Shown here: positions 1 through 64,000 of the stretch, in pieces
Position numbering within the stretch: position 1 is the first letter of the stretch
Layout: each line of letters opens with the position of its first letter
Assembly: GCA_907165135.1 (NCBI GenBank)
Contig: OU015570.1
Location: forward strand, 2,253,929-2,317,928
Length of the DNA stretch: 64,000 nucleotides
Origin: Oikopleura dioica
Taxonomy: Eukaryota; Animalia; Chordata
Direction of reading: 5' to 3'
Translations under genes and position numbers: made by a program
Notes under the pieces: model-generated
Database searches by the model: none
The model's input: the letters and a program-made list of their open reading frames with translations, nothing else
Told to the model about the DNA's origin: nothing

Positions 1-1583
1 GGTCTCGGGAGCGAATTTGGATCATAACTGTTGTTTTTTTGTGGTTCTAGAAAGAAAATTTTATAAAGAGATTAATATCTTTCGAAGTGGCAGCCCTTGA
101 AAAATTTAACTGCCACTGCCAAGTGACTGCCGAAATCGGCAGCTGCCAGTGGCAGTCGTGGCAGTACCGCCAACAACTTTCAAACTCTGTGACGAACCGT
201 AGCTCTTTGGCATTTCCTGACGAATCGTAGGTAACCCGGATGATCCGCTGAAAAAAATTTACATGGATTCCATCTTTTTCACAAAATTAACATGGTTTCA
301 TTTATTTTATCAGAAAATATACTTTTACATGAATTCAGCTTTTTTGATCGGTTGAAACCATGTAAAGATGCAATCCATCTAAAAGAATATTTTTACATGG
401 AATCATTTTTTACATGCTTTATTTTTTACATGGATCGCGCTTTTACATGGAATCAGCCGTACTCTAAAAATGCTTCACACTGTAATGAATTCTCCCGCAG
501 GAAATCGACTTGGAGAAGTTGTGTTGATTGGAAGGTCTTTTTCATAAATCTTCAATTGAAAATGGTTACAACTAATGATAAATGTGGCAGTTTAATTGAA
601 GAATGATAACAGATAATTAACTATAAGTACTTAATTTGAAAATTATATTATTTGAAGTGTTATCAGAGCATAAAAATCTATGTGATACGTGAAAATCAGC
701 TTCCTACGACTTTCAGATAAAAAGTCGATTTTTTGTGCGTTTTGCGGCATAACTTATGCCTACAGATAAAATATAATTTATAAATTGATAATTATAAGCG
801 GTTTTAAAATTCTTCATCATCGCTTTTCTCAATAAATTTTCTTGAATAAAAATTTGCAGCGTCATATTTGGGGAATTGAATAAGGGGTATCAAGGGGATG
901 ACCTATGTTACTCGAATAATATAAGCTCAAGATGATAGAAAAGAGACTGTAAGTGTTACGTAAATGAGTTTATCGATTGGTAAATGAAGAAGAGGGGTTA
1001 CACTTGATTCGTTTAGAACCCTGGTCCAAGCATGAAAAATTTTTGTGTCAATTATAAGTTAATTTTAATGCTTACAACGACTTTGTATCAGTTTTCTTTA
1101 GATATGGCTATCATTCACACTTCACCAATGAATGTGCAAAAAAAAATTATTAACTTGTGTTTAATTTTGATTGTCATTATTCAAGGGCTCTATATCTGGA
1201 TCGGGTATTTTTCTTATAGCGGAGGTTCTCGTAGTCGCTGATTTTTCTTCGAGCTTGCCCTTTGAAGCAGCTTATATAAGAGTTTTTACGAAAGCTTCAA
1301 GAAATAAGTAAAAAAAAAATTCTTTCAAAACAGTTCTCCTTCTGATTTTTTGTTAAGACATGTGTAAAAAATCATATAAGCTCAATTTTCGCCAAAATAA
1401 CCCTCGCTTATTATTCGTTAAAAAATTTGTGAAAAATAAGTATCTTACTTTTTCTTGATTCTTTTCCTATACAGTAAAAACCCAAAATTTCCCCACCCGA
1501 AATTTGGCCGTTTTTTGTCTAAATCTGCCTTTTTTGGAAACTGAAATCAACCCTTAATTTGGCAGCTTTTTCCAAAATACATA

Positions 1584-2437
1584 CAGTTTGAAGCACTTTT
1601 AAGGCCGACCCTTTTAAGGCCACTTTTTCGAAAAATTCCCGAAATCTGTCATCCTAAAAAAATCCACTTTAAGGCCATTTTCCCTTCAATTTCAGTTCAA
1701 AATCCGAAAGTTACAGTGTCACTTGAAAAAGCTTTATTTCGGGTGTAGGGCGGCTACGTTACAAATAGTTAAAATTGTAACAGCGTTACAAAAATTCAAA
1801 ATCAAAATCATTGAACGAGTGGGCGCTTCGCGCCTGAATTAAAGGAAACTACACTTTGGCACACCTTATCGCTTATTCTGTCCAAAATAATAAGAATTAC
1901 GGAATGGAAAATAATTTTTATTGGGAAAAAAATCTGAATTCTTGTAACGGCGTTACAAAATTGTAACGGCGTTACAAATTTGTAACGTAGCCGCCCGTCC
2001 CCCTTTATTTCTTCGACTGCGTGATGCTGTTCTTTGACGTCTTCACTAAAATCTCTTAATATCTTTTTTCTAAGCATTTGCCGTGTTTTTTTCTTTTTTA
2101 AGACATGCTTTACGAATATTACTTTTGAAAAAATGAAAGAAAGAATCATGTTGAGTTCAATTTAAAGGACACATTCTGAAAAGGCTACGATTCATACTTT
2201 GTTCGGCCGAAAAAAATAATACTATTTCTATTTTTTAGGAAATAAGTTGAAAGTATATTCCGAAAACAGTGAAAGAAAGTTAAGTTCTGAATAATTTTAT
2301 GAACCCTCATTTATCTTTTTTTCCAAAGAAAGTAAAAAATTTGTTGTCATCCGACTCGAGACAAAAAATATCCATTTTAAGGCCACTTTTGAAATTCGCT
2401 GTCATCCGAAAATCGGCCTTAAAAGTGCTTCACACTG
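1584..2437. mobile_element. Tc1/mariner-type non-autonomous element (MITE)
   Basis: TIRs CAGT(T/G)TGAAGCACTTTTAAGGCCGA at both ends (1 mismatch), flanked by TA at 1582-83 and 2438-39; no transposase ORF. Confidence 0.7.
1748..1996. repeat. Small inverted-repeat element nested in the preceding MITE
   Basis: 18-bp perfect inverted repeat GGGCGGCTACGTTACAAA and internal GTAACGGCGTTAC repeats; no clear TSD. Confidence 0.5.
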
Positions 2438-2894
2438 TATTTCTTCTCCAATGAGCATTTGAAGTCCTAGAAATGTCGACATCAACGAGAAGAGTACTTC
2501 GGATGATCGTGGCACTTGACTTCTCCCTAGTTTTGGACCAGTGCGCGTCCAAAAATTTCGGCGAGCTGAAGCTCTTTTGAGCCAGAGGCGCTTGGGCGTA
2601 GCTACAAAAGCATCAGAAGCAGCATGGTCGAGCAGTTCGCTGTAGCTATCTACCGATGAAATCGACGAGTCAGCACTTACATCAGCTGGCTTTTGCTCGG
2701 ATTCCTGAGTCGAAGTAGGGTCGGCGGCGTGTCTGTTATGCGACTTTTGAGAAGATTCTGGATCTGGCGAGTTCAACGGAAAGTGCGTGTGAATCGCGAC
2801 CAGAAGTTGAAGAATGGTGTCCGTTTGAGCATCAAGAAGCAGCAATTTCTCCAAAATGCTCGTGGCCAAAGACATCTTCGCGGCAACAGCTAGA

Positions 2895-3284
2895 ATAAAA
2901 CCTGCTCTAGGCAAACTCAGCAGAGTTTGGCACGGTCCTTATACGATTCATAAACGAATTGCAAAGGATTCCTACATTGTGAAAAACGTGCATACAGGAC
3001 GCGAATACAAAAGACACATAAATCTGATTCGGCCCTGCAAAATAATACAGCTGGACAAAAGCGACTATAATAAAAACGAGAGTATGAAAACCGACAAAGC
3101 AGAATCAACCGATGTAAAAATGTCAACCGTGACACAAACAGAAAACGATGATCTTCCAGCGAAAGGATCAATCAAACAAACGCAAAATTGTTTTGATAAG
3201 ATTTTGTCAACCGAGACAATAATCAACTCCAATGACGAGCAAAATTCTTGGTCAAACCGACTTCGACCGAGAAAGCAAATCTGA
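2895..3284 (+). pseudogene. pol: 3' fragment of pol (integrase GPY/F region and tail) of element A
   Basis: GKLSRVWHGPYTIHKRIAKDSYIVK...YKRHINLIRP...WSNRLRPRKQ aligns with element B GKLGLSWSGPFKVHRRLSKDSYILK...YRRNISLIRP...WKDRLRSRQKQ. Confidence 0.85.
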
Positions 3285-3351
3285 ATAAAAATGGGGAGGA
3301 AGAGCCTCCACAACCCTTTTGTAAAATCCTCTTTCAAGCAAGAATGAGTGG

Positions 3352-3888
3352 TTGCCAAATATAAAAGTCCATAGGACGTCCGACTTGCCAAATTATCCAA
3401 CTGTAGCTCATGAAGAAGGGACCTTCAACAAACAATGCAAATTCGTCAAAACCCTTTTGGATAACACAACAAAACAAGTCAAATATAGCCAGTCTTCGAC
3501 TTTACCGCTGTTGCTGAATATACAGTTATTCAATTGGCCAAACGAATTTCTGTCATATCTGCGAAAATGTAACTGCCGAGCACGACTGTGGAAAACAAAA
3601 TTGCTAAAATTCCAATTGGCATGAATAATTGAGATAATGAAGAAAATTTCAGCGAAATCTTCAAACACAAAACACCGATATACAATCCGCGAAACGAAAT
3701 TTCGAAATACCAAAATCAAACAGATGAGCGCAGCGCAGCTCATAAATCATAAGGAAGCAATTGTGAAAGCGTCGAGCAAGGAGCACACGCACCGCGACTC
3801 GTCCGCCGTTACCCCGACGGGGAAACCCCCTCCTCAAAATGTACCTACGAAAATTCAGAAAAATGGAAAAACGTCAGCTTTTATTTAA
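3352..3888 (+). pseudogene. Element A ORF3, basic protein of unknown function with one in-frame TGA
   Basis: Track ORFs 3352-3624 and 3637-3888 share a frame across TGA 3622-24; same position and size class as element B ORF3. Confidence 0.4.
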
Positions 3889-3923
3889 AATATTTCGAAA
3901 AAAAAGAGCATATTACGAAGAAA

Positions 3924-4676
3924 ATGTCCGGCAGTCGATTCGGCATAATTGAAAATATACCGTATTTGCAAAGAGAAGATCCGAAGCGACGATTTATTCA
4001 ATTTTCACTTTCCTTCATCATTGGATTCAAAGTTAACCTTCATTGCCTCCGGAATGAACCAAAAACGCGCATTTTACGAGAATATCTCATCAAAATTCAG
4101 GAAGCCCTGCTAAAGATTGTCCAGAACAGAGAATTTACTTTCAAAGCGAGCAACCTTCGAGTCCAAGGAGCCAGTACGACTGAAGCTCTCCTAAACTGGT
4201 CGTTCAGAGCACTCATTCTTAGGTTCTCTAACCTACACGAAGATCAATCGTGAATGGAGATCATCAAGTCTTTCGAGACCGAGTTCTATGGAAAAAGATC
4301 TCTGTGGAGCGCAATGGCGAATATCAGCCCTTCAGATTTATCATCAATGACAACGAGAGCAGAAATCGTCTGCTATGACTATCTCAACTCATTGAATATT
4401 AGGAATTTCACGCTTTGCGTTGCCCAAGGACCCATGCTTACATGTGATACTGCGACGACATCAGTCCCAAATCTTTCGACTTCTGAACAACAGTATCCAA
4501 ATGCAGAAGAAGTTCAATCGACGTCAACCGTTTGTAGCCGCGTAGACAACGCCATTTATTTCGACCAACATAAACTCGACAATAAGTGGATAAATTCTAT
4601 AAATGGAGACAACCCGAACGATTCGACTCCTTGCTTTACATCTGCATCCGAACAAAAGACACGTCCAATCAGATGA
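3924..4676 (+). pseudogene. Element A ORF4, accessory protein homologous to element B ORF4, with one in-frame TGA
   Basis: Track ORFs 3924-4253 and 4254-4676 are contiguous in frame, and both halves align to 55864-56547. Confidence 0.75.
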
Positions 4677-4703
4677 ATGATTTGCCAAAGCGAGGACGTT
4701 TCT

Positions 4704-4718
4704 AAAAAGGAGGAGGAA
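4704..4718 (+). other. Polypurine tract of element A
   Basis: AAAAAGGAGGAGGAA immediately before LTR start TGTAGT at 4723; near-identical to element B PPT. Confidence 0.8.
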
Positions 4719-5028
4719 TATATGTAGTAGTTTTACACTTATAAAAACAAAAATTCTCTCTTGCTAAAGCGCCAAGCTGAAATACAAATCCGTCCGCGTG
4801 AAATATTCACCCGCGCGCACGAACGCTCTCGCCGCCGCGACGAGTACACTCACCGCCACTACAGCGCTAGTCACTCTACCCAGCACGGACAGCTAATTCA
4901 ACTCAAACTACATGTTACTCATCTCAATCTTCACTTAGCCCGCCGAAGAATACTTTTTATTCACCCTTACTTACAGCTCGTTCGCGTGAACTAAAGCTCT
5001 ATTCACGCGAACATAACCACTATATAAG

Positions 5029-5222
5029 TGTGAGGTTCGCCAAGCTCCTTATTTGGTCATTCTCGATTTACGTCGGACCGCCCGCTGTCCAGCTGCAAAA
5101 AGCCGGCTCTCGCCCTGCCCTTTTCACCGACTGTCACTTTCTAACCAATTTGTTTTCCGCGAATACAAAAATTACGCTAAAGCTACTTGAATTCCTTATT
5201 TGATTACTTGGCAATCCTAACA
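5029..5222 (+). repeat. 5' LTR of element E
   Basis: Direct repeat of 7433-7626. Confidence 0.95.
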
Positions 5223-5223
5223 G

Positions 5224-5237
5224 TGGTACCAGGAGTG
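5224..5237 (+). other. Primer-binding site, tRNA-Leu(UAA) type
   Basis: TGGTACCAGGAGTG is complementary to the 3' end ...CACUCCUGGUACCA of vertebrate-type tRNA-Leu-UAA (recalled sequence). Confidence 0.8.
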
Positions 5238-5247
5238 AAACACCAGT

Positions 5248-6278
5248 ATGGAGAGATACATCAAAGACATCGCCGAGTTGGAAAAAGCTATTGCAGAGCT
5301 GGAAGGACTAGCGACTCCACCTGAACAATCGATAAAATACCTGAGAAAAGCGATGAAAGATCTCAAACCGACGGACCACATATCAGTTAAGTCAGAAAGT
5401 ACTCAACAAGTAGCATTAACTTCTCAATACACGGGCAGGCGACTAAGCGCTCAAAACACGGGGTCGGGAAAACCGACCACCAAGCATTATTCAGCCCGCG
5501 CGGCGCGCCAAATTCGGAGTGTGAAAAACAGCGCCGACTATTTTGATCTCTCATTCATTTTTCCGTCGAGATAATTAGTTCAAAACTCTACTGTTAGAAA
5601 GCCTGAACACTAAGCTATTTACTCATGTTATTATCAAGGAGAAATAACATTTCAATTTTTCGATAATGAGCTCGAAAGAGATCTGGTGCAAAGCGCCATC
5701 CCTCTTGAAAAATTTCACGAAACTTTGCAGAGTGGTTCGGTTTGTTCATATAAGTGCACATTGCAAAAATTAGGTCAAACGGATTACCACATTTGAAGTA
5801 ATTGAGGGCCAAAGTCGCCGTGGTCGGTTTTACCGACCACGTGTATTGAGAAGTTAAGGAAATCCTGCGAAAATGCCCTTGATAAACTGGAATTGGAGGC
5901 ACATGATTACGAGGAGGTTTCTCAATTCTGCGCCACCGTAGACAAAATAAGAGCCAGCTACGGAGGCATCTGCGACGAGGAATTCATCAGAATGGTAGTC
6001 TTGCGCTTCGGTACTGACGCCTACGCTAGATATGAAGCGAGCGGGAAAGATCATGGAGATTTGGCGAAATTGAGAGATTGGATTTTGGTCGAGTTCAGCA
6101 GCGGTCTCTCGGTGCTTTAGCTGATTGGACGAGCGCTCGATGCACCATTCGAAACCGCGCGCGGATGGAAACATTTTTCAATTTTGATAGAAAACAGGCT
6201 GAAATGCGCGGAAGCAGCGATTTTGAGGAAAATAAGAGAAAAGAAAATCGCCGAGGGTAAACCGAGAGAAGAAGCGCG
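5248..6278 (+). pseudogene. gag: gag-like ORF of element E, interrupted by a TTAA MITE and a TAG
   Basis: Removing 5420-5857 joins ...QQVAL to RKSCENALDKLELEAHDYEE... in frame; the frame stays open after TAG 6118-20; first ORF after the PBS. Confidence 0.65.
5420..5853. mobile_element. 434-bp TTAA-targeting (piggyBac-like) MITE
   Basis: 14-bp TIR CTTCTCAATACACG; TTAA at 5416-19 and 5854-57; excision restores the gag frame. Confidence 0.85.
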
Positions 6279-7316
6279 ACATGTGAATACCGCGCAAGAA
6301 GAAAGGGATCATACGTTCAGCCAGCAACTCCGCCATTGAAACATGTTCTCAAGGGCAACCGGCCCTTCGAGGTGATTTATTGCGATTATGTCCACATGCC
6401 GCCCGGTAAAACGGGAAAACATTACATTTTGACTATACAAGATTGATTCTCTCGGTTTTTGTATACAACTCCTCAAGCTAGGAATAGAGCGATAGATGCG
6501 GCACGAGGACTCTACACTTTCATGCTTCAGTACGGTTTCCCGCGAGTTTTATCGTCGGACAAGGGTCGCTATTTCATCTCAACAGTGATCAAGGACTTCG
6601 CAAAACTTTTGGGGATACGGCAGACTCTCCACTGCAGCTTCCGACCGCAGAGCACAGGTACGCTCGAAAGAGCTCATCGGGTTCTTAAGAACAGCTTATG
6701 GGCCCTTGTTAACGATACAGGGTGCGATTGGGAAGAGGCGCTGCCGTCAGTGACATCATGGATGAACAGAGGCTACAATAAAGCAATCAAATCTTCTCCT
6801 TGGAAAATTATCTATGGCTACGACTACAACGATTCTGGACTACGAGTTCCGACCAGCACAGAGAAAGAGATGAACCCGAACCAGTACGCAAAAAGACTGC
6901 GGAATACACTATCAGCAGCGCATAAAATGGTTAAACTCGCGCAAGAAGAAGCAGACCTTGCTATGGGCGCAAAGAAGCCACATTACACTCCAATAAGTAT
7001 CTCACCGGGCGACCAGGTATATTTGAAGCGAGAGGTAAGCGCCGAGGCTAAACGAACGCATCAGCCCTACATCGGGCCCTACAAGGTATTGAAATGCAAT
7101 AGCTGCGTGCTGCTCATCGAGATCGACGGAAAAACGGAGTTTGTGCATAGAGGTCATGTTGTGAAACGACTGCAGCGCGCCGCCCAGCAGGACGACGATC
7201 TTCTCGAGCTCATGGACATCGAGGAAAAACCGCCAGACAAAATTGCCCCACCTCTCCGCAGAAGTGGTCGAGTGAGGAAGCCAATTGATTGCCTCGGAAT
7301 ACGCCCAACGAGTTAA
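6279..7316 (+). pseudogene. pol: Integrase of element E (DDE core + GPY) with in-frame TGA at 6444-46
   Basis: RPFEVIYCDYVHMP...LTIQD*FSRF...SSDKGRYF...GTLERAH...YIGPYKV. Confidence 0.9.
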
Positions 7317-7432
7317 TAGTCGAGGTATTACTCTTCCTTACATGTTTTCATCGTTTTATTTATCACCGATCACCGATACTTCGCCGCCTTTTTACAGCAT
7401 TCGACGACTCTCATCTGCGCTGACCGGAGGGC

Positions 7433-7626
7433 TGTGAGGTTCGCCAAGCTCCTTATTTGGTCATTCTCGATTTACGTCGGACCGCCCGCTGTCCAGCTGC
7501 AAAAAGCCGGCTCTCGCCCTGCCCTTTTCACCGACTGTCACTTTCTAACCAGTTTGTTTTCCGCGAATACAAAAATTACGCTAAAGCTACTTGAATTCCT
7601 TATTTGATTACTCGCCAATCCTAACA
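7433..7626 (+). repeat. 3' LTR of element E
   Basis: Direct repeat of 5029-5222. Confidence 0.95.
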
Positions 7627-7930
7627 TAAGTTAGCTGCTTCTGCCTTTGACACACAACACAACACACTTTTGTAAACTTCTAAAAACACCAATACACTTT
7701 TTATCAAGCTCAAACCAACCGTCTTGTAGTTTTTATATGCATAAAACCACTACAAGGTCAGGATGCCGAGCCCAGCGCAGCTCAGTTTGCCGAGCCAAGA
7801 GCTCACGTCAGTGATTGCTGAAATGTCCTTCTCAGCTCAGCTCAATTCAATATTTTTCTGAGAGAACCAGCTCAGCTCCCATGTGAGAAATTGTAACAAT
7901 AAACCCTTGTAAATGTGGGTCTTCCGACAA

Positions 7931-8001
7931 GTTAGTATAGCTGAGTGGTTAGTGATCCCCTTAGTGAGTGGCGGGCGCGAGCTCGATACCTCTTTTCTAA
8001 C
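7931..8001 (+). other. Degenerate tRNA-like / SINE-head sequence
   Basis: 71 nt; A-box TAGCTGAGTGG, B-box-like GAGCTCGATACC, acceptor-like GTTAG/CTAAC pairing, followed by T7; anticodon and T arms pair poorly. Confidence 0.35.
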
Positions 8002-9689
8002 ATTTTTTTCAGCATGAGTCCTTCGATGACGTCATGCAAGAGAGCCCCGCGCCTCGATTAACAAGGGTGCCATCGTTTTACCGATTAAATTTTTTTTTGC
8101 TGCGCCATCGTTTTATTGAGTAACTAACTCAAAAGTGCCAGCGTTTTATCGAGTAACAAAGGGTCGCTGGAATATCAATCGCGCTGGTCGTTAGTGCGCT
8201 TGCAAAAATCTCAGCGGGAATCATGCGCTCGTGTAGTAGGTCGGGCGCACTAGGAGACAAGCATTTATCCCTCGATAATCAAATAAAGAAATTCTGCCAT
8301 GAGACTTAAAGAGATTACTATTATAAAGTAAACAACGGGCTTTTCAATGAATGAAATAACAGACTGATAAACTTCGTATTTTGAGGAAAAAAAGGGGCAA
8401 AACCTAATTACCTGAAGAGTTTAGTCTGTGACCAAATTTTCAGTGATATCGGCTCACTTTCACAGGCTTGAGAGAGGAAGGAAGAGCTGCGCGCGCTTTT
8501 GTAAAAATGGGTACACTTTCACCGGCCAAATGACTGGCTTTACATTATCGTTTTCTAATTTTTTAATGTTTCCGAATTAGTTCAAACGATTATCTAGCAT
8601 TCTATTTAATTAGAATTTCGATATCAATTCTAGTTCTCCCTAAATCAATCGCCACAAAATTGGACGTTTTGATCTGTGAAGCGCCGCGCTTATCGCTTTT
8701 TCACACCGGAAGAGAAAAAGTACAATTTCTTCCGGGGTTTTCGAATACGCTGATTCGATAAACATAAAATAAAAAAGATCCAAGAAATTTTACTCTTACA
8801 CGTTAATTTTGATTTATTTTTTCCATCGCGGAAGGGTTCAAACTTTTCTCTGGCATAAAAAAATCTTAAACAACCCATCTAAAGGTAACTCTACGACGTC
8901 AATACTGGCCGAAAATTGTTGTTGATACCCTTTATCTTAATTTTCTTAGAAATCATTGAAAATTTTAACTCATTCCTTTCCTTACTTCAGCCGAGTACTT
9001 CTTGATTTTTCTTTTACAGCAGGCTCTCTTTCAGAAAAACGAGCAGATCAATTTTTTAAAATTTTTGAAGAAAAGTTCCTTCATTTTTAATCCATATTTA
9101 AGCAGGAAAATCGCCAAAAGAGGGCGTTTTTCACCCAGAGAATCAGTAAAACAGATGAACAGGGAAGAAAGACGTCCCGCTGTGTGCATTCTAGTTATCA
9201 GAGTTCCAAATCAGCCATGAACGGCTGCTCCTGCCCCCAATCCGTCGGTAATTTTCTTGTCTCAGTTCAACTTGCCCCGAAAACTCTTTTATTTTTAATT
9301 ATGTAGACTTTAAATAATAGTTTATTGACTATAATTACCATAATTATAAGAAAAAGAATTGCCTTGTTTAGCAAATTTGTCGAAAATTCGTAATTTATGT
9401 ATTAAAAATGTCAAAATCACCATTAATTTAATATATTTCATTCATTCTTAATTTCATTTTCAAGTGAGGGCGCTTTTTTTACGCCGCGCTCTGATTGGCG
9501 CGCGCTCGGCAAATCTCCGAGCTTGGGGGAGTGTGGTTGGTGTTGTACGCCTCAGAAGATACACGCCTCGCGCTAAATCTCGGTCTGATGGAGCCTCAAA
9601 TCCAGATTTTTCACCACCTAAAAAGTGAGAGCGCAACGAGAGTTCTGCCAAACAAAATGGTTCTGTCAACAGAATTATTTCGAAGGCCG

Positions 9690-11908
9690 GCCGGTATTTT
9701 CGGCCAAGGCCTCTGGCGAAGCCCTGCTCAAATCCTGCTAAAAATTACAGTGAGAAATTCTTTTGTGGGGGCCCCGACGGAGCCCTACACGAATTCTGCC
9801 AAGAGGCAAGAATAAGGATTAATTTGCGCGGGCCTTGAAAGAGTGCTGCGGAATTTTTGGTCGAAGAGTGATTTTTGAAGAGATTTTTGGCTGCGGCCCT
9901 GGCGGAGCCCTGCGCAAATTATGCTGAGAAGGCACATTTAAAACTAATTTAAGGCCGGACCCCGACAGAGTCCTGCCCAAATTTTGCCGAGAGGCATAAT
10001 TAACTAAATTTTTAGCCGGGCTCAGGCGGAGCCCTGCAGAAGTTTGCCAAGGAGGCCAATCAAAACTTTATTTTTGAGCAGGCCCCGGTGGAGCCATTCA
10101 AAATTTTTTTGCCAAGAAAGCCCATTTTAACTCGTTTTCCGGCCGGGCCACGAATAAGTTCTGCAGAATTTTCCCCGAAAAGGCTCATTTCAACTTGATT
10201 TTTGACAAAAAGGTTAAAAGTTTGTCCACAAGAAAGCATCGTTTTTGCTCAAAACGCATTAGAGCTGTTATGTTCCTGCCAAAAACTCTCGGTTTTACGC
10301 GAAAACGTGATTTTCATGATATTTATGCCTTAGCTTCGGCTAAGCCCAGGATTTATAGAAAAATGAGCCACTTCCTTCAACAAACCCCCGCGGAGCAAAT
10401 TGATTAAAAGGGCACCGGAGCTCCCGAAAATTACGTCAATTGATCATATTAAGATACGATTGCAACCCCTTAAACCCCAGAAATTATGAGTGAACAAGGC
10501 AGCAGTGTCACGGGTAAGATTTCACAAAGAAAAATCATTAATGAACGGTCCTGGGCTTTGCTAATCAATTCAAAATGGATAACTGCGAGCTTTCCCGTGG
10601 AACCGACTATCAAATCCGACAATTCTCATCTAAATACGAAACGCAACGGCAACGTCGGCAGAACAAACGATCGTTCGCAAATTATGGCATGTCTCAAAGA
10701 ACCTCTTGTTGCCGAAAAGCGGTAATACGCCAAAAATCCTTCTCTCGGCAAAACTTTCTTTAAACTCAGTAGACGACGGGAATAATAAGTATATGTTGCA
10801 ATCAATCTTCTTTAACATTATTTATCAAGCCTAACAACCTCATTAAGCAAAAAAAGGCTTCAGAAGCACGTGACAAATCAAAAAAGATCTCTGTCTTCAA
10901 AAGAATGCTGCCATTTACCGCCACTGCTGTTACATAAATTCCAGGCTTGCCAAGATTATCAAAAAGGAAGAACATAAGGCAATTTTAATTTTGAATATAT
11001 TTATTTACACTGCGAAACCCGAAAATGGATTCTCAAAACAACGAATCAAAATCTACCTAGACTGAACCCGATGTCGTGTTTTTCCGTCCTCAGCCGGAAA
11101 CTAACAGATCCAATTCAAAATGGACTCAAACTGACGCCCCTCCGTCTGAACAGCCATCTCCGAAAAAGGCGAAAACCAACGATGAGGCACGCGGCCCTGA
11201 ACAAAACTCACTCGTTAGTCGAGCAAAATTTTGAGCGATCATCTGGCAAGATGCCGAGAAAATCGACTTTTGGGAACACTATTGTCGGAATCGCCTCTGC
11301 TTCAAAAATGCGCGCGAATCTGGTTTTACAACAAAGCAGCTCATCAGCCTACATCTCCTTACACTAAGACGGCAGGATGTTTTTGTCGACGAAGTGATTG
11401 GACAAGACGAGCGCAAGGACTTTGATACGTATTTGGAATCGGTTAGGAGGTTTCTGAATAACACAAGAACAACTGCATTTGGGGAGATACTGAAAGTAAA
11501 ACGAAAACCCCAAGAAACCTTTATACAATTATTCATACGAATATGTGAAATATGCCGTTACAAGGTTGGAAAAGAATCAAAATCACTGGCAACTTTGATA
11601 TACCCGACTCCTCTCGAGATCTGCATGCCGTTGGAAAAGATGGAAATGACACGGGTGATCGAAGCCGCTGAACAACTCGACTTTGAAACCCTCAGAACAG
11701 CGGTCAAAAAAACTCTTATTTGGACGGCATAGGTAATATTCGTTTGCGACTGCTACAGAATTAAAAATTATTTTCGGCACTTTGGATCAGCGAATCAAGC
11801 GGATCTGGATCTTCTTTAAGAGGCAATCGAAAATCACGCTTCTGCACTGAGTGAACCTTCAAAGAAAGGGGCACGAGCGGCCTTGACGACTACTTTTGTG
11901 AGTTGGAA
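9690..11908 (+). mobile_element. Older degenerate copy of family C internal region (leader array, deleted ORF1, ORF2 with stops)
   Basis: Reverse-complement similarity to ~17250-20290; ORF 11394-11732 closely matches the C-terminal half of 17423-18130. Confidence 0.85.
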
Positions 11909-12247
11909 TGTTGTAATATGCTTCCTCATTTATGACTTCTATGTACTAAGCTAAGTTCCTGCTAAGTAAGCATACTACTTTTGTATTGACGGTAATTCGG
12001 TGTTTATTTGTGATTCTGGGGCAAGGCCAGAATGAGGGAAAATGGGCATGGTCAGGCACTTTTATAGGAGCGCTCGCTCACAAGTCTCACTTCGAGTTCG
12101 ACTTTATTTCTGAGCTGCAGTTCCGAGTTGAGTGATGAGCTCGCGCTTCGCAGTTGGTGCTCGCGCTCGCCCCTCAGCTTCGGATTCTGTGAGCTTGGCT
12201 CGAGACTCGACTTTCGTTTTTGTAATCATAAGTTATGGACCATAACA
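11909..12247 (-). repeat. 3' LTR of element C
   Basis: Direct repeat of 20874-21212; on the minus strand CTATAAAA precedes AATAAA. Confidence 0.95.
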
Positions 12248-12260
12248 CTTTTCCCCCCTT
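12248..12260 (-). other. Polypurine tract of element C
   Basis: Minus strand AAGGGGGGAAAAG abutting the 3' LTR. Confidence 0.9.
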
Positions 12261-12289
12261 GCTGGCAAAATAAAATTGAGTTCAGGTTA

Positions 12290-12556
12290 CAGCTACAGTA
12301 AAGTTTAACGATGAGCTTCAGTAAAGATTAACGTTGAGCTACAGTAAGGTTTAACGTTGAGCTACAGAGAAGATTAACGTTGAGCTACAGTAAGGTTTAA
12401 CGTTGAGCTACAGTAAAATTAGACGTTGAGCTACAGTAAGGTTTAACGTTGAGCTACAGAGAAGATTAACGTTGAGCTACAGTAAGGTTTAACGTTGAGC
12501 TACAGTAAAATTAGACGTTGAGCTACAGTAAGGTTTAACTTTGAGCTACAGTAAGA
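12290..12556. repeat. 23-bp tandem array (~12 units) with 92-bp higher-order structure
   Basis: GAGCTACAG-N8-ACGTT-type units; variants in the order A-B-A-C-A-B-A-C-A. Confidence 0.95.
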
Positions 12557-12620
12557 GATAAAATGTTCTTAGTCGAAAAATTTGATGGGCTGTTGCTTCT
12601 GTTTGAGGTCTTCTTCCCAC

Positions 12621-13178
12621 CTATTCTTCCCCTCCTTCAGCCAGTGTCGTTGAGTTGAAGTTGTTATGCTGCAAAGCCATCGTAAGAAATGCCATCCTTG
12701 AGCATCTGCAAAGTATGCATTTTCATGTAAGGCGAGCGAATTGTACGGCGCATTCAGGATGAAAGGAGTGAAGGCAGCGCAGTGTTATTGTGGGGTTACC
12801 CTTTCGACAAATCGGGCATAAACGGCCGTTTGTATGATTCTCCATGTGTGTGGTAAAGAGACGAAGTCCCATCGAGTCCCAGCAAGCAGGACAATGATCA
12901 TATTTTTGGCATCGCTCAAAGAAGCAGTTTATATGAAGAAAGTGCCCACATTTTGCTTTGATACCCATCTTCATACTTGATTCACTGTCTCGCGTTGAAC
13001 AAATAACGCAGACTTCGTCAGGGTTTGGCGTTACTATTCGGCATCCTTCGACGAAAACGAACATGAAAGTTGTTGTAACGAGCCAATTGATGGGTGTTTC
13101 TACGGCTTTTCTATTGACAGAGCTTGTTCTACCGGCGCTTTCAAGGTAACCACTCGAAAAATCGTTTCGGTTACTCAT
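12621..13178 (-). CDS. Tandem RING-H2 (E3 ligase-like) protein; in-frame TGA at 12723-25 inside the second RING
   Basis: RING1: CVIC-x16-CGHFLHINC-x10-CPAC. RING2: CPIC-x10-CLHSFHPEC-AVQFARLT*K-CILC. The frame stays open to TAG at 12621. Confidence 0.8.
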
Positions 13179-16100
13179 GATCTGAATCAGAGTTTTGGTA
13201 GTTTAGATAGAAAATTTCATCGTTCAAGCTTTGTTACTTCAAGAGAAGAGCTTTTAGCGAAAATTGTGTTTAAAAGAACTGTTACAGTAAAAATGAAGTT
13301 CAGTTTTCCGTAAAAAAACTTGCGTTTTCGGAATCTGTCTTTAGATGCCGTAAATCGATGTTTTAAACGGTATCTCAGAATATCCCTTTTTTTTTAAAAG
13401 CTCATCGATCATGCTACCGTTTTTTTTTAAATGAGCCCATTGAATTGAACTTACAGTTAATCAGTGTTAAACTACAGAATGATAAGTGGAATCCTTAATG
13501 GTTCAGTTTTTCTGTAATCGGATTCAACTTTTTTTATGAATCAGTCTTTCATGAGAGTCCATGATTCTTGTTGTCCATATTTTCTGATTTCCATGAGATT
13601 TTTGAAAAAGACAGACGTCAGCTAAATATTTTCTACTTTAAATCGTTTAAATTCGAGAAATGGAGGTTTTGGCTCTCAAATATGGCTAATTTTTTCAAAG
13701 AGGAAGAAAAAGGGAATGAATGAAAGAACTTTTTAAATGAATATTTATCTTATGGGTACGGCTATCGATTTTGAATGGGGCTTATTCTGATTGTTGAAAA
13801 TACTTAGTTATTTCCTGAATTAAAGGGGCTTCCGTGAGTTTTTTGGTGAAATGAGTCTCGTACGGACCAAAATTTTGGAGAAATCTGTATAAAGGCTATT
13901 TTTCATTAAATCAAATGATCTAAGGGGGAAGAGCCCGATAAAGATTCCTTATTTTGCATTTTCCGAGAATCAGGTTCGCGCGGACCAATTATCTTGGTGA
14001 CACCCTAAGTTGATTTGAATTGCTGTTTCGAAAAAGCATCCATTTAGCTTTTATCAATACTGTTAAGGGTTTTTGGATCATTCAAGAAAGATAAGAAATT
14101 CAATTATTGAGCCTCTTCAGAGGACTGACTAGGTAAATTTTACTTATTTCCTCACAAAGAAAGCAGAATTTGAATTTACAAAGTCGATTTTCGTTAATAT
14201 TTGAGATTGCGCTCTAAAGATTCTGTTATAAAAATTTCTACCGTCACCTGAGCTACAGTCGAAATTCGTAAAGAAGAATTTGAAATCGATTGATTCAAAA
14301 GCGGGGGTGGGGGTCCTTAAGTCGAAAATCTTCAATAATTGAACATTATTTTCATCAGTGGGTATTTAGATTGGTTCTGAGAAACAAAGATCAAGTTCAT
14401 GCAATCAATGTTGGTAACCTTAATATTCGGCCGATTTGCACGTTTTATTGAAGCCCGTGATCTGCGCTAGAATTGACCCTCCCAGAGTTATTCGAGCGTT
14501 ACGGTGGTGTTCTTCACTACAGTTCGCTCCAAATTATTTTATTGGCCGTAAAATTTTGAACTTCTCCTTTTCCGCCTTGACCTCTTTATTTTTATGGTTT
14601 CTGCCTGAGCGCTTCAACCGAGTTTCTGAATTTCAGAATTTCTCATTTTGAAAAATCGGTCAAAAAGAAAGGCCGTGAAAATGATTTTTTCAAAACTAGA
14701 GGTTTAAAGAAGAAACGCAAAGAAAGAATAAGATGGAAGACGAATTTTTGAAAACATCTAAAGTAAGTCGGGAGCAATTCTATTTAAGCACATTTTCGGA
14801 CTTAGTAAAATTTAAGGGTTTATATTCCTTTTAGATTTTCCGGATTTGGCATTTTCCGAAAATGAAATTTTCACGAGTCAAAAGTTTCAAATTATCTTAC
14901 TCTAACCTTCAGTTTCATAACTAAAAGGGGCGACTCTAAAATGGCCAATAAGAAATTCATTCCATAATTTGGGGGCCTAAATTTTCTTAAATTCAACGAA
15001 CTTAAAATGCAAGAATTTCATTTAAAAATCGACTGAACCCAAAGGGTTTTGCGCTCATAATTAAAGTAAGCCTCCATCTTTAAGGATACCCCTAACAATT
15101 TTCCATTGAACTACGACTCCCGATTCGAATCGTCATTTCAAAGATTCGGTTCAAGAATATCAGCAGGGAACAAGCACTCGAAATTATGGTTGCATCAAAA
15201 ATTCTCCAGGTCACGTGACCTTCACGAGTATCATTTTAAATAAATAGAATCGTTTGATAATCCCTAAAACCTGGAATGAGCAGAAATATTTGGCACTAGT
15301 TAAGATTTATGTTACCGTTAATGCGAACTTTTTCTTGGCTTGATTTGGGTGGGTCAAAAGTTATTTACCATTTCTAATTTGGACAATTATTAGGCACGCT
15401 CCATTAGCTCTTAGTCTCGAGAGAACTGTAAGTGGTCATAAGCGCTGGTTAAAAGTTGCGCTTTTCAAAAAAACATTTCCCGGTCGTTTTAAATTCCGGT
15501 CCCCGGAATACGACCAAAAGTAAATAAGCTTTTTCACCGACTCAGGTCTTTCATGTGACTCGAAGTCGATAATTTTTCTTTGAGATTATTAACTTTTTCA
15601 TAAGTTGTTACAAAAGCCATTTCTCCTCAAATTTTCCTGATGGCTGTCATATTACTAATTGCTTTTAAATTAAAATATTAACTATCAGTTTTTCACCTTG
15701 AATACTTTTATTCTTAAAGATATTTGTTTTCATCAAGCGCTGACTTTTATTCGCGTCCTATCACAATCGTATTCAAAAATGATTAAAATTCCGTTTGAAC
15801 TTATAATTTGAGCTGATTTGCTCACGCTTTGTGGTTTATTTATTTACTGATTTCTAACGCGAAAAGAAATCGGTGGGCTCATTCCTTCCCACAGACGTTC
15901 AGAGATTTTTTAAAGTGAATCTCCATGGGCCCCCTTTCGTGTAGTGAAATGGCCAAACGTCATTTACAGGGTGCTTTAGGCTCCCTGGCAGTATACGGAG
16001 ACCAACTGCCCTCCAAATGGAATCCCTATTATGTTAAATACCTTTACTTAGCGTGAGACCACATGCATGATCCATGCGTATGGCTAAGTTATCTTTTTCT

Positions 16101-16383
16101 TTGCCTATCCCTCTGCAAGGTGATTACTTCATCTGTCACCGGTCTACAGTTTACCAGCGAAAACGTAAAAATAAGGCTAATGCCGAAAACATTTTTACAT
16201 CGCAAAACTTTCAGAGGTTAGTTCAGCTTAGATTTTGAGTTTTTCATGATTCTTGATCATTATTCGTTTTTTTTTTTTCAAATTTAATTGCATCAGTTTG
16301 CGCTTGATAAAATCATTTCATAATGTCATGATAATTACTATACTACTGTCTTTGTTGTTTGTAAATAACCCTTTACATACCTT

Positions 16384-16854
16384 TTATGTTGTTTTCGTTC
16401 GAGTTTTTGAAGGAGTCGTTTTGGCGTTGGGGCCTTCCTTCATTTTTTTCATCTTTTTTCGGCGTTGTTCTGTCGTTATGATGAGATCGTTTCGTAGCAC
16501 GTCGCAAGCCCAACTGTGTTGCGATTTCTCAGGCAGTTTGCGCTCAAAACGTTTCATCTTGGATCAATGTCGAATCCTTTCTGCTTGTTTCATCTTTTCC
16601 ATGCTGCCAATGGAGAAACTTTCGGCTTTATTTGGAATAATCCCGTCTCCAAGCTGAAGTTTAAGAATCATTTTGGACACTTCGCCTTTTTCTGCCGATT
16701 TACCAAGCTAATTCTGTTGTTTCTTTGTCAATCATATAGTTTTTTCTGTCCTCGGTTATCAACATCGAGATCGGCAGGGCTTTATCTTCCAAGCACCCAA
16801 GGTTGTTTACTTCGAAACATTCCAAGTTTCAGTGTCCACCGCTTTTCGAGCCAT
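16384..16854 (-). pseudogene. Decayed ORF inside element C
   Basis: About 107 codons with one TGA (LGKSAEKGEVSKMILKLQLGDG...RIRH*SKMKRFERKLP...KTRTKTT*); the 5' part has several stops. Confidence 0.3.
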
Positions 16855-17422
16855 AGTGTCGTTTAATCACTCAGAATTAGCAATTACCCGGCCGGGTTTT
16901 GCCCTTGCGATTTCCGGGATTCTGTGCACCAAGCGTGTACGTTGTTGGGGGACTGAAATCGCCCTCGAAAAGCCCAAGCAGAGTTCGTGTTCCAGATTAA
17001 GGTTCGCTCAATCGTTTCGACCAGTTCAATTTTTTTCTTAAATTCAATTTGTTACATTAACCGTCAAATTTGGTTGAATTTAAGGGAAAGCGGGAGGATC
17101 ATAGGTTTCAGAACAATATGGATTTTTCGCGTCGCCAGGATCGAACATCTTCTTTTTTCCTAAAGCAGGCGGGACTCAGGACCCTTCGCGGTTGATCAGA
17201 CCAGGTCCAGTTTCCCGGAGGTGGCGTAGATGCTAGGCTTCCAACTCACAGAGCACTCGTCAAAGCTGCTCGTGCCAGGCAATTTGAAGATTTCACTTAT
17301 TGCAGAAGCGCAGTTTTGGCTCGCTTCTTTGAATGTAGAGATCCAGATCCGCATGATTCGTAATTGTCCAATGTGCCGAAATGTATTTGATTTTTGTTAG
17401 AAGCAGTCGCAAGCGACTGTGC

Positions 17423-18130
17423 CTAAACCGTCCAAATAAGGGTTTTTTTGACCGCTGTTCTGAGAGTTTCAAAGTCGAGTTGTTCAGCGGCTTCGATCAC
17501 CCGTGTCATTTCCATCTTTTCCAACGGCATGCAGTTGTCGAGAAGAATCGAGTATATCAAAGTTGCCAGTGATTTTGGGTCTTTTCCAACCTTGTAACGG
17601 CATATTTCACATATTCGTATGAATAATTGTATCAAGGTTTCCTGGGGTTTTCGTTTTATTTTCAGTATCTCCCCAAATGCAGTTGTTCTTGCGTTATCCA
17701 GGAATCTCCCAATTGATTCCAAATACGTATCAAAGTCCTTGCGCTCGTCTTGTCCAATCAACTCGTCGACAAAAACATCCTGCCGTCTTAGTGTAAGGAG
17801 GAGTAGGCTGATGAGCTGCTTTGTTGTAAAACCAGATTCGCGCGCATTTTTGAAGCAAAGGTGATTCCGAGAATAGTGTTCCCAAAAGTCGATTTTCTCG
17901 GCATCTTGCCAGATGATCGCTCCAAATTTTGCTGGACTAACGAGAAAATTTTGTTCAGGGCCGCGTGCTCCATCGTTGGTTTCCGCCTTTTTCGGAGATG
18001 GCTGTTCAGACGGAGGGGCGTCAGTTTGAGTCCATTTTGAATTGGATCCGTTGGTTTCCGGCTGAGGGCGAGAAAACATGACATCGGGTTCAGTCTGGGT
18101 AGATTTTGATTCGTTGTTTCGACAATCCAT
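17423..18130 (-). CDS. Element C ORF2, Gag/capsid-like protein (235 aa)
   Basis: Intact ATG ORF; QLISLLL...QDERKDFDTY...KRKPQETL resembles element B Gag DLISVAL...EEEKKNWESF...QRGQETQ by eye; conserved in the older copy. Confidence 0.55.
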   Translation of the reverse strand: MDCRNNESKSTQTEPDVMFSRPQPETNGSNSKWTQTDAPPSEQPSPKKAETNDGARGPEQNFLVSPAKFGAIIWQDAEKIDFWEHYSRNHLCFKNARESGFTTKQLISLLLLTLRRQDVFVDELIGQDERKDFDTYLESIGRFLDNARTTAFGEILKIKRKPQETLIQLFIRICEICRYKVGKDPKSLATLIYSILLDNCMPLEKMEMTRVIEAAEQLDFETLRTAVKKTLIWTV

Positions 18131-18369
18131 TTTCGGGTTTCGCAGTCTAAATAAATAGATTCAAAGTTAACATTGCCTTCTGTTCTTCCTTTTTGATAAT
18201 CTTTGCAAGCCTTGAATTCTGTGAAAGCAGTGACGTTTAACGGTTGCAAATTGTGGAAGACGAAGTTCTTTGTTGATAAGCTCGGTGCTTCTGAAGCCTT
18301 TTTAGCTTAATGAGGTAGTTAGGCTTAATAATTAATGTTAAGTTACATTGATTGTAACACTTACTCATG

Positions 18370-18987
18370 CTATCCCCGTCGGCGACTCAGTTTTTCAGGA
18401 AGCTTTGCCGAAAGGGGTATTTTACGCGTATTTGATCTTGTAGGGTAGGGGAGGTTTCTTTGTGGCTGGCCATTGATTGCGAACGCTCGTTGTACCCGCC
18501 GTTGTTCTCGCTGTGCTTCGTATTCAGATGCGAATTGGCGGAGTCGATGGTCAGTTGTACGACAAAGCTCACAGTTATCCAGGTTTGAATTGAGCAGCAG
18601 AGACCAGGTCCGTTCATTGTTGATTTTTCTAAAGAAAAACCTTGCCGTTTGCTTTTGGGCTGCGTAAAGAGAAATGTAGTTCGTCCGGATGCGGCGAAAT
18701 TCAATTGCGATGATAAAATGCCATTCTAGCAGCTCATCAAGCGTAGTTGGCGCAGGGCTGGTTTCAAGGATTCTTTCAAGATTTCTCAGAGCTGTTCTTG
18801 GTGAATAATTCGGCAGGGCTGAAGAGTTAGCCGTTCTTTGAATCATCACTACGATTGAGCCGATAATTCCGTCACTTTCCGATCGATGGCCAATCGGGTA
18901 TCGTTTGCCGGCGAGTGCGTCGGGAATCAATTCGAGATACATTTGTTTTATTCTATTCGTGACGTTGCTGCCTTGGTCCACACTCAT
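18370..18987 (-). CDS. Element C ORF1, unknown 205-aa protein
   Basis: Intact ATG ORF directly after the leader array; the homologue at 10486-10790 carries an internal deletion. Confidence 0.6.
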   Translation of the reverse strand: MSVDQGSNVTNRIKQMYLELIPDALAGKRYPIGHRSESDGIIGSIVVMIQRTANSSALPNYSPRTALRNLERILETSPAPTTLDELLEWHFIIAIEFRRIRTNYISLYAAQKQTARFFFRKINNERTWSLLLNSNLDNCELCRTTDHRLRQFASEYEAQREQRRVQRAFAINGQPQRNLPYPTRSNTRKIPLSAKLPEKLSRRRG

Positions 18988-19399
18988 TATTTCTCGTCTT
19001 TATTGTGTTGCAATCGTATCTAAATATGATCAATTGTCGAGATTTTCCGAGAGCTCCGCTGACTCTTTAATCATCGAGCTCCGCCGAGGTTTTCACGGAG
19101 GAGGTGCACTTTTGGCTGTTAATCAAGGGCTTAGCCGAATGCCAAAGCTAAGACCTAAAGAACACATTTTTACGTAGGAAATCGAGAAATTCTGGCTGAA
19201 GAATAACAGCGTATATGCGTTTTGAGCAAAATCGATATTTTCTTGTAAACAATTTTCAAACCTATCTTTTTTTGGCGAAAATTTGGGAACTCTGCCTCTA
19301 ATTACAGCTAAATTTTTGTTAAAGGCAATTTTGGTTAATTTTGAGCAGAGTTTTGCTGACGGAGGAGCAAAAATACATATTTAAGATGGCCCTTTTGTC

Positions 19400-20290
19400 A
19401 AAAATCGAGAACTTCGCTTGAGGCCGCAGCCAAATTAAATTAAGACCGGCGAAATTGGCAAAAAATCAAGGGCTCCGCTGGAGGCCGGGGCCGAAATAAC
19501 TTAAGATAGGCTAATTGGCAACAAAGTCTAGGGCTCCGCCGAAGCCAGCCAAAAAATCAATTTGAAATGAGCCTTTTCTGCAGAGCTCCTTCGGGGCCCG
19601 GCCGTAAAACGAGTTAAGATTGGTCTTCTTGGCATAACTTCTGCATGGCCCGGCCAAAAATCAATTTAAGATGGGCCTCTTCGGCAAAATTCTGCAGGGC
19701 TCCGCCGGGGCCCGGCCGAGAATCAAGTTAAGGTCTGCCTTTTCGGCAAAAATTCTGCAGGGCTCCGCCGGGGCCCGGCCGAGAATCAAGTTTAGATGGG
19801 CCTTTTCGGCAAAAATTCTGCAGGGCTCCGCCGGGGCCCGGCCGAAAATCAAGTTAGATGGGCCTTTTCGGCAAAATTCTGCAGGGCTCCGCCGGGGCCT
19901 GCTCAAAAATAAGTTTTAATGGGCCTTTTGGCGAAACTCTGCAGGGCTCCGCCGGGGCTTGGCCGAAAATCAAGTAAAATTGGCCTTTTCGGCAAAAATT
20001 GGGCAGGACTCCGTCGGGGTCCTGCCTTATTTTTAGTTTTAAATATGCCTTCTCGGCAAAATTTTGCGCAGGGCTCCGCCGGGGCCGCAGCCAAAAATCA
20101 TTTTCAATACGCCACTTGGCAGAAAAATCATAAAAGCTCCGCCGGGGCCCGCGCAAAAGTCCATCTAGATCGCTTTATTGGCGAAAGTTGGGCAGGACTC
20201 CGTCGGGGTCCGCCTCAATTTTAGTTTTAAATTTGCCTTTCTGGCAAAATTTTGCGCAGGGCTCCGCCGGGGCCTCGGCCAAAAAATTTC
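19400..20290. repeat. ~60-63-bp GC-rich tandem array in the 5' leader of element C
   Basis: CAGGGCTCC recurs at 19695, 19758, 19821, 19882 and 19942; an inverted diverged copy lies at ~9690-10200. Confidence 0.9.
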
Positions 20291-20859
20291 TTTAAACCTA
20301 GCAATCGCCCTTACCCCGACCCGAAGACCTCTCCTAAAGGCGTGTCTATCGGATAGCCCCTCTAAGAGCGAGCTCCCGATCCTTACACACAGCCCTGGAG
20401 GTAAGCCTTTCTCCAGCAAAAAGAGCTTGCGACCCGTTAACGAAATTTACCTCACTCAGAGCGTAACGAGCGTACATTCGGAAAGTGGTCCGCCCCAGCC
20501 GAAACATCCTTCAGGCAGACCCTGCCGGGCCCTAGGGATCACATGGCCGTCTCATCGTGGTGGTAAACCCGTATCCCCTTTAGTTTTTTTTTGGACTAAC
20601 CTGGTTTTGGCGGCTTCTACTGTGGAGCTTGAAAATCGCGAAAATTCTTTCTTTGCTGTGTCTTCTATCTCGGGATCGGCGGAAATGGCGCAAATTTCGG
20701 ATTTCCAAATCGTAATTACCCATATTCGTTGCGCATTCAGCCATGACTGCATAGATTCGTAGAATCAGGTGCTATTTTTGTTGACAGCAATGATTGATCG
20801 GGAATCGTACCAACGGTCATCAATCAGGATCGGAGCAGCAGGCGGGCAGGTTCGTCAAT

Positions 20860-20872
20860 ACTTCTGACACCA
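20860..20872 (-). other. Primer-binding site, tRNA-Leu(CAA) type
   Basis: Minus strand TGGTGTCAGAAGT, 1 nt from the 5' LTR; complementary to ...ACUUCUGACACCA (recalled tRNA sequence). Confidence 0.85.
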
Positions 20873-20873
20873 A

Positions 20874-21212
20874 TGTTGTAATATGCTTCCTCATTTATGA
20901 CTTCTATGTACTAAGCTAAGTTCCTGCTAAGTAAGCATACTACTTTTGTATTGACGGTAATTCGGTGTTTATTTGTGATTCTGGGGCAAGGCCAGAATGA
21001 GGGAAAATGGGCATGGTCAGGCACTTTTATAGGAGCGCTCGCTCACAAGTCTCACTTCGAGTTCGACTTTATTTCTGAGCTGCAGTTCCGAGTTGAGTGA
21101 TGAGCTCGCGCTTCGCAGTTGGTGCTCGCGCTCGCCCCTCAGCTTCGGATTCTGTGAGCTTGGCTCGAGACTCGACTTTCGTTTTTGTAATCATAAGTTA
21201 TGGACCATAACA
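20874..21212 (-). repeat. 5' LTR of element C
   Basis: Direct repeat of 11909-12247. Confidence 0.95.
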
Positions 21213-21630
21213 GGAAGCCTAAGAAGCCGCGACATGCTCAACGTGACCTGGTCTGATCAACTGAGTCCTGCGTGCTTAAGGAAGAAAGAAGTCGCCCGGG
21301 CCTTGCGCCAAAAAGTCATCCTTTTTGTACTGAACTGAAGATCCTTATCCTTTGACACTTAAATTTTACCAAATTACACGGTAAAATTAACAAATGGAAC
21401 TCTGAGACATAATGAAGTCGAAACAATACAGCTGACTGGAATCATCAATATGAACTCTGCTTGGGCTTTACGAGGGCGTTTTTTAGTCCATCAACAACGT
21501 ACATGATTGATGCACAGAATCCCGGAAATTGCAAGGGCAAAAACCTGCGCAGGTAATTGCTAATTCTGAGTGATTTCCAAATTTTTCCCTGTAGCACTGA
21601 AGATTCCGTAATGGCGAAAAGCTTCTGCGA
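21213..21630 (+). mobile_element. Continuation of the older family-C copy beyond the insertion
   Basis: Matches the reverse complement of ~16840-17245, e.g. GCACAGAATCCCGGAAAT(T/C)GCAAGGGCAAAA and GGTAATTGCTAATTCTGAGTGATT. Confidence 0.8.
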
Positions 21631-22085
21631 ATTAAATGTTATGTAATTTTTTATTTTGTTTATAATGTCCGTTTGTTTATAATTTCCGTTTTGTTTTCAT
21701 AAATTAAAAAAATGTTTATTATGTCTGTTTTGGGAAAATAATAGAACATCGGCTCTAATATGAATTATTTCTATTATCAAAAAAATCTAAAAGTGCAGTT
21801 TTATTCAGTTTTTTCTTTTCTTTCAAACCATTTTTCTTTGTGTATTGCATGCCTTGGGTAAAAATTTCTCAGATACCTCGTGTACCTGATTTAATGCCGC
21901 TTTTTTGGCACCAAAATTTCGAAAATCCGGCATTAAATTGGAATCGTATGGTTGCCGATCTTGAAATTGATTTGGTCGAGATTTTTGGTTATTAATAGAG
22001 TCTGTAGAAAGAGTTTTTTGTTAATTGCTTTTGATTTTAAGCGATACTACTCAAAACAACATAATGGACAATCAAAAAAGGGCTA

Positions 22086-22484
22086 CAGTTTTTTATGGAA
22101 TTTTTGGACATCAAATTTTTGGACATTTTTGGAATTTTAAGGGGTTTTCTTTGACACTTTTCAAAAGTGCCTGTATCAAGTTTTTGGACATTTTCTGCGC
22201 CAAAATTTCATATTTTCGCTTTTTTGCCAGATATGGCGTTTTTTCTTATTGAAAATCTTACTTTTTCTTTGAAAATGATGAGATTTAAGGTTGATCTCGT
22301 ACTCCTAGAACATTTTTTGTCTTTAGAAGAAGAATGAAACAGAGGATGATGGAGATTTTCCTCAAAAAAAAATTATTTTAAGCGATTTGGATGGGACATT
22401 TTTTTTGACAGCATGCATCAAATTTTTGGACATTTTTGCGAAAATCTTGGGACAAAGAATGTCCAAAAATTCCATAATTTACTG
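22086..22484. mobile_element. ~400-bp Tc1/mariner-type MITE, copy 1
   Basis: TIR CAGT...TATGGAATTTTTGGACAT, TA flanks. Confidence 0.8.
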
Positions 22485-22528
22485 TATTTGCAGACGAAAT
22501 AATTCTGCATGCAGAATAGTTCTGCATA

Positions 22529-22919
22529 CAGTTTTTTATGGAATTTACGGACATCAAATTTTTGGACATTTTTGCTATTTTAAGGGGTTTTCTTGGGACA
22601 CTTTTCAAAAGTGCCCGTATCAAATTTTGGACATTTTCTGCGCCTAATTTTTAAATTTTCTGTTTTTTTTTTGCCAGATATGAAGTTTTTTCTTATTAAA
22701 AATCTTACTTTTCTTTATCTTAAATCTTTACTTTTGAGAAAGATAAGATTGAAGGTTGATCTCGTACCCCTAAAACATTTTTTGTCTTTAGAAGAAGGAT
22801 TAAACAAAGAATGATGGAGATTTGGATGGGACATTTTTTTTGGCCGCGTGTATCAAATTTTTGGACATTTTTGCGAAAATCTTGGGACAAAAAATGTCCA
22901 AAAATTCCATAATTAACTG
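22529..22919. mobile_element. ~400-bp Tc1/mariner-type MITE, copy 2
   Basis: Same TIR and body as 22086-22484, TA flanks. Confidence 0.8.
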
Positions 22920-23055
22920 TATAAGAAAAACAACTTCTATCAAAGAAGGCGCGAGAGAAGAGTCTCTTTCTGAAAGTCCGTCATCTTCAAAAATAAGTTC
23001 CCTACAAGAAGTCGCGCGCAAGGACCGTAGCCCCGAAGCGTGCTCCCTATCGGGA

Positions 23056-23143
23056 ACCCTCGACTCGCCGGGATTTCCTCGACTCGCCGGGATTTCCTCG
23101 ACTCGCCGGGAGTTTGCATATTTTCTCCCGGCGAGTCGAGGGT
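23056..23143. repeat. Mini palindromic repeat with tandem CTCGACTCGCCGGGA units
   Basis: Inverted ends ACCCTCGACTCGCCGGGA; a related reverse copy lies at ~61340-61400. Confidence 0.6.
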
Positions 23144-23791
23144 CTTCTAGAAATTGCTAAAATCATCAATTTTACCCATTTTTAACGCAGATTGAACACT
23201 ATATAGAATAGCTCTGAATTTGTGCAGAATAGTTCTGTTGAGCGCAGAATGGCTCTTCTTTTTGCAGAATAGTTCCATTTTTTGCAGTGTAGTTCTACAT
23301 GCAGAAAAGTTTCGACCACCTCTCGGAAAAAAACGGCATTAAATTGGAATTTGCAGGTTACCGATTTTTCAAAAAAGCGGCATTAAATTGGGCGGCATTA
23401 AATCGGGTAGCCGAGGTACCACAATTAGAGACTTCTCCCTAAGATCGCATTCAGATTTCTTTATAAATTTTTCTCTCGCTTTAATGGTTGCATTTATGCT
23501 AACTGGTTTAAAATTGATGTTATAACAGATTTGGATTCATTTATATATAAAAAATTTTAATGAAGCTTCTGGACATCAAATTTCAGGAATTTTCTAAATT
23601 TTTTCTTACACTGCAAATAAATCGAACACATTTATCAAGACTGATGTCAAAATTTAAGAATGTTTGCAATTATCCGATTTTTTTTAGTCGATCAGCAAAA
23701 ATCAAAAATGGCGAAAATTTCAAACAAAACAACCCGGACGATCTAATTGACCTAATACAAACATGTGCAAAACTTTTGAAATATATCTTAA

Positions 23792-24649
23792 CCCCACGAG
23801 TCAAATTGGAGGGCGTAACCCCACGAGTCTAAGTCGACATTTTTTGTCGAAATGGCCTTCCCGATGAGATAACTTATTGGGAATTAGTACTTATACTAAT
23901 TGAAACGTGCTCTTTCACATGGTGGTCTTTGTTTTTCTCTAGCATGAGTTGAACATGATTTATTGGGTCTGACCCAGTTTTACAAGCACCGTTCCACCTA
24001 TTTTTAGTAACGCGCTGATTTTCAAATCTTCAGGAACATATTTGAACGGAAACAGACTGAACCAATTAATTAGGCCAGGGTTTTAGCAGGATTACTGGTT
24101 GATGTATAAAATGCTTCCGTTTTTGCTGCCTCGACGCGATGTGCAAGCAGCACCGACATACAGTTTGCGACTTGTGTGCCAAGTGAAACTGGAATTGCCA
24201 GTAGTTCACCTCTAATTTATAGTCTGTAGATTTACAGATTATAATCAATTTGTTGTGTCTGCCTCCTTAAAACTTTCACCACTTGAAGTCATCGCTTCGA
24301 TCCCTAGCCCAAGCTCGTTTTTCTTAATTTTATCTAGCTGTCAATATCTTTTTCGAATACTACGCATTTAAAAATCTATATGTACCTTTATGAACGAAGT
24401 AAATCCGATTCTTTTATCCGAAATAATTGTCGGAGGGTTCTCGCACGTACTTACAGGTTGGTGCAGAAAGTGATTAATCCTTTACCAAGCGCCACCAAAA
24501 GGGATTAGCGCGCTCTATTTTTGATCAGAGATGCTTAATACCAGTGTGAATACACATTACAATTTTCAGCCCGATCCGAATCACAGATAGATCAGTACAG
24601 CCGATTAAAACCGGATTTCGACAAAAAATGTCGACTTAGACTCGTGGGG
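23792..24649. mobile_element. piggyBac-like non-autonomous element with a duplicated left end
   Basis: TTAA-CCCCACGAGTC...GACTCGTGGGG-TTAA; a second left-end copy at 23819 matches the right TIR over ~35 bp. Confidence 0.65.
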
Positions 24650-25454
24650 TTAATTAATTCACAAACAAAAAATAAATCTTGTTATTTGCGAACCGAGTTT
24701 GGTAACCTTCAAATGTTTCTATATTCGTCTTAATAGTATTATTTTGGTCTTCAAGCAGTTAGTCTTCCAGTATAAGGTCTTCCGGGAGGTCTTCCGGCAA
24801 AAAATGATCGAGTTTTACCAAATGTGGCAATATGTGGCAAGTCAAGGCTTTCTATTTATCTTTTTAAATATTGGTCTTCCAGCAGCCCAACTTAAGAGGA
24901 CTTTTGCGTCAATTTGGCTGATTTTGTCACCCTGAAAAATTCCAACTAAAGAGGACTTTCATGATAATTTTATTAAATTTTAGAAAATTTCTATTTACCT
25001 TGGCCAGCCAGGGTGCAACACCTGTGGATCACTGGTCAAAGAATCAGCTCTTTCAGCAGGCTGTAAGGGCAATTCATCAATAAGCTTAGGCCCCCTTACG
25101 GCTATTCTCAGTTAGGGTTAGGGTTAGGAAACAGCCTTACTTTGAGGATTACTTAACCGCATGGGACAGAAGGTGCATTCCACTGTCATTTAAGACTTTG
25201 ATCCAAAAGCGCTGAAAATTTTAATGCGCCTTCCTACACCAGATGTCATCTTATTTACTGAGTTTCAAATAATTATCGCTCACATGCCGAGCTTTACACC
25301 GGATTAAGTACGGCGCTCTTCCCCTCCCGCTGGGTGTTTGCTCATAGAAACCGAACCAAGTGTGTCATTTAAGTGTTTTCAAAGGCCTTTCATAGGTTTT
25401 TGATGATGAAGATTCCAAAAATCAACTTACTTTTAAGATATCATTTTCAAAATA

Positions 25455-26306
25455 CAGTGAAAACCCAAAATTTGCCCACCCGAAATTTGGCCGCTTTTCG
25501 TCTAAATCCGCCTTTTAAGGAACCTGATATCAACCCAAAATTTGGCCGCTTTTTCAGAAATAAAAAAATTTTCATCAGAATTGGGCCCAAATGATGCAAT
25601 TTCTGATCATTTTTAGCTTTTTTAGAGTGTTTAACCCGTTAACAGGCGCGAGGCCCTCTCACGGCCTTTTCGCCTTTAGAGCGCGATAAAAAGGCGTAGA
25701 CTCAATTTTTTATGAAAAATTTATATATTTTTGAAAATTTCAATCGATTCTCTATCTGTGTGTTTGATTCCGGAAAATAATCGGCCTGAAATTCGGACAA
25801 TGGGAGGCGAAAGAAAAACTTCAATCCTCGAAAAAAAGGGAAAGCGTAATACAATTCGCTCCCGTTTTCCTTTTTCTGAATTTCAACGCCAAAAGTGACG
25901 TAACTTTGACCTCCGTTTTCAACCACTGAACGAATCAGAAAAACTTAAAAACAACATTTAGAAGAAAGGGCAGACGCTTGTGAATCATCTCGTCTTCTTA
26001 GAAATGAATTTCCTCAGCCCTGTTTCTCGGAAAACGCCAAAATGTGCGAGGCCGTTAACGCCTCATATTGACTGCCTAGTTAACGGGTTAAATCATTTTT
26101 AATTACTGAATTCTAATAAAAATGTCTTTAAAAAAGCAAAAATTTGAATAAAATCCATCAAAATGTGAAAATCATTTCGATTTTCGAAAATTTGGAAACT
26201 TTGCTTTTTGAAGGGGAAACTTGGCTATCCGACAAAAAACCCGAAATTTGGCCGCTTTTTTCGGGAATTTAAATCCAAAAACCGGCCAATTTTTGGGTTT
26301 TCACTG
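25455..26306. mobile_element. Tc1/mariner-type MITE
   Basis: TIR CAGTGAAAACCCAAAA, TA flanks; a partial left-end copy lies at ~1470-1560. Confidence 0.7.
25635..26087. mobile_element. piggyBac-like MITE nested in the preceding element
   Basis: TTAA-CCCGTTAAC...GTTAACGGG-TTAA. Confidence 0.7.
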
Positions 26307-26992
26307 TATTATTTTATTGAAGTCAAGCAACGATCAATTACTATTTTTGAGCTTGATGTACCTGTTATACATTAATTTTGACAACAGATTTGAAATCTAC
26401 AGCCCAAAATTAGTATGTGCTGTAATTTTCAAGTCTATCCGCCCAGTAGTTTTCTTAAGTGCAGTGGAATGCACCTTCTGTCCCAGCACCTCTACCCGGC
26501 GATCTGGCCCATGCGGTTAATGCACCATGTATGGTGCACAGCAATTATAGTGCCGACACCTCTGAATGTGTTTTTGGCCGGTAGGCTAAAATTTTCCGAA
26601 AAATTCACCATATAATCTCCCTCTTCAAATTCGATGTCTGTATCCGATGTAGAAACCCAAACCCAAATCCGAGCCAACTTTTACATTAGTATTGATTTTT
26701 CTTGGTCCAAACTTCCTGTTGTCAAGTTTTTGTAGCAATTTGAACCTTCGGACGCATAAGGAAGCAAAATAAGGGTTTTTAAAAATTTCAAATTTTTAAA
26801 ATCTGTATACCTGATTCGACTCGAAGTTTCCAACTTAAGAGGACTTTTGCTCAGTCCTTGTAATCTCAAAAGGCCTCTTAAGATGGAAAAAAAACTTTTC
26901 AATATTGGTCTTCCAGCAGCTTGTCTTCCAGCAGAGTGGTCCTTCGCGAGGTCCTCCGGCACCCAGTGGCCGAGGTCGGCCTTAAGTATTTA

Positions 26993-27638
26993 TAGGCATA
27001 ACGCACAAAAAATTCAACTTTTTCCCTGTAATAGATACAAGTTTGAAACTTTGGGAGCAACTAAAACACCAAAAATGACTTTTCAAAATTTTTTGGAAAA
27101 AATTTTTTGTTACAGTTTAGTACTTTTTTTCATCCCTTTTCTGACTACTTTTCGAGCAATCCAAGCTACGGTATTCTAAGTATGCTCATTCGAAAGAGCG
27201 GAAAAAACTGAGTCAGAATTATCAATAAAAAGGGGTTCCTGGTGGGGTTCCCTGGATTCTAGGGATGAAAAACCCCTTAAAATCAGCCAAAAGTTCATTT
27301 TCGGGGTCAAATCGGGTCATTTTTGAGTGATGACTCATCATTTTTGTGATTTTCAACCCCTTAAATCTGGGGAACCCCCCTAGGAACCCCTTTTTTTCGA
27401 TGTATCTGACTCAGTTTTTTGTGCTCTTTCGAATGAGCATACTTACAACCCCGTAGCTTGGATGGCACGAAAAATCAATTTTTTGACAACTTTGGGGTAC
27501 TAAAAAAGTACTAAATTTTAAATTTTTGAAATTTTTTTTTGTTGAAATGTTGTCAGAGCACAAAAATCTATATGATAGGTGAAAATTAGCTTCCTACGAC
27601 CTTCAGATAAAAAGTCGATTTTTTGTGCGTTATCCCTA
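26993..27638. mobile_element. hAT-type foldback MITE (long imperfect inverted arms)
   Basis: Termini TAGG(C/G)ATAACGCACAAAAAA, 8-bp TSD AGTATTTA (26985-92 / 27639-46), inner inverted block ATCCAAGCTACGG...TAAGTATGCTCATTCGAAAGAGC; a related end lies at ~670-762. Confidence 0.75.
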
Positions 27639-28252
27639 AGTATTTACGTTTAGGACCAAAAGGAATGAGTTGTTAGAAGCCTATCCTTAATTTCCGGGAT
27701 CTTTGTCATTTTTCGACGGTATCCGGTACCTTGCGACAGTCTTTACTCAGTATCCAAGTAGCCCAAGACCATTTTTTTTTGGTACCTACAGATAGCTCAG
27801 AGCCTGAGCTATTCGATTAGAAGAAAAAAAGAGTCACTTTTACAGTGCGCACGGTATGCGCAGGCCCGAAAACCGATTTTGGTGCGATTTTCGGAATTTT
27901 GAAGATTATTTCCGGTCAAGAAACAAAAGTTTTTCAAAAAGTCTCCAACATAAAAGTTGCTCAGCTTGACCTGCTCTTTCATCCTATCGTGACAGATTTT
28001 GAAAAAAACAGCGATTTCGAGTTGGCCATTTTTTCTGGCTGGGCTCTAGCCATAAGTTATTGCCTGGTTAACATTGTGTTGAAGCTTAAAATCGCCCGAG
28101 AAAATAAAATTCATTTCCAAATCGAGGTAAATCGACGCTTACCAAGCAAAAATGCGAGATTCGCGAAGCCGAGTCCATATTTTTCAAAATTTTGTTAAAA
28201 AAATCTTCAAAATCGAAAAGTCTGCTCAGTCACAGGAGGAGGCTTTAAACTA

Positions 28253-28650
28253 CAGTTTTTTTCCTCTTTTGTGGACCCCAACTTTGTGGACATTTTCTTC
28301 ATTTTAAGGGGTTTTTGTGGGACACTTTTGCAAGGATAATGTTCCACTTTTGTGGACATTTGTCCAGCTAAGAAAATTTGTGAGGAATTAACAGGGTGTT
28401 TTTTTCAAAAATAAGGATGTTTTTGATAAGAAATCAAAGTCTAATACAGTTTAATTGACCAAAACTGGTATAACAGTCAAAACAAAGGCATTTTGATGAT
28501 ATAATTCGCCATTAATGAAGAAAAATTTATCGAAGAAAAAAATTTTAAGGCAGTACGGCGGGACATTTTTTTGAAGACTCTTGCCCACTTTTGTGGACAT
28601 TTTTATGAAAATTTGGGACAAAAAATGTCCACAAAATAGGAAAATAACTG
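28253..28650. mobile_element. ~400-bp Tc1/mariner-type MITE, copy 3 (diverged)
   Basis: CAGTT...AACTG TIR with TA flanks; body similar to 22086-22484. Confidence 0.7.
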
Positions 28651-31600
28651 TATATATATTCATAAAAAATTAATAAATAATTCGAATGGAAATTTTCGCC
28701 TGAATTGGGCATTGAAATTGGCCATTATTGGCCGAGACGCTAATTTCGACGACATTTATTCTGAAAAATTTTTTTGAAATTAAAAAATGTGCTCTGTCAC
28801 TATCCGAGATCTAGGATAGATCTATCGAATGAGCTACATTACAAACCTCCAAGGGTAGTAATTTTCCCGCAAAGACGGCCAACTCGACCCAGGTAGCCTT
28901 TACCCGTTGCCCAGCGATAAGTTCATAAAGGCCGTCTACGAAAAAGGTATGGCTGGATTTCGAGCCTCGGGGCAGAGTGTAGGATCCTGAATGCGACGCG
29001 CTCGGCAACGGGTAAAATCAGGTTCCCAGATCAGGAATTTTCCCAATTTCGCATAGAAGATTAAATGAAATTTTTGCTGCAAATGTTGCGATCAGATATC
29101 TTTATAATGAATCCATCTCTGTTATTTTTTTTGTTCTGGCAGGTACAGTTAGCAATTTTCTAAAGCCCAAACTCTAACTCCTCTGAGCGGTAGTTTCGCC
29201 TCAAAATTCTGCCAAATTCCGAATTTTAGTGAAGTCATATTTTGAATAAAAAAAGTTATATTTTGAATAAATATTTCGGCAAGAGTGGCTGACTTTTGAC
29301 CGAAATCAAAGAATTTTTGACTGAGAAATTCTGCCTCCAAGAGTTTTTATCCTCTTTCGATGACTTACCAAAACAATTTTCATGGCAAAAAATTTTTTTC
29401 AAGGTATCACTAGGGCCGACACGATAAAAATCAACTCCAAGAAAGCATTAACGTAGAGAGCTGAAACTTCGGGACAAGATGTAGTTCGACCCAACTAAAA
29501 AAATTGCTATTGAAAATTTATTGGTCTGGTCAGGTGGTCACGTGATTAAGAGTGGGACTCGGCTCGGGCAAGACTAGGCAAGACTCTAGGCCAGACTCCT
29601 CAAGACTGATCTCTCCCCTATCCGGAGGCCTGAGGTAGCGGGGCATGCTCGGCAGCGCCGGGGGTCTACCCGACGGCCTCGCACACTCCTCCACACTCAC
29701 CTCCCAGATAGCTGAGATTGTGTTCATTTTGAAAATGTGAACAGAATTATAATAATTAAACAGTTATTTAATAAAGATAAATTTTAAATTATTAAAAAAT
29801 GACTGAACAAAGTGAAATTAATTTTTAAAATCAAATTTTTGAAATAATAAGCAAACTCATAAAATGTAAAATAGTGAACAGTAAGAAATTATAAAAAGCA
29901 GTCAAAGTAATATTGACTCACTGCGCGGCGCGGCGCGGCCAACTGATAAGGCAGCGCGCACTCTCCGACTCTCCTTTTTTCACAATGAAACAGTTTTTTT
30001 CATATTTTTGTACCGAGAATAATTAATAAAGTGTAAAATATTAATTAAGGTAATTTCAAGTAAAGAGAAAAGCATATTCAACCAGCCAGAATTTTGAAAC
30101 TATATTATAAATTTGATTGTAAATATTTTAATTTTATATATATGTAATTTTTAAAAGAAAATAAAGAATATTTCTATATTCAAGCTCATATCACTATTTA
30201 TATCATCAAACTAACACGATTTATCATTCTTATCACTATAATACTAACAATGCGGCGCCGAGAGCGAAGGGAATGCGATCATTTTCCAACGCGATCACCG
30301 GTCAGTCGCCTAATTATTCATCTCTTTTTCATAATACAATCATTTCTATCATTATTACTAACATGATTAATCATCCTCATCATTTTCATACTAACTGTGG
30401 CCCCGAGAGGTCTTGCTGTCATTTGACGTCCCGAAAGGGTTCCGAAAGGAGGTGAGGTCGATCACCGGTTAGTCACCTAATAAATAATTTTTCTAATTTG
30501 ATTACTTATCTTTTGAATATATATCAAGTAAAAACAAAAAATATATCTATTTCTATACCTAAAAATAATAAAAAATGGACAAAAATCGATGTTACCAATT
30601 TTTCGGTCGTTGTGCAGAAACGGGTTAAAATTTCAAAAATTATCTCAGAGGCTCAAATATATTATATAAAAACAATTTAAAGATTTTAATTTTCATTGAT
30701 GCGCGTGACTTCGTAAATAAAAGACGAAAAGCTTTCTCGGGCGAACAACTTCGCCTCTCCTTCCCTGTTGTTATAAAATGAGAAAAATTATAAAATTTAA
30801 AATAAAACTAATGTAAATATTTATAACCAGAATAAATTTGAATTAAATTGAAATTTGTCAAAAAAATTTTTATGAAAATTTGACTCTTTATTATCGAATG
30901 AAAGATTTTCATCTTTTCTTGAACCCAAAATAATTCTTTAATTCTCCGCTGAATTTAAATGCGATAATAAAGATGAATTAAACAGCTATTTAGAATCAAA
31001 AATATTCAATTTAATTATACTATGTAAAATTATTATTTTTATTCATTCTACTAACAAAAATTTCATCGTTGTTACTCATCGTTTGCGTTAAAATTTTAAA
31101 ACATAAAAGAGCATGAAATACCATGAAGTTTTACTCTTGATGGAGAAAACCCCTGGGCCCCTTCTCCGTTTCCCGCACAATTCAATGTCGGGGGATTCTA
31201 GAAATTTTGCCAAGCCCGTGTTTGGCGTTATCTCGAATCTCGAAATTGTTTGCGGAAGAAAAATGTCCGCTGATTGGCTAATCACAGCTGGCGCAGAATT
31301 AGGCGCGCTCAGAATTGGGGTTCGCGCAAAGCCCATGTATTCTCGCGAATCTCAGATTCTCCCATCTCCACTTAGAGCTCAACTTCATAGTATTCTATCC
31401 ATTCTAATTTTTTTCTGTTTTATTGGCCATTGCTATCTAAAAAGAAATTTTTTTTTCAAAATCATATCCCTATAATTTTGGCGGTTGAAAATGATTATTT
31501 CTAGTCAAATCCTACATAAGAAAAGATTCTTAACTCAATCTAATAAAGGTTAAATAGTCATCGAAAGTACTGTTACAAATTCTTTACTCAACAAAAAAGG

Positions 31601-32770
31601 TAAAACAGTCATTATAAGGCAAAATAATCAATTGAGAATTTCAAAAGTTTGATACAAATATAGCATAACGCGAAATCGCGGGTAAAATAGTTTTCAGTCT
31701 AAGCTTTTTTATTTCTTTTTTCATGCATTTTTCGTTGTACTTGCTGTTTGTCGTCATGTCGTATAAGTAGGGACCGCACGCAAAAAAGGGTCGGATCAGT
31801 GCGCTCAATTTTTTCAAAAAACGGCAACGATAGGATGATAGAGCAACTCAAACTGAATATTTTTCATATTGAAAGTTTTTCACCACCACTGACTTTTCTG
31901 CCGGAAATGATCAGGTTTAACACCGGAAATCGGTACTTTTTCACGTTTCTGGCCGGCTCACCTTGATCTCATCGTGATAAGATATCGATAAGGGGCTCAA
32001 AAGAAAGCTTGTCGTCTGAGCTTTCTATTGGTACCAAAAAAGTAGAAACTTAGTTCAAATTTTTGGCGCTAGAAGCGATTGAAGGTGCTCAGGGAGCCCA
32101 AAAATTGCTCAAAATCACCGGAACTAGCCGGTTTCGCTCTAAAACCTCATGTAAACCCTTACATATGGATATCTTTCGATAGGATTTTTCTCTCTTGACA
32201 AAATATTGACCGGTTAAGAGCTCAACCAACCAGTTCTCAAGCCAAAACCAGCCGGTTTCTCTCCAAAACCACGTGTTTTCTATTACATATGGATATCTAT
32301 CGAAGGATTTTTCTTTTTTGAGTACAAATTAACCGGTTCGAAGCCGGCTAAAAGATCAACTTTGGTCGAGTTCGGCCGGAGGACCTTCCTGGTGGAAGAC
32401 CATCCGCTGGAAGACCAGTATTTAAAATTTTTAATATATGGCTATGCTCGGTCAACATATAACCACTTATGGTCAACATTGGTCAAGTTTGGCCGGAGGA
32501 CCCTCGGAGGACCTTTCTGGTGGAAAAACATCAGCTGGAAGACCAAAATTAAAAAATGAAATAGAATGCCTTGCTGGGCTAAGAATAAACACTTTCGGCC
32601 AGCTTTGGTCACATTTTGCCGGAGGACCCCCGGAGGACCCCTTCTGTCGGAAGACAATCTACTGGAAGACCATTATTTAAAAAAATTAAAATCAATTACA
32701 GTCAACTCAGTGATTAAAGGGGATCGCAGACCAACTTTGTGGCCACATAATTAAGTGAGTGATAAGATAA

Positions 32771-33922
32771 AGCCGTCAAGAGGAGAAGGGAACGCCCATT
32801 AATTCGACCCGAAGGATGGTCTTTGCATATGCTTGTGTCAACCTGACGAATGGAAACCTTGCGTGGCTCTTTAAGGAAAGTATCCGTCTGGGAAACCTGG
32901 AAAAGCATCTGCTCAATGCTAAGGATGTTTCTTATCTCCTACCGACCAGGCTTATTGATCTTGGAGATTGCTCCTATGTCAGGATGGCGAGAGATAAAAC
33001 CACCAACTTTGCCCTCGTGCGAAGCTTCCACTCTGTCACAAAGAACTACCTGCTGATGCACGTGGGTCAAAATGCCAGACCCTGTGAACTACTCTTTTCA
33101 ATGCTTGACTCTGATGAAACGAATATGACCACCCTCCAAGCCATGCTAAAGGAACTTCACGTTGCTTTTGCCCTAGGTGTGGGAGCTCCGAGCAATGGTC
33201 TTCTTCATGGGCCCTTTTGCAACACCCGGAACAGCGCTGCCATGAGAGAATAATCCTGTCCAAGAGACACCAGAGCCGGTAGTACCCTGGTCTCGAGTGG
33301 AGTAGTAGTATTCCTTGCCTCAAACAACATCAACCAAGTGGGTCGCGACTCCTGGACCAAGTTTCATGCCATGCTCATCCAAATTGAAGGAAGTCGTACC
33401 AGGCCCTCTGCGGCCTGGAAGATCCTCACTGAGAACACTGTAGTCTATGAATCCTGGACCTCAGTGGGTGCCAAGTACATGGGCTTGACTTCCCATCTCT
33501 GCAAGGAACTGGATGCCCTTGCCCAGCTCAAGGTGGGCTCTCCCTTTGATTCCTGGCTACAGAAGAAGCTTTTTCAAGCGACCTGGACAATGGGTAGAGT
33601 TGGCATCAGCCTTTCTACTCGTTCACTAGCTCCCTGCAGTACTGCTAGAATCATCCAGGATGTTGCCCTCCTGAGTCAAATCACCGGCGATCAAGACATG
33701 GCCAGCACCCTTGCCTGTGACCTAGGAAAATTCCAAGCTGACTCTCTGGGAAAGCTCACTTGCTTCACCTTTCCGACCCTTGTTAATCCTACAGCCAAGC
33801 AACGAGGGAATCTTGAGCAAGCTGGAAGACCGCTGCCTGGCTCTCCCTCTTCTGGCCAAAATGAAATCCGTAGCTCTTCTTCTCCTCACGCTGAGCGACA
33901 GCCTAACAAGGGTACGAGATGA
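32771..33922 (+). pseudogene. Long reading frame (~380 codons) with one internal TAA; unassigned
   Basis: Track ORFs 32816-33253 and 33338-33922 are in the same frame with an open 28-codon linker. Confidence 0.45.
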
Positions 33923-34489
33923 GCCATTGTCCCCTCGGCCCTACCCTTGAACGACCACTATCCCTTAATATATCTAAAAGTCCCTAATATATTGGTCGTG
34001 GCGCATTACGCAACTACCAAGAAGGCAGTAAAGAAACTTCCTCTAACTTCTAGCTTCAGATCAGCACAGCCATGACCCTCTCCCTGAGCAGCTGACAGAC
34101 AATGGGGTGGCCATCGATACTCAGCAAGCTGCTCTGGAAAACCCTGGAACTGGAAGTGCTCGGACCACTATGGTCCATAGACTATGGACCCTGACTCCAC
34201 AGAAGGGATGTCAATTGACTGCCCGGACGAATTTGCCAAGAAAACAAAGGCGCTGAACTGAGCCTGAATCCCCGCTCACTTCTCTTACTGACCTTGCTTT
34301 GTGAGACTGTCTCTGCCTTACTGCTCTCCACTTTCTCGCTCAGCGTTTAACTAAATCATGGCATTGGTTTATAAATTACCTTCACTGCTAAATGAAATAG
34401 CAGTTCAGTGTTCTCTCCTTACTGCAATCTAAATGCACTGAAATCATGAAACACCTAGGCTATAGGCAGGGCATGTATGTACGCTTTAA

Positions 34490-36033
34490 CTTCTCAATAC
34501 ACGTGGTCGGTTGAACCGACCACGGCGACTTTGAGCCACCGTAATTTCTCTTGTGATAATCCATTTGACATGATTTTTGTAATGTGAGCTAAGATGACTA
34601 AAACGAACCACTTTGTGAAATTTCGGAAGTTTTCTCAAAAGTGCTGGCGTTTTGCACCGGATTTATCTTTGACTCTGCAGCTGAAAATCCAAAAAGTGTT
34701 TTTCAAAAGTAATTGTTAATCTTGATAGCTGAGTGTTCAAGCTTTCCAGCGATATGTATAGGGTTTGTATCGGGAAATCAGATTTGTGTCTTTCTCCTCA
34801 AAAATAAGGTCATTAGATCAGTTTTTTACACTGATTCTGAAAATGCAAGAGAAAAAACCATCTGAGCTTAGCTTGGTGGTGGAGCGGCTCGGTGCGCGCG
34901 CCCGGTGCGCTTGGAGTAAATCATAAAATTCGATCTTTTTTTTCGAAAATTTTGGTAGACTTAGGTTTTCTAAGGTGCTGATTAAGAATAAATTATTTAT
35001 TTTATTTAATTCAACAAATAAAAAATAAATTTTGCATGTCTTTGTTCCGTAGTGAGAAGTCTCTTTACTTTCGTTAATCTCTCTTTGACTTGCAATTCTA
35101 TGCTCGACAAGATTTCAAAAAGTGTTAATTCGATTATTTACATGTTGCAACTGCAATGAGTACCGGAAATCCCTGGATTTTAGCATCGAACCACTTGGTT
35201 TTGTCACCTTATGCATAAAGGTTCGAACCTAACATGGGGCGCAATTTCAATAGAGTCCGAGCGCGTGGAAGGAAGGCTAGTTCAGCCGCCACGCTCGGCG
35301 CATCATCTCCCACCGCGTCGTCAGTTCCAGTCAGTTATCGAGAAATTTCAGACCTTCTAGGGCTTCCCCGGTTTTCAAACTTACATATGTTCTTAAAAAA
35401 GGTCCTTTTTTGATTATATATAAAAATCAGAATTTAAAAAAGTCGGTTAGGGCTTCAAAAATAAGAGAAACCAATTTTTTGGCTGCGTTCGCCGCGCAAT
35501 GCACTATCGCGCCGCCACCAAGACTCCATCAACAGGACATTTGAAAGCCTTCTAGCTTCTTCCCGGTTTTCAAACTTTAACAGACTCTAGAAAAATGTCT
35601 GTTCTTTGACATATCTCAAAATCAGACATTCAGAAGGTCGGTTAGACACATAGAGAGCAGGTTTTCTGTAGATTTTCGAGGAAACTACGCTTTTTTGATG
35701 AAAATTTAGGTTTTTGAGGTCAATTTATGAACAAGCGTCATCTTTTTTCATATATTCAGAGGTTTTTCACTGAAATTCTTTCAAGTTACGCGAAATAGAT
35801 TGCCATCATTTTGGGCAAGAAGCGCCTCGCCTAGCGCCGCCTTCCCGATACAAACCCTAGATATGTATTGTAACTTTTTTGCTTGCCGGAAACGCAAGTA
35901 AGAGCTGAAAGTCTTGAGCGCTCTTTATCACACTCCTAATTTTGCGCGCCGCGCGGGGCTGAATAATGAATTGTGGTCCCCTCACCCGACCCCGTGTTTT
36001 GAGCGCTTAGTCGCGCGCCCGTGTATTGAGAAG
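34490..36033. mobile_element. 1.5-kb member of the TTAA family seen at 5420-5853, opposite orientation
   Basis: TIR CTTCTCAATACACG, TTAA at 34486-89 and 36034-37; both subterminal regions match the small copy. Confidence 0.85.
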
Positions 36034-38304
36034 TTAACTAATTCTTTGTTGCAGCACCTGATCCTTATGCTCGCAGTTCTAATCACAGACCATGATACTT
36101 AGGATTTAATCCTCTTTATTGCTCCTTGCTGTTAAATGGTTGCAGAACACAGGGTTAAAGAAAGAGCTCCTTCGATCTTCGGTTTTTCTTCTTCCAAAGT
36201 TGGCCAAGATCTACAGCAGCTCGGTAGCGTGGAACTCCTGTGAAGAATATGGCTTCTTGGACTGAGGATCTCGCTTTCTCCTCGTTCTATAGGCGAACAA
36301 ATGACCGTAGTCATTTGTTTTCTCATCCATGGCTTGTTCCTTGCAGTAGCTCTTTTCCTCGCCCATATGCATCAACATCCCCTGTGAATTGATTCTTCCA
36401 AACTAGGGTGGTAATATTTTTTCCACTTTCGGTGAAAATAGGTCCGAATGGTCTTGCTAGATTTGTTAGATCCTAAAAATTACATTCCCGAAGTTTCGTC
36501 GAAAATTTTCATCTGAGACGTGATTTATGGCAAAAAACATGATTTTTTTGCATGTCATCGGGAAAATGAGTCATAACTCTGTGATGAGTCATGATGACGT
36601 CATCATTATTAGTAAGAAAACAAAGAACAGTGTCTAAGCTTCATTTTCAATACGGGTATGAAGACGTCATCATGACTCATTTCGGAGATATGAGGCGCTG
36701 AAGATGGACAATGCCATTTTTTCAATAAAATCCGATCGGTTTTTGAAAAAAATTGTTAAGAAAAGGGTGGTTCCGGAGTGAGTTAGTACCCATACAATAA
36801 AGAAGAACGTCTTGCGCATCTTTTGAGCCCATATTGACCAAAAAATATTTGTCGGAACCCACTCAAAAAAATCGATGAAAAAAAATTGAAAAGTGAAATT
36901 TCGCCAAAATCAGAAGGAAACATTCTTGGACTGCACAAACCCATTTCAACCACTCGTTTACCTTAATTTACTGCTCTAAACTCATAAGAAATCAAGAAAA
37001 TCCAGAGGAAAGGCTTGATAGCCCTTGGCCAGCGCCATGAATTGCTTCCAAAAGCAACTCCCAAGAAAAGGTTTCGAAATAGCGCACTCTTTTATTTGTC
37101 ACCACATATTTGGAAAAGATTCTTCAGTCCATTTTTCAGTTCTTTCTGAAAAGAGCGCAGTCTATTTTCAGGCTGCTCTGGTAACAAACAAGCATCCACT
37201 CATACTGTTCGCGGCGCTCGCATGACATTAGCTTGAACACACTCTGAAAACGGTGCTTCGTCTAAAAACAAACCTTAATTCTTTCCTTATCTAGGGCAAT
37301 GTAGGCAGAATTAATGCACTTTGACCGCGGCGTTGCCTAAACACAAGTTTCAACACACTTGGAACACAGATCCCTGCTTGAAACGACCTTCAACCTCTTC
37401 AGAATCAAGCGCAGTCTCCTTTTCAGTTCCACTTTGTCAACCAACAAGCATTCATGGCATTCTTACAAACAATAAGGCAATAGTTTTTCGTAACTTTACT
37501 GAAACAGCGTTTTCGACGATCTTTCACCGATGAGCTATAAGGAGATGAGTCATAATGAGTAATCAATCACGGATAAGTTGTCCGCTGATGGATCTTTTGT
37601 GATGACAATCTTGCTCGAGGAAAGATAGGGATGTCTTCCTCACTGCAGACTCATTGTGCTCATTACCGCCCTCTTTCTCAGCGTGGTCGATATAGTAACT
37701 GGTTCGATTTTAAGAATGGTTCGGTTAAGAATGGTTTGGTCTACCTCAAGAGTTTTGATTTGTCAGGATTGAAAATTTGGAGTGTTTTCATTGGCTAAAG
37801 TGATATTGCGTAGGTGTTTGAACCTATATAAGACGACGTTTTTGAAGTTTTCATCATTTTTACCAGAGATCACCTAAGAGAAAGACGAAAACGACGAAAA
37901 ATGGTTTTGTGCAAGCCCACCACGAACGATCTCTCCACCTGTTATTTTCCAGGAGAGCCAATTACGTCTGATAAAATTTTCAAGGTGCTTGGGAAATTGT
38001 TGCCGATTTCGGAGTCGTCACACGCGATGAAGCTTACGATTCATTCACCTCTACAATTCGACTTAAAATGACCGATGAGCAGAAGGAGACTGCGGCGAAC
38101 AAAGTCAAAGAGGCAAACAAGAAGCGCAAGCAGCACAAGAAAAGTATCTTTCTTGCTTACCATTCTGTGCTTTTCTCTGAATAAATCATAGATCGCTCAT
38201 ATGCCTTGTCTTTCGAGATTATTGTTTTTGTTTGTTGCTTGTAGAAAGTTGCCTTCATTTTCATTCGGAAAGGATAGCTTGATCGCGCGACTTTGTCTTG
38301 CTAA

Positions 38305-38612
38305 GGCCAGCCTTGCGCTGCCTCTCCTTGTGTTGCCAAGGCTTGCGCTGGTTCACACTGCAATTCGAAGCCCAGCACTGCCTCTCACTGCGTTGCCAAG
38401 CCTTTCGCTGCTTCTCACTGCGTTGCCCAGCCTTGCGCTGCCTTTCTCTGCGTTGCCTAGGCTTGCGCTGCTTCTCACTGCGTTGCCCAGCCTTTCGCTG
38501 CTTCTCACTGCGTTTCCTAGCCGTGCGATGCCACTCGCTGCATTACCTTGCAATGCCTCGCGCTGCCTTGCCCTTCTCTGCCCTGCCTTGCCTTTCCCCG
38601 CCCTGCCCTGCC
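38305..38612. repeat. 30-bp tandem repeat built from NNTGC-like pentamers
   Basis: Unit such as CCAAGCCTTTCGCTGCTTCTCACTGCGTTG, decaying into (GCCCT)n; explains the 10-aa periodic ORFs. Confidence 0.85.
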
Positions 38613-38796
38613 CTGATCACGATATCAGTCGGCCGTCCCACTGATACCGGGCCAAAAGCGCCTAGGACAGGGATCCCTGCTGGCGAGTTAGGCCCACCAG
38701 CAGACTTTCCTGTCAACTCACGATGCGTGTCGAAACCGATAATGTGCGATAAAGATGTACGGACGTACGCACGTATGCGGCTTTGATCATTGTCAA

Positions 38797-39686
38797 TAGT
38801 CCGGGCCAGAGTTGGTAAAAAAGTATACTTCACTCGCCCTTCAGAACAGGGTTCGGTATTTTGAATTCGCCGAAAAATTCGCCAATACACGCAGCGAATA
38901 TGCTCTTTTCTTAAGCGAATGAGCGATTGTTCGCGAATCGCCTATTCGGGCGAATATTCGCTCGAAATTGAGCGTACAGCCCTGGATTGGCTGAACTCCA
39001 TGGCCGCGGGTGAGAAAAGGGTGGCGCCCGCGAGCTATAAGGTTATTTAGGCGGTGAAGATAAAATTATAGGCTGCGCAACGTCAAAGCCCGACCAATCA
39101 GAGCGCGCGGAAATTTCTCAGAATTTCTCAGAATTTTTCAGAAATTCGCTGAATTTCTGAAAAATTCTCAGAGAAAATTCGTTTTCATTCGTTTTGAATA
39201 TTCGCTCAATAGAGAATATTCGTAAACGAATACATAGAAATTCAAATGAAAAACGAATAATTTCGCGAATTCAAAATACCGAACCCTGCTTCAGAATGAA
39301 GTTTACTTCATGAAGTATACTCCAGGGAGTTGCAGGGCTTTGAAGGGCGTGAAGTGTACTTCCGCCCTTCCCTCTACTTCAACCGCCCTTCCGCCCTTCA
39401 CTCTACTTCAACTTGGTTCTGTCGGCCACCAGAATCCATCCACCAGAATTTTTTCAAATTTTGCGCATATTGGCTCTCAGGCGCCATGATTTAAATCACG
39501 CTGATTGTAGCAGATGAAGTGACAGCTAAAGTTTTCGATAAGAACCGATAGCTGAATTATACTTCAGCGCGTGAAGTATACTTCAGAGCCATTTCGTACT
39601 TCACCGCCCTTCAAGAATGAAGGGCGCCCTGCAGATTTTTGAAGGGCGGGGGGAAGTATACTTTTTTCCAGCTCTGGTCCGGGCTG
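38797..39686. mobile_element. Older TIR element (hAT-like ends) hosting a nested MITE
   Basis: Imperfect TIR YAGYCCGGRCCAGAGYTGG...AAAAAGTATACTTC; no clean TSD. Confidence 0.5.
38847..39288. mobile_element. hAT-type MITE (442 bp)
   Basis: TIR CAGGGTTCGGTATTTTGAATTCGC, 8-bp TSD CTTCAGAA (38839-46 / 39289-96). Confidence 0.85.
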
Positions 39687-40285
39687 ATCTAGAGAGGCCA
39701 AAATTATTTTTTTTGTCAAAAATAATTTTTTCAAGGCCCCTCAGAGCTTCCCCCTATGTCCCCACCATGCCCGTCTCAGGCTCTTTGCGTCATGATCCCT
39801 CGTTAGTCATTTGGATCGCGGCGCGGGAGGCATCCTCCTCCGCGCATCGCGAGTTACGCAATGCCCCAGCGCACATGGCCAGTGAGGCCAAGGCCCGCGC
39901 AGCTCCACAAGACTCCCTCAATGCCCATATTTCTTGGCGAGGAAGACCTTTATTATATTTTTGTAAAAATAAGGGTATTACTATGTTTATTAAGGGGGTC
40001 ACTAAGTTTTTAAGTCAAAAAAAAAATGAAAAACGAAAAAAAATACTTGTTTTTAGCGTTAAAGCTATAATTTTTCTATTATTTTCATCTTTGAGGTGCG
40101 GCTTTTTTGCGGCTTAAGCGCGGCTAAAAAATAGAAGAAAAAAAGGGGACAAAATAATAGCCCTAGGGCATTTCCTATTGAAAAAAAGCCATATTTCATG
40201 ATTAAAAAAAAACTAAATTTCAATCGGCTCTAGAATTTTTCCGACAAAAAATTTTTCTCAAAATTTTTAGGGACTTCTTTGGACC

Positions 40286-43200
40286 CTAGAATTCACCCAA
40301 AAAAATATCTAGCCTCGGGACCAACATCCGGAAAAATATTCCCACCCTATTCCAAACCTTTCCTCCCATGACTCTCCTAGTCACGGTAAGAAAATAGGAA
40401 TATTCTGAATCCAGGTTGAACTCAGTAAACCTCGTGAAAAACGGCGGGCTGAGAAGGCATCCCATTATCGAATTTTGTGCCGTGCCGTGCCGGTGCCGCT
40501 GGAAAATTTTCTCATATTTCCATCCCTGTCCTAGATGAACCTTTTTCAATGGAAGTGTTGTACCGTGTGTCACAAGGAGTCGCTGTCCAGGTCTTGTTGT
40601 CCTATAATCCCCTCCTCGAGGAAGGAGAATCCAAATCACTCCCAGCTGATCCTAAAAACTCCTTGGAAACTTATTGCTTAGCATCTCCGCTTACGTCTGT
40701 ATGAAATTTCGCTCATCGTTATTTCCTTTCACCAAATACTGCTTTTCATGTAGAGTCCCTGGACGATACTCTAGGCTAGTTTTCTATGCTCCAGGAGGTG
40801 CGCCCTGAGCAGTATCGGGAACGGTGGCCGCCTTAGCCTCCCTGATGGTCTTCTTCACAGCATAATAGCCCTGTGGACCCAAGCCTGGATCCGCAGATTG
40901 CCTGGTGACGTCGGTATACTAGCAATTCCCGCCACCACATAGAAACAGGTTCAGAGCTCTCGCCCCAATCTTAGCTGGAAAGAGATTCCTCATTGAAAAC
41001 CAAGGCTTGGCGGGATCTGGCTCTTGTCCCCCGCCGATGTTAAACGTGTAGTAGCGGCTACTTTCTGTTGTCCGGTTTATCTGACTTTCCAAAATTCGCA
41101 TCTTTGTAACCATATGAGTCGGTAGAGCTGATTGTGTATTGGCCAAACTCATAAAGGCTGTGATCTTCAGAGCAGTGAGATCAACCTGATGCAATGTCTG
41201 TGTCTTAGGATCAATGTTCTCGGCGTTGTGCACCTCCATGTAAATCTGCTCGCCCAATGCTTTCTTTGTGACATCTTCTCGTTCTGCTGGGAGTCCTACT
41301 GGACTTCACCCTGTAGTTGGAACTCAAATCTTCCTTGCTCCGACTGGAACTGCTTCTCTCATTCCTGGGCATCTTCCTGCCCGGGCTGGCCAGCAGTCTC
41401 TCGTGTGCTGGGTAATGCGTGATTGCGGAATACGGCTGGAAAACATCTGGTTAGGGTATCCAAGTATCCTTGAAAGTGTGGCTGATATGCTGAGGCCACC
41501 CATCAACCTCTGGTCCTCCGAAGATTGGTCCGACCTGATCCACATCAGGTGGTAACAGGTTTGACAAAGCTCGTGGGCGATGTTCTTCTGGGCCTGAAGC
41601 TGGGATATCCAAATCTGCGCCCCACTCTGTTTTATGGGGATTTTTTGTGGCGTACAAAGACTCCAACACAGGATCTTCTGGAACTTCTTCCAATGTCTCT
41701 GGTTCTGCTGCTCGAAGATCTGCGATGGCACCCTCTGACACTACTGTTGCTGCTTCGTGTGCCGGTGCGGCGGCGTACTCCTCCACTTTTCTCTAGATCC
41801 TCCATGTTGTGCTGGTCTACTCTTGGGTACTCAGAGGCCACGGTCTCTCTGCGACATAACCGACAAACCTTATCGGTCATTGAATCTAGCAACACAGCAG
41901 CGTCTTCTATGCACGGGCACAGCTCCTCATCGCGGATCAGGAAATCTGGGACGGCTCCGAACACACTGTCCTCTTGGGATGGGCTCTCAGCTGACTCATG
42001 CTCTGGCCTGCAAGTGAAGCACCCATGTAAGAACTTCTCATGTTCCAATCTCTCCTCGCTTGGGCTTCTCTCTCGCTCCTCCTGTACCCAGCGTAATAAA
42101 CAAGGGACACATTAAACAAGGGACACATGGAGCATCCAATCACCAGACCCGAGTTTCGGACAATTAGTCCCCAGATCTTTTACTCTGGACTCTGTGTGAA
42201 ATAGAATCCCATGGAGGCCATCTTGGTACGGAGCTTTGCGAGGTCCAAAGCAGTGGTCTCTTCCTCATGTAGGACCCGCTGCACAAACAACTCATATAGA
42301 TCAACTCTACTTCTCGATTCTGACCTTGCTGATCCAAGTCTGGTCTTGCTTCTCGAAGAGCTTGAAGGCGCTCTTGAAGTGTAGAGCCAATCTCTGTCTC
42401 TCTCAATAACGGCTAAGGAAGGAGCGATTTTCCATGATTCTTCGCAGGAGCTCAATTTCATTTTCCTCTTCAAATAGGATGCTAAGCCGCTTTCGTTCTT
42501 CGCGAGTTGTCTTGGGCAGAGCGCTGCTAGTATATTCCAGAGTCCTTCGCTCTGTGTCCACTGCTCAATGTTGGTCTAATCTCTTCTTGGTGCCGGGCAA
42601 GTGATTCTGCAGTAAGATAGTAGTCTGCCTTCCGCTCTGGGGGACCATATCCTAACAACGAGGTTGCGGTATCCAGGCCAAAGTAATTCTCGGTTATAGC
42701 AGTCTCGCCTGCTTTAACGATACGCTGTCTTAGGGTCCCCATGAAGACCACTGTACCAACCAAATGGCCCTGTTGGAATGCTTCCATTACGAACGCACGC
42801 CTTGGTTTCTCTTGTAAGACAGCAGCTGACTGGGTCATGCTGAAGAAATGTTCGACTGTAAGTAAACAATCACTTTTTTAGGGGTCCTCTCGGCTGACTC
42901 CCAGCAATTGTCTAACCTCGGTTCTCTGACGATGTCGTGAGAATACGTTATCGAAGCGGGATACTGAGTAGATCACATCTGGTAGCCGTGGGGAAACGGT
43001 CGGTTACAATACCAATCGGTATTCCAATACCAATTTTGGTATTCCAATACCAAAGTCGGCAAAAAATGCAAATTTTACCAAAATTAAAAGTCGGGTGTGC
43101 GCTCCGCGCCTGTATTATACGATACTTTAGGAGTGTTTTTAATAATTTCTCGGGCAAAAAATCGAAATAGTCTAAAAAATTTGGTATTGGAATACCAAAT

Positions 43201-43430
43201 TTTGGTATTGGAATACCAAAAAAGCTTTGGTATTGTAACCGACCGTTCCCGTAGCCGTGTTCGCATCTCCTTGATTTCTCGATTGGGTTGCACCACTGGA
43301 GTCAGATAATTTCCCTCCATAGACAGGAACCCTACGTATCTTTCCTAGATCCTCGAAAATTCTCGGAAATGGAGCGCAAAAGATCGCGTCGGAAGTGATA
43401 TGAGTTAGGCTTTGTACTCTCAACCACTCC
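40286..43430 (-). pseudogene. Decayed multi-stop coding block, possibly retroelement ORF1/gag-like; unassigned
   Basis: Chain of minus-strand ORFs; 41257-40286 reads in one frame through several stops; Cys/His clusters CFTCRPEH and CRLC; no RT, endonuclease or recombinase motif seen. Confidence 0.3.
42991..43250. mobile_element. Mutator-type MITE (260 bp)
   Basis: TIR GGGAA(A)CGGTCGGTTACAATACCA, 9-bp TSD GTAGCCGTG (42982-90 / 43251-59). Confidence 0.85.
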
Positions 43431-43532
43431 AACTAGCTGCTCTCAGATAATTATCACTGAGACTGGTATCTGGCTCCCCTGAACTTATATTTTACTCAAT
43501 TATCTTCTGAGAATTGCCCCAAGAGCTACTTA

Positions 43533-43939
43533 CAGTTTTTATGGAATTTGTGGACATCAAATTTGTGGACATTTTTCAGATTATAAGGGGTTTTCTTGGG
43601 ACATATTCAAAAAAAGAGGGTATCAAATTTGTGGACATTTTTTCTCAATTGATATATTATATTTCTAAATTTATGGTCTTACTTTCGTAATTGAAGCCAA
43701 TTTTATCTGCAAAGAACTGTTTTTCGTCAAAAATCTTAATTTTTGTTTAGATTTACGTCTTTAGATTCAATCTTGTATCCTTTTCTCATTTTTTTTGAAA
43801 AAAATCATCAAATTTTCTTTCTAGGGAAAAATTTAAACAAGTTCGTTGGGACATTTTTTTCGAGGCTCTTTATCAAATTTGTGGACATTTTTCAGAAAAC
43901 TAGGGGACAAAAAATGTCCACAAATTCCATAAATAACTG
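43533..43939. mobile_element. ~400-bp Tc1/mariner-type MITE, copy 4
   Basis: TIR CAGTT(T/A)TTTATGGAATTTGTGGACAT, TA flanks. Confidence 0.8.
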
Positions 43940-45074
43940 TACGTATATTATCTGCACCATAGCATCAAACTAGCAAAGCAGCGAATTATCTAACCCTTGG
44001 CATCCTCGCCCTGAGTTCTTTTCTGCCTAGTCCATTCCTCCCTGCATGATCATTGGAAGTGCAAATCGGATGTTGTCGGTTGTTCAAGCCTCCTTAGCTG
44101 CGTGGTCCTTCCATAAAGCGAACTGTCTAGGAGAAATCTCAGTGATCGCTTAGTGTTCTTCGAGTTTCTCTGGATAATCCTTGTAGTATAAGTCCCTGTT
44201 ATCCATTGTTGGTGTCTCGGGCGTGAACTTGGAGTTGAGCTTGCTCAGCGGTGGGTTATCTGGGCTCACTGAACGCGTAGTCAAAGCTCTAAAGTGGGCT
44301 TCGTCCTGGCCTAATTATTCCTTTACCCCCTAGTCTCACTAGTCGTCCCTTCTGGCCCGACTGCCTGGCTCCCCGCTCTGCTTAAATTAATTTTTGCTAA
44401 AATACTTACTCGGCACTTGACTCCAAGAGCATGGCTTGCTTTAACGACCACTTCTTCCAGGCCTGACGATTCTGCTCCCTCTCGCCTGGCGAGTAACCTG
44501 GCTGATGGCTATCCAGCTGCTCTACTGCCTGCGCCTGCCTTGATGCCTCAGCCCAAAAGGTGCTGCTGCCGACGCCGAGGGCATATGCGCGTGTATACTT
44601 GTACAAATTCTGCTCAGACATTGATACTTGCTAAAGGACTACACTGTACTCATCTGCTACTCTATGCCCCCTTACCTGTTCTGCCTTGCAATGCATCTGA
44701 CCAAATGACTGCCTAGGAGATGGACAAAGCAACTGTTCTAGAGACTATGCGCTCTGCTTGCTACAAATGCTGCCATGATTAGTCCCTGCTAGGTCATGTC
44801 CCTGTTTCTCAACAAGAATTCTCTACCTCCAGGTTCTAGAACCCTGGTTAAGTATTCTTAGTTTATTTTTTTCCGTTCCCACGTCTTACTCTTTTATGCA
44901 CAGTGGGATGAATCAGAGTCAAAGCTGTGTCTTCGCTCAAGTGGTCGTCCACAATTCAAATCCTGGAGAGGCAATGTACTCCGCTCACGCGGTCAAGGTT
45001 TGATGGCTGCAACCCCTCACTGCGAAGACTCAGTTACTACCTTATTGTCATAGTAGCTTCTCTGTTACATCTTT

Positions 45075-45871
45075 ATAAAAAAAAACACATCTTTCGCATA
45101 GCGCAGGAAGAGCCTCTCGTTTGACTATTATCTTGATTCTCTCATATAACAGTTAGCTTTCAATATTCGTGTAAGGTTCTCCCCTCGTCCGAACCAAAAG
45201 CCTCTCTTCCACCGCCCCCGCCTCGAGCCCTATAGGCTCATAACTTTTATCACCTCGACGCCCACGAGCCTCGGGCCCAGCTCCGCGCAACTTTTCAAAT
45301 ATCACTCACTTGCCAAATTGCAGTCACAGACACAACAGCAAATCAAGAAAACTTAAGGTCAGTTCTAAAGAGATTTTTCCACCGTATCTTCGCCGAGAGA
45401 CTGTAATAAATGCTTATACTTTGACTCGAGATGTGTTTTCAGTTGTTTACGATTAGTGTGGAGTAGTTTGAAGAGTGTTACATATATCAGGCCTTGTCAA
45501 CATTTTGGTTTTTGGTACATTCATAAAAAAATAGTCAAATTTTATTGACCGTTTAAAAAAACGGAGAGAAATCGGTTAACATCAGAATTACTTAAAAATA
45601 TGCTTGATCATAAGAGTGGATATTCTCAGGATATTCGTGGCAGAAAAACAAAGGCACATTTCGGTGTTTAAAATTCTTCCACATCAAAATGGACGTACGA
45701 TTTTGCACTTTTTTTATCTAAATTTAAGATTTGGCTGATGGTGGGAAGATGGTGGGTACCAAATTTGGGGTGTACCGAATTTTGAAAGCTAACTGTCATA
45801 TGAGAGAATCAAGATAAAAGTCAAACTGAAGGCTCTTCCTGCGCTATGTGAATGATGTGCTTTTTTTTTAT
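45075..45871. mobile_element. MITE-like element with ~90-bp inverted ends
   Basis: 45075-45165 is the imperfect reverse complement of ~45782-45871; TSD unclear. Confidence 0.55.
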
Positions 45872-48519
45872 TGAGCACAACTTTAGCGCTCTTGATCACC
45901 TAAAGTTTGTGGTCGACGAGGTGCCGTATTCAGATATGTCACTGTTTAAGGGTCGCTCAACAATAATTGAGTAATACTAAGGGTGTATTTAAGATGTTTT
46001 GGTCCGTGCAAATTCGATTTCGGAAAAATGCAAAGTAAGGAATCTTGAATGGCCTGTATCTCCTTAAATCACTTAGAGTCATCACCTTAACCCGATAACG
46101 AGAGTTTGAAATTATGCGATAACGAGAGCGGGAGCACTTAGTGCACCCGGGCCATCTAGAACAATTTTCAGCAAAAAAAGGTCAAAACTGCTTGTTTTCT
46201 CGGTCTGTAAGACGGATTTTACGTCGGAATTTTGAAAAATGCTTTATCTAGAACTCTTTCTCTCTTCTTCGTCTTGAGAATTTGTAATCAAAGAGACTTT
46301 TTGTATTCTATTCTGATTATTTTCAACGAAGACTTTGAAAAGTACTTGGTGATTTTGAGCTTTTGAATACTTCCGCAAGGTAAAATAGCCTTAAATATTT
46401 TTTGAAAAGCAAAAGCATATTAAAAAATTTGGCTCCTTTTGAAAAGGAAACCTCGGCGGGGCACTGATCGGGCAAGAATCACTCCACCGATTTCGTGTTT
46501 TACCCTTGACTTCCTCCGTGAATTAACAGGAGGCAAACATTCATGCATGAACTAACGCATGGGACTAAGTTGGTTTTTTTGTGGCCATTAATTAATTGTT
46601 TGAAAGATGAAAAGTAATAATGTTTTTTCGACAAAAATAAAAATATGATATTATATAATTATTTTATAATAATTATTGAAATTATTTAATCTAAATTTTT
46701 ATGTGTTATGAAAATAAATTTCATATTTTTTTTAAAGATAGATAAAATATTTATTAATTATATTTCCGGACCGGAAATAAGAGCTTCCGGACCGGAAGCA
46801 TGTGTTTATATTAAGAGTGTATATTTATCTTTCTATTTGTAATTACGACGGCCGACTTAGACCATTTCCCTTAATTCAATCAAGTCTTGAGCAAGGTCAA
46901 GCTGGATGCGAAGGAAAGGCCAGAACCATTTGTTGAACACAGTCTTCAGCATGATTCGACCTGAATTAATCAACTTATGCAACTTACGCAACATACACAA
47001 CATACGCAAAATACGCAGCGTTCTGCGTATTTCAGGTTATTGCGCTTTTTGCTGATTTTTTTGTTGTTTATTTTTTCTAGAGCTCAGTCTTGTTTTCATT
47101 ATTTTCAATGCCTTTTCGAGCGATTACGACTGAAACCGTGTAAATGCCTGAAACCGTGTAAAGTTGAAACCGTGTAAATCTAAAACCGTGTAATTACACG
47201 GATTCAGCCTTACACGGTTTCAATATGCTGAAATTGTTTGAATCCGTGTAAAGGTAAAAAACCAATCTATTTCGACTAAAACCATGTAAAAATTCCCTAA
47301 ATGACTAAAACCGTGTAATTTTTTTCCTCAAAAATTTTTCTTTCTCGTCTGTGGCGTTTTAACTTTTTATTTTAGTGAAGACTGATGATGCAAACGATTG
47401 AAGAAACAATGAAGTTCATAAAAAGTTGTTATTCTTCCTTGTTTTCATCAATTCTTGCATTTTGAAAATAAATTTTTCATTCAAAATCAGTTGCAATCAA
47501 TGAAGTCCAAAAAACTTGCAAAAATAAGAAAAAAGTACGCAGTAGTTCTTAAATGATCGACATGCATTTGGAGAACCTTCGCATTTCTTTAACTTGAATT
47601 TCTTTTTTATTGACTTCAAATGAATATATCCAAATAAAATTGAAGTGGAACTGACATAAAATTTCGGATAGGGTAAGAATATAAAGTCAAGAATATTGCT
47701 GAGCTAGTTCTCTGCATACACATTGAGCACTGAAAAGAAAGAACGGAAAGTGTAATGAAAATAACTTCGACCGGTATTGAGAGCGGTAAGCTGAAGGAGT
47801 CTCCAATGATAGATGAGAGTTTGACTCACAAGTTGCAGGATCAGTCGAGTTTGATTTACAATGGGCCGACCGAGTAGACGGCGTAGGAGGCGATACTGCA
47901 GTGGTTGTCCTTGTTTCATTGGAGCTCGATGTCGGTGAAGAGGAGTTAGTTGAACGTGTCGATAGCCTGAATTAATAAATTTAGATTTGAAAAGTGTCTT
48001 GCTTCTAGAATTCTAGTGATAAAAGTTGTGATCCTACAGGGAATTGTTACTCCTACATCTTGGAGTCAAAAAAGGATGAAAAAAGAGAAATCGTCAGATA
48101 AGAAAACAAGTGCAAAGCACAAAGAAGCCGAAAAGAAAAAAGCTCAAAAAAGATCGCGGGATGAGTTTGACGGATATCACCCGGTCATTCAACCTCCAAG
48201 CCTTCCAAAAGTGATGGATCATTCTGAGTTCGCGACATATTCGGATCCGGAGGTAGAGTTCGATGATCAACGCAGATTTTTTACTTGCATAGGCCAACCC
48301 CTAGTTTACAGGATAAACGTCGGCAAAAATCTGAATTTAGCAGGATAGACTTATAAACTATCAATCATTCAATTCTTTAAGTTGCTCTCGATTCAAACGC
48401 ATTCAAATGGCAAAAACGTTTCATTCTTCATATGTTTCATGGCGTCAATTTTCCGTTTTTATGGAAGATCGGCGCGGGATTTCAAGCGCGTAAAACTGAA
48501 ACCAACTGATCAGTATTAT

Positions 48520-49715
48520 GATGATAGTCATGGTAAAATTTGTAATTATTGATACAATTGAGATATTATTTAAAGCTTTTCAATGGAGAATAAATCTTCG
48601 TTGTTTTCGATGTTTCAAAACTAAAGAAATGGCAAAAGACGAATCTTTGTGCAATTGCTCAATTCAAGCATATGCAACTTCGATCACGAGATCTCTAATT
48701 GGAAATTGCTCCCTGTTAAACGACCTCATGCTGATGAAGATAAATGCCGAGTAAAATACACTGACATTTGGAAATTTTACGTTGGATATATGGGTCAAGA
48801 AAATGCAGCTAGCGCCAGTGGGTTGAATCCGAAGGCATTTAGAAATTTAATGGAGAAGGAAAGTTTGAAATACCTTTATAATAGAGGATTATGTAGTTGT
48901 TGTTGTCCTTGTGGCAGTTATTGTTATTGTTCCATTCTTCTTTACTAATAAAACAATCAGAAAACTTGAAAAGCATCTATCTGTTGACATGGCAGCCGAA
49001 ATATTTGGTGGAAAGAATGCAAAAAATGTTCGTCAGAACGCAAACTACCACAAAAACAAATGCCCAGTCGACGAGGAAGAAGCAATCGTAGCCAAAGCAT
49101 ACCGTGTTATTGATTTTAGAACCTGGTGGGCCGATCCTTGCTATCCCAAGTACCAACATTCAGTAACGGGTCAGATATCATACCTTTAGAATAGATAATT
49201 TCTCCATTTTCGTCGCATACTTTGTACTCATCTATGTCTTCAGGCTTCAGAGCACAGCCTTGTTTTCTTTCTCGCTCCTACTCGATTCCAATAAAAGACC
49301 AAAGATTCTTTCTAGCTGACTGAATCTTTTCCATCAACAGTCCATTTTTACACGAGTACCATTCAGTATTTTCACAACAAATATTACTGTAGCCTTCGAA
49401 AGACAAGTCTCCAACGCATTGATTGTTTGTCTCCTTCAGCTCTCTAAAAATATGAATTAATATCTGAGTCCTGAAAAGATTTCTATAAAAAAACACAGTT
49501 TTTGTGTACGAGTACTGGTACCGCTGCCTCGCGCAGGCGACTTGTTTGTTTATTGGTATGATGATAATTGTAAACCTTTTATATCTATCTATATTAAGAC
49601 GGAATGTTTACAATATGCTCGCGAATGGGGCACATTCAACAGCTTATTGTAATAACCGAGGGGATAAGATGCGGAGACAATTGCTTTCGAGGCTTTGCGG
49701 CGCCAAGATACTATA
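48520..49715 (+). pseudogene. Intron-containing MULE (Mutator)-like transposase, 5' part, disrupted by element B
   Basis: Splicing the 43-bp GT-AG intron 49556-49598 gives CLFIDGMFTICSRMGHIQQLIVI, matching the MULE first-Asp motif DGTF...QL; upstream Cys-rich segments are degraded. Confidence 0.65.
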
Positions 49716-50109
49716 TGTAGTGTTTCTCATTAGTCATCCGCCACTTGAGTTCACCGCGCCGCGCCGCGCGCAGTTCACGACCCGCAAAGCGCTATTCACG
49801 ACTCGCGAAGCGCATTTCACCACGCGCAAACGCTCCGCCGCCAACCGCGAAAGCACAGTTCACCACGGACTAGGATCAACTCACGACTCACGAAAAAGTC
49901 ACTCACCACGGTTTATGAAAACCATATATAAACGATCTTATTTCTCACTGACACAGTTCACACACACACAACACTACTTTTTACTCAGAGACACCACAAT
50001 AAAACTTGCTCTTTTTAACAACGTTCGTCGCTCACTATTTGTATTCCCGCTCGCGAATACGATAAACGCAATTAGTTATCCAACTTATGTACTGTGAGAA
50101 ACACGTACA
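49716..50109 (+). repeat. 5' LTR of element B
   Basis: TGTAGT...CGTACA, direct repeat of 56569-56962; contains a TATATAAA box and AATAAA. Confidence 0.97.
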
Positions 50110-50114
50110 TATTT

Positions 50115-50126
50115 TGGTGACTGAAG
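50115..50126 (+). other. Putative PBS of element B (tRNA unassigned)
   Basis: TGGTGACTGAAG 5 nt after the LTR; only TGGTGAC matches a recalled tRNA-Trp end. Confidence 0.55.
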
Positions 50127-50258
50127 AAAACGGAACTACAATCCAGCTAGAGACAGAGAATTCCTGCTGAAATTATCCTGACGCTCTACAGACCGTGGTT
50201 ATCGAAGAGCTGACTCAAGTTATCACAGGTTACACCATTTGCCCATTTTAACGGTGTC

Positions 50259-51527
50259 ATGGGAGAACTTTATTATAAGTTCGTAGTCGATTTGACTGCG
50301 AAAGAAATTATGCTTATCTATGACAAAAGTCCGAGGCGAAAATACCCGCTCCCTATTCCTCGATTTGACAAGTCTGGATGTGTCCTGAATTTGCTCGATA
50401 TTCAGCCTGACTTGTTTGACACGATGGATAAGAAATATTTCTTTCGAAAAACGGGCCAAAAGCTTGAATATGATCCGGATTTCGATGTGAACAACATTCA
50501 AGAAGCAGTTCAGAAGACTGCCCGGGCGGATCATAAAATTGATATAGCTAAAATCAACGAAATCGTTGTTGTGGATAACCTGAACTCAATTCTTGCTCGA
50601 ATTGAGGAGTCTGAAAAGAAGGAAACAAAGTTCCAACCACCAAACTCTGACTCTAAACCAGCTGGTTCTGCTCCAAAAACCGAAAATGCTCCTAAACCAG
50701 ATCCTGCTCAGAAGAAGAAGGAAGCATCACCGGATCAATCAAAGCCCTTTGGACAAATAAATATGAAAACCCCGAAGTTCGACTCGCAACTACCAGTTGA
50801 AAATTGGATCGTCAACATGGAACTCTATGGAAAATGCTCGAAAATTTCAGATGCAGATCTTATAAGCGTCGCTCTATCTCAAATTCTTATGGAAGAAAGT
50901 GGAACCTCTTTGATTGAAGCCATTACAGAAGAAGAGAAGAAGAACTGGGAAAGTTTCAAAACAAAGCTCATCCAAGTTCTCGGCAAAGATAAAGAACACT
51001 TTAAATATCTCTACACTTCGTTCCAGAGAGGCCAAGAGACTCAGCAAATGGCAGTAACGAAGCTTCAAGCATACTTCAAAAAGGGATACGGAAAGCTGGT
51101 ACTTGACGCTGCAGATGAGTCAATTATTTGTGACCGATTTATCGAATGCCAGGATCCGCGACTTGCCGAATTGCTACGACGAGAAAAATCTCTGCTCAAT
51201 CTTCAAAATATCGCTCAACGTGCCATGGAACTAGAACGTAGCTTCTACAAACGAGAAAACATCTTCGCCGCTGAATGCTCAAATAATGGAAAAGAATCTG
51301 AAATGGCGCAGCTCTGCTCTCAGCTGAAAGAAATAGTCGCTTCTGCCAAAGAACCTGTGAAAGAGAAAAAACGGAAAACACGACCGAGAATCCCTACTGA
51401 CAAGCTCCAAGGACACTGCATCGCCTTTGTTCGAAATGGTCGATGCCGATTTGGCGAAAAATGCAAATACCTCCATTCAGAAACAGTCCCAGAAGAAGTC
51501 GAGAAGATTATCAAGAAAGAGGCATGA
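50259..51527 (+). CDS. gag: Gag with C-terminal CCCH zinc finger (422 aa)
   Basis: First ORF after the PBS; capsid-like helical core PKFDSQLPVENWI...; C-x8-C-x5-C-x3-H motif CIAFVRNGRCRFGEKCKYLH. Confidence 0.9.
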   Translation: MGELYYKFVVDLTAKEIMLIYDKSPRRKYPLPIPRFDKSGCVLNLLDIQPDLFDTMDKKYFFRKTGQKLEYDPDFDVNNIQEAVQKTARADHKIDIAKINEIVVVDNLNSILARIEESEKKETKFQPPNSDSKPAGSAPKTENAPKPDPAQKKKEASPDQSKPFGQINMKTPKFDSQLPVENWIVNMELYGKCSKISDADLISVALSQILMEESGTSLIEAITEEEKKNWESFKTKLIQVLGKDKEHFKYLYTSFQRGQETQQMAVTKLQAYFKKGYGKLVLDAADESIICDRFIECQDPRLAELLRREKSLLNLQNIAQRAMELERSFYKRENIFAAECSNNGKESEMAQLCSQLKEIVASAKEPVKEKKRKTRPRIPTDKLQGHCIAFVRNGRCRFGEKCKYLHSETVPEEVEKIIKKEA

Positions 51528-54500
51528 CTATCAAAAGTCATTGAAACTTGCGAAAGTGCTCTTTTCGCACCGGCCTCCCTTAAATTCGTCAACATTCAGC
51601 TCAACGGACTAAAATTTCCCTGCCTTATCGATAGTGGCGCAAGTAGGACATGTTTACGCTCAGACGTCCTAGATCTCCTTCCGTCTACTATTAACAAACA
51701 AATCCCATCTTCAATAAAGCTCAAGTGTGCGAACTCAGAAATCGTCAATGTGAAAACGCTCAGCTCCCCAATCGACGCCAAATTTGAAACCAGCTCCTCG
51801 CCACTTAAATTGAAGTTGGACCCGCTCATCGTTCAAAACCTATCTTGCCCGATCATCTTGGGGATGGATATCCTTAAAGGAATAACAATCGAAGAAAACT
51901 CAATTACGCTCAAAAATAAGGTTATTCCAACAATTGATCCAAATTCCTCTGATATGTTCCTAACTGGTTTGATCGAAATTGATAAAGAAACTGGTCGTGA
52001 AAAAGAAGAGTACGAAAAATTCGTAAAACTACGATCGGAAAAAGCTTATCAAATAAACTTTGTTCCCCAAATTGGATCTTATGGCTCAGCTGATCCAACA
52101 CAGAAGAAACAGCTCGAAACTTTAACTCACAAATGGCGACTCTCCTTCAACATGGACACAAACGATCTTGGTCGACTCTTTGGTTTCAGATATTCGCTCC
52201 CACTGTATGACGAAACGAAATCGGCACACCAACCACCTCGGAAAATTCCAATACACCTAGTTCCAAAAGTCAGTAATCAGATGGAAAACTGGAAGCAGCT
52301 CACTGTCATTCAAGAAACACAATCAGCGTTTAATATTCCGCTCATTATACTACGTAAAAACGATGATTCAATTAGAGTTTCCTTGGATGCGCGAATGATC
52401 AATGAGCTGTTGGTGAAAGATCGCTTTCCATTGCCGAGTATGCAAAGTGTTTTTACGTCCATTGGAAAGAAACTCACTGGTAAAGAATGCTACATTAGTT
52501 CAGTCGATTTCTTTCGTGGATATTGGCAAGTGCTCATTCATGAAGCTGATGCCCACAAGATGGCCTTCAGTTACGACAACCGACATTACCAAGCTAACCG
52601 GATGCTCTATGGATCATGCAATGCCCCAGCCTGTTTCTCTCGAATTATGAACAAGCTGATGCAACATGATTCTATTCTGCTTTATTTGGACGATTTGATC
52701 GTGATTGACAATAATTGGGAAAACCATCTAGAAGCACTAGAATTTGTCTTCAAAACTTGCTACGAACATGGGCTTGTCCTTAATGCCGCGAAATGTAAGC
52801 TTGCCAGTACAGAATTGGATTTTCTTGGTCACAGAATCACTGCTGATGGTATCAAACCGCTCCGATAACATCTTGAAGCGATCGAAAAGATGAAACCACC
52901 CACAGATAAAGCTGAACTGAAGAGATATTTGGGCATGGTTAACTTTAATGTAAAATTCATCAAACGCGGAAGTGAAATCCTGTCCCCGCTTTATCGTCTG
53001 ACATCAGCAAAAGCGAAATTCGAGTGGTCCGACATCCAACAGAAAGCTTTTGATACAGTAAAAAGTGAACTCCTGAAAGAGCCGACTCTTGCGCACTTCA
53101 AACCCGGATGTAAACTCGTCCTTGTTACCGACTCATCTGGATACGCAGTCGGAGGTACACTTAATCAAGTTCAAAACGATCGATTCGCTCCCCTTGGATA
53201 CTTTAGCAAAGCTCTTTCCGGTCCCGACCTCAAGCGACCAATGAGAATCAAGGAACTCTTCGCTCTCTGCTGGGGAATCCAATTTTTTGAGTACTACCTG
53301 ATCAACTGCGAATTCGATTGTTATGTTGACCATAAATCATTGCTCTATCTATTTCGGGAATCACGAAAACAGAAATTGGACATAAAATTATGTAATGTAC
53401 ATAATTATCTTCTCGCTTTTAACTTCACGATCATTCACAAAAGCGGATCAAGTCCTGAAATGGCCTCTGCAGATTTCTTCAGCCGTTTACCAAAGTCAAA
53501 AAGCTCTGACCTTGAGAGAGACTCCGAAAACTTCTTCGACGTTGATGAAACAATCTTTGCATTGTCAACGTTAACAACAAGTGATGTTATCTTCTCGTTC
53601 GAAAACCGATCATTTACAGCAGAGGAAATGGCAACTGCTCAAGACGCATGCTCAGTTACAAGAAATCTACGAGTGAAAGCGAAGCTGAACAAGTCACCGA
53701 AAAGACTTATGCTCAAAAATGATGTTCTTTATTCAAATAACAGATTGGTTCTTCCAAGCGCTGTTGCTGATGAATTTATCTCTTATCTGCACTCCCTGAC
53801 AGCTCATGCCGGAAGTCAACAGCTCCTGCAGATGCTACGAAAATTCTTTATAAGCAACATACAACAGAAAGTTCGCGCGATCACAAGCTCCTGTGAAACA
53901 TGCATTCGACTCAAGCCGTTCAAACAAATGAGACCTTCGCTCATAAAGGATCGCCAATTTGCTCAACTCCCTTTTGAAAAGGTCCATATTGACCTTGTGG
54001 ACTACGGACGACCAGATCAAGCTGGAAAACGATATCTGCTCACCGTCGTTGATAGTTTAAGTGGCTACCTCGATGGAGAACCGCTCTCAAACAAGTCCGA
54101 CAATCTCGTTGCTAAGGCTCTTCTGCGAATAATACTGAGACACGGAATATCCGAAAATTGTATTTCTGATAATGGCAAAGAGTTTGGTCCGAAAACAACA
54201 GCCATCCTCGACAGATTTGAGATACGCCGCAGTACTACAAGTGCCTATTACAGTAAGTCAAATGGGAAGTGCGAACGAATTCACAGAGAGATCCACCAGA
54301 AGCTCAAGAGTCAACTCGCCACAAATCGCACTTGGTCGGACTACTGGCCACTCGTACAGTACTTCCTCAACAATACTCCAAAAGGCTCCTTAGATGGCTT
54401 ATCAAGTAACGAAGTAGTCTTCGGAAGACAATTTCATGTTCCATACTCGCTAAAAGAGCCGATCACTGAAAATATCCAGCCATTCATTAGAGGGTTAAAT

Positions 54501-55067
54501 TCATATTTCAAGAAGTTACATCCTGCTCTGCTCAACTTCCAAGTCCAGCGATACCAGTCATTGTTAAAACGTGACAAGAACAACTGTCCGGTTTTACCGA
54601 TTGGAACTAATGTTCTCTGTTGGAAACCTGATCCTTACTCTGGAAAACTTGGATTGTCCTGGTCTGGACCGTTCAAAGTTCATAGAAGGCTTTCAAAAGA
54701 CAGCTACATTCTGAAGTGCCCGCTCACCAGAAAAGAGTACCGTAGAAATATTAGTCTGATCCGACCGCTCAAAGTCAAAACTGAGGACGATAAAACGCAA
54801 GTGATCTGCAGTGACAAGCCTCAAAACGACTTCAAACCAGAAAAAGTTCAAGCTCAAAAATCAGCTCCTTGTTCAAAACACACTGAAGTTCAAGATCCAA
54901 AACAAGCTAAATCTAGTAAGTCTGCTCTGAAAGATGAAGAAGCTCAAGCTCACAATCCTTGCTCAGAAGACCCTCCTAGTACAGTCAATGATCGACTGAT
55001 GATCAATCAAAAGGATAAGAAGGATTCAATATGGAAAGATCGTCTTCGCTCTAGACAAAAACAATAA
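51528..55067 (+). CDS. pol: Pol (PR-RT-RNase H-IN), in frame with gag; premature TAA at 52866-68
   Basis: LIDSGASRT (PR); YLDD (RT); TDSS, ELFAL, VDHK, ADFFSR (RH); H-H...CETC, HIDL, SDNGKEF, CERIH and GPF (IN). Confidence 0.95.
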
Positions 55068-55325
55068 GATGAGATGTTCAACTCATGAATTGCTCAATAG
55101 AAACTCGAATAATGAAGTATAAAAGCCCTGTTTGCCGTTCGAACGATGCTCAAATACAATGATCACAACTTTAGCGATATGATGCACACTCGTAAAGAGA
55201 GAGAGAGAGTCAAGTTCCGTTCAATCGCCGTGAAAGTTTATACAGGCCACTGTGGATTTACGACCGCATAAAATTGATTATGTTCAAGTAATCGGCGCCC
55301 TCTACTTGCACCGCTATTCCTAACC

Positions 55326-55844
55326 TTGCGCCGCACTTCCGCAGATGTTGGCAATGTGTGCAGTTGCCAATCACCTTATTCGAAAATATGTTCTTGCCGC
55401 ATTCTCCCAGCTCAAATGGAACGATGCGAATCTCCTTGTTCTAAAAGGGGGAAGAGAAGAAATGTAAACTGCTCGTTTGCTCGCAAATGTTCAATAGCTC
55501 ACTTGGTTTTTCAAAAAGCTCCTGCTCGAGCTCGCAGTCGAGAATCCAAATCGATGAAAATGGCTGTTCAAACAGAAAAAAACATCCCCGCGCGCTGCAA
55601 CACTCGAAATCTCCCGCGCCAGGACAAAAGGGACCCGTCGTCACATCCCTGTTCCCCCAACGTGAAAATGGAAATGCACCGACTGAAACAAGCCAAATCG
55701 AAAAATGACTTTACAAGAAGAGACAAGAAGCTCAACAGATCAACCACGCTAGTCACAGTTCCTACGATCACACTTATCCGTGTTTCAAGTGGCAAAAAGA
55801 GAAGTCCGGAAGTAATTAAAAGAAAAAGTGTTTCTATCATGTAA
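55326..55844 (+). CDS. Element B ORF3, basic Cys-containing protein of unknown function
   Basis: 172-codon ORF (TTG start) between pol and ORF4; only weak similarity to element A ORF3. Confidence 0.35.
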   Translation: MRRTSADVGNVCSCQSPYSKICSCRILPAQMERCESPCSKRGKRRNVNCSFARKCSIAHLVFQKAPARARSRESKSMKMAVQTEKNIPARCNTRNLPRQDKRDPSSHPCSPNVKMEMHRLKQAKSKNDFTRRDKKLNRSTTLVTVPTITLIRVSSGKKRSPEVIKRKSVSIM

Positions 55845-55863
55845 ATTGCTAAGCAGAAGAGAA

Positions 55864-56547
55864 ATGCCGACTAACCTTGAAACAGATATTTTCCACCTTC
55901 AGAGATGCTGCATAAAACGAAGATACCAACAATTCGCGCTCAATTTTGTCATGGGAATAAAAATACCAATTGTGGAAGAAATCGACTGTGAGAAAACTTT
56001 AGTAATCAGAGAGCTTCTCGAAGAAATCGAAGTATCTATCAAGGAAAAGACAAATTGGTTCCAAATCTTGACTCAAAAATCGCTCAATCTCAGCACGATC
56101 GACAGTAACCTGAAGTGTCTCCTTATCTTTTCCTGCAAATGCCTAATACTTACTGCCCAAGGAGCAAATCCGGAAACAAGAAATTCAATTGTCTCCGAAT
56201 ATGCAAGGAAATGGGCAAAACAAAGGTCTGTTTGGAGAAGACTTGAAAATATCGAAATTTCCGATCTACGAATTCTGAAATCTGAGGTCACCTTCATAAT
56301 TCACGAACACCTGAAGCACCTTGGGTTGAGAGACTCACGAACAAACACCTCGGCTTATTCAGAAATACAGTTCATCGAAGAAGTAAATGATGTTCCGGTC
56401 GGCCCAGCTCAACAGCCGCTCGTTGACTCTCCCGTCAACCAAAACGATCCTTTCGCCACAATTACTGCTTATGGACAAAACATCCTTGATGAAATCTTGG
56501 ACTCACAAACACAGGACATTCCTCTGCCAGAAAGACAAACGATCTAA
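55864..56547 (+). CDS. Element B ORF4, conserved non-env accessory protein
   Basis: ATG at 55864 in frame with the track ORF; homologous to 3924-4676; no obvious signal peptide or transmembrane helix. Confidence 0.75.
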   Translation: MPTNLETDIFHLQRCCIKRRYQQFALNFVMGIKIPIVEEIDCEKTLVIRELLEEIEVSIKEKTNWFQILTQKSLNLSTIDSNLKCLLIFSCKCLILTAQGANPETRNSIVSEYARKWAKQRSVWRRLENIEISDLRILKSEVTFIIHEHLKHLGLRDSRTNTSAYSEIQFIEEVNDVPVGPAQQPLVDSPVNQNDPFATITAYGQNILDEILDSQTQDIPLPERQTI

Positions 56548-56565
56548 AAATAAATGGAGGAGGAA
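56546..56565 (+). other. Polypurine tract of element B
   Basis: AAAAATAAATGGAGGAGGAA just before the 3' LTR. Confidence 0.85.
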
Positions 56566-56568
56566 TTA

Positions 56569-56962
56569 TGTAGTGTTTCTCATTAGTCATCCGCCACTTG
56601 AGTTCACCGCGCCGCGCCGCGCGCAGTTCACGACCCGCAAAGCGCTATTCACGACTCGCGAAGCGCATTTCACCACGCGCAAACGCTCCGCCGCCAACCG
56701 CGAAAGCACAGTTCACCACGGACTAGGATCAACTCACGACTCACGAAAAAGTCACTCACCACGGTTTATGAAAACCATATATAAACGATCTTATTTCTCA
56801 CTGACACAGTTCACACACACACAACACTACTTTTTACTCAGAGACACCACAATAAAACTTGCTCTTTTTAACAACGTTCGTCGCTCACTATTTGTATTCC
56901 CGCTCGCGAATACGATAAACGCAATTAGTTATCCAACTTATGTACTGTGAGAAACACGTACA
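56569..56962 (+). repeat. 3' LTR of element B
   Basis: Direct repeat of 49716-50109. Confidence 0.97.
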
Positions 56963-56966
56963 TATA

Positions 56967-57064
56967 TCTTAGTCCCGGATCAATCGTCGACAACTTACGA
57001 ACAAATATGGAGGGAGATAAAGCGTCATACAGGTGGACTCAAGAACCTCCAGACTCTAGTAAGG
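56967..57064 (+). pseudogene. MULE-like transposase, continuation after element B
   Basis: Collapsing the TSD joins APRYY to ILVPDQSSTTYEQIWREIK in frame, resembling MULE P..Y.L.P.K...TY. Confidence 0.65.
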
Positions 57065-57319
57065 TAAGACTGGATTGTTTGACTTGTTGACTTTGACATT
57101 TGATCGGATACCAGCGTTGCCTTCGAGGACGTAGTAGAGTGGTTTTTTACTGTTGGCAGCAATGCCCTGGGTTTGGATTGTGATTTAAGAATGAGCAAAG
57201 GCGGTGTAGGCATTTTCCTGAAAAGCACGGGTTAAAAATACGTACTCTTCCTTGAATGCAACTTTCGTGAGCTCGCTTTAATTACCTACGAAACCAGTAT
57301 TCCAACCAAATCGATCATT

Positions 57320-57593
57320 TCGCGTTGAAGTCTTGAGGTTTTCGAGTCTTCTATCAATGACCAAATGTGTCACGCAATCATCGTCAAGTTTGAAAGAACC
57401 GCCTGGGTAGAGCTCGCTGTCCCAAGAAACTTCAGCGCCAAGTGATCGGAGGAGGAAGGCAAGAGGTGCTCGAGGGCACTCGCGGGAAATGAACACTTTG
57501 CAACCCTTGAAAATGAGATGAAGACATGGAGGAGAATTCCATCGAGGCGTACCTTGAAGATATTTTTCTTTGCTGACTGATTCGATTTACTGA
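57320..57593 (-). pseudogene. PES1: Two-exon fragment of pescadillo (BRCT domain)
   Basis: A 47-bp GT-AG intron at 57552-57506 gives KKNIFK|GCKVFISRECPRAPLAFLLRSLGAEVSWD...VTHLVIDR, versus PES1 [33 protein letters not shown]...THQIVDR; similarity then stops. Confidence 0.8.
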
Positions 57594-58614
57594 CTGGAAA
57601 TCATAGGATTAAAAGAGGAGAAAGTGGGCGGAAGAAAGAGATTAATTGCAAAAGAGTTGAGATTCAGTAAGTCGACGGCGTGTGTGAATAAAAATGCGAA
57701 AGAGTACATTCGTTGTATATAAAGTGGACGTTTACATTCGGTAGCAGCCTTCTCAGATTCTCCTGCCTAAAAGGAACGATGGTTACACCCTTATTCTGTC
57801 CCATGAAAATTTACCAAAGTCCTTCGACCTTCCCGGACTGTGGCCGCGACGCATGTTCGCCGAAGAGGCCCATCATTCCAGACGGCGACTGGGGTTCCTC
57901 AAAGATCGAACTTAAGTGAGAATTAGTGAAGGGAGAGCCTTAAGTTTTCTCTGTCTCACCTGCTCGGCAATTGAGGTGACGCAGCGAGCGGACGATGCGT
58001 TTGGGCAGACCTCGGTTCGTTCAACTGAAGCTTGGAGAGTCCCTTCATCGAAAAATCAATCGGGTCAAAGTCCAGGTTTTCGAAGTCAGCACTGTCTTGT
58101 CGGCTTAAAAAATATCATACAGTTGATGCTACTAAAAATCTGGCGATGCCAAAACTGGTCTAGCTAAAGCCCACGAATGAAAATCGGACTCGCGATCAAG
58201 AATGATAAAAAGGGGTTGGCGATTTCCTGGATCTTCTATTTTATTATCTTCAACTTGTGATTTCTCTACTGCTATAATGAGGTCGACCTTAACTTGCGAA
58301 ATTTAGCCTTGAAAGCGGAAAGAAGAGTCTAATGCAGAGTTACAAATCAAGTTCATTCAAGAAGGTGAGGAAATTGGATGAAAATGAACTTTGATATGAT
58401 CGGGTGAATGAGTCATTTTGTGCATTGCTTTTTGCTTGTACCTTTATTCCAAAATAATCGTCCTCTTCGATCGAGCTCCATAGGAACTTTTGGTCGGCTA
58501 GATCCTCCGTCTCCATTCCAACCTCATTTTCCGGACATTTTTTCTCTAATTCGATCGTCTCTTACTAAAAATGAGCTTTTTATGTATCAAATCACATTTT
58601 GAAATTGTAAAATG

Positions 58615-59060
58615 ATCAACGAATAATTCGTTTTTAAAACGAATAATTCGTTTGTTTTTGTTTTCAAGCCTAGTCCTAACCCTAACCTATAAACCTAACG
58701 CTAACCCTAACCTAGCATAACTACTACCCAACTTCATAAATCAGGGTATATATGCGCTCCGCGCCTGATTTCAGAGATAAACTCCATTTTGAGTATGTTG
58801 TCTTTCTCTCAGCCGCACCTTTAGTCAGTTTTTTTAATGAAAAATTGAGTTGTGAACCGAGCGGGATGACAGCCTATCAAAACGAATAATTCGGTAACCC
58901 TAACGAATTATTCGGTAACCCTAACGAATTATTCGGTAACCCTAACGAATTATTCGTTTTAAACGAATTATTTTTACGGAAAATAGCTGTTTTCCCTTGA
59001 AAATAATTCGTTAGGTCAACGAATAATTCGTTGCAACGAATTATTTTCACCGGCGACGGA
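58615..59060. repeat. AACGAATAATTCG-rich dispersed repeat with degenerate (CCCTAA)n and a 21-bp triplet repeat
   Basis: A related copy lies at ~63675-63912, with inverted ends CCGGTGAAAATAATTCGTT. Confidence 0.65.
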
Positions 59061-59169
59061 TTATTTCAGGTTTCTCGTGGAGCATGGCCGAGCCGACCCG
59101 AAGAAAAGACAAGCCCCGTTTTTCAATTGAGTATGAAACGCCGAGCCGAAGAGAAAGCAAGCTCAGAAG

Positions 59170-59940
59170 ACCCTTCGGGTCGGCTTTGCCCGATCGTGAC
59201 TTAATTTAATAAACGGAGCTTGCCTTCCTTCGGGTCGGCTTGGTCCCGATCAAGACTTAATTGAATAAAGGAACCAGGCCTCCCCTTCGCGTCGGCTTTG
59301 CCCCGATCCAGACTGAATTGAATAAACGGGGCTGGTCTTTCCTTCGAGGAGGTTTGGCCCCGCTCTAGATTGAATTAAATATACGGGGCTCGCCTCCCCT
59401 TCGGGTCGGCTTGGTCCCGATCAAGACTTAATTGAATAAAGGAACCAGGCCTCCCCTTCGGGTCGGCTTTGCCCCGATCCAGACTGAATTGAATAAACGG
59501 GGCTGGCCTTCCCCTTCGAAGAGGTTTGGCCCCGCTCTAGATTGAATTGAATAAACGGGGCTCGCCTCCCCTTCGGGTCGGCTTGGCCCCGCTCTCGATT
59601 GAATTGAATTAATAAGGCTGGCCTCCCTTAGGGTCGGCTTGGCCCCATTCAAGATTGAATTAAATAAACGGGGCTGGCCTCCCGGGTCGGCTTGGCCCTG
59701 CACGAGATTGAATTGAATAAATGGGCTGGCCTCACCTTCGGGTCGGCTTGGCCCCATTTAAGATTGAATTGAATATATGGGCTGGCCTCCCCTTCGGGTA
59801 GGTTCGGCTCCACTCTAGATTGAATTGAATTAACAAAGCTGACCTCCCCTTCGGATCCGCTTGGCTCTGCTCTTGATTGAATTGAATAAACGGGGGTTGC
59901 CTCTCTTTCGGGTTGTTCTGGCCCCGATTCAGACTTAATG
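59170..59940. repeat. ~57-bp tandem satellite (~13 units) with a 171-bp three-unit duplication
   Basis: GCCCC anchors at 59471, 59529, 59586 and 59642; the block at 59240 repeats at 59411. Confidence 0.9.
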
Positions 59941-62476
59941 GAATTAACTTTGACAAAAGAGCGCCTTTTTCGTTACTCAAGATAGATTATAAGTAGGGGG
60001 TGAACGGTGAAATTTATATATTTTGGCTTAACAGCAGTCGCAATAAAATGTCTTCTTTATTAATTTCATTTTTTACAGGCTTATTTTCATCAACTCTATT
60101 TTAACCTTCCGGATGACCAAATCTTTTCGTCTTCCAGCTTTTGGTCTTTTACACGAGGGGTCCTCCAGGAGGTCATCCGGCACTTTGTGACTCAAAGTGG
60201 CCGAACGTGGGAACATTTTAACAATTAAGGCTCATTATTGATGTTTTCTTTATTTTGATTTTCAAGCAATTAATCTTCTTGTAAGGGGGTGATCCAGGAG
60301 GTCCTCCGGCAATAAATGGCAAAATATGGCAGTAAGTTTCTAATCAAGGCTTCATTTTTCATTTGTATTAAATTTTTAAATATTTGTCTTCAAGTAACCT
60401 GTCTACAAGCAAAAAGGGCCTCCGGGAGGTACTCCGGCAATGAATAGCCAAATATTGCAGTACCTTTCTAATCAAGGCTTCATTTTTCATTTTTATTTAA
60501 TTTTAAAGTGGCCCTTAACTGGCTGAGGAAGATCATTTATTCATTAATTTTAATCATGAAAAAATGGCGAAAAATGGCCAAAAAATGGTGTGTTTGGACC
60601 TTTCTCTTAAGCATAGCTCGAAATTTTCTTCTTATTTATGATCGGTTTTTCCTGATTCTCGTGTAAAAATGTCCGCTCTTTCATGCATTCGTGCCAGAAA
60701 TATGATAAGCGGGTGAGCCGAAGAAATGCGGAGCCAAAAACTAGAAAATGCACGATTTTCACGATTTTGACCCCGAAAATCGTCTTTCCCCAAAATTTTT
60801 TCCTTCTAAAAGGGGTTTTAGACTAATAAGACACTGTTTTTTCACCTCCACTGAAAAAATACCCCCGCACAGCTAGAAAAAATGACGATTTTTCTAATGC
60901 AAAGCCAAGCTATATCAGAATTACAGTCGTTTTTCATCTCAAGAGCGTTTTCTCAGATGACATGGGTAGACCAAAACGCTCTTAGGTTGGAAAATAAACG
61001 ATCAAACTAGGATGACAGTGGGAAAAAATGATGAATGAAAATACATAAAATGAGCTTTTTTTCAAAACTCTAAAATTCATATGTCGTCATTTTACCTATT
61101 TATTATAAAAAATTTACGATCTTTGAATCAGAGGCTATGATAATACCCTAAAAAGAAGCGTTGAAATCAACTTTTTTTAATGATTATTTTAGGTTGAAAG
61201 AAACGTTATTCTGATTATTTATTAAAAATTCCAAAAAACGCTCTAAAGCTGGGATTTTTGCAGATGACAAAATACGGAAAAAATTGGCAAAACGCTCTAA
61301 AATTGGGCGCTCTTATCATATAGCCCTTATCATATAGGCTCGCCGGGAAAAATGCGAAGTCCCGGCGAGTCGAGGAAATTCCGGCGAGTCGAGGGTTCCC
61401 GTTTTATTGTTACGGGGTCGGGCATATTTTGTGTTCACGGAATCCTGATGATTCGGAAGATAATTCACCATTCCGTTTTCATCTTTTCTGAATTCATATT
61501 TCCCGTCGTTTACGAGCGCATTTATGTATATTTTTAGTATATAGTTTTTTTTAGTATACAGGCCTGCATGAAAACTTCGTAATAAGTTATTACTAATAAC
61601 GATCTGGTTGAGCATTACCAATAATCTGGATTCCCATTTGAGCTTTAATCGGGGAGTGAGCTTTTTATGAGCCAATTTTCAGTTGTGCATTGAGTCGCCG
61701 AAATTGTGAGGAACCAATTATACAATTGACATCGATGTCGTGTGAGCAGGGCTTTAGACTTCAGACAGAGCGAGCAATCCAGTTATGAGTAAACGGTTGC
61801 TAGATATTGGGAACGCATATCTAGAATCACCACGTCGTGAATCTGACGATTTGTGAGCGAGATAGTCAAGCATCTATTTGTGAATAAGGTCGAGTTATGA
61901 GCCAACATCTAAGACCATTGATGGGATTAGTCGAGCAGCTAATCACAGGACAACATTATCGTCGTGAGCAGAGACGATCTTTCCAGATGTTGTCGTGAGC
62001 TGAGTCATCTTTATCACTTGGCTCTTTATGATCTATATGACTCCTTACCATCTTTTTATTCTTCTGAGCAGGAATGATCTCATCTCTATCAAAAAGGAGC
62101 GGTTGATCTGTATGAGAGTAAACTTTAGACTTAATCTAGACTTCGTCTTTCAGGACTTTCCCTTGTGATTCAGCTACCTCATCTTCCTCGATAAATTCTG
62201 TTTTGTTTAAGGCAGTCTTTCGTTTGAGCGACTGATATGACGCCGATATTCTTTTTCGTAAATGGACATTTGAGTTCGTGATTTATTTGCAGAAGCAAGT
62301 TGGCTTAACGTTTTCGGAAGAGAATTTTCATCATCAGAGCCTTGCCTTGAAATCACTTGAGCATCTTTTTAACGCATACAAACTAACTTTTTCTTGTGAA
62401 ACTGCAGAACTGATCAAAATCCGAAAACAACCCCTATCCCAACCAATATTCTAGAGATGTTCGAAAATTAGAATTC

Positions 62477-62737
62477 AAAAGTTAATTGAATCAGAGGCTC
62501 CAATACGCCTTTAATTTTGCCTCTGAATGGTATCACAATATATAAATCTTTCGATGCTTGCCGATTAAGATTAGGGTTATTTAGAGATATTTCTAATCCT
62601 TCGACTTGTTTTCTCTTGTCGTAGGATCAGTTTTTGTTCAATACAGTAAACATTGAACTGAGGTACTCAAACCGAGATCAAAAATTATTTTCCTCATCAT
62701 TAAAGGCGTATTGGAGCCTCTGATTCAATTTACTTTT
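62477..62737. mobile_element. MITE-like element with ~40-bp inverted ends
   Basis: AATTGAATCAGAGGCTCCAATACGCCTTTAAT inverted at both ends. Confidence 0.6.
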
Positions 62738-62739
62738 AA

Positions 62740-63482
62740 GGGTAGAACATGAAATCGGCGCGCGGCGCCTCGCTCGCCCAGCGCCCCGCCGTGCCCTACT
62801 TTTCAGAATGCCCTAAAATCAGAACGGATAAAGCTTTTTCAAAAATTTTTCGGATTTCAGATTATCAAAGCCTTTATTTTTCACAGATAAAAAATGAGCA
62901 GAATCGTCAAAGAATAAGTCGGAGAAAATGACATGAGTTGGTTAAACTCTATCTCCTCTCGCAATTCTTATCAGATTTTTCAAATTTAGATAGGTCGAAA
63001 GTGCTCCGTTAGACCTAAAATTTCGTAGTCTCAGAATTAATTTTGAAGCTTTATGGAATTTTATATGAGCTTTTGAAATGAGAGCTGCACCGTCGAGAGG
63101 CGCGCAGCGCGAGAGAAGAAGCGGCGCGGCGTGAGAGCACTTGTTTTGAGAAGCCGTGTGGAACTTTAGGGAGGTTCAAAATTAATTCTGAGACTACGAA
63201 ATTTTAGGTCTAACGGAGCACTTTCGATCTATCTAAATTTGTAAAAATATGATAAGAATTGCGAGAGGAGATAGAGTTTAACCAACTCATGTCATTTTCT
63301 CCGACTTATTCTTTGACGATTCTGCTCATTTTTGATCTGTGAAAAGTTAAGGCTTTGATAATCTTAAATCCGAAAAATTTTTGAAAAGCTTTATCCGTTC
63401 TGATTTTAGGGCATTCTGAAAAGTAGGGCACGGCGGGGCGCTGGGCGAGCGAGGCGCCGCGCGCCGATTTCATGTTCTACCC
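62740..63482. mobile_element. 743-bp palindromic TTAA element with GG termini (Kolobok-like)
   Basis: TTAA-GGGTAGAACATG...CATGTTCTACCC-TTAA; ~310-bp near-perfect arms around a ~125-bp spacer. Confidence 0.8.
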
Positions 63483-64000
63483 TTAAGGGATCGCCCCCGT
63501 TTTGGCCATTTTCAACTGGAAATTCAGCCGATTTGGGCTGATGAATTGGGGCGTATAATAGCTCTACGGATAGCCCAGGTGCTATCCGCTATTCTCTACT
63601 ACAGAGAAGTTTTTGCTCAAGGCAAACCTTCCACTAGGAGGCGTCAAAATTCGAAAATTTCGAAAAAAGGGTAACCGGTGAAAATAATTCGTTGGAACGA
63701 ATCATTCGTTAGAAAAACGAATAATTCGTTATATTACGAGCCAAAATCCTATAAAATCCCAATCTATATGCGCTCCGCGCCTGATTTGATAGAGAAACTC
63801 ATTTTTGAGGATGTTATCTTTCTACCTTACCGCGCAGACAGTCAGTAAAAAACATTTTTTATCCGAGGGTAACGAATTATTCGTTGCAACGAATTATTTT
63901 CACCGGCGACGCATTTAAAGCCATTTTTGACTCGAAATTCAGCAAATTTGGGCTTAGATAAACACGATCTGAAAAAGATTTAGATAGAATAACGCCTAAA

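What the first reader, a model, noticed from the sequence alone, without database searches (positions are those of the whole stretch)
11909..21212. Young 9.3-kb pol-less LTR element carrying a capsid-like gene and a double-RING gene
Seen: 339-bp LTRs with no visible difference, GGAA TSD, tRNA-Leu PBS and PPT, which are all the cis signals for retrotransposition. No RT, RNase H or integrase motif appears. In sense order it carries a ~62-bp leader array, orphan ORF1, Gag-like ORF2, a decayed ORF, ~3 kb of non-coding sequence, a tandem RING-H2 ORF and a 23-bp array. Known: large non-autonomous LTR derivatives (LARD-type) exist but usually lack intact genes. Inference: a satellite-like retroelement that borrows Pol from a helper while supplying its own capsid-like protein and a possible ubiquitin ligase. 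This is my best candidate for an undescribed system.
Basis: partly seen in the sequence, partly recalled or inferred. Interest (0 to 1): 0.85.

Follow-up and report, generated by a model that had tools for sequence, protein, structure and literature searches.

The report
Pol-less Tor-type retrotransposon with RING gene
This is a recently inserted, non-autonomous LTR retrotransposon of the tunicate (Oikopleura) Tor lineage that has lost its polymerase gene. It keeps a capsid-only Gag gene and a RING-finger gene, which makes it an unusual variant of a known kind of genomic parasite, not a new system.

Summary
Two 339-bp LTRs are 100% identical, and a 4-bp GGAA target-site duplication is confirmed by a paralogous empty site. 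PBS, PPT, both tandem arrays and the three ORFs are present, and no trace of pol was found.

ORF2 is a homologue of Oikopleura dioica Tor Gag (41% identity, E 4e-44). It covers only the capsid (CA) part, with a confident CA-like fold, and lacks the CCHC knuckle. An autonomous O. dioica Tor-type element (L002) has near-identical LTR tips, the same 16-nt PBS stretch and a 4-bp TSD. Its layout is upstream ORF, gag, pol, RING ORF, LTR. The candidate therefore matches that layout minus pol. It was not assembled as a new system.

RING ORFs follow pol in at least three Tor-type elements, but the candidate's RING-H2 shows only generic similarity to them. Its second finger is cut by an in-frame TGA.

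The element sits inside an older, decayed copy of its own family, so the family is multi-copy. A second pol-less, CA-only Tor derivative (L011) carries a TFIIB-like ORF. Gag-only non-autonomous LTR elements (TR-GAG) are already described.

Verdict: new variant of a known kind, moderate interest.

The parts
11905..11908 (.). Target-site duplication GGAA (left copy on the + strand)
   Evidence: The paralogous empty site shows a single GGAA.
11909..12247 (-). 3' LTR in element sense. It is 339 bp; its sense sequence starts TGTTATGGT and ends CATATTACAACA. AATAAA (reverse complement) lies at 12004-12009 and a TATAAAA-like box (reverse complement) at 12060-12066.
   Evidence: 100% identical to 20874-21212. 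The motifs were read; their function is inferred.
12248..12260 (-). Polypurine tract (sense AAGGGGGGAAAAG) abutting the 3' LTR
   Evidence: Read. L002 has an analogous purine run before its 3' LTR.
12291..12559 (-). 23-bp tandem array (11.5 copies) in the 3' untranslated part
   Evidence: It has no excess RNA structure (z = +2.3).
12624..12722 (-). 33 in-frame codons after the TGA of the RING ORF. They begin with the C-x2-C that would complete the second RING-H2.
   Evidence: Translation shown. This is a description only; the joined protein was not searched.
12723..13178 (-). RING ORF of 151 aa. It has a hydrophobic stretch, a complete RING-H2 (residues 56-99) and a second RING-H2 cut by TGA (12723-12725).
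   Evidence: Pfam zf-RING_2 at 32.3 bits against a cut-off of 27.3. Weak PDB sequence matches to the RINGs of Pirh2, HRD1/synoviolin and AMFR.
13179..17422 (-). About 4.2 kb of ORF-poor internal DNA in the place where pol sits in autonomous relatives. It includes about 33 codons of Gag-like sequence just after the ORF2 stop (to about 17324).
   Evidence: No pol found by tblastn, Tor-pol HMM or Pfam. GC falls to 0.355 at 14001-16000.
17423..18130 (-). ORF2 of 235 aa: a truncated Tor-type Gag. It has a disordered N-terminus and a two-domain capsid (CA) region, and no CCHC knuckle.
   Evidence: P0001/P0032 (O. dioica Gag AAT48676.1): E 3.8e-44, 41% identity. The Gag HMM matches positions 191-407 of 500, E 1.5e-57. 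AF2 pLDDT 88.8. Top Foldseek hits are MLV CA, PNMA2, HIV CA and Arc.
18370..18987 (-). ORF1 of 205 aa, an orphan ORF between the leader and gag
   Evidence: No Pfam hit. No similarity to Tor loci or Gag N-termini. In the older copy it carries a large deletion and frameshifts.
19400..20285 (-). Leader array of ~62-bp units between PBS and ORF1
   Evidence: Also present in the older copy at 9696-10205. The sense RNA folds better than shuffles (z = -4.9).
20858..20873 (-). Primer-binding region TTGGTGTCAGAAGTAT (PBS proper TGGTGTCAGAAGT, 20860-20872)
   Evidence: The same 16 nt follow the 5' LTR of the autonomous O. dioica element L002.
20874..21212 (-). 5' LTR in element sense
21213..21216 (.). 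Target-site duplication GGAA (right copy)
9696..11908 (+). Left part of an older, decayed copy of the same family, on the opposite strand, into which the young element inserted. It holds the leader array, an ORF1 remnant and ORF2 with two in-frame stops.
   Evidence: blastn: 10528-11908 aligns to element sense 2583-3974 at 85%. The ORF2 stretch is 93% identical. Stops at codons 12 and 70, no indels.
21213..21575 (+). Right part of the older copy, downstream of the insertion point
   Evidence: 21245-21575 aligns to element sense 4006-4348 at 75%. See also the alignment.

Best explanation
The 9,304-bp unit is a non-autonomous LTR retrotransposon of the Tor lineage. Tor elements are the Ty3/gypsy-like, retrovirus-like elements of larvacean tunicates.

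It keeps every cis signal needed for reverse transcription and integration: LTRs with conserved tips, PBS, PPT, and a TATA box and poly(A) signal in the LTR. It has no protease, RT, RNase H or integrase. It therefore moves only when an autonomous Tor-type relative in the same genome supplies Pol, and probably also a complete Gag with its nucleocapsid part.

Its gene order is ORF1, CA-only Gag, about 4 kb of spacer, RING ORF. This matches the order upstream ORF, gag, pol, RING ORF seen in an autonomous O. dioica Tor-type element, with the nucleocapsid and pol parts missing.

Shown:
- the structure
- the recent integration
- the Gag homology and capsid fold
- the absence of pol
- the cis signals shared with an autonomous relative
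- a second family copy

Inferred:
- trans-mobilisation by a helper
- co-assembly of the CA-only protein into helper particles
- any E3-ligase role of the RING protein
For: - Identical 339-bp LTRs and a TSD verified by a paralogous empty site.
- ORF2 matches O. dioica Gag at E 3.8e-44. Its relatives carry CCHC knuckles and sit next to RT/RNase H/integrase genes.
- The CA fold is confident: pLDDT 88.8, and the top Foldseek hits are retroviral and domesticated capsids.
- L002 is an autonomous element with LTR start TGTTATAGT, LTR end CATACTACAACA, PBS stretch TTGGTGTCAGAAGTAT, TSD CCCT and ORFs 478 aa, gag, PR-RT-RH-IN, RING 155 aa.
- blastn independently finds the shared LTR-end/PBS 28-mer at 96%.
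- No pol by three methods, with positive controls in the same window.
- An older copy of the family surrounds the insertion.
- dN/dS between the two ORF2 copies is 0.48 (dS 0.109, dN 0.052), although the older copy is already dead.
- L011 is a second, independent pol-less, CA-only Tor derivative in O. dioica.
Against: - No autonomous partner with the same LTR was seen. The only autonomous element in the window (49716-56962) has an unrelated Gag, different LTR tips and PBS, and a pol only about 26% identical to Tor pols.
- The source genome could not be searched, so copy number beyond two is unknown.
- Gag lacks the nucleocapsid knuckle, so it may not be able to package RNA on its own.
- The RING ORF carries a stop inside its second finger. 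It has no specific similarity to the Tor RING family (Tor-RING HMM E 0.011; generic hits only).
- ORF1 is not conserved in the older copy.
- The dN/dS signal is modest: 43 differences in all.
Confidence: 0.75

Rival explanations
1. It is a passive LARD-like passenger. The element is only a deletion derivative carried along by a helper. ORF1, the CA-only Gag and the RING ORF are decaying relics that contribute nothing to its spread.
For: The second RING finger is interrupted by a stop. Gag lacks NC. ORF1 is an orphan and is broken in the older copy. No homologues of ORF1 or the RING ORF were found.
Against: ORF2 is intact over 235 codons in the young copy. dN/dS against the older copy is 0.48, not about 1. 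The same stop position after CA is shared by both copies. L011, an independent O. dioica derivative, also ends its Gag after CA. This suggests the CA-only form is tolerated or favoured.
Confidence: 0.3
2. The RING-H2 gene is a host gene fragment captured by this non-autonomous family (transduction). It is not the descendant of the Tor RING accessory ORF.
For: The candidate has a tandem RING-H2, whereas the Tor ORFs have a single C3HC4 finger. The Tor-RING HMM scores only E 0.011. The best small-database hit is a RING-H2 in a probable host gene in L009, at 29% over 58 aa. The other pol-less derivative, L011, carries a different, host-like cargo: a TFIIB repeat.
Against: The position, between the pol slot and the PPT, is the same as in L002, L003 and L008/L012. 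No host homologue was found. RING domains are too short to resolve this question.
Confidence: 0.4
3. It is an assembly artefact or a rearrangement. The identical LTR pair and the inverted older copy would then result from mis-joining of repeats, not from a real nested insertion.
For: 100% LTR identity and a repeat-rich context are typical places for collapse or mis-joins. No read data were available.
Against: The junctions are exact. The older copy is split at one point. GGAA is present once in the paralogous uninterrupted sequence and twice at the flanks. The LTR ends are TG..CA, with PBS and PPT directly inside.
Confidence: 0.04

Closest known systems
Tor elements of Oikopleura dioica (Ty3/gypsy-like; Volff et al. 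2004, cited from memory and from PMC4402516 and PMC13524379). The example here is the autonomous element in L002 (OU015566.1, locus 7084-16864).
   Same: - Gag CA homology: 39-41% identity.
- LTR tips TGTTAT.GT ... CATA.TACAACA.
- Identical 16-nt PBS stretch, 4-bp TSD, purine-rich PPT.
- A long leader with an ORF before gag.
- A RING ORF between the pol slot and the 3' LTR.
   Different: - No protease, RT, RNase H or integrase.
- Gag ends after CA, with no CCHC.
- The RING is a tandem RING-H2 (second finger cut), not a single C3HC4.
- There are tandem arrays in the leader and the 3' part.
- Tor groups are defined by Pol phylogeny (PMC4402516), and that test cannot be applied here.
Pol-less Tor derivative in the O. 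dioica Okinawa Y-specific region (L011, OU015570.1; locus 6198-13896), found here
   Same: - LTR element whose aligned LTR segments are 100% identical.
- Same LTR start and PBS as L002.
- Gag that stops after CA (HMM positions 39-432), with no CCHC.
- No pol.
- One extra ORF just before the 3' LTR.
   Different: - The cargo ORF has a TFIIB repeat (PF00382, E 8.8e-7), not a RING.
- Gag is split over two frames.
- The 5' LTR holds about 450 extra bases.
- Its Gag is no closer to ORF2 than other Tor Gags are (41%).
TR-GAG elements of plants (PMC4350172). BARE-2 type gag-only parasites of autonomous LTR elements are a further comparison, cited from my own knowledge.
   Same: They are non-autonomous LTR retrotransposons that keep gag, lack pol and still appear active. 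The logic is the same: they depend on a helper's enzymes.
   Different: TR-GAGs are under 4 kb, carry a single ORF for a Gag precursor and are found in plants. This element is 9.3 kb, comes from a probable tunicate, has a CA-only Gag and carries two further ORFs.
LARD (large retrotransposon derivatives; from my own knowledge)
   Same: Large size (over 4 kb), LTR/PBS/PPT intact, no pol, long non-coding interior.
   Different: LARDs are defined as lacking coding capacity. This element has an intact CA-type Gag ORF and a RING ORF.

Membership tests
LTR retrotransposon (structural definition) | Direct LTRs ending TG..CA, flanked by a short target-site duplication | tested here: met
   339-bp LTRs at 100% identity. 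GGAA TSD verified against a paralogous empty site.
LTR retrotransposon (structural definition) | PBS directly inside the 5' LTR and PPT directly inside the 3' LTR | tested here: met
   TGGTGTCAGAAGT lies one base after the LTR. A 13-nt purine run abuts the 3' LTR. The tRNA identity was not tested.
Tor lineage (Oikopleura Ty3/gypsy-like elements) | Placement in the Tor groups by Pol phylogeny (PMC4402516) | not testable with these tools
   The element has no pol.
Tor lineage (Oikopleura Ty3/gypsy-like elements) | Gag homologous to Tor Gag | tested here: met
   The best hit of 1.84 billion representatives is the cluster of O. dioica Gag AAT48676.1: E 3.8e-44, 41% identity.
Tor lineage (Oikopleura Ty3/gypsy-like elements) | Cis signals shared with an autonomous member | tested here: met
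   LTR tips, the 16-nt PBS stretch and the 4-bp TSD are shared with L002, which encodes PR-RT-RH-IN.
Tor lineage (Oikopleura Ty3/gypsy-like elements) | Host is Oikopleura | tested here: inconclusive
   The source is not given. The only leads are two short repeats at 81-84% identity to O. dioica Okinawa DNA and the Gag hits.
TR-GAG (plant non-autonomous LTR elements with gag) | LTR element with gag but no pol | tested here: met
TR-GAG (plant non-autonomous LTR elements with gag) | Short (under 4 kb), with a single ORF encoding the Gag precursor | tested here: not met
   The element is 9,304 bp and has three ORFs. Gag lacks its N-terminal and NC parts.
LARD | Large non-autonomous LTR element without coding capacity | tested here: not met
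   It is large and pol-less, but ORF2 (CA) and the RING ORF are open.
Retroviral/retrotransposon capsid (CA) fold | Two all-helical domains resembling CA NTD and CTD | tested here: met
   AF2 on a 32-sequence alignment gave pLDDT 88.8. Of the 50 matches listed, 49 are MLV CA, PNMA2, HIV/SIV CA or Arc, with probability up to 1.00. However, E is at best 0.015 and TM is 0.3-0.54. Eight of 32 family members weakly hit Retrotran_gag_2.
Complete retroelement Gag | Nucleocapsid CCHC zinc knuckle downstream of CA | tested here: not met
   No C-x2-C-x4-H-x4-C occurs in any frame of the element. The Gag HMM match ends at position 407 of 500. Relatives have the knuckle.
RING-type E3 ubiquitin ligase | Eight zinc ligands in C3H2C3 spacing | tested here: met
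   The first finger (residues 57-99) is complete. zf-RING_2 scores 32.3 bits against a cut-off of 27.3. The second finger has six ligands before the stop.
RING-type E3 ubiquitin ligase | E2-dependent ubiquitin transfer | not testable with these tools
   This needs a biochemical assay.
Tor RING accessory ORF family (L002, L003, L008/L012; defined here) | Specific sequence similarity to the family (members are 39-48% identical, E 1e-12 to 1e-18) | tested here: inconclusive
   The family HMM ranks the candidate's RING ORF first of 240 segments, but at only E 0.011 and 9.9 bits. blastp gives generic RING matches only. The position in the element is the same.

The most novel reading that the evidence does not exclude
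Tor-lineage retroelements may carry a conserved RING accessory gene that has not been described. They may also repeatedly give rise to satellite derivatives that drop NC and pol but keep a capsid-only Gag plus one cargo gene: RING here, a TFIIB-like ORF in O. dioica.

In that reading the CA-only protein co-assembles with, or competes inside, helper particles. The RING protein would act as an E3 ligase that helps the element, for example by removing a host restriction factor or by marking Gag.
Probability: 0.2. Interest if true: 0.7.

Novelty: new variant of a known kind. Interest (0 to 1): 0.45.

Why it matters
Larvacean tunicates have very compact genomes with few retroelement families, and Tor elements are their main retrovirus-like residents.

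This finding shows a freshly inserted pol-less Tor derivative that keeps only the capsid part of Gag. RING ORFs sit after pol in several autonomous relatives. Together these point to accessory functions, and to helper-parasite relations, that are not mentioned in the Tor literature I could read.

If the RING protein is an active ligase encoded by a retroelement, it would be an unusual way for a transposon to deal with its host.

If not, the element is still a clean, datable example of nested self-insertion and of a gag-retaining non-autonomous LTR element outside plants.

Tried and rejected
- Word-indexed protein searches with ORF2, the RING ORF and the L002 RING ORF found nothing. Only the exhaustive HMMER search found ORF2's relatives.
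- Exact look-up of five window proteins: none is in the collection, so no other contigs of the source genome could be fetched.
- A back-translated scan of metagenome contigs with ORF2 gave no confirmed relative.
- An exact scan with the 22-mer spanning LTR end and PBS gave one unrelated 1-kb contig (L010) and nothing in viral contigs.
- The single-sequence AF2 model of ORF2 was useless (pLDDT 41). The alignment-based model was used instead.
- A profile search of PDB sequences with the CA alignment gave only chance hits.
- The window's own autonomous gypsy element (49716-56962) was rejected as helper. Its Gag is unrelated, its LTR tips and PBS differ, and its pol is about 26% identical to Tor pols.
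- ORF1 as the N-terminal part of Gag, or as a relative of the upstream ORFs of L002/L011: no similarity.
- LTRs or a PBS for the older copy: none detectable.
- tRNA genes to verify the PBS: none in the window or in seven loci.
- Rfam: no hits.
- The bacterial promoter/terminator scan of the LTR is not meaningful for a eukaryote.
- The RING ORF was not searched as a protein joined across its stop. Only the piece before the stop was searched. The 33-codon piece after it was only displayed.
- No spliced models were attempted.
- Volff et al. 2004, the original Tor description, is not held. I could not check whether a RING ORF was noted there.
Full report
**1. Observation**

The window holds two direct repeats, 11909-12247 and 20874-21212. 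They are identical over their whole 339 bp and end TG..CA. GGAA flanks both ends.

The element reads on the minus strand. A 13-nt purine run (sense) abuts the LTR at 12248-12260. TGGTGTCAGAAGT lies one base inside the other LTR at 20860-20872. The 22-mer spanning LTR end and PBS is unique in the window, with zero matches in shuffles.

TRF and the repeat finder confirm two arrays: a 23-bp array at 12291-12559 and a ~62-bp array at about 19400-20285. Three minus-strand ORFs stand out:
- ORF1, 18370-18987
- ORF2, 17423-18130
- a RING ORF, 12723-13178

**2. The insertion is real and the family is multi-copy**

The DNA on both sides of the element is an older, opposite-strand copy of the same family:
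- 9696-11908 aligns to element sense 917-3974 (85% over 1.4 kb, 93% over ORF2).
- 21245-21575 aligns to element sense 4006-4348.

I aligned the young element's own internal stretch with the two flanks. The uninterrupted sequence has a single GGAA (...GAGTTGGAAGCCTA...). The older copy is split exactly there, with GGAA on each side. This serves as an empty-site control within the window. It makes mis-assembly unlikely and shows a 4-bp duplication on integration.

The older copy's ORF2 has no indels but two in-frame stops. dN/dS between the copies is 0.48 (dS 0.109, dN 0.052, 233 codons). This is a modest sign of past constraint. ORF1 in the older copy has a large deletion and frameshifts. No LTR or PBS of the older copy could be found.

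**3. No pol**

- tblastn with pol proteins from three Tor-type loci and from the window's own gypsy element found nothing in the element.
- An HMM built from four Tor-type pols gave a best E of 1.2 in the element. The same HMM scored 3.6e-75 and 4.6e-45 on the autonomous element at 51.5-55.1 kb, and still 1e-15 and 1.6e-4 on degraded fragments at 6447-7313 and 2829-3281. Decayed pol of that age would therefore have been seen.
- Pfam found no domain in the ten longest sense-strand open segments of 13220-17496.

**4. ORF2 is a truncated Tor Gag**

Pfam and the word-indexed search were blank. The exhaustive HMMER search found 31 relatives. The best is the cluster of O. dioica Gag protein AAT48676.1 (E 3.8e-44, 41% identity). 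Other hits are annotated O. dioica Okinawa proteins and marine-metagenome proteins.

These relatives are 450-830 aa, carry a CCHC knuckle after the matched region and lie next to RT/RNase H/integrase genes.

A Gag HMM matches ORF2 only over positions 191-407 of 500 (E 1.5e-57). No part of the element matches the N-terminal or knuckle regions, and no CCHC pattern exists in any frame. Homology to P0001 runs about 33 codons past the ORF2 stop. Both copies stop at the same place.

With a 32-sequence alignment, AlphaFold gave a confident all-helical two-domain model (pLDDT 88.8). Of the 50 Foldseek PDB matches listed, 49 are MLV CA, PNMA2 capsid, HIV/SIV CA or Arc. Probabilities reach 1.00, but E-values are weak (0.015 at best) and TM is 0.3-0.54.

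'Capsid-like' is therefore right, but the protein is CA only.

**5. An autonomous relative with the same cis signals and a RING ORF**

Locus L002 (O. dioica Okinawa chr1) holds a complete element with:
- identical LTRs (7084-7556 and 16392-16864)
- TSD CCCT
- LTR start TGTTATAGT (candidate: TGTTATGGT)
- LTR end CATACTACAACA (candidate: CATATTACAACA)
- the same 16 nt, TTGGTGTCAGAAGTAT, after the LTR

blastn finds this junction independently (28 nt, 96%). The ORFs of L002 are a 478-aa upstream ORF with no Pfam hit, gag (P0003), a 1,169-aa PR-RT-RH-IN pol, and a 155-aa RING ORF (zf-RING_2, E 2.9e-9) just before the PPT.

RING ORFs also follow pol in L003 and in L008/L012. These are 39-48% identical to each other.

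The candidate's order (ORF1, gag, gap, RING) is therefore the order of this Tor-type architecture without NC and pol.

Sequence-level kinship of the candidate's RING with that family is not shown. The family HMM gives E 0.011 and blastp gives only generic finger matches. A separate capture of a host RING-H2 remains possible.

**6. The RING ORF**

The first finger (residues 57-99) is a complete C3H2C3. It passes the Pfam cut-off and weakly resembles the RINGs of Pirh2, HRD1/synoviolin and AMFR. A hydrophobic stretch precedes it.

The second finger has six ligands before an in-frame TGA at 12723-12725. A C-x2-C follows directly after the stop, in 33 further open codons. I describe this break only. 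The joined protein was neither built nor searched.

**7. A second pol-less derivative**

L011, in the O. dioica Okinawa Y-specific region, holds a 7.7-kb LTR element (6198-13896). The first 24 nt of its LTR are identical to those of L002, and the same PBS stretch follows the LTR two bases in, against one base in L002 and in the candidate. Its features:
- LTR segments 100% identical
- Gag HMM positions 39-432 split over two frames, no CCHC
- no pol and no RING
- a 268-aa ORF with a TFIIB repeat (PF00382, E 8.8e-7) before the 3' LTR

Losing NC and pol while keeping CA and one extra ORF has thus happened at least twice in this lineage.

**8. Mechanism**

The most likely sequence is:
- transcription from the 5' LTR (a TATAAAA-like box and AATAAA are present; their function is inferred)
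- packaging into particles made by an autonomous Tor-type helper
- tRNA-primed reverse transcription
- integration by the helper's integrase, which would recognise the conserved LTR tips and make a 4-bp TSD

The CA-only protein could co-assemble with helper Gag. Whether it aids or interferes is unknown.

The leader array folds more stably than shuffles (z = -4.9) and is shared by both copies. A role in packaging is a guess. The 3' array is unstructured.

The helper is not the gypsy element at 49716-56962. That element has a different Gag (CCCH finger), different tips and PBS, and a pol about 26% identical to Tor pols.

**9. Comparison and novelty**

Gag-retaining non-autonomous LTR elements are described in plants (TR-GAG, PMC4350172). 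Tor elements are described in Oikopleura with gag, pol and often env (PMC4402516). That paper mentions no RING or zinc-finger ORF. The original description (Volff et al. 2004) was not available.

The element fails the TR-GAG criteria of size and single ORF, and the LARD criterion of no coding capacity. I file it as a new variant of a known kind: a Tor-lineage non-autonomous element.

The source organism is not given. The Gag hits and two short repeats at 81-84% identity to O. dioica DNA suggest a larvacean, probably an Oikopleura. That is inference.

**10. Limits**

- The source genome could not be searched, so copy number, the helper and RING conservation across copies are open.
- The tRNA-Leu assignment is from memory.
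- Nothing in the window looked human.
- The element is a provirus-like element of an animal.

Noticed in passing
window 49716-56962 (+): A complete, apparently autonomous Ty3/gypsy element. It has identical 394-bp LTRs, TSD TATA, a 422-aa Gag with a CCCH (not CCHC) zinc finger, RT, RNase H-integrase, and about 1.6 kb of further ORFs (55326-56950) before the 3' LTR that have no Pfam hit. Its pol is only about 26% identical to Tor pols.
   Followed up: partly
L004 11035-12144, L005 7831-8982, L006 7928-8692: Marine-metagenome gypsy-like elements whose Gag CA is distantly related to ORF2. In the env position they carry a 3' ORF that matches the COE1 DNA-binding domain (PF16422, E 2.8e-8).
   Followed up: no
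L011 12424-13230: A 268-aa ORF with a TFIIB repeat (PF00382, E 8.8e-7) inside a pol-less Tor derivative in the O. dioica Okinawa Y-specific region. It may be a captured host gene.
   Followed up: partly
L002 15437-15904; L003 5818-6267; L008 16892-17194; L012 16848-17207: A conserved family of C3HC4 RING ORFs (39-48% identity) lies after pol in Tor-type elements. None is in the protein collection searched, and the Tor paper I could read does not mention them.
   Followed up: partly
window 5029-5222 and 7433-7626, with ORF 6459-7316: A 194-bp direct repeat pair (98%) flanks an ORF that matches the integrase part of the Tor-pol HMM (E 1e-15). It is probably the remnant of another LTR element.
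   Followed up: no
window 62736-63486 and 27149-27473: Two long self-complementary (palindromic) stretches: 765 nt at 88% and 336 nt at 73%.
   Followed up: no
window 59158-59948 and 38277-38616: Two further tandem arrays: 57-bp units over about 0.8 kb and 30-bp units over about 0.34 kb.
   Followed up: no
window 26690-26796 and 62269-62348: Two short stretches are 81-84% identical to O. dioica Okinawa chr1 DNA (L002 1038-1146, L008 4768-4847). They are probably a shared small repeat family and give a hint to the source organism.
   Followed up: no
L008 and L012: Two O. dioica Okinawa loci, on chr1 and in the PAR, carry near-identical DNA. It includes a Tor-type gag-pol-RING unit, a second Gag-like segment upstream (about 6421-7180) and a RING-H2 segment at about 20.8-21.1 kb. 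No LTR pair was found within 22 kb.
   Followed up: no
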